From Verrucomicrobiota bacterium (GTDB lineage Bacteria > Verrucomicrobiota > Verrucomicrobiia > Verrucomicrobiales > DEV007): a DNA stretch of 24,000 nucleotides. Positions within the stretch are counted from its first letter, which is position 1; every line of letters begins with the position of its first letter. The DNA lies in contig JBCCIR010000044.1 of NCBI GenBank assembly GCA_039028175.1, positions 9,413-33,412 of the forward strand, written 5' to 3'. Position numbers and translations under genes: made by a program. Under the pieces are notes generated by a model, which was not told where the DNA came from, did not search any database, and was given only the letters and a program-made list of their open reading frames with translations. Below, one piece after another: positions 1 to 24,000 of this stretch.

Positions 1-451
1 CACCGCGGCGGACTTCGTGTTTCCAGGAATCGAGTTCGAGATCGGCGACGCGGAGGACGGATGAGTCGGAAGCATCGGTGGCGTCGCTCGGCGCGGCGCG
101 GCGGATGAGGGCTTCGATGCGGGCTTCGAGTTCGGAGAAGGAGAAGGGTTTGACCATGTAATCGTCGCCGCCGGCGCGGAGGCCTTTGACGCGGTCGTCG
201 ACGGAGCGTTTGGCGCTGAGGATGAGGACGGGGGTGGTGATTTTTTCGGCGCGCATTTCCTCGATGATGGAGAGGCCGTCGGTGCCGGGGAGCATGATAT
301 CGACGACGGCGGCGTCGTAAGGGCCGATCTGGGCGAGATCGGAGCCTTCATCGCCGTCGTGAGCGACGTCGACGGTGTAACCGGATTCGCGGAGGCCTTT
401 GGCGATATAGGCGGCGATGGTTTCGTCGTCTTCGATGACCAGGATTTTCAT
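1..451 (-). CDS. OmpR/PhoB-family response regulator (REC plus the start of the winged-helix domain). Partial: the C-terminus runs off the left edge of the window.
   Basis: Absent from the ORF track because it is open at the window edge. My manual reverse-complement translation from the ATG at 451-449 gives MKILVIEDDETIAAYIAKGLRESGYTVDVAHDGDEGSDLAQIGPYDAAVVDIMLPGTDGLSIIEEMRAEKITTPVLILSAKRSVDDRVKGLRAGGDDYMVKPFSFSELEARIEALIRRAAPSDATDASDSSVLRVADLELDSWKHEVRRG. The receiver signature is present (EDD, D in VVDIMLPG, LSAK, KPF). It is followed by an OmpR-type effector-domain start (L.V.DL.LD...H.V.R.G). Confidence 0.85.
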   Translation of the reverse strand, partial: MKILVIEDDETIAAYIAKGLRESGYTVDVAHDGDEGSDLAQIGPYDAAVVDIMLPGTDGLSIIEEMRAEKITTPVLILSAKRSVDDRVKGLRAGGDDYMVKPFSFSELEARIEALIRRAAPSDATDASDSSVLRVADLELDSWKHEVRRG

Positions 452-643
452 ATTGGATGGATGCGGAGGGGGAGAGTTTTGCGCTGTAACGATAAGGGAC
501 TCAGTCGGCGCGGTCACCTTACCATTTTGTAATGATTCGGAAAGCTTTGGGTAATTAGGGGGAGCGAGAATGGCACTGCGATTGAATGGCGGGTTACAAC
601 CCGCAGCAGAAATAACATCAAAGTGAAGAAGGAGAAAAACGAA

Positions 644-2128
644 ATGAAACAGACAACCATCGTTGCTGTGGTACTTGCGAGTGCATTTGGCCTCGTATTT
701 GCCGTGGCGGAGAAAATGGAGCCATTGGCGCCGAAACTGTCGATTGACGGGTCGGAGCCGCTGCGGACGGGACCCCGTGGGGGGTATGCCGACGTGGTTG
801 AGAATGTGGGCCCCAGTGTCGTGAGTGTTTTCACTTCGCGCGAGGTTGCCTCGGCGGGAGGAAATGCGCCGGACATGCGCGGGTTCTTCGATTCACCGAT
901 GTTCCGAGAGTATTTTGGAGATCGGGGACGCGAGATGCCGAAGGGCTGGCAGAACGTTCCGCGAGGTGCGCCTCAGCGTGAGGGCTTGGGATCCGGAGTG
1001 ATCTTGAGTGCTGACGGATACATTCTGACGAACAATCATGTGGTAGCGAGAGCGGACAAGATCAAAGTGCGTCTCAGCGACGGCGACGAGCATGTGGCCG
1101 AGTTGATTGCGACGGATCCTGCGAGCGACCTTGCGGTGATCAAGATTGATGCCACGGATTTGCCGGCGGCGACGCTTGGTGACAGCAGCACCTTGCGTGC
1201 CGGGGATTTTGTCCTGGCGATTGGATCGCCGTTTGGGCTTACGCACACGGTGACCTCCGGTATTGTGAGCGCGATTGGGCGCAACAACCTTGATATCACG
1301 GGTTATGAGAACTTCATCCAGACGGATGCGTCGATTAATCCGGGGAATTCGGGTGGTGCCTTGATTGACAGCCGGGGCCGGGTGATTGGAATCAACACGG
1401 CGATCTTCTCCCGTTCGGGAGGGAATGTCGGGATTGGTTTCGCGATTCCGGTGAACATGGCGGTCGACATTGCGAGTCAGTTGATTGACGACGGTGAGAT
1501 CAATCGCGGATACCTTGGTATCTCGATGGGTCCCTTGACCGACGAATTGGCGGAAGCGTTGGACGTGGAAGCTGAGGGAGTGGTTGTGAACGACGTGATG
1601 CCGAAGACCCCGGCTGCGAAGGCGGGATTTGAGGCGGGCGACGTGATTGTTGAAGTTGGCGGCGAGCCGGTTGAGAACGGCGCGGAGCTTCGGTTCCTTG
1701 TGGGTGGCACGAGCCCCGGCGAGGAAATCGACTTCAAGGTTCGTCGTGGCGGCAAAGAGATGACGCTTACGGCGGAGATTGGAGAGATGCCTGCGGACCT
1801 GTTGAGTGCCGTCGGCCCGGCGAAAGCGGAGCCTGAGATCATCGAAGATGGGGCCCTTGAGGGGGTTCGTCTTGGTGAGCTCGACGCCGAGACACGCGAG
1901 AAGCTTGAGTTGCCGAAGTCTGCCGAAGGAGTTGTGGTGCTGGAAGTAGTGCCGGGTTCCAAGGCGGCGGAGGCGGGTCTCCTGGCGGGGAACGTGATCA
2001 CGGAGATCAACCGTGAAGCGGTGACCACGCCGAAAGAGGCTTATAATTTAGCAGCTAGTCGTGGTGAGAAAGCGACTCTACTGCGCGTAACGGACGGAAA
2101 GCTTAATCGCTTCCTGGCGATTGGCTGA
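644..2128 (+). CDS. htrA: Periplasmic serine endoprotease of the DegP/HtrA family (trypsin-like domain plus two PDZ domains)
   Basis: ORF 623..2128. I prefer the ATG at 644, which is preceded by AAGGAG (aaggagaaaaacgaaATG) and gives a signal peptide MKQTTIVAVVLASAFGLVFA. The catalytic triad context is present: TNNHVV (His), DLAVIKI (Asp), GNSGGAL (Ser). Two PDZ-like regions follow (GVVVNDVMPKTPAAKAGFEAGDVIVEVGG and GVVVLEVVPGSKAAEAGLLAGNVITEINR). Confidence 0.9.
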   Translation: MKQTTIVAVVLASAFGLVFAVAEKMEPLAPKLSIDGSEPLRTGPRGGYADVVENVGPSVVSVFTSREVASAGGNAPDMRGFFDSPMFREYFGDRGREMPKGWQNVPRGAPQREGLGSGVILSADGYILTNNHVVARADKIKVRLSDGDEHVAELIATDPASDLAVIKIDATDLPAATLGDSSTLRAGDFVLAIGSPFGLTHTVTSGIVSAIGRNNLDITGYENFIQTDASINPGNSGGALIDSRGRVIGINTAIFSRSGGNVGIGFAIPVNMAVDIASQLIDDGEINRGYLGISMGPLTDELAEALDVEAEGVVVNDVMPKTPAAKAGFEAGDVIVEVGGEPVENGAELRFLVGGTSPGEEIDFKVRRGGKEMTLTAEIGEMPADLLSAVGPAKAEPEIIEDGALEGVRLGELDAETREKLELPKSAEGVVVLEVVPGSKAAEAGLLAGNVITEINREAVTTPKEAYNLAASRGEKATLLRVTDGKLNRFLAIG

Positions 2129-2202
2129 GGTTACGCCGGTGGAGGCCGGTCATTCCCTGACGGTGGCATTGATGGTAGCTGCCGTGACCGGAATTCTCAA
2201 AC

Positions 2203-2251
2203 CACGAAGTGACGCACGCACTCGTCCCCCCGGGTGCGTGCGTTCTTCGTG
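2203..2251 (+). terminator. Strong GC-rich hairpin 75 nt downstream of the htrA stop. Candidate intrinsic terminator or RNA stability element, with no canonical U-tract.
   Basis: cacgaag-tg-acgcacgcac(tcg)-tccccc-(cgg)gtgcgtgcgt-t-cttcgtg. Perfect 10-bp core arms lie at 2212-2221 and 2234-2243. The core extends by 3 more pairs into the loop, and by a 7-bp outer stem at 2203-2209 and 2245-2251. A T-run (gagttttta) only appears about 20 nt later. Confidence 0.4.
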
Positions 2252-2352
2252 TACGGGAGGGGGAGTTTTTACAGAAGGAAACGAAGATCGCCAAGGAATG
2301 GGTTGTGGGAGAGGGAGGCCACTCTTCTTTTAAGATGAGGGTGGCAGGGGTC

Positions 2353-2381
2353 TTGACCGTGATTGGGACTTGGGGCAGGGT
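2353..2381 (+). promoter_or_regulatory. Candidate sigma70-like promoter, TTGACC-N17-CAGGGT, ending 7 nt before the ATG at 2389. This would make the mRNA essentially leaderless.
   Basis: TTGACC at 2353-2358, a 17-nt spacer, CAGGGT at 2376-2381, ATG at 2389. The same TTGACC-N17-(T)AGGGT arrangement recurs at 10978-11006. The -10 hexamer is a poor match to TATAAT, so this is weak. Confidence 0.2.
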
Positions 2382-2388
2382 GGGCGGC

Positions 2389-2625
2389 ATGTCGAAGAAG
2401 AAGAAGCATGTGTCGATGAAGCGGAAGGTGGCTTTGTTTTTGAGTTACTGGGGGTGTGCGGCGGTGGTGGCGGCGTTGGCGATTTTTTATGTGGAGGAGC
2501 TGATGCGTCCGGTGACCTTGATTTTGATCGTGGGGGGGACGGTGGTTTTTGCTCTCGTTTCCACGATTGTGCATGTGAAGCAGGGGAAGCACAGTGCGAT
2601 CGATGATATTGCGGACCGATTTTGA
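2389..2625 (+). CDS. Small (78 aa) two-pass membrane protein, hypothetical
   Basis: Internal ATG of ORF 2209..2625. The sequence MSKKKKHVSMKRKVALFLSYWGCAAVVAALAIFYVEELMRPVTLILIVGGTVVFALVSTIVHVKQGK has a basic N-terminus followed by two hydrophobic helices. Codon third positions are G/T-rich, like the other + strand genes. The stop lies 4 nt before the next start. Confidence 0.55.
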   Translation: MSKKKKHVSMKRKVALFLSYWGCAAVVAALAIFYVEELMRPVTLILIVGGTVVFALVSTIVHVKQGKHSAIDDIADRF

Positions 2626-2629
2626 AGTA

Positions 2630-3190
2630 ATGAGAGCGTTTTGTTTGTTGGTATTGGTTGGCGTGGTGCTGAGTGGTTGTGTCACGACGCCAACGGTCGT
2701 GACGGAATCGGGTCCGGGGGAATCGATCTCGGATTACAAGACTTACCGGTGGTTTTTGGAGGCGGAGGACGATCCGGACATCAACCCGTTGAGCAATATG
2801 CCGGACATTTACAAGAAAGTGCAAAGCTCGGTGGATGCGGCGATGGCGGCGAAGGGGTATCGTAAGGCCTCGGGGAATGCGGCGGGGATGCAGATCGGCT
2901 TTTTGATCGTGGTGAAGCGGGGGATGGATACGTCGATCTTGGATCAGTATTTCGGGTCGACGGCGGAGGAGGCGATCACGGAGGTGGACGAGCGGATTCC
3001 GGGGATGAAAGTGGATGATTATCGGAAGGGGAGCCTGGTTTTGGATTTTCGTGAGAACGGCACGGAAGATTTCATTTGGCGCGGGGCCTATGACACGAAC
3101 ATCAAGGCGCAGCAGACGCTGGAGGAAACGGGGGCGCGGATTGACGAGGCGGTGACGGCGATTTTTGCGAAGGTGCCGGAGGCGAGGTAG
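2630..3190 (+). CDS. DUF4136-like outer-membrane or periplasmic lipoprotein
   Basis: Internal ATG of ORF 2594..3190. There is a signal peptide with a lipobox, MRAFCLLVLVGVVLSGC. The C-terminal block GSLVLDFRENGTEDFIWRGAYDTNI matches the DUF4136 pattern as I recall it (G.L.vD..d......vWrG.a). No HMM has been run. Confidence 0.75.
   Translation: MRAFCLLVLVGVVLSGCVTTPTVVTESGPGESISDYKTYRWFLEAEDDPDINPLSNMPDIYKKVQSSVDAAMAAKGYRKASGNAAGMQIGFLIVVKRGMDTSILDQYFGSTAEEAITEVDERIPGMKVDDYRKGSLVLDFRENGTEDFIWRGAYDTNIKAQQTLEETGARIDEAVTAIFAKVPEAR
3122..3190. repeat. Direct repeat copy 1 (69 bp). This is the authentic last 22 codons plus the stop of the DUF4136-like gene.
   Basis: gaggaaacgggggcgcggattgacgaggcggtgacggcgatttttgcgaaggtgccggaggcgaggtag. 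It matches 4057-4125 at 65 of 69 positions by my alignment. Confidence 0.9.
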
Positions 3191-3212
3191 GAGGAGACGG
3201 CCGTGTCTCTCT

Positions 3213-3875
3213 TTAGTGCTGGTGCCAAATTCTCCGGCGATGGAGAAGGGCGGCGAGGCCTGCGAGTCCGACCAGCATTGTGCGAGAGGGTTCGGGAATA
3301 ATTGATCCGGTAATGAGGAGGTCGGCTGAGCCGACGAAGTTTCCATCGGGTTCGATGTCGAAGGTGCCTGTCGTTCCATCGGCTTGGAAGCCGTAGAGGC
3401 GGAATTGGGCGGAACTCACACTGGGAGGGCCGAAGAGATTGATGAGTTGGGTTTCGCCCGAGGCTGAGACTGAGTCATCGGTGAAGATGGTGGCGAAGGG
3501 GCCGCCGTTGAAACTAGCTTGGATGGCGATCTCGGAAGGGCCGGTGGGAGACCGGTCGTAACGGATACTCAGTCGGTCGAGATCGTAGGGGGTGGTCGAT
3601 GTGAATCCCCAGGAGAGGAAGTCCTGGTTTATTATGGCGTCGGCGAGGGTGCCGTCGACCGTCCAATTATTTGAATTGAACGAGCTGCCGCTTGCCGAGT
3701 TCAGTCCGGGGCCGCGCGCCAGGTTGTCGCCCGTGACACCTGTGCCTTGGATGGACGGGGGCAGTGAGGTTCCGGCGGCAGAATCATAAGCGAGGATGTT
3801 GGCGGCCTGCGTGTCCGTGGCGAAGGCGGCCATCAGGAGTGATCCGGAGACGATAGCGGTGAGAAGAGAGCGCAT
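3213..3875 (-). CDS. PEP-CTERM sorting-domain secreted protein
   Basis: 220-aa ORF. The signal peptide is MRSLLTAIVSGSLLMAAFATDTQA. The C-terminus IPEPSRTMLVGLAGLAALLHRRR is the PEP motif, a TM helix and a basic cluster, as in the PEP-CTERM/exosortase sorting signal. The body is Ser/Gly/Thr-rich. Confidence 0.85.
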   Translation of the reverse strand: MRSLLTAIVSGSLLMAAFATDTQAANILAYDSAAGTSLPPSIQGTGVTGDNLARGPGLNSASGSSFNSNNWTVDGTLADAIINQDFLSWGFTSTTPYDLDRLSIRYDRSPTGPSEIAIQASFNGGPFATIFTDDSVSASGETQLINLFGPPSVSSAQFRLYGFQADGTTGTFDIEPDGNFVGSADLLITGSIIPEPSRTMLVGLAGLAALLHRRRIWHQH

Positions 3876-4056
3876 GGATTCGGTTGGTTGATAGGGATTG
3901 CATGTCTCGGGGATTCAATTCTTAGGGAGCACAATCCGGGCCAGAACGTTTGCGAAACGGGGGGATTTCGAGAGTAAATGACAAGCGTGACAGAATCGTC
4001 ATGCCTTCATTTGAGTTCCGGGTAAGTGTTCACCTACGTGGTTTCGGGGTCTTAAC

Positions 4057-4125
4057 GAGGAGACGGGGGTGCGGATTGATGAGGCGGTGACGGCGATTTT
4101 TGCGAAGGTGCCGGAGGCCAGGTAG
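4057..4125. repeat. Direct repeat copy 2 (69 bp). An orphan, non-translatable copy of the 3' end of the DUF4136-like gene (a gene remnant).
   Basis: gaggagacgggggtgcggattgatgaggcggtgacggcgatttttgcgaaggtgccggaggccaggtag. In frame it would read EETGVRIDEAVTAIFAKVPEAR*. The frame is closed by a TGA at 4012-4014 with no ATG between that stop and the repeat. Its first 10 nt (gaggagacgg) also occur at 3191-3200, immediately after copy 1. Confidence 0.9.
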
Positions 4126-4142
4126 GGCTTTCGTAGGGTCAG

Positions 4143-4391
4143 CTATCTGTTGAGAAGGGAGGCGATAATCTCACCCGTTGCGGCGATTAGGACCGGGGGT
4201 AGCAGGGCCAAGTAGCCGAACTCTACAGGAGTCACCACTTTTCTGACGAGTGCCGCGACGGAGACGAGTGCGAAGAAAAGGAGAATAGGAGCCACCAAGT
4301 TAAACGAAACGGGCGACCCTGTTATGCTCTGGATGGCCAACACTATGCCGTAGCCCCAAAACGGCGTACACCATGTGATTTTTTTGATCAT
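4143..4391 (-). CDS. Small (82 aa) three-helix membrane protein, hypothetical
   Basis: MIKKITWCTPFWGYGIVLAIQSITGSPVSFNLVAPILLFFALVSVAALVRKVVTPVEFGYLALLPPVLIAATGEIIASLLNR. The ATG start is followed by hydrophobic segments. It lies in a low-skew, lower-GC islet. I recognise no family. Confidence 0.55.
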   Translation of the reverse strand: MIKKITWCTPFWGYGIVLAIQSITGSPVSFNLVAPILLFFALVSVAALVRKVVTPVEFGYLALLPPVLIAATGEIIASLLNR

Positions 4392-4425
4392 AGGATCGTA
4401 AGAATACTATGCCATGAAGCAATTT

Positions 4426-4704
4426 TTACCCCGCGAATCTACGAGCTAGTGTCGCAATGACAACGACTACTATCCACGCCGCCGTCATTGGATAGAGACC
4501 CTTCACAACAAACTCTGCAATTGAGATTCTTCGTGAGATGACGAGAGCCATTGCGGGAACGGCAGTGAGGGGGAAGCAGGCAGTCACGACAGAGCCGAAG
4601 GCGGATTCCCCACAGACAGCCCAGACGATTCCTACGATGAAGGGGGCGGCCCACATGGGCCATGTCCAGTTGCGTTCCCAGAAAGTTTGGGTTCCTTGCG
4701 ACAT
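4426..4704 (-). CDS. Small (92 aa) three-helix membrane protein, hypothetical. Possible diverged paralogue of the 82-aa protein.
   Basis: MSQGTQTFWERNWTWPMWAAPFIVGIVWAVCGES...ALVISRRISIAEFVVKGLYPMTAAWIVVVVIATLARRFAG. It shares W-x2-P-x-W, G/F, ALV and EF landmarks with the 82-aa protein at a constant 6-7 residue offset. Confidence 0.55.
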   Translation of the reverse strand: MSQGTQTFWERNWTWPMWAAPFIVGIVWAVCGESAFGSVVTACFPLTAVPAMALVISRRISIAEFVVKGLYPMTAAWIVVVVIATLARRFAG

Positions 4705-4749
4705 TCTCGGGTCATTTGAGGGTGTTTTGCGCTGCTGTCGTTTTCGAAT

Positions 4750-5103
4750 CTAACCCAGCTTTGTTTTCTCATCATTCGGATGATGGATGGAATCTTGATT
4801 TAGAATTTCCCGAAGTCCGAGATAGGCAAGCAGTGTCCCTATTGGAAATTGGAAGGCGGCCACGACGAGTAGGGCTATTCCTAAGGCTTTCCCGGGTTTT
4901 GAATTCAAATTTAGGGAAGCCAAAATTTGAACTGCTCCCAAACCGCCAATGAGGAAAAAAAACCAGATTAGCTGAGAAGGGAGGTATTTGAAACTCGAGG
5001 CTAGACCCAACGCCAAAGCCGCGCCTCCTCCGATGATTTGCAAAATGCCCAGAGCCATCAGGACGCCTTTGGCAGTCGGATACGGGTCAGGATTCTGTTG
5101 CAC
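4750..5103 (-). CDS. Small membrane protein (117 aa from GTG 5103, or about 102 aa from ATG 5058), hypothetical
   Basis: The hydrophobic Gly/Ala/Leu-rich helices are LMALGILQIIGGGAALALGLASSF, LIWFFFLIGGLGAVQILASL and ALGIALLVVAAFQFPIGTLLAYLGL. The GTG at 5103 is only 8 nt from the stop of the upstream REC-AlbA_2 gene. The start codon is uncertain. Confidence 0.5.
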   Translation of the reverse strand: MQQNPDPYPTAKGVLMALGILQIIGGGAALALGLASSFKYLPSQLIWFFFLIGGLGAVQILASLNLNSKPGKALGIALLVVAAFQFPIGTLLAYLGLREILNQDSIHHPNDEKTKLG

Positions 5104-5111
5104 GAGATGGG

Positions 5112-6032
5112 CTACTTAGGGATGCGTTGATTGATGTAGGCGAGGACTTCTGAGGGGGTGAGTTGTTGGGTGCCGTTGCCGGCTCGGATGTAGAAGATTT
5201 CGTCGTTTTCGCGACGGAAGAACACGGGTTCTTTGGAGGGGCGGCATTGGATGGCGAGGATGCGTTTGCCGTCGAGATCGAGGACGTCCGAGCGGATGAA
5301 GGGGGCGAATTCGACGCCGACATGTTTTTTGAAGAGCGCGTTCCAGTGGAGGAGGAGTTTGTCTTCGTTGGCGAACTGGTCTTTATCGAGGCCGAGGGCG
5401 ACGCCTTCGTCATCGACGCCGACGAGTAGTGTTCCACCGCGGCTATTGAGGTATGCGGCGACGGTTTTGAGGCAGCTGTTCTCCATGCGTTTGTCGGATT
5501 TGTCGGTATGGAGATTCCAGCGGAGGGTGGATTTGAATTCGACGCGATCGGTTTCGCCGCCGGCGACGAGGGATTGAATGTCGGATTCCGAGAGGTCGGG
5601 GAGGTCTTCAGTGGTTTGGTCTTTGAGCTGGGCGTTCTCGTCCTTGAGGGTCATGAGGCGGTGGTAGCTGTCGAGGTGGGTGCGGACGCGGGCGACGACT
5701 TCTTCGAACTGGAAGGGTTTCTCGATGTAATCGGCGGCGCCGAGGTTGAGGCCTTTGATCTTGTCTTCGGTGTGGCCGCGGGCGGAGAGGAACACGATCA
5801 CGGCGTCGGCGGTTTGGTCGTCGGCTTTGAGGCGGCGACAGGTTTCGTATCCGTCGATGCCGGGCATGTTGATATCGAGGAGGATGAGTTGGGGCCGGGT
5901 TTCCTTGGCGATGTCGAGGGCTTCTTCCCCGGACTGGGCGACGAGGAGTTCGTATCCTTCCGCGGCGAGGGCTTCGGAGAGGACCTGGAGGTTGGTGAGG
6001 GTATCGTCGACGAGGAGGACGCGGTCGGGCAT
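5112..6032 (-). CDS. Response regulator with an N-terminal receiver domain and a C-terminal AlbA_2 (Schlafen-like, 'divergent AAA/putative DNA-binding', PF04326-like) domain
   Basis: REC: VLLVDD, LILLDINMPG (Asp53), FLSARG, EKPF. After a linker of about 30 aa comes SESDIQSLVAGGETDRVEFKSTLRWNL...LKTVAAYLNSRGGTLLVGVDDEGVALGL...ILAIQCRPSKEPVFFRRENDEIFYIRAGNGTQQLTPSEVLAYI. As I recall it, this follows the AlbA_2 pattern: E..EfK at the start, N..GG.l.iGV.d.G, p.y...... fyiR.G..t..l. No HTH or other output domain is visible. Confidence 0.8.
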   Translation of the reverse strand: MPDRVLLVDDTLTNLQVLSEALAAEGYELLVAQSGEEALDIAKETRPQLILLDINMPGIDGYETCRRLKADDQTADAVIVFLSARGHTEDKIKGLNLGAADYIEKPFQFEEVVARVRTHLDSYHRLMTLKDENAQLKDQTTEDLPDLSESDIQSLVAGGETDRVEFKSTLRWNLHTDKSDKRMENSCLKTVAAYLNSRGGTLLVGVDDEGVALGLDKDQFANEDKLLLHWNALFKKHVGVEFAPFIRSDVLDLDGKRILAIQCRPSKEPVFFRRENDEIFYIRAGNGTQQLTPSEVLAYINQRIPK

Positions 6033-6043
6033 GGCGGGCAGAG

Positions 6044-9000
6044 TTAGAGGGACTCGAGTTTATCGGCGAGGGCATCGAGGCCTTTGAAATCGAAGGCGCG
6101 AACGAGGTTGCCGATCGATTCACCGGCGGGTTTGGTGGCGGGATCGGCGGCGAGTTCTTCGGCGATGGATTTGAGAGCGGTGAGGTTCTTGATTTTGAGA
6201 GCGGCGCGGAATTTTTCGAGGGCGGCGGCGGGGATGGCGGTTAGTTCGGCGCTGCCTCCGCTTTGGGATTCGTCTTCGGAAGCGGGTGTGTTTTCGATGC
6301 GGGTGGAGTCGAACGTGGCGCCGATGTGTTTTTTGAGGAGGGCGACAAGTTCTTCCATGCGGAAGGGCTTGCCGAGAAACCCATCGAAGCCGGCGGCGAT
6401 GGCTTTTTCGCGGAACTCGGGGAAGACGCTGGCGGTGACGGCGAGGACGATGTGGTGTTTGAGTTCGTCATCGGCGCGGATGGCCTTGATGGCTTCGATG
6501 CCGTTCATGCGCGGCATACGAACATCCATGAGAACGATGGCGATTTTGTCGTTATTGGCGCGGAGGGTGTCGACGGCGGTATCTCCGTCGTCAGCGAGGA
6601 GGATATCGAAGCCGGCGCCGGTGAGCATTTGGTTGAGGATATCGCGATTGGCTTCGCGATCGTCGGCGACGAGGATGGTGAATTCCTGACCGGGAGCGAG
6701 GGCGTGGTGAGCGGCTTCAGAATCACCTTCGGTTTCGTTCCAGGCGAGGTCTTTCTTGTTGGCTTCTTCGAGGGGGAGAGTGACGGTGAAGGTGCTGCCT
6801 TTGCCTTTTTCGCTGGCGACTTCGAGGGTTCCGTCGAGGACTTCGGCGAGGCGTTTGGTGATGGAGAGTCCGAGGCCGGTGCCGCCGGCGGCTTTTCCGG
6901 CTTCGACTTGTTTGAAGGGATCGAAGATTTGTTCGAGTTCGTGCGGGGTCATTCCGACGCCGCTGTCGACGACATCGAAGCGGAGGCTCCCTTTGGGTTT
7001 TTCGGCGACGCGGAGGGTGACTTCTCCATCGTCGGTGAACTTGACGGCGTTGCCGAGGAGGTTGACGAGGATTTGGCGAATCTTTGGCGCATCGGAGACG
7101 ATGCCTTGAGGGACTTCGGGGGATACATCGACGTTGAAATCGACGCCTTTATTGGTGGCGCGTTGTTGGACGACATCGCCGACGCTTTTGATGAGTTTGT
7201 GGAGGTCGCAGGGGGCGAGATCGACATCGATGCGACCGGCTTCGATTTTCGAAAGGTCGAGGACGTCGTTGATGAGGGCGAGGAGATGATCGCCGCAGTT
7301 GACGATGGCGTCGAGGCTGGTTTTCTGGCCGGTGGTGATATCGGAATCGCGTTGGAGGATTTGGGAGTAGCCGAGGATGCCATTGAGGGGGGTGCGGAGT
7401 TCGTGACTCATGTGGGAGAGGAACTCGCTTTTGGCGCGATTGGCGGCATCGGCGTTTTCGCGGGCGACCTCGAGTTCTTCGGACAGTTTTTTCGCTTCGG
7501 TGATATCGATGATGACACCGTCGAGGTGGTCGACTGAGCCGTCGTCGCGGAAGGCGGCGCGCCCGCGCTCGCCAACCCAGCGGATCTCGCCGTCAGCGCG
7601 GACGATACGGTATTGGATATCCCATGGTTCCTTTTTATTGACGGCGGCGTCGACCTCATCGACAACCTGCTGGCTATCTTCGGTGCTGATAACGCTATCG
7701 TAGGTGCGGACCGCGTTATCGATGAATTCTGTGGCGGGGTATCCGGTGATTTCGCGGACGTTCTCGCTGATAAACTGCATGGTCCAATCGTCGTCGTTCA
7801 GGCAGCGGTAGACGGTGCCGGGAAGGTTGGCGACGAGGGTGCGGAAGCGTTCCTCTTTCTTGATGATTTCCGCGCCGATTTCTTTTTGCTTGGTGATGTC
7901 TTCCTCAATGGCGACGAAGTGGGTGGTGTTTCCGTCGTCGTCGCGGATGGGGGAAAGGGCGGCGGAGACCCAGAAGATGGAGCCGTCTTTTTTGCGGTTG
8001 CAGAATTCGCCGTGCCATTCGCGACCGTCGGTGAGAGTGTTCCAGACCTCGTCGTAGAGGGCGGGTTCCTGGAGGCCGGACTTGAGGATTCGTGGGGTTT
8101 GGCCGATCGCTTCGTCGGGGGTGTATCCGGTGACTTCTGTGAAGCGCGGGTTTACGTATTCGATATCGCCGTCGGGATCCGTGATGAAGACGATGGCGGT
8201 GCCTTGTTCGATGGCTTGGTTGAGTTTTCGGAGGCTGGCTTCGGCCTCTTTGCGTTCGCTGATATCGCGAATGGCGGCGACGGCCATGGTGGTGCCGGCT
8301 TCGTGGAATGGGCTGAGGCCGATTTCGATGGGGAACTCGCTGCCGTCTTTTCGTTTTCCGTGCAGTTCGAGATCGGCACCCATGGAGCGGGTGCGGGGTG
8401 CCGCGAAATATTCGTTCAGGTGGGCCCCGTGGCCGCTGCGAAAGTCCTCGGGCATGAGGTCTTCGACCGTCATCTTGGCGATTTCTTCCCGGGAGTAGCC
8501 GAAAATTTGCGAGACTTGATCATTGGAGCGGCTGATGGCTCCCTTGGAATCGACGATGATCATGGCGTCGGGCGCGGATTCGAGGAGATCGGAGAGGGTG
8601 GTTTCGCGGGCGGTTTCGAGTTTTGCTTCGCGGTCGGCGACCTTGCGTTGCATGGTGGCGAAGGCGCCGGCGAGTTCTTGGATTTCATCGTGGGTGCGGA
8701 TGTCGTCGAGGGGGACATCTTCGGCGCCGTCGGCGATTTGGAGGACTTTGCCGCGCAGGTTGGTGATGGGGCGGGCGACGCGGCCGGAGCTGAGGTAGAT
8801 GGTGGCGATCGTGAGGATCAGGGCCATGGCGAAGGCGCTGCCGAAGATGCCTTTTCGTTCGTGGAAGTCGGCCATGAGCTCCGCGGAATCGGCGGTGATG
8901 AAGAAGGTCCAGCCGGTAGAAGGGATGGGGGCGTGGGCGATGAAGACCTGGTCGAGGCCCATGAAGTTATCGAGGAGAATGACGCCGGTGGAGCCATTGA

Positions 9001-9778
9001 GCATTTCGTAGGCTTGATCTCTGAGGTGAGGGGTGCCTTCGACGTCGAGGGCGTCATCGATAGTGGCGTGCATGGTTTCGTCTTCGTAGGGGGAGTAGAC
9101 GAATTGTCCATTGGGGGCGATGATGAAGAAGACGTGACCTTCGGCGATGGTGTCGCCGATTTCCTGTTGGAGGGTTTCGAGATCGATATCGACGGTGGTG
9201 ACGCCCCAGAAGTTGTCGTGGCGGGTGAAGGGGACGGAATAGGTGGTCATGATGATGTTTCCGGCGCCTTCATCGAAGTACGGGGCGGTCCAGATGCCCT
9301 TTCCTTCGTTCTTGGGGCGGTGCCACCATTCGGTCGTTTCGTCGCCATACCAGTCGTAGGCTTCTTCATCGATATTCATTTCTATGTAGCCTCTGCCTTT
9401 TTCTTTGTCGCGATAGACGTAGGGGCTGAAGAGGCCTTCGACGTCTCTGTAGGTGCCGGGTTCGAAGGCCATGGCGGCGCCATAGACACGGTCGTTCATG
9501 GAGACATTGGATTTGAGCAGGCCGTAGATTTGCGACTCTTGAAGATTGGGAACGCGTTGAATGAAGCGGGCGGTGGTATCGGCGACGCGGGCGGGTTTGG
9601 AGATATATTCGTCGAAGCGGGCGGCGGCGATTTTTGCCATGTGTTCCATTTGGCGTTCGCCGGTTTCGACGACCTGGTGTTTGGCGAATTTTAGGACCCA
9701 GATGAGCGCGGCGGTGTAGATGGCCACGGTGGGGAGGCCGATGAAGAGGATCATTTTGCCGCGGATGGGGAGGCGCAT
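6044..9778 (-). CDS. Hybrid sensor histidine kinase (TM, Cache-like periplasmic domain, TM, HAMP, 3x PAS, HisKA, HATPase_c, REC, then a His-less C-terminal tail)
   Basis: 1244 aa.
- TM1: ILFIGLPTVAIYTAALIWVLKF.
- Periplasmic region with Cache-type blocks: YGAAMAFEPG, GIWTAPYFDEGAGNIIMTTYSVPF, GVTTVDIDL.
- TM2: IFGSAFAMALILTIATIYLSS, followed by a HAMP domain.
- Three PAS/PAC modules: APDAMIIVD..., TAIVFITDPDGDIEYVNPRF..., LPGTVYRC...DIQYRIVRADGEIRWV.
- H-box SHELRTPLNGILGY (His792).
- N/G boxes: LVNLLGNAVKFT, DSGVGM, GGTGLGLSI.
- Receiver: ILVADD...IVLMDVRMP (Asp1085)...GKPF. Confidence 0.95.
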   Translation of the reverse strand: MRLPIRGKMILFIGLPTVAIYTAALIWVLKFAKHQVVETGERQMEHMAKIAAARFDEYISKPARVADTTARFIQRVPNLQESQIYGLLKSNVSMNDRVYGAAMAFEPGTYRDVEGLFSPYVYRDKEKGRGYIEMNIDEEAYDWYGDETTEWWHRPKNEGKGIWTAPYFDEGAGNIIMTTYSVPFTRHDNFWGVTTVDIDLETLQQEIGDTIAEGHVFFIIAPNGQFVYSPYEDETMHATIDDALDVEGTPHLRDQAYEMLNGSTGVILLDNFMGLDQVFIAHAPIPSTGWTFFITADSAELMADFHERKGIFGSAFAMALILTIATIYLSSGRVARPITNLRGKVLQIADGAEDVPLDDIRTHDEIQELAGAFATMQRKVADREAKLETARETTLSDLLESAPDAMIIVDSKGAISRSNDQVSQIFGYSREEIAKMTVEDLMPEDFRSGHGAHLNEYFAAPRTRSMGADLELHGKRKDGSEFPIEIGLSPFHEAGTTMAVAAIRDISERKEAEASLRKLNQAIEQGTAIVFITDPDGDIEYVNPRFTEVTGYTPDEAIGQTPRILKSGLQEPALYDEVWNTLTDGREWHGEFCNRKKDGSIFWVSAALSPIRDDDGNTTHFVAIEEDITKQKEIGAEIIKKEERFRTLVANLPGTVYRCLNDDDWTMQFISENVREITGYPATEFIDNAVRTYDSVISTEDSQQVVDEVDAAVNKKEPWDIQYRIVRADGEIRWVGERGRAAFRDDGSVDHLDGVIIDITEAKKLSEELEVARENADAANRAKSEFLSHMSHELRTPLNGILGYSQILQRDSDITTGQKTSLDAIVNCGDHLLALINDVLDLSKIEAGRIDVDLAPCDLHKLIKSVGDVVQQRATNKGVDFNVDVSPEVPQGIVSDAPKIRQILVNLLGNAVKFTDDGEVTLRVAEKPKGSLRFDVVDSGVGMTPHELEQIFDPFKQVEAGKAAGGTGLGLSITKRLAEVLDGTLEVASEKGKGSTFTVTLPLEEANKKDLAWNETEGDSEAAHHALAPGQEFTILVADDREANRDILNQMLTGAGFDILLADDGDTAVDTLRANNDKIAIVLMDVRMPRMNGIEAIKAIRADDELKHHIVLAVTASVFPEFREKAIAAGFDGFLGKPFRMEELVALLKKHIGATFDSTRIENTPASEDESQSGGSAELTAIPAAALEKFRAALKIKNLTALKSIAEELAADPATKPAGESIGNLVRAFDFKGLDALADKLESL

Positions 9779-9781
9779 ATC

Positions 9782-9834
9782 AGAGGTCGGAGGTCAGGAG
9801 TCAGAGGTCGGAGGTCGGAGGTCGGAGGTCAGGA
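9782..9834. repeat. Tandem heptamer repeat, 7.5 copies of RGAGGTC (+ strand). It fills the entire spacer between the cyclase stop and the kinase start.
   Basis: agaggtc ggaggtc aggagtc agaggtc ggaggtc ggaggtc ggaggtc agga. The kinase ATG is at 9778-9776 and the cyclase TGA is at 9831-9829. In mRNA (minus) sense it reads UCCU(GACCUCC)n...GACCUCUGAUAUG. Confidence 0.9.
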
Positions 9835-10893
9835 TTTTTTGTTGAGGAGGAAGTAGGTTTCCATGGGGCCTTTGCCTTTGATTTCGACGGGGCCTCGAGA
9901 TTCGAAGTCGAATTTTCCGTCGAGGAGGGCTTTGGTATCGGCGGAGATGTGGATGCGATTTTTTTCTCCGGAGGATTCCATGCGGCTGGCGGTATTTACG
10001 GTGTCGCCCCAAAGGTCGTAGGCGAATTTTTTCTCGCCGATGACGCCGGCGACGACGGGGCCGCTGTGGATGCCGATGCGGAGGCCGACTTCGGGTTGGC
10101 CGGATTGGTTGAGCGAGGGGATTTCGTTGATGAGATCGAGGGCGAAGGAGGCGACGGCGGCGGCGTGATCGGGGACGGGATCGGGGACGCCGCCGGCGAG
10201 CATGTAGGCATCGCCGATGGTTTTGATTTTCTCCAGGTGATGTTTTGCGGCGAGTTGATCCATCATGGAGAACATGTCGTTGAGGAGCGTGACGACTTCT
10301 CCGGGGTGCAGTTCGGCGGAGAGTGGTGTGAAGCCGACGAGATCGCAGAAGAGGATGGAGGCTTCGGGGATGGCGTCGACGATGTTGCGTTCGCTTTCCT
10401 TGAGGCGATCAGCGATGGATTGGGGGAGGATATTGAGGAGGAGGGCATCGGCCTGTTGGTGCATGCGTTGGACTTCTTCCTTGGCGCGCCGGAGTTCGAG
10501 CTGGGTATTGACGCGGGCGACGACCTCTTCGAACTGGAAGGGTTTGCTGACGTAATCGACCGCACCGAGTTTGAGGCCCTGGACCTTGTCCTGGACGGAG
10601 TCACGAGCGGAGAGGAAGATGACGACAATTTCTTTTGTTTCGGGGTTGGCTTTGAGTTTTTCGCAGGTTTCGAAGCCGTCCATACCGGGCATGTTGATAT
10701 CGAGGAGGATGAGGGCGGGTTGGGCTTCTCCGGCGATCTCGAGGGCTTCGGCGCCGGACATGGCGATGAGGAGTTCGTAGCCTTGTTCCTCGAGGGCTTG
10801 GTAGAGGACCTGGAGGTTGGTGGGGTTGTCGTCGACGAGGAGGACCTGATTATTCAGGGTCGATTGGTCGGCGCTGGGAAGAGGCGTGGTCAT
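9829..10893 (-). CDS. Response regulator fused to a class III adenylate (nucleotidyl) cyclase domain
   Basis: 354 aa. REC: VLLVDD, LILLDINMPG (Asp65), FLSARD, SKPF. Cyclase domain: ASILFCDLVGFTPLS and KIKTIGDAYMLAGG (the two metal Asp residues plus the purine-selecting Lys), GIHSGPVVAGVIG, FAYDLWGDTVNTASRMES (the adenine-selecting Asp plus the transition-state Asn/Arg). Confidence 0.9.
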   Translation of the reverse strand: MTTPLPSADQSTLNNQVLLVDDNPTNLQVLYQALEEQGYELLIAMSGAEALEIAGEAQPALILLDINMPGMDGFETCEKLKANPETKEIVVIFLSARDSVQDKVQGLKLGAVDYVSKPFQFEEVVARVNTQLELRRAKEEVQRMHQQADALLLNILPQSIADRLKESERNIVDAIPEASILFCDLVGFTPLSAELHPGEVVTLLNDMFSMMDQLAAKHHLEKIKTIGDAYMLAGGVPDPVPDHAAAVASFALDLINEIPSLNQSGQPEVGLRIGIHSGPVVAGVIGEKKFAYDLWGDTVNTASRMESSGEKNRIHISADTKALLDGKFDFESRGPVEIKGKGPMETYFLLNKKS

Positions 10894-10977
10894 CCGGGGT
10901 GTTATTGAGTGAACGCTAGCACAGGCTGGCGTGGAGAGAAGCCTGAATCGGGCGTGGGAGAATGGGTTGGGTAGGGT

Positions 10978-11006
10978 TTGACCGGGGCAGTTGTCTTTTC
11001 TAGGGT
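10978..11006 (+). promoter_or_regulatory. Candidate sigma70-like promoter, TTGACC-N17-TAGGGT, ending 9 nt before the ATG at 11016. The leader would be absent or very short.
   Basis: TTGACC at 10978-10983, a 17-nt spacer, TAGGGT at 11001-11006, ATG at 11016. It lies in the 122-nt divergent region between the cyclase operon and the DUF2092 gene. It is motif-level evidence only. Confidence 0.25.
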
Positions 11007-11015
11007 GTAGGGACG

Positions 11016-11828
11016 ATGAGACGCGAGCGACAGAAGCGGGTGTTGTGGATGGTGGGGGTGGTGACCGTTTTGATTGGTGTGTCTGGCTGCGAGACGCTGG
11101 GGCCGCAGGGGCCGGAGGAGGTGGATGCGAAGGCGGCGGAAGTTTTGACGGGAATGTCGGAGACGATCGGGGGGCGAGAGGCGATGACCTTTCGGGCGAC
11201 GCGGGTGACGGACCGGGAGTTGGCGGATTTTTTGAATGTGCCGACGAGTTCGCGGGCGGAGGTCATGGTGAGTGCACCGAATCGTTTTCGGGCGAAGATA
11301 TCGGACCCGGCGACGGTGCAGAGTGCATTTTTTGACGGGAGCACGCTGACGCTTTATCACCATGGGGAGAAATTGTATGCATCGGAGCGGGTGGCGCGTC
11401 GTTCGACGAGCGGGGCCTTGGACGTGATTGAGCGGCGTTATGGATTTATGCCGCCCTTGGCGGATTTCGTGGTGTTGAATCCGTATGAAAATCTGACGCG
11501 CTATATGACGACGGTGACGTATGAGGGCGAGGAGTGGATGGGGGGAGTGCGATGTGATCATGTATCGGCGACGGGTGAGGAAGTGGATTGGGATATTTGG
11601 GTGGGGGTGAAGGATCGGTTGCCGCGACGGTATACGGTGACGGCGAAGGAGATGGAGAGCCGGCCGCAGTGGCGGACGGATTTCAAGGGTTTTGATTTTG
11701 GTGCGGGTTTTCCGGAGGAGCATTTTACGTTTGTGCCGCCGGAGGGGGCGCATGCGATTCCGATGATTCGCAAGGGGGACGACACGGAGGATGTGATGCG
11801 GAAGGCGCGGGAGCTTTTAGAGGAATAA
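11016..11828 (+). CDS. DUF2092-like (LolA-fold) periplasmic lipoprotein
   Basis: 270 aa. The signal peptide and lipobox are MRRERQKRVLWMVGVVTVLIGVSGC. Blocks FFDGSTLTLYHHGEKLYA, MPPLADFVVLNPYENL, YEGEEWMGGVRCDHVSATGEEVDWDIWV and LPRRYTVT match my recollection of the DUF2092 family. No HMM has been run. Confidence 0.75.
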   Translation: MRRERQKRVLWMVGVVTVLIGVSGCETLGPQGPEEVDAKAAEVLTGMSETIGGREAMTFRATRVTDRELADFLNVPTSSRAEVMVSAPNRFRAKISDPATVQSAFFDGSTLTLYHHGEKLYASERVARRSTSGALDVIERRYGFMPPLADFVVLNPYENLTRYMTTVTYEGEEWMGGVRCDHVSATGEEVDWDIWVGVKDRLPRRYTVTAKEMESRPQWRTDFKGFDFGAGFPEEHFTFVPPEGAHAIPMIRKGDDTEDVMRKARELLEE

Positions 11829-11861
11829 CGGGGAAACAATAAACGTCAGGTAAGGAGACTT

Positions 11862-12134
11862 ATGAAGAAGAGCACGGTTGGAGTGTTGGTATTGGTTTTT
11901 GTTTTGTTGATGTTTGTGCCGCCGACGGCGCCACCGGAGGCGGAGGCGAGCCGGATTACGGCGCGGTATGGGGCGCCGAAAGCGACTTTACGGCGGGGTT
12001 ATCTGACGATTTTGCGGCGCGACGCCAAGATTTTGCAGATTGACGGGCAGCGGTATTATTTGCAGGACGGAGTATTGTTTCAGCCTGCTTATCACAACGG
12101 GCGGCTGGTGTACGTCCCGGTGGGGCGGCTTTAG
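11862..12134 (+). CDS. Small (90 aa) secreted protein, hypothetical
   Basis: A good SD precedes the start (taaggagacttATG). The signal peptide is MKKSTVGVLVLVFVLLMFVPPTAPPEAEA. The mature part contains a G.RYYLQDGVLFQP....GRLVYVPV motif, which resembles the Y-Y-x-dG-x-F/Y ... Y-V-V-P repeats seen in small periplasmic proteins. Confidence 0.6.
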   Translation: MKKSTVGVLVLVFVLLMFVPPTAPPEAEASRITARYGAPKATLRRGYLTILRRDAKILQIDGQRYYLQDGVLFQPAYHNGRLVYVPVGRL

Positions 12135-12171
12135 GAGGGGATTTTGCGAGACAGTTAACCGACAAGAAATC

Positions 12172-12468
12172 ATGACGAAGCAAGGCGAAGAAGATCCATT
12201 GGACGACGTATTCAGTTTTATCAAGCGTCAGCGTGACGAGTTGCAGGTGAAGATGCACCTGGCGCAGGCGGATGCGAAGGATGAGTGGGAGAAGCTGGAG
12301 GCGAAGTGGGTGGATTTGAGTGAACGGGCGGAGCCGTTGACGGGTGCGGTGAAGGAGGGGGCGGAGACGGTGGGTGAGCAGGCGAAGAACGTGGCGGGGG
12401 CGGCGAAGGATGTGGCGGCGCGGGAGTTGAAGGAGGGGTATGAGCGGTTGCGTAAGCTTTTGGAGTAG
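12172..12468 (+). CDS. Small (98 aa) acidic, probably all-helical cytoplasmic protein, hypothetical
   Basis: Internal ATG of ORF 12040..12468, because the upstream part overlaps the previous gene. The sequence MTKQGEEDPLDDVFSFIKRQRDELQVKMHLAQADAKDEWEKLEAKWVDLSERAEPL...LKEGYERLRKLLE has no signal peptide or TM segment and has a heptad-like charge pattern. Confidence 0.5.
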   Translation: MTKQGEEDPLDDVFSFIKRQRDELQVKMHLAQADAKDEWEKLEAKWVDLSERAEPLTGAVKEGAETVGEQAKNVAGAAKDVAARELKEGYERLRKLLE

Positions 12469-12507
12469 GGGGAGGTATTTCTGAGCGGCGCTGTCGTTCT
12501 TTTGGGG

Positions 12508-14160
12508 ATGAATCTACTCTCTCTTCCGCAGTTCAAGCGCAATGCAAGGCGTTTTGAGCAGATTGTGCGTGTGCTGGCCAAGTATGGGTTGGCGGATTTT
12601 TTACGGGAGCGTGATCCGGATTTCATCAGCCGACAGCTGAAGAGTGCGGAGGGGGAGCAGCTGTCGAAGTTTTCGCGGGCGGAGCGGGTGCGCATGGCGG
12701 TGACGGAGTTGGGGACCACGTTCATCAAGCTGGGGCAGATGCTGAGCACGCGGGCGGATTTGATTGGGCCGGATTTGGCGAGGGAGTTGACGCAGTTGCA
12801 AGCGAACACGCCTCCGGATTCCTGGGAAACGGTTCGGGCGACGATTGAGAGCGAGTTGGGGGCGCCGGTGGATCAATTATTTGCGCGGTTTGAGGAGGAG
12901 CCGATGGCATCGGCGTCGATCGCGCAGGCGCACCGGGCGGAACTGAAGGATGGGGAGGCGGTGGTGGTGAAGGTGCAGCATGCGGGGATCGAGGACACGG
13001 TGGTGAACGATTTGGAGATATTGGTGGCGTTGGCGGAGTTGGCGGAGCAGCACAGCAAGGAACTGGCGTTGTATCAGCCGACGGCCACACTTGGGGAGTT
13101 TCGGCGGAACCTGTTGGCGGAGTTGGATTTCGGGCGTGAGGAGCAGAACCTATTGAAGTTTCGGAGTAATTTTGAGCGGGACGAGACGGTGCACATTCCG
13201 AAGCCGTATCCGAAGTATTCCGCGAAGCGGGTGTTGACGATGGAATTGATGGAGGGGGTTCCGATTGCGAAGACGGGGGAGTTGGATGCGGCGGGGGTGG
13301 ACAAGAAGGAGTTGGCGTCACGTGGGGTGACGCTTTACCTGGAGATGATATTCCGGGATCGGGTGTATCACGCGGATCCGCATCCGGGAAATATTTTGGC
13401 GATGCCGGGGAACGTGGTGGGGTTATTGGATTTCGGGATGGTGGGGCATTTGGACGACAGCACGCGGGAGAGTTTTGAGGAATTGATACATGGATTTCTT
13501 TTGAAGGATGGTGAGTTACTCACGGACTGCAGTTTGCGATTGGGGGTAGCGCCGCCGGACATCGATCGTGATTTGCTGCAGAGTGACCTGGAGCAATTTA
13601 TCGCCGTGAATCTGACGGGATCGTTGAAGGATATGGACATCACCCGGGCCTTGGGTGGATTTACGGACATGGTGCGGCGGCACCGGGTGGTGCAGAAGCC
13701 GGGTATCTCGCTCTTGATCAAAGTGATCGTGATGTTGGACGGGACGGGGCGGATTCTTGATCCAGATTTTAATTTGGCGGGGTTGTTGCAGCCTTATTAC
13801 AAGAAGATGACGGAGCGGCGCTTGTCGCCGGAGAATATTTTTCGGAGAGTGCAGAAGTCGGTGCGGGATTGGGACAGTTTGTTTCAATCGCTGCCGCGGG
13901 ATTTGGCGGACATTATCCGGCGGGTGCGGCGGGGGACCTTGGATGTGCATTTGGAGCACCGGCATTTGGACACGGTGACGAACCGGTTGGCGTTCGGGAT
14001 CGTGACGGCGGCGTTGTTCTTGGGTTCGACATTGTTGTGGCATGCGGAGATTCCGCCGGTGTTGTTTGGTATTTCGTTGCCGGGGTTGGCGGGGGTTCTT
14101 TTTTCGTTGTGGCAGGTGTGGAAGCTTTGGCGGGCGATCAAGAAATCGGGTGGGTTGTAG
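12508..14160 (+). CDS. ABC1/UbiB (AarF) family atypical protein kinase with a C-terminal membrane anchor
   Basis: ATG at 12508; the track begins at TTG 12502. Family blocks: KLGQMLSTRADL, ASIAQAHRAEL.DGE.VVVKVQHAGI, DFGREEQN, HADPHPGNIL, LLDFGMVG. Two C-terminal hydrophobic helices are present (LAFGIVTAALFLGSTLLW and ISLPGLAGVLFSLWQVW). Confidence 0.9.
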   Translation: MNLLSLPQFKRNARRFEQIVRVLAKYGLADFLRERDPDFISRQLKSAEGEQLSKFSRAERVRMAVTELGTTFIKLGQMLSTRADLIGPDLARELTQLQANTPPDSWETVRATIESELGAPVDQLFARFEEEPMASASIAQAHRAELKDGEAVVVKVQHAGIEDTVVNDLEILVALAELAEQHSKELALYQPTATLGEFRRNLLAELDFGREEQNLLKFRSNFERDETVHIPKPYPKYSAKRVLTMELMEGVPIAKTGELDAAGVDKKELASRGVTLYLEMIFRDRVYHADPHPGNILAMPGNVVGLLDFGMVGHLDDSTRESFEELIHGFLLKDGELLTDCSLRLGVAPPDIDRDLLQSDLEQFIAVNLTGSLKDMDITRALGGFTDMVRRHRVVQKPGISLLIKVIVMLDGTGRILDPDFNLAGLLQPYYKKMTERRLSPENIFRRVQKSVRDWDSLFQSLPRDLADIIRRVRRGTLDVHLEHRHLDTVTNRLAFGIVTAALFLGSTLLWHAEIPPVLFGISLPGLAGVLFSLWQVWKLWRAIKKSGGL

Positions 14161-14247
14161 AGGATTGCCGGGAGGCTTTACAAGCGGGAGTGGATGGCAA
14201 AGAGTCGGGGCGAGAGAGCGGGGATGGGTGGAAATTTTGGTATTAGG

Positions 14248-15621
14248 ATGTCGAGAAGCGGCGTAATTGTCGTGATGGCGACGATGGCTTTTGTGGGTCG
14301 TGGTCTTCACGGGGCGGAGCCGGAGTATATCGCGGCGGAGGCGCCGCCGGCGACCTCCTTGAGAGATGCGCGCGATGCGACGCAGAACATTGGGATATCG
14401 GAGCCTGAGCGGGAGGTTTCGTATTTGTTGGAGCCGAGCCGGATGTTGCCGCTATTGAGAGAGCTGATTCCGGACACGGGCATTCCATTCATTGATGAGG
14501 CGCAGTTTACGATCGCGCCGCGATCGTATTACCGGCTTCGGGACAACGGAGATGGCACAAAGTCGGAGGCTTTTGCGATGGGCGGAGCGGTTCGGATGGA
14601 GAGTGGTTGGTTGTGGGATTTTGCGCGCGTGGGACTCGCGGGATACAACTCGACGAAATTGTATGGGCCGGACGATCGTGGTGGCACGGGCCTGTTACGT
14701 CCGGGGCAGCGGAGTTACACGGTATTGGGGCAGGCGTATTTGAATCTGCAGACGAGCCAGACTTTTGGGACGTTTGGGAGGCAGCGTATTGATGCTCCCT
14801 ATATCAATGCGAATGATTCGCGAATGACGCCGAGCACGTTTGGAGCTTACACTGTGGGGACGACGGATTTGGGCAACTTTCAGTTGGGGATAGGGCACGT
14901 TCGGAAGATTCGTTTCCGGAATCAAAGTTCCTTTGAGTATTTGTCGGAGTTCGCCGGGGCTGAGGGCACGGAGAAGGGGGTGACGGCATTGGGGGCGCGA
15001 TACAATTTTTCTGATGACACCTATGTGGGGGCGATCAACCAATACGGCTGGGACATGTTTAATACGTTTTACGGCGAAGCGGAGAGCTTTTATCCGGTGA
15101 CCGACCTGTTTAGTTTTCGAGTGTCGACACAGATCACGGATCAACGGAGTGTCGGCGACGAGTTGTTGGGGGAGATCAACGCGCAGCAGGCGGGGGTGCG
15201 GTTGTCCGCGGAGTATGGGCCACTGATTGGTTCGGGTTCGTTTGTGTGGACGGCGCGGGGAGATTCGGTGCGTAATCCGTGGGGTGGATCGCCGAGTTAC
15301 AATGCGGTGATGATTTCGGATTTTGATCGGGCGGGAGAGAAGTCGGTGCGGCTGGCGATGCAGTATGATTTTTCTCATCTTGGGTTGAAGGGGTTGAGTT
15401 TCAACACGAGTTGGTTGGCGGGGGACACTCCGGACTCGGGTGCGGATGCGTCTCCGGATCAGCGGGAGTTCAACGTGACGCTGGACTATCAGCCGACGAA
15501 CGACTGGTATCAGGACATTTGGTTTCGGGTGCGTTGGGCGAAGAATGACCGCAAAGAATCGCAGGGAGGTTTGGACCGGACGGATTTTCGGGTGATATTG
15601 AATTACTCCATCGCGTTTTAG
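14248..15621 (+). CDS. OprD-family-like outer-membrane beta-barrel porin
   Basis: I prefer the ATG at 14248, which gives a signal peptide MSRSGVIVVMATMAFVGRGLHGAEP. Alternating beta-strand patterns run throughout. OprD-like blocks are FTIAPRSYYRLRDNGDG..EAFAMGG, GRQRIDAPYINANDSRMTPSTFGAY. The terminal strand ends in an aromatic residue (RVILNYSIAF). Confidence 0.7.
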   Translation: MSRSGVIVVMATMAFVGRGLHGAEPEYIAAEAPPATSLRDARDATQNIGISEPEREVSYLLEPSRMLPLLRELIPDTGIPFIDEAQFTIAPRSYYRLRDNGDGTKSEAFAMGGAVRMESGWLWDFARVGLAGYNSTKLYGPDDRGGTGLLRPGQRSYTVLGQAYLNLQTSQTFGTFGRQRIDAPYINANDSRMTPSTFGAYTVGTTDLGNFQLGIGHVRKIRFRNQSSFEYLSEFAGAEGTEKGVTALGARYNFSDDTYVGAINQYGWDMFNTFYGEAESFYPVTDLFSFRVSTQITDQRSVGDELLGEINAQQAGVRLSAEYGPLIGSGSFVWTARGDSVRNPWGGSPSYNAVMISDFDRAGEKSVRLAMQYDFSHLGLKGLSFNTSWLAGDTPDSGADASPDQREFNVTLDYQPTNDWYQDIWFRVRWAKNDRKESQGGLDRTDFRVILNYSIAF

Positions 15622-15654
15622 GGGAACGGCGTGGAGGGATTGGCGATTTTTTAG

Positions 15655-17436
15655 GTGAGGGTAATTGCTTTAGTTTTTTTCGTAGTGGGGGCCGGCCTGT
15701 CGACGGTGGCGGGTGATGCATTGGTGCGGACGCAGGCGATGAAGGCGTCTACGATTGCGGAGGTTTTCGTGGAAGGGGACCGGGTGCGGGTGGAATTGGA
15801 AATAGGGGAGGCGGATTTGCCGGCGTTTCGCAATCTGTTGCCGGAGGAGTTGGCGAAAGGGTTGGGGATTGAGCAGGAAGGGACGGTGGACGAGCGTTTG
15901 GCTCGTTTCTTTGAGCAGGATTTTGTTGTGGAAGATATCCTTGTGGGTCGGGCGGAGGGAGAGAAATTGGAGGGGCGCGTGGTGGAGATGGAGGGGCGGG
16001 AGCGGACGATGCGGGACGAGATTACGGGGGAGCCATTGCCGGTGGGGGAAGGTGAGGACGCGGAGGCGGTGGTGTTCGTGGAGTTGGAGTATCTGCTGGA
16101 GGGAAAGCCGGAGACTTTGCAGATTTCCGGACCGAGTGGGCGGAGTGGTGGAGAAACGGGAACGGCGAGCATCGGGTTTGTTGCCTATCACGAGGGGCTA
16201 CCGGTGAATGAGTTCCGGTATTTGGCGGGGCGGGCGATTTTGTTTTTGGACTGGGAGGACCCCTGGTATTCGAAGTTTCGGAACCCGAATTTGCAGCGGA
16301 CCTTCAGTGCGCCGATCCAGGCGTTTTTGTATGTGGACTATAATGAGGTGCGGAAGGAGATCGTCGCGCGGCCGGTGGATTTGGAGGCGTGGGTGGATTT
16401 AGGATTGGGAGGGCGTGATGTGATCCCGGCGGGGGAGCAGGCGGCGATGCTGGAGAAGGTGGGAGAATTTTTGGGGGCGCATTGTCCGGTGACGATTGAC
16501 GGGGAGCGGGTGGAGATGGAATTGGACCGGGTGCATTTTATTGAGCGGAGCTTGAAGGGGACGACGGTGGTGGAGGGGCAGGCGGATTTGCCGGCGGTGT
16601 CGGCGACGATCGGGGCGATTTTTGTGTCTCCGATCGAGGGTTTACCGGAGGAAGTGACGATGGAGTGGGATTTGTTCAGTGATCGGGTGGAAATGGTCGA
16701 AGTGGTGGCGACGGATGAGGCAGGGGGGATGCCGTCGCGATTGATCCCGCCGCAGCCGACGGTGGTTTGGAAGAATCACTTGAAGAATCCGACTGTGCCC
16801 TCCTTTGCCGAGGTGCCGCCGCCGCCGGAACGGGGATGGATCGTGATTCCGGTGGCGAGTCTTTGGTGTTTGTTTTTATTTGTGATCGTCGCGAGGGCGA
16901 TTCGCGTGCAGGGGTGGCACGTGAGTTTATTGACGAAGTTGACGGCGGTTTTTGCGTTTATCGGGATTTTCACGTTGTGGGGTTTTGCGCGGGTGTCGGT
17001 GCCGAATCCGTTTCGATCGGAGGTGAAGATGGAGGAGGCGGAGGAGACGGAAGTGGTGAGCGGGTTGTTGAGGAACACTTACCGGGCGTTTGATTACCGG
17101 GGTGAAGAGGTGATATACGACACCTTGGAGCGGAGTGTGGGGGGGGATTTGTTGACGGATGTTTATTTGGATATTCAGCGGGCGTTGGAGTTGCAGGGGC
17201 AAGGAGGAGCGCGAGCGAAGGTGAATGCGGTGGAGGTGGCGACGGTGGCGGGGGAGCCGATAGACGGGGGGCCGGGTTTTGATGCGGACTGTGTCTGGAC
17301 GGTGACGGGTTCGGTGGGGCACTGGGGGCATATTCATGAGCGGCAGAATCGATATGAGGGGCGGCTGCGGGTGGAACCGGTGGGGGAGCAGTGGAAGATC
17401 ACGGCTTTGGAGCTGACGGACGAGAAACGGCTTTAA
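15655..17436 (+). CDS. Uncharacterised 593-aa envelope protein: signal peptide, a periplasmic region of about 370 aa, two TM helices and a C-terminal domain of about 150 aa
   Basis: GTG start. The signal peptide is MRVIALVFFVVGAGLSTVAGDA. The TM helices are WIVIPVASLWCLFLFVIVA and LTAVFAFIGIFTLWGFA, separated by a basic loop. The C-terminal domain is LLRNTYRAFDYRGEEVIYDTLERSV...WTVTGSVGHWGHIHERQNRYEGRLRVEPVGEQWKITALEL, which looks like an NTF2/SnoaL-like alpha+beta cone (my guess). I recognise no family. Confidence 0.75.
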   Translation: MRVIALVFFVVGAGLSTVAGDALVRTQAMKASTIAEVFVEGDRVRVELEIGEADLPAFRNLLPEELAKGLGIEQEGTVDERLARFFEQDFVVEDILVGRAEGEKLEGRVVEMEGRERTMRDEITGEPLPVGEGEDAEAVVFVELEYLLEGKPETLQISGPSGRSGGETGTASIGFVAYHEGLPVNEFRYLAGRAILFLDWEDPWYSKFRNPNLQRTFSAPIQAFLYVDYNEVRKEIVARPVDLEAWVDLGLGGRDVIPAGEQAAMLEKVGEFLGAHCPVTIDGERVEMELDRVHFIERSLKGTTVVEGQADLPAVSATIGAIFVSPIEGLPEEVTMEWDLFSDRVEMVEVVATDEAGGMPSRLIPPQPTVVWKNHLKNPTVPSFAEVPPPPERGWIVIPVASLWCLFLFVIVARAIRVQGWHVSLLTKLTAVFAFIGIFTLWGFARVSVPNPFRSEVKMEEAEETEVVSGLLRNTYRAFDYRGEEVIYDTLERSVGGDLLTDVYLDIQRALELQGQGGARAKVNAVEVATVAGEPIDGGPGFDADCVWTVTGSVGHWGHIHERQNRYEGRLRVEPVGEQWKITALELTDEKRL

Positions 17437-17505
17437 TTTGCTGTTCGTTTCCGGACCGAGGAGGCTAGGATTTTGGCAGCGTTTTTGGAGGCGCGGACAA
17501 AAGCC

Positions 17506-18612
17506 ATGGGAGAATCACAGGACGAGAACAGGGATCGGTTTGGGAAGGCGTTTGTGATCGTATTGGTGGTTGCGATCTCGCTGGTGTTTGTGACGATGAT
17601 TTGGTCGTTTTTGCAGGCGCTCTTGATGGCGGCGATTTTGGCGGGGATGGTGCGGCCGGTGTATGTGAAGTTAGCGAGATTGTTCAAGGGGAAGAAGGCC
17701 TTGGCTTCGGGGGTGACGATCATTTTGGTGTTGGTGTTGGTGCTGGGGCCCTTGTCGGCGTTCCTGGGGATTGTGGCGAAGCAGGCGATCGAGTTTTCGC
17801 AGACGGCCTATCCGGTGGTGAAGGAATGGACGGATGAGAGTCATATGATCGAGGTGGAGAACTGGGTGACGGAGAGATTTCCGATGCTGGAAGACATGAT
17901 GCCGACGCGGACGGAATTGTTTAAGGGATTGGGGGGCGTTGCGCAATCGGCGGGGACGTACCTAGCGGGGAGTGTGTCGAAGATGACGGCGGGGACAGCG
18001 GCGTTTTTCCTGAATCTGTTCGTGATGCTATATGCGATGTTTTTTTTCCTGATGAGCGGGAAGGGGGTCCTGAACAAGATATTGTATTTGTCGCCGCTGC
18101 CTGCGGAGGATGAGAACTTAATGTTGGAGCGGTTTGCGTCGATTACTCGAGCGACGATCAAGGGGACGATGATTATTGCGTTGATTCAGGGGGCCTTGGG
18201 AGCGCTTGGATTTTGGGTGGCGGGGATTCAGGGGGTGGCATTTTGGGGGACGATCATGGTGGTGTTGTCGATTATTCCCGGGGTGGGGACGGTGATCGTG
18301 TGGGTACCGGCGGTGATTTATTTGTTTATCAAGGGGGAGACGCTGACGGCGATATTGTTGGCGGCCTGGTGTGCGGGGGTGGTGGGGACGATCGACAACG
18401 TGTTGCGTCCGAAGCTGGTGGGTCAGGACGCGAAGATGCCGGATTTGCTGATCCTATTGAGCACCCTGGGAGGGATTTTCATGTTCGGCGCCGTTGGGTT
18501 TATTATCGGGCCGATTATCGCGGGGTTATTTGTCACCGTGTGGGATATCTACGGGGTGACGTTCAAGGATTCGCTTCCGCCGGTGGCGGTATCGGCGAAG
18601 GGGGATGACTGA
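17506..18612 (+). CDS. AI-2E family transporter (PerM/TqsA/UPF0118-like permease)
   Basis: ATG at 17506; the track begins at TTG 17473. It is a multi-pass membrane protein with the family-typical C-terminal block GVVGTIDNVLRPKLVGQDAKMPDLLILLSTLGGIFMFGAVGFIIGPII. Confidence 0.85.
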   Translation: MGESQDENRDRFGKAFVIVLVVAISLVFVTMIWSFLQALLMAAILAGMVRPVYVKLARLFKGKKALASGVTIILVLVLVLGPLSAFLGIVAKQAIEFSQTAYPVVKEWTDESHMIEVENWVTERFPMLEDMMPTRTELFKGLGGVAQSAGTYLAGSVSKMTAGTAAFFLNLFVMLYAMFFFLMSGKGVLNKILYLSPLPAEDENLMLERFASITRATIKGTMIIALIQGALGALGFWVAGIQGVAFWGTIMVVLSIIPGVGTVIVWVPAVIYLFIKGETLTAILLAAWCAGVVGTIDNVLRPKLVGQDAKMPDLLILLSTLGGIFMFGAVGFIIGPIIAGLFVTVWDIYGVTFKDSLPPVAVSAKGDD

Positions 18613-18761
18613 GGGATGGTGGCGGGATGAACTCGTCCGGCAGGAAGCCGGTGAAGAGGTAGATACCACAGGGAGGTCGCCCGAGCCCGTTCGACGTTGT
18701 TCAGGGCAGGCTTGTCGGGCTCCTAGAGGGTGGAGGAGGTCGAGGTGTGGTCGAAAGGCTC

Positions 18762-18965
18762 TTAATAGAACGCTTCGTTCGCTTCGACACCGCGGTCATT
18801 GACAGCGGGGCCGGGCCCGAGGCCGGGGAGGGCATCGCTGACATCGACCATGATGTCATCGACATCGGCTGCGGGGTCTTCGTTGCTGTTGGTGGATGCG
18901 CAATTGATGAGCGCGAACGGCAAGGCGAGGACCGCGGCGAGGGTGATGATGAGTTTGAGGTGCAT
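18762..18965 (-). CDS. Small (67 aa) acidic secreted protein or possible lipoprotein, hypothetical
   Basis: MHLKLIITLAAVLALPFALINCASTNSNEDPAADVDDIMVDVSD... It has a signal peptide with an imperfect lipobox (LINC, where Asn at -1 is atypical). Codon third positions are C-rich, like the other minus-strand genes. It lies 91 nt downstream of the 1169-aa gene. Confidence 0.45.
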   Translation of the reverse strand: MHLKLIITLAAVLALPFALINCASTNSNEDPAADVDDIMVDVSDALPGLGPGPAVNDRGVEANEAFY

Positions 18966-19056
18966 GAGAATGTGGATGGATCGAATCGGCAGGCGGGATG
19001 CCCGCGTTTCCTAGGTTTTCCGTATTTTCGGGGGTGAGATCAAGCACGAAGTTGGG

Positions 19057-22000
19057 TTACTCGACGATCATGACGCCTTTCATGATCATCCAGTGGCCGG
19101 GGAAGGTGCAAATGTAAGGGTATTGGCCGGGGGTTTCGGGAGCGTTAAAGCGGATGGTGTGGTCTTTGTTGTGTTCGATGATGCGGGTGTGATGGAGGAC
19201 GTCCGAGGAATCGGGGATGTAGTGTTTTTCGTATGCGGTGGGATCGGTCATCATTTGATTGGAGAGTTCGCCGACGGTCTGGGTGGTGCCGGGTTTGATG
19301 ATGACGAGGTTGTGGGGGATGGTGTCTTCGTTGTCGAAGGTTAGGGAAATGCGTTCGCCGGGGGCGACTTTGAATTCGGTGAGATCGAAGCGGAGGCCGG
19401 CGACGGCGAGAATTTCGACGGGGCGACCGGGCGGACCGAGTTTCCTTTTGTCTTCGGGTTTCTCGGGCAGGGGGTATCGGATGCGGAGGGCTAGATCGCG
19501 GTTTTTGCCTGCATCGATCGGGATGGATCCGTCGAAATCGGTGAATGGTTCATCGAGGTGGAGGAGCGTGGGGAAGAGGTCGAGCTTGAAGGGTGCGCCG
19601 TCCTTGTCGCGGAGGGCGGCGTGGAGGTGCATTTGCATGACCGGTTGGATATCCGGCATTTCAAAGAAGAGGGTTTTTCCATCGGGGAGGAGATGGACGG
19701 ATGTGACAGGGACGATGTCGTGTCCGGCGTCGTTGGGTTTTTTGATGGAGTATTCCGCGGAGCCGTATCCCTGGGAGTATTCGTAGTTCCAGTGTTGGGC
19801 GAAGGCGTTGGCGGCATCGGCGGCGGTGGGATCGACGGGGTCGGAGAAAGTGACGGTGATGCCATTGGCGTGGGCTTTCCATGCGGTGGGGAGATGGAAG
19901 GGGTCTTCGGTGACGCGGATGCGGTCGAAGCTGCCCTGGGTGAGGGCGTAGTTGCCCCAGCCTTCGGCGCCGGTGACGTAGAGGTGTCCATCGGCGGGAT
20001 TGAAGCGGGCGCGATGGGCGCCGGAAGCAAAGTCGCCGGGGAGGGGGACGATGGCGCCCTGGGGGCGATCGTGGGTTTCGGAGCGAAGGATGAGATACCA
20101 GGTGCCGGCGCCGAAGGAGAAGGAGAGGATTTGGTCTTTGAGGGTGTCCCAACGGGGGCTGTCGATGAAGAGCTGACCGCCGGCGGAGTTATCGATTCCG
20201 CGGGGGATGTAGACGAGGGGCGGATCGATGGGTTGATCCTTCCCGGCGCGGCGTCCGTAGAAATCGCCTTCGCGGACTTCCATGACCATGTTGACGGGGG
20301 TCCAGTCGCCTTCGTTGGTGCTGGTGAGGATAATGTTGTCCTTGCTGGCGGCGACACCGTTGGTGTTGCGGAGGCCGGTGGCGAGGTCGGTGGTGGATTT
20401 ACCGTCGGGCGAGACTTTAACCACGCGGCCGGCGGCGGAGAAGGCCCAGTGGCCGTCGCCGGTTTGTTGGAGACCGGTGAAGAAGTCGTGACCGCCGCCG
20501 GAGGTTTCGAAGGCGTCGCAGAAGTTCTCGTAGAAATCGATTTCGCCGTTGCCGTTGAGGTCGTGGAGGCGATTGATGCGGTCGCGGCCGAGGACGTAGA
20601 TGACGTCATCGACGATGGAGAGGCCGAGGGCCTGGTTGAGGCCGGTGGCGATGCGTTTCCAAGTGACGTTTTCGAGTTTGTCGTCGAGACCGGAGACACG
20701 CCAGACGTCGCCCATCATCGTGCAGACGGCGGCGTCGCCATTGGAGAAGAAATCGTGTCCGCCGATGAGCATGAGGGCGCCGTATGGGTTGTGGGGATCG
20801 GGGACGGGGATGCGGTCGAAGGCGAAGGTGCCGTCGGAGTCGCCGACTTCGCCGGGAGCGGAGAAGGTCCAGTCCCATTTGGCGGGGCCGCCCTTGGTGA
20901 ATCGGGCGAGATTGGCGGGGGGTGATTTTTTCTGCAGGGCTTTGAGGACGGCCTCGGCTTTCGTGGCGGGGCCGGTCCACATCTTGATGGTAAGTTCGTC
21001 GCCTTTTTTTATTTCGTCCAAGCGGACGGCCAGTTCGCCGTTGCTGCTGAAGTCGATGGGGTGTCCGTCGGCGACGACGACGGTGGCGTCTTCGCCGGAC
21101 GTGACGATCGTGCCTTCCGTGGTGGCTTTGGTGGTGCCGGGTTCGGCGTTAAAGAGGAGGAGGGAGCGTGGGGAGTCGGCGTCTGAGAGGAAGTTCAGGG
21201 TACGGGTGAAGGCGGGACCAGCGGGGGTGTCGACGGCCCATGGCGATTCGAGGACGGTCAGGCCATCGACGGTGTATTTGAGGACGGCGCGATTTCCGGA
21301 GCGGTAGTGGCCGTGGTATTCGGTTTCTTCGTCGGGGAGGGTTTTTGGGAACCCGTTGTTGCTACTCCAGCCGGCGGATTTGGGGGATTGGAGGATAACT
21401 TCGCCATCGGTGAAGATGCCGCCGCCGATGCCGTAGCGGTTGGGGAAGAATCCGATGAAATCGCCTTTCCAGAGGTGTGCGAAGCGGAGGGTTTCGGTGT
21501 CGAAGGAGGCGGAGAGCCGACCGTTATCGCCGAGCTGGAATGCGATGGCGCGGGGGGTCGTGTCATTTGAGCGGCGATCTTGGGCGAGGCGGAGAATGCC
21601 GGAGAAGACGGCATCGTGTTTCATGAGGTTCCAGCTGCGGTCGGTGAACGAATTTTTTGAGTATCGGCCCCAGTGGCCGAAGGCGCCGCCGTCGATGCCG
21701 GGGTAGGCGGGGAGTAGTTCGGGTTTTTCGGGTCGATTGAGGAACCAATTGGCCTGGCGTTGGTAGTAGTCGTAGAGGCGGAAGCGATTTCGGGGGTGAT
21801 CGGCGAAGTCGTAGGGTTCACGGTTTTGGGAGACATCGAGGAAGGGGAACTCGGGTGGGGATTCGACGTAAGGGTCTTCGACGGTGATGTCGTAGGCGAG
21901 ATCGGCGAGTTCGTTGGAGGTGGAGGCAGGGGGGTAGTTGCCAACGAGATCGGAGATGGAATCGTCGTCGAGTGGGTTGGTGCCGAGGCACCAGAGGATG

Positions 22001-22566
22001 TGATTGATGATGTCGATGCGTGTTTGATCGTCGGTGAGGTCGATGGAGGAGGCGAGGTTGAATGTGGCGACGCGTCCTTCTTGGCCTTCGGCGAGTTGGT
22101 AGGTGGATTGGGGGTCAGTTTGTTTGAAGAGCGCGGGGTGTTTTGCCGCGAGGAGGCCAACGGCGGGGCGTCCGGATTCGAGGTAGGATCGGATGAGGTC
22201 TTGTTGGTTTTGGGGGAGTTGATCGAGGGGGGCGCCGACGATGAGGAGGTCGGCGGTGTCGAGGGCTTCGAGGCCGGGCACGTGATGATGGTCGGGATCG
22301 ATGGTTCCGGGTTGGTTGGGGTCTTGTGGGAAGAGGAGGGTGCAATGGAATCCTTGGTGTTGGGCGAGGATTTTGGCGAGTTGGGGCAGGATTTCCTGGG
22401 AGCGGAGATTCTTGTCGCCGGCGATCAGGACGATTTCGCGGCCGTAGCCGGGGAGGTCGTATCCTTCATATGCGATCCACTGTGGTGCATCGGCAGCGTG
22501 GGAGCGAAGGGGGGAGAGGCATAGGAGAAAGCAGGAGAGGAAGAAGAACGGAAGTGGGGATTTCAT
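19057..22566 (-). CDS. Large secreted multidomain protein: ThuA-like N-terminal region (tentative), a DUF6797-like region, a beta-propeller of the glucose/sorbosone-dehydrogenase-like type, and a C-terminal azurin-like cupredoxin domain
   Basis: 1169 aa.
- Signal peptide: MKSPLPFFFLSCFLLCLSPLRSHA.
- YPGIDGGAFGHWGRYSKNSFTDRSWN block, typical of planctomycete/verrucomicrobial 'membrane-bound dehydrogenase' proteins as I recall them.
- Propeller-like repeats: GDVWRV..., NGNGEIDFYENF, GHDFFTGL.
- The C-terminus IPHNLVI...YPYICTFPGHWMIMKG reproduces the azurin copper-ligand pattern (H ... C-x-x-x-x-H-x-x-x-M).
- No CxxCH haem motif occurs anywhere in the protein. Confidence 0.85.
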   Translation of the reverse strand: MKSPLPFFFLSCFLLCLSPLRSHAADAPQWIAYEGYDLPGYGREIVLIAGDKNLRSQEILPQLAKILAQHQGFHCTLLFPQDPNQPGTIDPDHHHVPGLEALDTADLLIVGAPLDQLPQNQQDLIRSYLESGRPAVGLLAAKHPALFKQTDPQSTYQLAEGQEGRVATFNLASSIDLTDDQTRIDIINHILWCLGTNPLDDDSISDLVGNYPPASTSNELADLAYDITVEDPYVESPPEFPFLDVSQNREPYDFADHPRNRFRLYDYYQRQANWFLNRPEKPELLPAYPGIDGGAFGHWGRYSKNSFTDRSWNLMKHDAVFSGILRLAQDRRSNDTTPRAIAFQLGDNGRLSASFDTETLRFAHLWKGDFIGFFPNRYGIGGGIFTDGEVILQSPKSAGWSSNNGFPKTLPDEETEYHGHYRSGNRAVLKYTVDGLTVLESPWAVDTPAGPAFTRTLNFLSDADSPRSLLLFNAEPGTTKATTEGTIVTSGEDATVVVADGHPIDFSSNGELAVRLDEIKKGDELTIKMWTGPATKAEAVLKALQKKSPPANLARFTKGGPAKWDWTFSAPGEVGDSDGTFAFDRIPVPDPHNPYGALMLIGGHDFFSNGDAAVCTMMGDVWRVSGLDDKLENVTWKRIATGLNQALGLSIVDDVIYVLGRDRINRLHDLNGNGEIDFYENFCDAFETSGGGHDFFTGLQQTGDGHWAFSAAGRVVKVSPDGKSTTDLATGLRNTNGVAASKDNIILTSTNEGDWTPVNMVMEVREGDFYGRRAGKDQPIDPPLVYIPRGIDNSAGGQLFIDSPRWDTLKDQILSFSFGAGTWYLILRSETHDRPQGAIVPLPGDFASGAHRARFNPADGHLYVTGAEGWGNYALTQGSFDRIRVTEDPFHLPTAWKAHANGITVTFSDPVDPTAADAANAFAQHWNYEYSQGYGSAEYSIKKPNDAGHDIVPVTSVHLLPDGKTLFFEMPDIQPVMQMHLHAALRDKDGAPFKLDLFPTLLHLDEPFTDFDGSIPIDAGKNRDLALRIRYPLPEKPEDKRKLGPPGRPVEILAVAGLRFDLTEFKVAPGERISLTFDNEDTIPHNLVIIKPGTTQTVGELSNQMMTDPTAYEKHYIPDSSDVLHHTRIIEHNKDHTIRFNAPETPGQYPYICTFPGHWMIMKGVMIVE

Positions 22567-22629
22567 GCGAGAGCGGCGGGTGTCATTAGTAATCGTGGCG
22601 CAGACGGGGTCTCTTTCGGGGGAGGCGGT

Positions 22630-23877
22630 TTATTGGAAGCGAGCGGCGATGGCTTGACCGGCGATGTGGGCGGTGGTCCAGGCGGACTGGAAATTGAAGC
22701 CGCCGGTGAGCCCGTCGATGTCGAGGACTTCGCCCGCGAAGTAGAGACCGGGGACATGTTTTGATTCGAGGGTTTTGAAACTGACATCCTTGAGATGGAC
22801 GCCGCCGCAGGTGACGAACTCTTCTTTGTTGAGGCTCTTGCCGGACACCTGGAAAGTGGAGCGAAGGAGACTGGTGACGAGCTGGTTGAGGTGCGGGCGC
22901 GCGACGTTTGACCAAGCGGTATTTTCGGGGATTCCGACTTGCGCGGCGAGGCGTGACCAGAGGCGGCGGGGGATGGAATCGAAGGGGGATGAAGAGCGAA
23001 CGGCGCGTTTTCCGGCATGTTCGCGTTGGGTGCGAAGCGAGTCACGGATGGCATCCTCTTTTTGGGAGGGAAGCCAATTGACGTCGATGGAGAACGTATA
23101 GTTTTGTTCGGCGAAGGTGCGGGCGCCGAGAGCGGACAGTTTGAGGATGGCGGGACCGCTGAGTCCCCAGTGGGTCACGAGGAGGGGGCCGGAAGCGGAC
23201 AGGCGGGAGGCGGGGGCGTGGACGGAAACGGGATTGACGGTGAGTCCCTGGAGATCGGTCAGGCGTGGGTCTTCGATGTGGAAAGTGAAGAGTGAGGGAG
23301 TGGCGGGCTCGAGATCGTGACCGACGGATTGAACGGGATGGCGGGCGGCGGCGCTGCGGGTGCCGCCGGTGGCGACGATGATGGCGTCGGCGGGGATGCG
23401 ATTGCCGTCGGTGGTATGGACCTCGAACTGGTTTGGGGAAAGAGTGTCGATGCGGGTGACCTCTGTTTTCGTAGACACGGTGACACCGGCTGCGGCGGCG
23501 GCGTTTTTGAGACAGCGAACGACGGTTTGGGAATCATCGGAGGTGGGGAAGATACGACCGTCCTCTTCGACTTTCAGTGGGACGCCTCGTTCTTCGAACC
23601 ATGCGACGGTATCTTCGGGTTGCCAGTGATGGAAGGGGCCGATGAGGGTGCGTTCGCCGCGAGGGTAGTTTGTCGCGAGGGGACGGGGTTCGAAGCAGGC
23701 GTGGGTGACATTGCAGCGGCCGCCGCCGGAGATTTTGACTTTATCGAGGACGTGAGCGGTTCTTTCGAGGATACGGACCTTGGCTTGATTACCCATGGCT
23801 TCGGCGCAGGCGATGGCGCCGAAGAAACCGGCGGCGCCGCCGCCGATGATGAGAATCGTGGGTGAATCAGAGGGCAT
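22630..23877 (-). CDS. BaiN/HI0933-family NAD(P)/FAD-dependent oxidoreductase
   Basis: 415 aa. The N-terminal dinucleotide fold is ILIIGGGAAGFFGAI. The family-typical blocks are ISGGGRCNVTH, HWGLSGPAILKLSA and TCGGV...PGLYFAGEVLDIDGLTGGFNFQSAW. Confidence 0.9.
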   Translation of the reverse strand: MPSDSPTILIIGGGAAGFFGAIACAEAMGNQAKVRILERTAHVLDKVKISGGGRCNVTHACFEPRPLATNYPRGERTLIGPFHHWQPEDTVAWFEERGVPLKVEEDGRIFPTSDDSQTVVRCLKNAAAAAGVTVSTKTEVTRIDTLSPNQFEVHTTDGNRIPADAIIVATGGTRSAAARHPVQSVGHDLEPATPSLFTFHIEDPRLTDLQGLTVNPVSVHAPASRLSASGPLLVTHWGLSGPAILKLSALGARTFAEQNYTFSIDVNWLPSQKEDAIRDSLRTQREHAGKRAVRSSSPFDSIPRRLWSRLAAQVGIPENTAWSNVARPHLNQLVTSLLRSTFQVSGKSLNKEEFVTCGGVHLKDVSFKTLESKHVPGLYFAGEVLDIDGLTGGFNFQSAWTTAHIAGQAIAARFQ

Positions 23878-24000
23878 GTGTGGGCGAGGATGGCGACGTG
23901 GTTGGAGGTTTACAAGATAATGGAGGGGCGATCGGTATTGGAGGAAAACTTGGGAGCAACTTTGGTGGGGATGGAATGGTTGAATAGGGGATGAGAGCGT

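Follow-up and report, generated by a model that had tools for sequence, protein, structure and literature searches.

We conclude that the 982 bp at positions 4127 to 5108 of the window are very probably a small piece of horizontally acquired DNA that has been resident too briefly for amelioration. The window is a 24,000 nt stretch (G000:C44:9413-33412) of G000, a Verrucomicrobiota metagenome-assembled genome of 5.8 Mb in 324 contigs whose probable source run is a marine metagenome. With a GC content of 0.51 and a GC skew of 0.07, the segment, here called the islet, has a lower GC and ignores the strand bias of the DNA around it (about 0.58 and 0.3, respectively), as an earlier note on this DNA had observed. 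That note had proposed that the islet was recently acquired and not yet ameliorated, and its proposal is supported here by the deviation at four-fold degenerate sites, by the bias of resident spacers, by the absence of the islet from a genome of the same genus and by the saturation of synonymous sites. The donor would have been DNA of about 50% GC without strong strand bias, and the landing site would have been the tail-to-tail gap between a plus-strand lipoprotein gene and the minus-strand REC-AlbA_2 gene that ends a signalling operon. Arrival would have come well after the split from the sister species, bringing in three ORFs that run in the same direction and encode small proteins, each with 3-4 predicted membrane helices. 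The host's bias, which would drive four-fold sites to about 80% G or C according to strand, appears not to have reshaped the islet yet.

What is remarkable is the strand bias of the whole genome, against which the islet stands out. GC skew in G000 is ±0.3 to 0.45 over whole contigs, and along one of them (C11) its sign flips. The long resident genes are split near-evenly by orientation (902 versus 971). Long ORFs coded on the G-rich strand have a mean of 64% G at four-fold sites, and those coded on the C-rich strand a mean of 71% C, with 81-87% in clean examples within the window. The spacers between resident genes are biased too, with an oriented skew of 0.376 (n = 626 spacers). As both gene orientations and the spacers carry the bias, it is a strand-wide mutational pressure rather than a codon preference. 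Bacterial genomes with a comparable degree of skew were not found described in the literature, which is no proof that none exist.

The islet and its surroundings contain the following features, given with window coordinates and strand.

2594 to 3190, plus strand: lipoprotein gene Y, which faces the operon tail to tail and ends in repeat copy 1 (3122-3191); four-fold G 0.78, resident-like.
3213 to 3875, minus strand: PEP-CTERM protein gene (TIGR02595, 17.3 bits, cut-off 16), between the repeat copies; four-fold C 0.60.
4057 to 4126, plus strand: relic of a lipoprotein gene end (last 22 codons and stop), repeat copy 2, at the left edge of the islet.
4125 to 4129 (left) and 5109 to 5113 (right), no strand: GGGCT, a 5-nt direct repeat read from the sequence, short enough that it could be chance.
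4127 to 5108, no strand: the compositional islet proper, 982 bp, foreign-looking, filling the gap between two convergent stop codons.
4143 to 4391, minus strand: ORF p82, an 82-aa hydrophobic protein with about three predicted membrane-spanning segments, GRAVY 1.23.
4426 to 4704, minus strand: ORF p92, a 92-aa hydrophobic protein with about three predicted membrane-spanning segments, GRAVY 0.90.
4750 to 5103, minus strand: ORF p117, for a membrane protein of 117 aa in which 3-4 helices are predicted; its start codon is GTG, 8 nt beyond the stop of REC-AlbA_2.
5112 to 6032, minus strand: REC-AlbA_2 response-regulator gene, with which the conserved part of the operon ends (Pfam Response_reg 6e-29, SLFN_AlbA_2 2e-21); four-fold C 0.87.

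The earlier note had counted G and C by hand in eight 60-nt lines, and all eight counts were exact. Over 4126-5111, the interval it had marked out, GC is 0.514 and skew +0.073, and trimming to 4127-5108 gives 0.512 and +0.066. The corresponding values for the 20 kb around the islet are 0.587 and 0.31. When 23,641 windows of 986 bp from the strongly skewed background were compared with the islet, 1.2% matched its low skew, 1.7% its low GC and 0.3% both. The k-mer comparison that the earlier note had called for points the same way. Measured from the genome mean, the islet has a 3-mer distance of 1.81, which places it in the top 0.9% of 3,287 windows; the corresponding distance is 0.97 for the REC-AlbA_2 gene, 1.02 for part of the kinase gene and 0.88 for the PEP-CTERM cassette (3192-4056).

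The difference in codon choice that the earlier note had described is also real. For resident genes on the minus strand, the share of CTC among Leu codons is 88% and that of TTG 0%; GCC makes up 85% of Ala codons and ACC 84% of Thr codons. In the islet ORFs, Leu is encoded by CTC (29%), TTG (24%) and CTA (21%), GCC accounts for 44% of Ala and ACC for 7% of Thr, and the choice of Ile and Val codons also deviates. The proportion of C at four-fold sites is 0.40 in p82, 0.39 in p92 and 0.32 in p117, and 0.87, 0.83 and 0.85 in the next three genes upstream. Pooled over the three islet ORFs, the four-fold sites are A36 C61 G37 T33, and the 61 C among 167 (37%), set against a resident expectation of 0.71, have a binomial p of 1e-20. 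The GC content at four-fold sites is 0.55-0.67 in the islet ORFs (A+T 34-45%) and 0.82-0.92 in residents.

Three simpler causes of this pattern were considered and rejected. The first is the hydrophobic composition of the encoded proteins. Because the shift is seen at four-fold degenerate sites, which are free of amino-acid effects, it is not an amino-acid effect, and long membrane proteins of the same genome retain the full bias. The 53 membrane proteins used as a control (GRAVY > 0.5, at least 250 aa, C-rich strand) have a median four-fold skew of 0.83 (5th percentile 0.63), a median whole-gene skew of 0.36 (5th percentile 0.25) and a median GC of 0.62. Four-fold skew in the islet ORFs is 0.18-0.38 and none of the 53 is as low; the outcome that the earlier note had named as refuting its reading, values within the range of other minus-strand genes, was thus not observed in this control. 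A greedy set of small ORFs contained too many shadow frames to be useful, and the long membrane proteins and the four-fold sites were used in its place. Four-fold skew is bimodal in a set of 19 small hydrophobic ORFs from the C-rich strand, which includes the three islet ORFs. The second cause is non-coding status, and weak or absent coding cannot account for the islet because the 626 resident spacers are fully biased. The third is a structured RNA gene; there is no Rfam match up to E = 1 in 3000-6000, and ARAGORN found no gene, hence no tRNA at the islet.

The flanks of the islet are conserved in the same-genus genome, G001. The REC-AlbA_2 orthologue there shares 89% identity, and those in four genomes of the family (G011, G012, G014 and G021) share 59-66%. 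On the right, window positions 5109-16582 match G001:C36 at 81% DNA identity. On the left, positions 4-3191 match G001:C35 at 83-87% (515-3191 at 83%), and the synteny stops 1 nt after the TAG of the lipoprotein gene (3191), whose G001 orthologue is 195 aa long with a lipoprotein-like signal at its start. From 3192 to 5108 there is no match in G001 except the 70-nt repeat copy at 4057-4126, and no DNA match to the islet was found in G001 or in three other family members. The comparison of orthologous loci suggested in the earlier note therefore shows the islet to be missing from this same-genus genome, and the edges which that note had drawn are confirmed to within a few nucleotides: the islet runs from 4127, directly after the repeat copy, and G001 homology resumes at 5109, 3 nt from the REC-AlbA_2 stop codon (TAG, 5112-5114). 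One qualification concerns the operon. The earlier note had placed the islet where the last genes of the signalling operon would be, and in the ancestral sense the three genes are not its last genes, as the operon in G001 ends with REC-AlbA_2. Operon orthologues in G001, G012, G014, G021 and other metagenome-assembled genomes have unrelated DNA downstream, and a role for the islet as a conserved part of the Cache/PAS kinase - REC-AlbA_2 operon was rejected, as relatives have the operon without it.

Beyond both junctions, G001 has other DNA, again of low skew and low GC. It includes genes for a RayT/IS200-like transposase, a 131-aa membrane ORF, a 170-aa ORF whose N-terminus is hydrophobic and signal-like, and two longer ORFs. 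The G001 contigs C35 and C36 have ends that overlap over 644 bp (93% identity), oriented as neighbouring contigs would be. If that end overlap does mark the contigs as adjacent, the G001 gap probably holds about 5.3 kb of unrelated cargo.

The same pair of genomes provides an estimate of relative age. Over 654 four-fold sites in their orthologous kinase and REC-AlbA_2 genes, G000 and G001 have an identity of 0.679, when 0.651 is expected from composition alone. As synonymous sites are saturated, any neutral sequence already present in the common ancestor would since have taken on resident composition. The islet, with a four-fold C of 0.37 and a four-fold GC of 0.55-0.67, is therefore much younger than the split. 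An amelioration model for acquired DNA is reportedly due to Lawrence and Ochman.

The gap is built in the order lipoprotein gene end (copy 1), 865-bp PEP-CTERM cassette, relic copy, islet, REC-AlbA_2. The relic at 4057-4126 is 94% identical to 3122-3191, with which it forms the 70-nt direct repeat, and 80% identical to the orthologous gene end in G001. The two copies differ at 4 positions and, when these are polarised by G001, each copy carries 2 derived changes. The PEP-CTERM gene between them has a resident-like composition, yet it is also missing from the G001 locus. If the repeat pair reflects integration into the 3' end of the lipoprotein gene, the relic would be the original gene end and the islet would already have lain beyond it. 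Under that ordering, the islet would be older than the PEP-CTERM cassette and still young relative to the species split.

Duplication of a gene end by integration has a precedent in Escherichia coli, where phage 21 and e14 integrate into the icd 3' end. Here, similarly, the 70-nt duplication restores the end of the lipoprotein gene, and the displaced relic has become the left border of the islet. Unlike in icd integration, only 865 bp lie between the copies, with one PEP-CTERM gene and no recombinase. Moreover, the islet is outside the repeat pair, so the mechanism does not explain the islet's own arrival.

At the islet edges themselves, GGGCT would fit either a target-site duplication or illegitimate recombination mediated by microhomology. 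Both edges in G001 bear GGGGC. As read from the sequence, GGGCT and GGGGC are each compatible with an ancestral TAG-GG(G)-CTA junction, and the 5-nt match is weak evidence. The different cargo in the two sister species and the short direct repeats at its edges (GGGCT and GGGGC) are the basis for a further suggestion, that the lipoprotein/REC-AlbA_2 tail-to-tail junction is a reusable landing site, which we regard as improbable. There is no recombinase at this junction in G000.

A variant of acquisition, to which we give a minor but real share of the probability, is that a larger mobile element (prophage, integrative element or IS-borne cargo) once filled this gap and later lost most of its length, mobility genes included, with the islet as what remains. 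The RayT/IS200-like transposase in the G001 version of the gap would suit such a history, as would the resemblance of the nearby 70-nt gene-end duplication to an attL/attR pair and the presence of a phage-type integrase in other low-skew islets of the genome. However, comparison with PHROG (nothing with E < 0.2 for the ORFs), PADLOC, plasmids and phages gave no match to the ORFs or the DNA of the islet, no inverted repeats, terminal or otherwise, and no recombinase fragment were found in 3900-5250, and the islet lies outside the 70-nt repeat pair and not between its copies. The hallmarks of a classical island are thus missing at the islet, which has no integrase, tRNA or inverted repeats and only a 5-nt direct repeat. 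A repeated mobile element, IS or transposon was rejected, as the islet is single-copy in its own genome and has neither a transposase nor terminal inverted repeats. A prophage lysis or holin-type cassette is likewise unsupported, with no PHROG match, no phage DNA match and no lysin gene nearby.

Small-scale acquisition of the islet remains our preferred reading, and it is far more probable than long residence. Genes that are old in this genome could have had an atypical composition held in place by codon-usage selection or by a local mutational regime; C is still the commonest four-fold base in the islet (61 against 33-37 for each of the others), and the genes share one direction and are closely spaced behind the operon. 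Against this, the locus is otherwise collinear in G001, which lacks the islet, and p117 was not found in 440 other genomes (40 relatives and 400 sampled genomes of the phylum). Resident membrane proteins and spacers are, furthermore, all biased, the islet's own spacers being too short to judge. We therefore consider long residence very unlikely.

An error of assembly or binning, in which a 1-kb stretch of another organism or strain was joined in by the assembler, is at least as hard to sustain. The host genome is a metagenome assembly in 324 contigs, the 70-nt repeat beside the islet breaks the unitig graph, and no depth is listed over 4233-5360 in the contig table, though such a hole proves nothing. 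However, the probable source run contains 99% of the sampled words of 2900-6100, and runs X2 and X3 contain next to none of them. The Logan unitigs of the source run break at the 70-nt repeat, where the repeat unitig has a depth of 25 and its neighbours 11, and the doubled depth fits a true two-copy repeat. In an independent Logan assembly, p117 is also on a contig of 12,257 bp, far longer than the islet (the contig of the metagenome-assembled genome is 35,084 bp). Both edges are 3-4 nt from the flanking stop codons, unlike a chimeric join, and two false joins within 1 kb would be required.

The islet has the appearance of coding DNA. Same-strand ORFs cover 882 of its 982 nt (P = 0.008 in first-order Markov simulations). 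For p117, a search among 1.84 billion representatives returned a sole homologue, P0003, a 109-aa protein encoded on a 1.7-kb contig (E 3e-16). Aligned pairwise, the two share 47% identity (E 2e-24) from residue 10 of p117. Because the alignment starts there, the region upstream of Met16 is coding, and the start is, most simply, the GTG at 5103. Judged by this distant homologue, p117 is a real gene. ORFs p92 and p82 are putative genes, identified by ORF length, strand arrangement and hydrophobic pattern alone. No homologue candidate for p92 was found in a 5.8-billion protein set, and p82 returned a self-match only in a large protein-set search. These two are not tandem duplicates of one another, as the BLASTP match between them (E 0.077, 21% identity) is not significant.

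None of p117, p92 and p82 belongs to a Pfam, NCBIfam, PHROG or PADLOC family, and p117 has no Pfam match at E <= 0.1. The AF2 model of p117 has four helices at low confidence (pLDDT 65.8). Its ESM Atlas model (pLDDT 0.62) resembles clusters of the DUF7144/DUF4233 type, with TM-scores of 0.61-0.73 over about 100 residues. In size and helix count, too, p117 is like these small membrane proteins, but it lacks a Pfam match to them, the models are of low confidence and such scores are little informative for small helical bundles. The ESM Atlas matches for p92 are all below 0.9 and are leads only. The search for a donor returned P0003 and nothing in metagenome, viral, plasmid or phage collections, and no p117-related loci were found in metagenome or viral contig collections.

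As two of the three ORFs are without any homologue, birth de novo from native spacer, or very fast evolution from it, might be proposed for them. Native spacers are, however, fully biased, and DNA derived from them would be biased too, while p117 has its homologue elsewhere; we give this origin about the same slight chance as an assembly error. Inversions are common in bacteria, and a skew near zero and not reversed would suit a resident segment halfway to the opposite bias, but a half-flipped segment would retain the four-fold GC of residents (0.82-0.92, not the 0.55-0.67 of the islet ORFs) and G001 has no homologous DNA in either orientation, which leaves this the least credible of the explanations.

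If the acquired genes are expressed at all, it would most likely be by read-through from the signalling operon. We propose this because p117 starts 8 nt after the REC-AlbA_2 stop, with no promoter-like or terminator-like match between the two.

The islet is one of many in this genome. When low-skew islets were defined by 900-bp windows with an oriented skew < 0.12, about 116 were found, with a total length of 210 kb (4% of the genome) and a median length of 1.35 kb; 33 of them are within 1 kb of a contig end. From the biggest islets, 20 large ORFs were tested, and 11 of these were without a Pfam family. Those that could be identified include YadA-head adhesins, a type I restriction specificity subunit, a phage-type integrase, a sulfatase and a pectate lyase. 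This is the usual content of a flexible genome, and the islet studied here is a small and unremarkable member of the set.

Compositionally atypical islets of horizontally acquired genes, most of them orphans, are among the topics treated in PMC8461475 and PMC11811736. Like known acquired islets, the one described here has atypical GC, codon usage and k-mers, is missing in a sister species, has conserved flanks and carries short genes. Unlike them, it is only 1 kb long and lacks an integrase, a tRNA and long direct repeats, and its contrast with the surrounding DNA consists mainly of missing skew, since the strand asymmetry of the host is unusually strong. It is a routine gene gain of a well-known kind.

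If the tail-to-tail junction did prove to be a reusable landing site, it would mean an unrecognised site-specific or microhomology-guided insertion behind a signalling operon, through which promoter-less small membrane-protein genes would become new read-through outputs of that operon. The Cache/PAS kinase - REC-AlbA_2 module proposed for this window should be annotated without the small membrane proteins of the islet among its ancestral members. Foreign promoter-less genes apparently placed 8 nt behind a resident operon are a testable case of read-through. In a genome with so strong a strand bias, missing four-fold skew is a very sensitive marker of recent arrival, and one that is independent of gene calls.

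The variable gap between the convergent stops of the lipoprotein and REC-AlbA_2 (response-regulator) genes is bounded by 5 nt direct repeats both in the Verrucomicrobiota MAG that contains the window (G000) and in G001, a genome of the same genus in which the flanks of the gap lie in loci L012 (contig C36) and L024 (contig C35). A longer direct repeat is also found in the window.

Window 4125-4129 and 5109-5113: GGGCT, 5 nt direct repeat bounding the gap in G000
L012 about 2505-2512 and L024 about 3390-3396: GGGGC, 5 nt direct repeat bounding the gap in G001
Window 3122-3191 and 4057-4126: 70 nt direct repeat, copies 94% identical

The edges in both genomes are consistent with descent from TAG-GG(G)-CTA, a tail-to-tail junction whose convergent stop codons would lie just 2–3 nt apart. 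The 70 nt repeat consists of the final 22 codons and stop of the lipoprotein gene, and the four differences between its copies are evenly divided, with two derived in copy 3122-3191 and two in copy 4057-4126. Between the copies is an 865 bp cassette in which the only gene is PEP-CTERM and no recombinase was found. This arrangement resembles that of integration sites at gene ends, of which icd/e14 is one example.

In G001, genes for a REP-associated tyrosine transposase (RayT/IS200-like) were found at L012:2-652 and L024:2-1066, at the ends of both gap-flanking contigs. These copies, or alleles, share 93% identity and are probably the cause of the assembly break at the gap. REC-AlbA_2 orthologues (60–65% identity) were also found in MAGs labelled Planctomycetota (L028, L029 and L034; Pirellulaceae/Planctomycetaceae). 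As they make up the N-terminal portion of 624–637 aa proteins, versions of REC-AlbA_2 fused to an extra C-terminal region exist.

Strand asymmetry is extreme throughout G000, the window (1-24000) included, with a contig-wide GC skew of ±0.3–0.45. Four-fold sites are 64–87% G or C, which of the two being decided by strand alone. Genes are evenly divided between the two orientations (902 versus 971), and their bias is found in spacers as well (0.376). A literature search for a bacterium with a skew this strong returned no description. Skew is near zero over C1:1-70000 and the entire contigs C29 and C43 (35–43 kb), for which mis-binning, plasmids and large mobile elements are possible explanations. 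At about 30000-45000 in C11, the skew passes from -0.46 to +0.29 with approximately 15 kb near zero in between, making this switch a candidate replication origin or terminus.

In two further Verrucomicrobiota/Verrucomicrobiales MAGs of approximately 49% GC (L030, from family member G012, and L035), the orthologous gene is on the G-rich strand. As the skew near this gene is 0.3–0.46 in both, strong strand bias is common to different genera of the family.

What the first reader, a model, noticed from the sequence alone, without database searches (positions are those of the whole stretch)
4143..10893. Candidate undescribed signalling-effector module: one Cache/PAS hybrid kinase, two paralogous receivers with cAMP and AlbA_2 (Schlafen-like) outputs, and three small membrane proteins at the operon tail
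Six co-directional minus-strand genes are tightly packed. They are REC-cyclase, a 50-nt spacer, the 1244-aa hybrid kinase, an 11-nt spacer, REC-AlbA_2, an 8-nt spacer (if GTG 5103 is the start), and then three membrane proteins of 82-117 aa.

The two stand-alone receivers are close paralogues of each other. My manual alignment gives about two-thirds identity over about 118 aa. Identical blocks are TNLQVL, LILLDINMPG, FLSAR and KPFQFEEVVARV, and the DNA shares ttcgaactggaagggtt at 5703-5719 and 10527-10543. Neither resembles the kinase's own receiver. This points to a duplicated receiver that lets one sensor drive two different outputs.

One output is a cyclase with the canonical ATP-selecting Lys/Asp pair. 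The other is an AlbA_2 domain with no recognisable partner domain.

I cannot name a described system that pairs a REC-gated nucleotide cyclase with a REC-gated Schlafen-like domain followed by small polytopic membrane proteins. A functional link to the membrane proteins is speculation. They could be effectors, anchors, or unrelated cargo inserted at the operon end.
Basis: partly seen in the sequence, partly recalled or inferred. Interest (0 to 1): 0.7.

Follow-up and report, generated by a model that had tools for sequence, protein, structure and literature searches.

The report
Kinase operon driving cAMP and Schlafen-like outputs
A bacterial sensor kinase gene sits between two sister response-regulator genes, one making cAMP and one carrying an intact Schlafen-type RNA-cutting domain, and this three-gene set recurs in other bacteria, whereas the three small membrane genes behind it are unrelated strain-specific filler.

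Summary
The ORFs, spacers and domain calls are real. They are REC–class III adenylate cyclase (9829-10893), a dCache–HAMP–3×PAS–HisKA–HATPase–REC hybrid kinase (6044-9778) and REC–AlbA_2 (5112-6032). The two stand-alone receivers are 65% identical to each other but only about 29% identical to the kinase's own receiver.

Comparative genomics cuts the proposed six-gene module to three genes.
- A kinase lies directly upstream of REC–AlbA_2 in 16 of 18 related loci.
- The REC–cyclase lies upstream of that kinase in 5 of 10 other informative loci.
- The three small hydrophobic ORFs have no homologue anywhere, are missing from an 89%-identical relative, and lack the host's extreme codon-position-3 strand bias.

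The AlbA_2 domain keeps the Schlafen catalytic motif Ex4ExK plus Asp (E160/E165/K167/D208) in all 89 relatives examined. Its nearest non-REC relatives are C-terminal domains on DUF262, BrxL, HsdR and cNMP-binding proteins.

Best reading: a branched two-component system in which one periplasmic-ligand sensor switches on cAMP synthesis and a phosphorylation-gated Schlafen-type ribonuclease.

I found no description of a receiver-fused Schlafen. I rate it a new variant of known kinds. The kinase lacks an HPt domain and carries a conserved, unannotated C-terminal tail.

The parts
9829..10893 (-). Response regulator with a class III adenylate cyclase output (354 aa). REC is aa 17-128, a helical transducer segment is aa ~130-164, and the cyclase is aa 176-350.
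   Evidence: Pfam gives Response_reg 1.1e-30, Guanylate_cyc 1.9e-64 and a weak HNOBA hit on aa 130-164. Alignment to AC5 C1/C2 shows both metal Asp residues, the Lys/Asp adenine pair and Asn/Arg in one chain. Orthologues sit directly upstream of the kinase in L001, L124, L167, L169 and L170.
9783..9830 (.). Heptamer tandem repeat (GAGGTCG, 6.9 copies) that fills the cyclase-kinase spacer.
   Evidence: Tandem Repeats Finder score 73; sequence read. The 89% relative has a shorter, degenerate version. Its function is unknown.
6044..9778 (-). Hybrid sensor histidine kinase (1244 aa): N-terminal TM segment, periplasmic dCache, HAMP, three PAS, HisKA, HATPase_c and REC. It has no HPt domain.
   Evidence: Pfam. 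The NCBIfam best hits (TorS, BarA, ArcB, LuxQ) are all far below their cut-offs. An orthologous kinase lies directly upstream of REC-AlbA_2 in 16 of 18 related loci.
6047..6262 (-). Conserved C-terminal tail of the kinase (aa ~1173-1244). It is helical, has no His, and carries the motif ..ALKIKNLTAI..IA.EL..DP......I..L...FDF.GL.
   Evidence: Aligned in 13 kinases. It has no Pfam or PDB sequence match. hhalign gives 91% probability (E 9.4e-7) against the post-HPt tail of the other kinase type paired with REC-AlbA_2, and 1% against true HPt. It also sits at the C-terminus of kinases upstream of same-type receivers with PP2C, cyclase, GGDEF or HisKA outputs.
5112..6032 (-). Response regulator with a Schlafen-like AlbA_2 output (306 aa). 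REC is aa 5-117, a long helix is aa 109-140, and AlbA_2 is aa ~149-303.
   Evidence: Pfam. The AF2 model has pLDDT 89.4. The AlbA_2-only model (pLDDT 86.9) matches DIP2311, the SAMD9 AlbA_2 domain and SLFN14/13/5/12/11. There are more than 120 clusters of full-length homologues at 54-100% identity in several phyla.
5532..5555 (-). Codons for E160-T-D-R-V-E165-F-K167, the Schlafen Ex4ExK catalytic motif. Its partner D208 is encoded at 5407-5409.
   Evidence: These residues are invariant in 19 diverse homologues and in 51 REC-fused plus 38 otherwise-fused relatives. The motif definition comes from PMC13056530. It aligns to the SLFN14/SLFN8 C-lobe 'ES.HVEFK ... GVDD'.
4143..5103 (-). Three small hydrophobic ORFan ORFs (4750-5103, 4426-4704, 4143-4391) in a compositionally distinct, strain-specific stretch. 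They are NOT part of the module.
   Evidence: They have no family hits and no homologues. Synteny with L001 ends at window 5109. Their GC3 and G3/C3 skew are unlike the host's, and local GC drops to 0.51.

Best explanation
The real unit is a three-gene, branched two-component operon.

Proposed mechanism.
1. The membrane kinase senses a small periplasmic ligand through its dCache domain, and probably cytoplasmic cues through three PAS domains.
2. It autophosphorylates on the HisKA histidine.
3. It passes the phosphoryl group to two stand-alone response regulators. Their receivers are old paralogues that share the same helix-1 surface.
4. Each receiver is joined to its output by a long helix. 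Phosphorylation is proposed to drive receiver dimerisation.
5. In one regulator this assembles the obligate-dimer class III cyclase, which makes cAMP.
6. In the other it brings two single-lobe Schlafen/AlbA_2 domains together into an active, metal-dependent ribonuclease. Its most likely substrate is tRNA, so translation would be throttled.
7. The kinase's own receiver would act as an internal phosphate sink or timer, because no HPt domain is present.
8. The conserved C-terminal tail may dock this receiver type.
9. The three small membrane ORFs downstream are unrelated, recently acquired or spurious sequence.

Shown here by computation: the architecture, the conserved catalytic residues of all three proteins, the synteny, the paralogy, the absence of HPt, and the exclusion of the TM ORFs.

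Inferred: the shared phosphodonor, activation by dimerisation, RNase activity and its substrate, and the role of the tail.
For: - Domains.
- Receiver phospho-acceptor residues D9, D10, D53 and K105 are invariant, and the β4 Ser/Thr (S83) is S or T, in 19 homologues.
- Receiver identities: 65% between the two stand-alone receivers against 29% to the kinase receiver.
- Across six trios the cyclase receivers are 80-97% identical to each other. AlbA_2 receivers are 62-93% identical to each other. Cyclase and AlbA_2 receivers are 62-76% identical to each other. The kinase receiver is 26-36% identical to either. Helix 1 reads 'TNLQVL' in both stand-alone types and 'ANRDIL' in the kinase receiver.
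- Conserved order with gaps of 50 nt or less, including 4- and 14-nt overlaps: L124, L165, L167-L170, L173.
- Kinase directly upstream in 16 of 18 related loci; cyclase in 5 of 10 other informative loci.
- Cyclase catalytic residues are intact.
- The Schlafen Ex4ExK motif plus D208 is invariant in 89 relatives. The motif and tRNase activity are described in PMC13056530.
- The AlbA_2 domain is 43-54% identical to C-terminal domains fused to GmrSD_N/DUF262, BrxL, HsdR and cNMP_binding. The DUF262-Slfn architecture was shown to defend against phage.
- Fold matches to SLFN and SAMD9 nuclease domains.
- Single-lobe prokaryotic Schlafen domains need dimerisation to rebuild the two-lobed nuclease. 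SLFN11 and Cash also act as dimers.
- Kinases with the same tail pair with same-type receivers whose outputs are all enzymes: PP2C, cyclase, GGDEF, HisKA.
- TM ORFs excluded.
Against: - There is no experimental data for any member.
- A hybrid kinase normally needs an HPt to reach a terminal regulator. None is found in the kinase or among the window ORFs I scanned. The phosphotransfer route is therefore unresolved. The other REC-AlbA_2 clade does use a kinase with a true Hpt.
- Half of the related loci lack the cyclase, so the two outputs need not be functionally coupled.
- Two related REC-AlbA_2 genes are orphans (L126, L172).
- AlbA_2 domains can bind nucleic acid without cutting. In the cited study only 2 of 7 tested bacterial Schlafens showed a phenotype.
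- The inter-domain arrangement in the AF2 model is uncertain (pTM 0.54).
- Co-transcription is inferred from spacing only. The promoter and terminator scan was uninformative.
Confidence: 0.6

Rival explanations
1. REC-AlbA_2 is a non-catalytic nucleic-acid-binding regulator. Phosphorylation makes the AlbA_2 domain bind DNA or RNA and change gene expression, as in most response regulators, and no cleavage occurs.
For: Most response regulators are transcription factors (general knowledge). Top fold hits include the 'SAMD9 DBD with DNA' structure and DIP2311, a protein of the AlbA_2-GHKL-wHTH type usually annotated as a regulator. SLFN5 is described as binding DNA/RNA.
Against: The three acidic catalytic residues and the Lys are invariant in all 89 relatives, including those fused to defence proteins. 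A pure binding domain would not need them. Kinases with the same tail pair with receivers whose outputs are all enzymatic. No HTH or other DNA-reading domain is present.
Confidence: 0.2
2. The trio is an anti-phage, abortive-infection system. The kinase senses infection or a danger signal, cAMP acts as an alarm, and the Schlafen RNase kills or arrests the cell.
For: Bacterial Schlafens defend against phage by tRNA cleavage. The AlbA_2 domain is 43-54% identical to those on DUF262, BrxL and HsdR proteins. The cyclase gives a PADLOC PycC hit (E 1e-16). cNMP_binding-AlbA_2 fusions exist (L145, L133). Two relatives sit near mobile or defence-type genes (L164 integrase/primase; L166 DruA, BrnT/A).
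Against: The window flanks are housekeeping or envelope genes (DegP-like, DUF4136, PEP-CTERM, DUF2092, UbiB, OprD, AI-2E) with no defence hits. Most relatives also sit among metabolic genes. The sensor is a periplasmic dCache domain, typical of small-molecule sensing. The PycC hit is generic class III homology, and the cyclase has purine (ATP) specificity residues. REC-AlbA_2 has no cNMP-binding domain.
Confidence: 0.12
3. One reading: a six-gene module in which the three small membrane proteins are effectors or anchors of the signalling system.
For: They are co-directional, with short spacers of 8 (or 53), 45 and 34 nt. The products are hydrophobic, with 2-3 predicted membrane segments each. 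No terminator-like site lies on the minus strand between them and the AlbA_2 gene.
Against: There are no homologues in billions of proteins. They are absent from the 89% relative, where synteny stops at the AlbA_2 stop codon, and from all 170 loci. Their composition is foreign or non-coding-like. The gene downstream of REC-AlbA_2 differs in the other loci examined.
Confidence: 0.03
4. The cyclase regulator is only a neighbour. It is served by another kinase, or the hybrid kinase feeds only its own receiver and an unlinked HPt relay.
For: Half of the related loci lack the cyclase. The hybrid kinase has no HPt. This receiver subfamily is very common and promiscuous in its outputs.
Against: The cyclase always takes the same position, directly upstream and on the same strand, in six loci spanning 57-100% identity. 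Its receiver is the closest paralogue of the AlbA_2 receiver and shares helix 1. All six cyclase-bearing loci have the same dCache kinase type.
Confidence: 0.1

Closest known systems
Prokaryotic Schlafen (pSlfn) defence nucleases, e.g. DUF262-Slfn EcoSlfn7 and Ig-like-Slfn RorSlfn5 (PMC13056530)
   Same: The AlbA_2/Schlafen domain carries an intact Ex4ExK motif. It is 43-54% identical to domains fused to DUF262, BrxL and HsdR. It follows the same logic of a constant effector fused to a variable input domain.
   Different: The input is a phospho-receiver fed by a membrane kinase, not a phage-protein sensor. The gene sits in a two-component operon among housekeeping genes, not in a defence island. 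A REC fusion is not among the architectures named in the paper's main text. Its supplementary list could not be read.
Cash (Csx15-Schlafen), the cA4-activated tRNase of type III CRISPR (PMC13462974)
   Same: A Schlafen nuclease is held inactive and switched on by a signalling input that changes its oligomeric state.
   Different: Cash is switched by binding of a cyclic oligoadenylate and by filament formation. Here the proposed switch is Asp phosphorylation of a fused receiver. No CRISPR context is present.
Branched two-component pathways with an enzymatic regulator, e.g. Caulobacter DivJ/PleC acting on DivK and PleD (own knowledge; PleD is the best NCBIfam and fold hit for both receivers)
   Same: One kinase feeds two regulators, and one of them makes a nucleotide second messenger through a dimerisation-dependent cyclase.
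   Different: The messenger is cAMP from a class III cyclase, not c-di-GMP. The second branch carries a Schlafen-like domain instead of a single-domain receiver. The two receivers are close paralogues encoded on either side of the kinase gene.
Unorthodox or hybrid kinases such as TorS, BarA and ArcB
   Same: The core order is HisKA-HATPase-REC. These are the best NCBIfam hits.
   Different: All scores are far below the family cut-offs (for example 365 against 676 for TorS). There is no HPt domain. A distinct, conserved 65-aa tail follows the receiver.
Pycsar (cyclase plus cNMP-activated effector)
   Same: A class III-type cyclase is encoded near a potentially toxic effector. PADLOC gives a PycC hit at E 1e-16. 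cNMP_binding-AlbA_2 fusions exist elsewhere.
   Different: The effector here has no cNMP-binding domain. The cyclase is REC-gated and has the ATP-specifying Lys/Asp pair. Both proteins look like parallel outputs, not a cyclase-to-effector chain.

Membership tests
Two-component response regulator (REC), both stand-alone proteins | Receiver fold with the acidic pair, the phospho-acceptor Asp, the β4 Ser/Thr and the β5 Lys | tested here: met
   Pfam Response_reg gives 100.8 and 106.5 bits against a cut-off of 30.2. D9, D10, D53 and K105 are invariant and S83 is Ser or Thr in 19 homologues. Fold hits to PleD, Spo0F, RR468 and others have rmsd about 1 Å.
Two-component response regulator (REC) | A cognate histidine kinase encoded next to it | tested here: met
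   The kinase lies directly upstream on the same strand in 16 of 18 related loci.
Schlafen / AlbA_2 nuclease domain (pSlfn) | PF04326 match above the gathering score | tested here: met
   77.4 bits against 25.3, covering profile positions 1-117 of 118.
Schlafen / AlbA_2 nuclease domain (pSlfn) | Catalytic Ex4(E/D)xK motif plus the downstream Asp | tested here: met
   E160, E165, K167 and D208 are invariant in 19 and 89 relatives. They align to the SLFN14/SLFN8 C-lobe. Motif definition from PMC13056530.
Schlafen / AlbA_2 nuclease domain (pSlfn) | Fold similarity to solved Schlafen C-lobes | tested here: met
   Foldseek probability is 1.00 to SLFN14, SLFN13, SLFN5, SLFN12, SLFN11, the SAMD9 AlbA_2 domain and DIP2311. 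TM-scores are only 0.45-0.58 on the query.
Schlafen / AlbA_2 nuclease domain (pSlfn) | Metal-dependent RNA (tRNA) cleavage | not testable with these tools
   This needs biochemistry.
Anti-phage defence system (pSlfn as defined by defence-island context) | Located within about 10 kb of known defence genes | tested here: not met
   PADLOC gives only generic REC or cyclase hits for the module proteins. Flanking window genes are housekeeping or envelope genes by Pfam. Most related loci are the same.
Class III adenylate cyclase | PF00211 match with two metal Asp residues, substrate Lys/Asp and transition-state Asn/Arg | tested here: met
   217 bits against 21.9. Residues seen in the alignment to AC5 C1/C2 are FCDLVGFT, KTIGDAYM and YDLWGDTVNTASR. 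Best bacterial structural relatives by sequence are chains deposited as 'Adenylate cyclase' (7yz9, 4p2f, 5o5k).
Hybrid/unorthodox phosphorelay kinase (TorS/BarA/ArcB type) | HisKA + HATPase_c + REC | tested here: met
   Pfam scores are 78.1, 100.2 and 85.4 bits.
Hybrid/unorthodox phosphorelay kinase (TorS/BarA/ArcB type) | An HPt domain to pass the phosphoryl group on to the terminal regulator | tested here: not met
   Pfam finds no Hpt. The C-terminal tail has no His, no Pfam or PDB match and 1% hhalign probability to true Hpt domains. The other REC-AlbA_2 clade does have Hpt.
Pycsar-like cyclase/effector pair | The effector carries a cyclic-nucleotide-binding domain | tested here: not met
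   REC-AlbA_2 contains only Response_reg and SLFN_AlbA_2.
   tblastn finds them only in the window's own copy, L003, among 170 loci. No homologues at all.

The most novel reading that the evidence does not exclude
Bacteria in several phyla may use a Schlafen ribonuclease as an ordinary two-component output. An extracellular chemical cue read by a dCache kinase would trigger phosphorylation-dependent dimerisation of REC-Schlafen and cleavage of tRNA or other RNA. This would be a reversible translation brake outside classical immunity. In one lineage it is wired in parallel with a cAMP burst through a duplicated receiver. The kinase would reach both regulators without an HPt, using a dedicated C-terminal docking tail. 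A bolder form is that the cue is a danger signal from lysed kin, which would make this a receptor-mediated, pre-emptive anti-phage response.
Probability: 0.3. Interest if true: 0.75.

Novelty: new variant of a known kind. Interest (0 to 1): 0.58.

Why it matters
Bacterial Schlafens were shown only in 2025-2026 to be tRNA-cutting immune effectors fused to phage sensors. A widespread, highly conserved version shows that the same effector has been plugged into classical environmental signalling. This version is fused to a phospho-receiver and encoded next to a membrane sensor kinase, among housekeeping genes.

If it is an active nuclease, it would add an RNA-cleaving output to response regulators. 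It would also give a tractable model for how dimerisation switches a single-lobe Schlafen on: one Asp, BeF3-, and a defined kinase.

The duplicated-receiver trio offers a clean natural case of one sensor driving two chemically different outputs. The HPt-less hybrid kinase with a conserved tail raises a testable question about how such kinases reach their partners.

Tried and rejected
1. The genome-contig scan with the full-length alignment was swamped by receiver-only matches. Only L004 covered the AlbA_2 part. I reused those loci as a control set for the kinase tail.
2. Foldseek with the full-length model returned only receiver structures. I repeated it with an AlbA_2-only model.
3. I tested whether the kinase tail is a degenerate HPt and rejected it. 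It has no His, no Pfam or PDB match, and 1% hhalign probability to true Hpt, but 91% to a tail that follows a true Hpt in other kinases.
4. Homologue searches for all three TM ORFs found nothing but self.
5. I looked for tRNA or ncRNA genes, or flanking repeats, that might mark an insertion site at the TM island. There are no tRNAs, no Rfam hits and only chance-level repeats.
6. The sigma-70 promoter and intrinsic terminator scan gave counts equal to the shuffled expectation. All terminator-like hits were on the plus strand, so it says nothing about co-transcription.
7. The supplementary tables of the bacterial Schlafen paper and its preprint, which list all 55 architectures, are not held. I cannot rule out that a REC fusion is catalogued there.
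8. The small ORFs downstream of REC-AlbA_2 in L169 are unrelated to the window's TM ORFs. From its sequence the first looks to me like the N-terminal piece of a broken transporter gene, which I did not test.

Full report
**What is in the sequence**

The spacers are 50, 11, 8, 45 and 34 nt.

Pfam gives the following:
- First protein: Response_reg plus Guanylate_cyc (E 1.9e-64).
- 1244-aa kinase: dCache_1/MCP-like_PDC_1, HAMP, three PAS, HisKA, HATPase_c and Response_reg.
- Third protein: Response_reg plus SLFN_AlbA_2 (77.4 bits against a cut-off of 25.3).
- Three small ORFs: nothing. NCBIfam and PADLOC also find nothing.

The two stand-alone receivers are 65% identical over 119 aa. Each is about 29% identical to the kinase's receiver. 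No shuffle of the window reached two matches.

The cyclase aligns to both halves of mammalian AC5. It carries both metal Asp residues, the adenine-specifying Lys/Asp pair and Asn/Arg in one chain. It therefore looks like a homodimeric, ATP-using class III enzyme.

The window is from a Verrucomicrobiota MAG.

**The small membrane ORFs are not part of the unit**

- In an 89%-identical relative (L001), nucleotide synteny covers the cyclase, kinase and REC–AlbA_2 genes and stops at the AlbA_2 stop codon (window 5109). Downstream lie an unrelated ORF and an IS200-type transposase.
- tblastn finds the three ORFs only in the window's own copy among 170 loci.
- TM1 and TM3 have no homologue but themselves in 5.8 billion proteins. 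TM2 has none in 1.84 billion representatives.
- In the gene calls I saw, TM1 was called from an internal ATG and TM3 was called, while TM2 was not.
- This genome has an extreme strand bias at third codon positions. G3/C3 skew is -0.61 to -0.79 in minus-strand genes and +0.24 to +0.75 in plus-strand genes. The three ORFs lack it (-0.02 to -0.20) and have lower GC3 (local GC 0.51).

They are recently acquired or spurious sequence in a variable spot.

**The three-gene core recurs**

REC–AlbA_2 is a large, well-conserved family. The 120 best clusters are 54-100% identical over the full length. They come from Verrucomicrobiota, Pirellulaceae, Lentisphaeria and Gammaproteobacteria.

I mapped domains on 43 metagenome loci and 13 loci fetched by exact protein look-up.

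In the clade closest to the window:
- An orthologous kinase, or its C-terminal end at a contig edge, lies directly upstream on the same strand in 16 of 18 loci. The exceptions are L126 and L172.
- Among loci with enough upstream sequence, the REC–cyclase sits directly upstream of the kinase in five of ten besides the window (L001, L124, L167, L169, L170).
- It is absent in L121, L164, L168, L171 and L173.
- Gaps are 50 nt or less, and some genes overlap by 4 nt (L169) or 14 nt (L165).
- All cyclase-bearing loci have the dCache kinase.
- The gene downstream of REC–AlbA_2 differs in the loci examined.

The invariant unit is kinase + REC–AlbA_2. The cyclase is a facultative but recurrent third member.

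**The receiver duplication is old and maintained**

Across six trios the identities are as follows:

| Comparison | Identity |
|---|---|
| Cyclase receivers with each other | 80-97% |
| AlbA_2 receivers with each other | 62-93% |
| Cyclase receivers with AlbA_2 receivers | 62-76% |
| Kinase receiver with either | 26-36% |

Both stand-alone types share helix 1 ('TNLQVL'). The kinase receiver has 'ANRDIL' there. From established knowledge of two-component specificity, helix 1 is the main partner-recognition surface. This fits a shared phosphodonor, but it is an inference.

**What the AlbA_2 domain is**

- A profile of the domain hits the nuclease C-lobe of SLFN14, SLFN8, SLFN12, SLFN5 and SLFN11.
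- An AlphaFold model of the domain alone (pLDDT 86.9) matches DIP2311, the SAMD9 AlbA_2 domain and the Schlafens. TM-scores are modest.
- The sequence G-E160-TDRV-E165-F-K167 is the Ex4ExK motif that defines the Schlafen active site (PMC13056530).
- That motif, with D208, is invariant in 51 REC-fused and 38 otherwise-fused relatives.
- The nearest non-REC relatives (43-54% identity) all carry the domain at the C-terminus of larger proteins. These are GmrSD_N/DUF262, BrxL, a type I restriction R subunit, cNMP_binding, and several unannotated N-terminal regions.
- The DUF262–Schlafen architecture has been shown to protect E. coli from phage. Bacterial Schlafens cleave tRNA.
- Recent structures show that single-lobe prokaryotic Schlafen domains must pair up to rebuild the two-lobed nuclease.
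- The full-length model (pLDDT 89.4) has a long helix (aa 109-140) running out of the receiver. The cyclase paralogue has its transducer helix at the same place.

I therefore propose that phosphorylation-driven receiver dimerisation is the common switch for both outputs.

**Context argues against a classical defence island**

The module's neighbours in the window are housekeeping or envelope genes with no defence hits. They are a DegP-like protease, DUF4136, a PEP-CTERM protein, DUF2092, UbiB, an OprD porin, an AI-2E transporter and a cupredoxin protein. Most related loci are similar. Two sit near mobile or defence-type genes.

**The kinase**

It has no HPt domain, so the route from a hybrid kinase to stand-alone regulators is open.

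Its last ~70 residues form a conserved helical tail without His. The tail has no Pfam or PDB match. In the second REC–AlbA_2 clade the kinase is HAMP–HisKA–HATPase–REC–REC–Hpt followed by a homologous tail. hhalign gives 91% probability (E 9.4e-7) between the two tails and 1% against true Hpt.

The tail also ends kinases that sit directly upstream of regulators with the same receiver type but PP2C/SpoIIE, cyclase, GGDEF or HisKA outputs. It occurs as a small stand-alone ORF upstream of REC–AlbA_2 in L119 and L122. A docking role for this receiver type is a reasonable guess, nothing more.

**Literature**

Full-text searches found no description of a receiver- or response-regulator-fused Schlafen/AlbA_2. 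None of the recent bacterial Schlafen, BREX, SAMD9 or SLFN-pAgo papers mentions one in its main text. The catalogue of 55 architectures is in a supplementary table I could not read.

**Verdict**

The finding is real but smaller than proposed. It is a three-gene branched two-component operon, not six genes.

The cyclase and kinase are ordinary in kind. The REC–Schlafen regulator, its tight pairing with a tail-bearing kinase, and the duplicated-receiver wiring to cAMP are undescribed variants of known parts.

- Confidence in the architecture and in excluding the TM ORFs is high.
- Confidence that the AlbA_2 output is an active, phosphorylation-gated RNase is moderate.
- A defence role is possible but not favoured.

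Noticed in passing
whole window 1-24000; also L001 and L167: There is extreme strand compositional asymmetry. Window GC skew is +0.32. Third-codon-position G/C skew is +0.24 to +0.75 in plus-strand genes and -0.61 to -0.79 in minus-strand genes. This creates very long spurious antisense ORFs (for example 7613-9694, 693 aa). Relatives L001 (-0.25, reversed) and L167 (+0.22) share it; eleven other loci have |skew| of 0.08 or less.
   Followed up: partly
window 9783-9830: A heptamer tandem repeat (GAGGTCG, 6.9 copies) makes up essentially the whole cyclase-kinase intergenic spacer. The 89% relative has a shorter, degenerate version (L001 6198-6228).
   Followed up: partly
window 6047-6262 (kinase aa ~1173-1244); L117, L112, L113, L107, L120; L005, L007, L008, L017, L036, L041; L119 4458-4844; L122 2248-2565: A conserved ~65-aa His-less helical tail (..NLTAI..IA.EL....FDF.GL..) with no Pfam or PDB match. 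It sits at the extreme C-terminus of kinases that precede regulators of this receiver subfamily, after a true Hpt in one kinase type. It also occurs as a stand-alone small ORF upstream of REC-AlbA_2 in two loci.
   Followed up: partly
L145 515-1411; L133 4111-4836; L146 9359-10495: The same AlbA_2 subfamily is fused to a cyclic-nucleotide-binding domain (L145, L133) and to a region with a weak, sub-threshold ETR1_N-like match (L146). These suggest cNMP- and possibly membrane-gated Schlafen effectors.
   Followed up: no
L167 11542-12837; L169 9944-11269: Two trio loci have possible cAMP-pathway genes nearby. L167 has a PP2C phosphatase with a cNMP-binding domain 2.6 kb downstream. L169 has a metallo-beta-lactamase-fold protein 1 kb downstream with a precomputed Anti-Pycsar_Apyc1 family hit, so it may be a cyclic-nucleotide phosphodiesterase.
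   Followed up: partly
L115 4158-6191: Two REC-AlbA_2 genes are arranged divergently next to one hybrid kinase.
   Followed up: no
L139 6923-10468; L147, L159, L163: Schlafen/AlbA_2 domains sit at the C-terminus of a type I restriction R subunit and of BrxL (BREX Lon-like) proteins. One of these retains the Lon protease domain.
   Followed up: no
window 3213-3875 (-): A 220-aa secreted protein ends in a PEP-CTERM-like sorting signal (..IPEPS..LLHRRR). It has no Pfam match and lies next to the variable TM-ORF stretch.
   Followed up: no
L170 4281-7988: The orthologous kinase is split into three consecutive called genes (dCache-HAMP-PAS / PAS / HisKA-HATPase-REC). This is either frameshifts or assembly errors in that MAG.
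   Followed up: no

Follow-up and report, generated by a model that had tools for sequence, protein, structure and literature searches.

In this study, we report a response regulator gene from a Verrucomicrobiota bacterium whose product joins a receiver (REC) domain to a Schlafen/AlbA_2 domain. We propose, at a probability of roughly 0.65, that the product is a response regulator with a Schlafen-type metal-dependent endoribonuclease effector, forming one arm of a branched two-component system. A membrane sensor kinase probably switches the cutting of RNA, most likely tRNA, on or off by phosphorylation. An earlier note on this DNA, made from its sequence, had described a receiver with a lone AlbA_2/Schlafen output, and Pfam domains and fold search both agree with that description. 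The same note had called this an unusual output class. The architecture is already on record, having been listed but neither discussed nor tested in one catalogue as pSlfn18 'CheY.pSlfn', with 14 members (Perez Taboada et al., Nat Microbiol 2026; Supplementary Table 2 of the preprint on bacterial Schlafens). The features identified in the window, which is the whole 24,000-nucleotide stretch of DNA that was analysed, are listed in Table 1.

Table 1. Coordinates of the regulator, its predicted functional parts and the adjoining signalling genes
Feature	Position in window	Strand	Evidence
REC-Schlafen response regulator gene, 306 aa	5112..6032	minus	ORF listing, translation, Pfam
Receiver (REC), residues 5-117	5682..6020	minus	Pfam Response_reg, E 6.3e-29
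Phospho-acceptor Asp53 codon	5874-5876	minus	conserved in 121/121 homologues
Long helix, residues 109-140 (receiver alpha-5 unbroken into linker)	5613..5708	minus	AF2 secondary structure
Schlafen/AlbA_2 domain, residues 149-304 (Pfam match 160-291)	5121..5588	minus	Pfam, model, Foldseek, phmmer
Catalytic motif E160-TDRV-E165-F-K167 (Ex4ExK)	5532..5555	minus	motif definition of PMC13056530
Asp208 of GVDD, predicted third metal-binding acidic residue	5409..5411	minus	aligns with SLFN13/SLFN14 C-lobe GVDD
Hybrid sensor histidine kinase, 1244 aa	6044..9778	minus	Pfam; stop codon 11 nt before regulator ATG
REC + class III nucleotide cyclase, 354 aa	9829..10893	minus	Pfam Response_reg E 1e-30, Guanylate_cyc E 2e-64

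The regulator gene and its receiver

The ends of the regulator ORF are exact, with the ATG at 6032 and the TAG at 5112-5114, and an identical protein (P0001) carries the annotation 'response regulator [Verrucomicrobiota bacterium]'. More than 120 full-length homologues (54-100% identity) were found in public data, and since these share both domains the gene is not a chance ORF. The compact REC-Schlafen family, of about 305-320 aa, comprises at least 120 metagenome clusters from PVC phyla and Gammaproteobacteria, with 54-70% identity between proteins of four phyla. Compared by layout, pSlfn18 proteins have the same order of Response_reg followed by SLFN_AlbA_2 and an Ex4(E/D)xK site, but the examples are cyanobacterial, about 350-367 aa long and with a longer linker (REC 8-135, Slfn 206-359); the 14 members of that class come from complete genomes. 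Plus-strand ORFs lying over the regulator and kinase genes (e.g. 5508-6047 and 7613-9694) were rejected as shadows, being without family support where the minus-strand products gave strong Pfam matches. Promoter and terminator scans of the window gave signal at shuffle level, and a scan for tRNA genes found none in the window.

The receiver scored 100.8 bits against the Response_reg model (PF00072; cut-off 30.2), and (beta-alpha)5 topology was obtained for it in the AlphaFold2 (AF2) model, with pLDDT around 90-96. All conservation counts refer to an alignment of 121 homologues. Residues D9, D10, D53 and K105 are each found in 121/121, which bears out Asp53 as the phospho-receiver site named in the earlier note, while position 83 is S in 91 and T in 30, and position 102 is Y in 112 and F in 9. 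The best NCBIfam match of residues 1-145 was the PleD family. The long helix that continues alpha-5 of the receiver is, on the basis of the model, a putative dimeric signalling helix. Mean identity is 27% in the linker, against 67% in the REC and 63% in the Schlafen domain, and hydrophobic linker positions such as L129 are kept despite this poor conservation. The full-length AF2 model had a pTM of 0.55, and the contact between REC and Schlafen domain is not readable from it.

Fold and active site of the Schlafen domain

The SLFN_AlbA_2 model (PF04326) matched the C-terminal domain with an E-value of 1.7e-21 (77.4 bits; cut-off 25.3), over model positions 1-117 of 118. Modelled alone with AlphaFold2, the domain gave a pLDDT of 96.4 and a pTM of 0.91. 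The best 28 PDB matches returned by Foldseek were all SAMD9 tRNase, SLFN5/11/12/13/14 or DIP2311 (E 6e-6 to 4e-3; probability 1.00 for 27 of the 28 and 0.93 for one), and the next match had an E-value of 0.28. DIP2311 (PDB 3lmm) shares the Schlafen/AlbA_2 fold at E 9e-6 and TM 0.63; the eukaryotic SLFN11/12/13/14 cores and the SAMD9 tRNase share it at probability 1.00 and TM 0.46-0.65. A phmmer search against PDB sequences found SLFN13 (E 6e-4) and also SLFN14. The earlier note had named the lack of a PF04326 match, or an unrelated fold, as speaking against its reading; what was found is a significant PF04326 match and top structures that are all Schlafen, SAMD9 or DIP2311.

The GVDD segment and the catalytic Glu-Glu-Lys are common to the eukaryotic Schlafens and the window protein, at an overall identity of 15-22%. 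The eukaryotic cores, which are regulated via a helicase domain, ssDNA binding and Ser/Thr phosphorylation, have two tandem lobes per chain, whereas the window protein has one. This single lobe can be aligned with the N-lobe as well as with the C-lobe of SLFN13/14, so that the REC-Schlafen protein probably needs oligomerisation.

The motifs quoted in the earlier note were all found, GETDRVEFKS at residues 159-168, NSRGGTLLVGVDDEG at 196-210 and IFYIRAGNGTQQLTPSEV at 279-296. Ex4(E/D)xK is the catalytic motif of SLFN11 and of prokaryotic Schlafens, and RorSlfn5 is inactivated by E15A/D20A (PMC13056530). Among the homologues of the window protein, E160 is conserved in 121/121, E165 in 120/121 (Asp in the remaining one), K167 in 121/121 and D208 in 120/121 (Glu in one). 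We take D208 to be equivalent to SLFN13 D248 and SLFN11 D252. Since these four residues are essentially invariant, we predict that the Schlafen domain is an active nuclease. The earlier note had allowed for either nucleic-acid binding or cleavage; with Ex4ExK and the GVDD aspartate invariant, a nuclease now appears better supported than binding alone.

A non-catalytic nucleic-acid binder, serving as a phosphorylation-controlled DNA/RNA-binding regulator of transcription or translation, is improbable here. It would fit the long-standing DNA-binding label of the Pfam family, the JGI names of the type 'predicted HTH transcriptional regulator' and the output of most response regulators, which is DNA binding; several mammalian Schlafens are without catalytic residues (PMC13462974), and some bind nucleic acid without cleavage. 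However, invariance of the four catalytic-site residues over 121 sequences is hard to explain without catalysis or metal binding, and Pfam found no HTH or other DNA-reading module in the protein. In the best-matching structure, 7ksp, a SAMD9 domain is bound to DNA, but a later structure (9o0d) presents this domain as a tRNase. An active nuclease directed at DNA, or at a specific mRNA or rRNA, instead of tRNA is an equally improbable alternative, as tRNA is what the two characterised prokaryotic Schlafens and the SAMD9 domain cut and no SOS response followed RorSlfn5 activation (PMC13056530), although rRNA is also cut by SLFN13/14, DNA is bound by SLFN5 (PDB titles), and the clade-specific invariant basic or polar residues R171, N173, K178, K189, R274 and R283 could set a different specificity.

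The signalling module and its genomic context

The REC-Schlafen gene is the last in a module of three, after a REC-nucleotide cyclase and a dCache/HAMP/PAS hybrid histidine kinase. By Pfam, the kinase has the domain order dCache/PDC, HAMP, three PAS, HisKA, HATPase_c and REC; no HPt was found in it (its C-terminal tail has no His), nor any convincing HxxKG ORF in the window. The receiver of the Schlafen regulator is 65% identical to that of the cyclase in the window, and 63-71% across four genomes, but only 29% identical to the kinase's own REC. These twin receivers point to one kinase with two outputs, which it would drive through the cyclase and the Schlafen regulator.

The three-gene order was also found in three further loci (L094, L005 and L006), and in an 89%-identical relative the module and its flanks are syntenic with the housekeeping genes DUF2092, ABC1/UbiB and OprD. 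We rejected the small membrane-protein ORFs at 4143-5103 as further members of the module, since they are absent from the locus of this relative and differ in composition. Moreover, a kinase gene or kinase remnant adjoins REC-Schlafen in 10/10 independent loci examined, from Verrucomicrobiota, Planctomycetota, Lentisphaeria and Gammaproteobacteria, with several gene pairs overlapping or 4-11 nt apart. Because the receiver residues are invariant, a kinase adjoins in all ten loci and the receivers are twinned, the predicted gating of Schlafen activity by phosphorylation is well supported by context.

Prokaryotic Schlafens tested to date all act in phage defence (PMC13056530, PMC13462974), which favours a reading of the module as anti-phage abortive infection, where the kinase would respond to infection or to damage of the envelope and REC-Schlafen would be a suicide or growth-arrest tRNase, with the biochemistry unchanged from our main proposal. 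We consider this unlikely. PADLOC and Pfam analysis of the neighbours found no defence system within +/-10 kb in the window, where the neighbours are housekeeping genes by Pfam annotation; PADLOC matched only generic folds among them, an HtrA protease and the class III cyclase, the latter to PycC of Pycsar. This secondary match (E 1e-16) favours the immune reading but lies far below that to Guanylate_cyc, and Pycsar was rejected for the module on this ground; an effector role in Pycsar was rejected for the Schlafen protein, which has a receiver and, by Pfam, no cNMP-binding domain. For the regulator itself, PADLOC gave only weak matches in the receiver part, to SduA and PD-T4-6 (E about 1e-4 to 1e-5), and none in the Schlafen part.

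Beyond the window, no defence genes were found near the genes at loci L004, L005, L008-L012 and L094, and the Methyloprofundus genes (L002/L003) have a DruA-family gene and a BrnT/BrnA toxin-antitoxin pair in their vicinity. Further points in favour of an immune role are a close relative of this Schlafen domain (49% identity) that is joined to a complete BrxL protein of BREX (P0273), and REC-Schlafen-Pkinase fusions that resemble PD-T4-6 kinases. The published catalogue assigns pSlfn18 a 'group defense score' of 0.5, which is itself a sign of defence association but lower than the 0.71 of the main class, and defence association is missing for 30% of pSlfn genes, left unexplained in the published survey. 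Against an immune role stand also the housekeeping synteny in the 89%-identical relative, the dCache/PAS kinase input, which is typical for small-molecule sensing, and the degree of conservation over four phyla, in which the REC is as conserved as the nuclease, unlike the sensor domains of pSlfn5, which vary.

Relatives of the Schlafen domain were collected by an exhaustive phmmer search, an earlier word-index search having scored only 120 candidates. Transmembrane (TM) segments lie just upstream of the Schlafen domain in 112 of the 150 nearest representatives of clusters at 50% identity; 65 of these 112 show the order TM, periplasmic region of about 290 aa, TM, Schlafen, and the periplasmic regions of some such relatives gave weak dCache matches. 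A further 15 of the 150 carry a REC. Because the majority of the nearest relatives carry a fused transmembrane sensor module, the architecture suggests that Schlafen domains of this clade serve as signalling outputs. The wider proposal, that the clade is a general signal-transduction output module comparable to GGDEF/cyclase domains and not an immune effector, we put forward tentatively, at somewhat less than even odds. Several relatives are labelled 'predicted HTH transcriptional regulator' by JGI. Among the 80 loci listed from a scan of 185,579 species genomes with the full-length alignment, one (L014, a Desulfobacterales MAG) has REC-Schlafen; the scan was dominated by the receiver peptide pattern and is not usable as a taxonomic census.

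Proposed mechanism and implications

The proposed branched pathway would begin with the membrane hybrid kinase sensing an extracytoplasmic and/or cytoplasmic cue through its periplasmic dCache, HAMP and three PAS domains. The kinase would phosphorylate both near-identical receivers, either directly or via an HPt protein encoded elsewhere, upon which the cyclase regulator would produce a cyclic nucleotide and the Schlafen regulator would take the phosphate on Asp53. Phosphorylation would alter the alpha4-beta5-alpha5 face of the receiver, from which alpha-5 extends as a 30-residue helix ending about 20 residues before the catalytic Glu160. This helix may pair two subunits and so fix how two single-lobe Schlafen domains lie relative to each other, and the paired lobes may build a two-lobed RNA-binding cleft, as the tandem N- and C-lobes do in eukaryotic Schlafens. 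E160, E165 and D208, with K167, would then cleave RNA with Mn2+ or Mg2+, tRNA being the likeliest substrate, and the cutting of tRNA would lower translation and slow growth. In this scheme we infer the activating direction of control, the pairing of subunits, RNA as the substrate and the consequence for physiology; phosphorylation could instead inhibit the nuclease.

Sensor-fused prokaryotic Schlafens are ligand-activated tRNases, e.g. RorSlfn5 (PMC13056530) and the Csx15-Schlafen protein 'Cash', which is active with either Mn2+ or Mg2+ and assembles into dimers and filaments (PMC13462974). RorSlfn5, with an Ig-like sensor, and CbCash, with the Csx15 Rossmann-like sensor, resemble the window protein in having a single-lobe Schlafen, an Ex4(E/D)xK site and one regulatory domain, and are metal-dependent tRNases switched on by a signal at the fused domain. 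They respond to a phage protein or to cA4, a CRISPR second messenger, whereas the predicted signal for the window protein is aspartyl phosphorylation by a sensor kinase. Their Schlafen domain is N-terminal and that of the window protein C-terminal behind a helical linker, and they are found in defence loci, in contrast to the signalling operon without defence genes reported here. In pSlfn1/pSlfn2 and DIP2311 (AlbA_2-HATPase_c_4(-HTH)), an N-terminal Schlafen is followed by a GHKL-like ATPase and wHTH, in place of which the window protein has a receiver. The remark in the earlier note that AlbA_2 usually precedes HATPase_c_4/HTH is in line with a census that gives 34% HisKinase-like and 19% HisKinase-HTH fusions (PMC13056530).

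PleD/WspR (REC-GGDEF), REC-class III cyclases such as the one encoded next door, RpfG (REC-HD-GYP) and PorX (REC-PglZ) share with the window protein a receiver, an extended helix and a catalytic output that functions in dimeric or oligomeric form. The predicted output of the window protein is instead a nuclease acting on a macromolecule, and not an enzyme of small-molecule second messengers. Known two-component outputs are DNA binding, second-messenger enzymes, protein modification and RNA-binding antitermination. We know of no characterised response regulator with an RNase output, and none was found in full-text literature searches. An endoribonuclease output would extend this list to the direct breakdown of tRNA or other RNA under the control of phosphorylation. 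If the wider proposal is true, two-component signalling would gain its first class of RNase outputs, and bacterial Schlafens a physiological role outside immunity.

Environmental cues would then directly gate tRNA/RNA cleavage, tuning translation and growth, in a one-component form as dCache-type transmembrane receptor-Schlafen proteins and in a two-component form as a kinase acting on REC-Schlafen. An RNase arm and a cyclic-nucleotide arm would be co-fired by a single kinase in the window, and the twin receivers of these arms would cleanly illustrate how a pathway branches in nature. Additionally, the receiver would offer a switchable handle (BeF3-, D53E, D53A) on how Schlafen nucleases turn on. 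The ordinary environmental sensors, the conservation across phyla and the location outside defence islands suggest that some bacterial Schlafens regulate physiology.

A response regulator with a Schlafen-type output domain

The reading frame proposed for the regulator in the earlier note proved to be real, with exact bounds (see table), as did its receiver domain (REC), which Pfam places at residues 5-117 (E 6.3e-29). The AlbA_2/Schlafen assignment of the C-terminal part was also borne out: SLFN_AlbA_2 (PF04326) matched residues 160-291 with 77 bits (E 1.7e-21) against a gathering score of 25, the match spanning positions 1-117 of the 118 in the model, and all three quoted sequence signatures were found. 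NCBIfam searches with the regulator returned the receiver only, PleD, PhoB and similar families falling far under their cut-offs; there is therefore no named equivalog, and the identical deposited protein is named "response regulator [Verrucomicrobiota bacterium]". Full-length homologues (about 300-325 aa, 54-100% identical) with the same two Pfam domains formed more than 120 clusters; their sources are Verrucomicrobiota, Pirellulaceae, Lentisphaeria and Gammaproteobacteria, Methyloprofundus belonging to the last of these.

The Schlafen domain (residues 146-306) was modelled with AlphaFold2 using a 41-sequence alignment as input (pLDDT 96.4, pTM 0.91). When the model was compared with the PDB using Foldseek, the top 28 matches were all Schlafen-type domains and the next had an E of 0.28, in agreement with the proposed fold. 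The best match was the tRNase/'DBD' domain of human and rat SAMD9 (E 6e-6, TM 0.64-0.65); others among the 28 were the bacterial AlbA_2 protein DIP2311 (3lmm) and SLFN5, 11, 12, 13 and 14. A sequence-only search of PDB chains with the regulator's Schlafen domain as query retrieved SLFN13 (E 6e-4) and SLFN14. Both are two-lobed, and the regulator's domain aligns to the N-lobe and to the C-lobe, its GVDD segment overlying the C-lobe GVDD.

The Schlafen catalytic site has been published as Ex4(E/D)xK, and the E15A/D20A double mutant of the bacterial Schlafen tRNase RorSlfn5 is nuclease-dead (PMC13056530). In the regulator the motif reads E160-TDRV-E165-F-K167. The acidic site residues, which the earlier note had singled out for inspection, are conserved across 121 aligned family members, as is the motif lysine: E160 and K167 occur in all 121, E165 is Glu in 120 and Asp in one, and D208 is Asp in 120 and Glu in one. 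R171, N173, E184, N185, K189, N196 and D218 are likewise invariant. On the basis of the fold, the motif match and the conserved catalytic residues, the domain is predicted to be an active nuclease and not a degenerate binding module. That the protein is a non-catalytic, nucleic-acid-binding regulator is improbable, given that the active-site residues are invariant and that it has no HTH at all.

In the receiver, the phospho-acceptor D53 and residues D9, D10 and K105 are invariant in the same alignment, position 83 is always Ser/Thr and position 102 always Tyr/Phe. Mean identity to the window protein is lowest in the linker (27%, against 67% for the receiver and 63% for the Schlafen domain), where the pattern of hydrophobic positions is retained among homologues. 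In a full-length model (pLDDT 89.7), receiver helix alpha-5 runs unbroken over residues 109-140; after a short loop of lower confidence, helix 149-158 leads right up to G159-E160, so that the catalytic glutamates lie about 20 residues past the receiver-exit helix; with a pTM of 0.55, inter-domain contacts in this model are unreliable.

Kinase linkage and genomic context

The hybrid kinase gene lies directly upstream of the regulator on the same strand, its stop codon 11 nt before the regulator ATG, and encodes dCache/PDC, HAMP, three PAS, HisKA, HATPase_c and REC domains in this order; farther upstream, beyond the kinase, is the same-strand gene for a REC-class III nucleotide cyclase. This three-gene order also occurs in an 89%-identical relative (L094/L095) and in two genomes at a greater distance, L005 (57% identity) and L006/L007 (61%). 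The regulator is found with a kinase and no cyclase in Lentisphaeria (L004, dCache-HAMP kinase 4 nt upstream), in L001 (kinase-REC upstream), on a Pirellulaceae contig (L012, overlapping PAS-kinase-REC gene) and in Gammaproteobacteria (L008-L011, divergently transcribed CHASE-PAS-kinase-REC-Hpt gene), and beside a kinase (HATPase_c) fragment, again with no cyclase, in L013. A kinase gene or kinase remnant adjoins the regulator in every locus examined.

In Methyloprofundus, the CHASE sensor gene by the regulator encodes no more than 438 aa, and IS elements with DDE transposases come after it (one ORF being DruA + DDE_Tnp_1), whereas related marine gammaproteobacterial loci carry an intact 1653-aa CHASE-PAS-kinase-REC-Hpt gene. 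From this comparison, the Methyloprofundus kinase seems to have been disrupted by insertion.

The regulator's receiver is 65% identical and 82% similar to that of the neighbouring cyclase over 119 residues but shares only 29% identity with the receiver of the kinase itself, and the regulator and cyclase receivers are 63-71% identical in all four module-bearing genomes. As read from sequence, such twin receivers mark a branched pathway when they lie beside a single kinase, which would drive two outputs. No HPt was found among the kinase domains and no HPt-like ORF within the window, whereas the gammaproteobacterial counterparts (L008-L011) do have Hpt; phosphotransfer would therefore proceed directly from HisKA, or via a protein encoded elsewhere. 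The helical-looking tail after the kinase's receiver has neither a histidine nor a Pfam match and is therefore not an HPt.

Coordinates of the features discussed
Feature	Locus	Position	Strand	Length	Remark
REC-Schlafen regulator	window	5112-6032	-	306 aa	ATG at 6032, TAG at 5112-5114
Hybrid kinase	window	6044-9778	-	1244 aa	
Kinase C-terminal tail	window	6044-6330	-	~95 residues	
REC-cyclase	window	9829-10893	-	354 aa	PycC/Apyc1 observation
PycC/Apyc1 observation	L006	9944-11269			
PycC/Apyc1 observation	L007	5363-6658			
Three small predicted membrane-protein ORFs	window	4143-5103	-	117, 92, 82 aa	no Pfam match
Secreted protein	window	3213-3875	-	220 aa	no Pfam match; PEP-CTERM-like sorting signal at end (…PEPSRTMLVGLAGLAALLHRRR)
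Methyloprofundus CHASE gene and IS elements	L002	2835-7823			
Methyloprofundus CHASE gene and IS elements	L003	925-5913			
Grouped with the less common fusions of this Schlafen subtype	L013	8001-9353			
TM-Schlafen family	L096	6531-8066			

The other window genes, as identified by Pfam, encode HtrA, a DUF4136 lipoprotein, a PEP-CTERM protein, small membrane proteins, DUF2092, an ABC1/UbiB kinase, an OprD porin, an AI-2E transporter, a cupredoxin protein and an HI0933-like flavoprotein; the 89%-identical relative shows synteny over the upstream flank (DUF2092, ABC1, OprD). The context is non-defence: PADLOC detected no defence system among the window neighbours, and its only notable match, of the REC-cyclase to the Pycsar cyclase PycC (E 1e-16), is far weaker than the cyclase's generic Guanylate_cyc match (E 2e-64). 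An immune role for the module, with the same biochemistry, would accord with the fact that all tested bacterial Schlafens are defence proteins, with BrxL and PD-T4-6-like fusions of the same subtype, and with the defence score of 0.5 given to the REC-Schlafen class in the published catalogue; it is nevertheless unlikely, as the signalling operon is conserved, both regulator domains are strongly conserved across phyla and defence neighbours are absent.

In one relative, a gene 1 kb downstream from the regulator encodes a protein with the metallo-beta-lactamase fold that matches the Anti-Pycsar family Apyc1; its position may be coincidental, or the protein may be a cyclic-nucleotide phosphodiesterase of the same pathway. 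The three small ORFs directly downstream of the window's regulator lie in a region with GC 0.51 and skew 0.13, both below the rest of the window, and are missing from the 89%-identical relative, where an unknown ORF and a Y1 transposase take their place.

Plus-strand GC skew averages +0.32 and ranges over 0.13-0.46 across all 1-kb bins of the window (1-24000), independent of gene orientation. In plus-strand genes, skew of the coding strand at third codon positions lies between +0.24 and +0.75 (for the most part +0.5 to +0.75), and in minus-strand genes between -0.61 and -0.79; homologous loci of other organisms have a skew of -0.04 to +0.07. The asymmetry far exceeds ordinary replication skew, and is probably the source of many long spurious antisense ORFs.

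Related Schlafen domains and their putative sensor fusions

Residues 146-306 were searched exhaustively with phmmer against 1.84 billion cluster representatives, yielding 6048 matches with an E of 1e-3 or lower, of which 474 had an E of 1e-30 or lower. The best 150 of the 6048 (42-69% identity) were classified by architecture with custom HMMs for REC and Schlafen and by scanning for hydropathy. A TM helix, an about 290-aa extracytoplasmic region and a second TM helix precede the Schlafen domain in 65 of them, and in 47 one to seven TM helices end ~45 residues before it; REC-Schlafen proteins account for 15, Schlafen alone or N-terminal for 10, and other architectures for 13. This Schlafen clade is thus mostly joined to input modules typical of kinases, cyclases and GGDEF domains.

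Pfam found nothing apart from PF04326 in the TM-Schlafen membrane proteins; some extracytoplasmic regions gave sub-threshold dCache_1 matches (E 1e-4 to 1e-2), and one contig-placed gene stands alone, with housekeeping genes around it. Judged by their architecture, these proteins seem to act as transmembrane sensors of the one-component type, with a predicted nuclease output. The catalytic motif lies ~20-30 residues past the signal-transmitting helix in REC and TM forms alike. The family includes P0160, P0164-P0167, about 110 other representatives and a gene in L096, and some members have 5-7 TM modules ahead of the Schlafen domain.

Four of the 15 REC-Schlafen proteins within the best 150 have an extra C-terminal part, in three of them a protein kinase domain, a second REC with an HD-GYP-type domain, and a membrane tail, respectively. 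P0154/P0155 are REC-Schlafen-Pkinase proteins whose Ser/Thr kinase resembles PD-T4-6 defence kinases, and P0163/P0235 have the order REC-Schlafen-REC-HD_5. P0273 (BrxL-MIT_C-Schlafen), counted among the 13 with other architectures, carries the Schlafen domain at the C-terminus of a complete BREX BrxL.

Proposed mechanism and relation to known Schlafens

The best explanation, to which we give a probability of about two in three, is a response regulator with a Schlafen-type endoribonuclease output, acting as an arm of a branched two-component system. Asp53 would be phosphorylated by the neighbouring kinase, and a change at the alpha4-beta5-alpha5 face would travel along helix 109-140. Two subunits are probably paired by this helix, and their single-lobe Schlafen domains could then reach the geometry given by the tandem lobes of eukaryotic Schlafens. 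The RNA cut would most likely be tRNA, with Mn2+ or Mg2+ as the metal; RorSlfn5 and Csx15-Schlafen, a cA4-activated tRNase (PMC13462974), are the precedents. There is only a small chance that the regulator is a nuclease with a substrate other than tRNA.

A class "CheY.pSlfn" (pSlfn18) with 14 members is listed in Supplementary Table 2 of the preprint of the bacterial Schlafen paper (PMC13056530), the examples seen being cyanobacterial and about 350-367 aa long. This listing is the only record found of the REC-Schlafen architecture; the text of that paper mentions neither receivers nor two-component systems (PMC13056530), and full-text literature searches pairing Schlafen/AlbA_2 with response regulators or two-component systems returned nothing relevant. 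The architecture is therefore catalogued yet uncharacterised, and the size of the REC-Schlafen family, its occurrence in a kinase-cyclase-Schlafen operon and its connection with transmembrane sensor fusions appear to be unreported. We rate the regulator as belonging both with the sensor-fused prokaryotic Schlafen nucleases and with the enzymatic response regulators.
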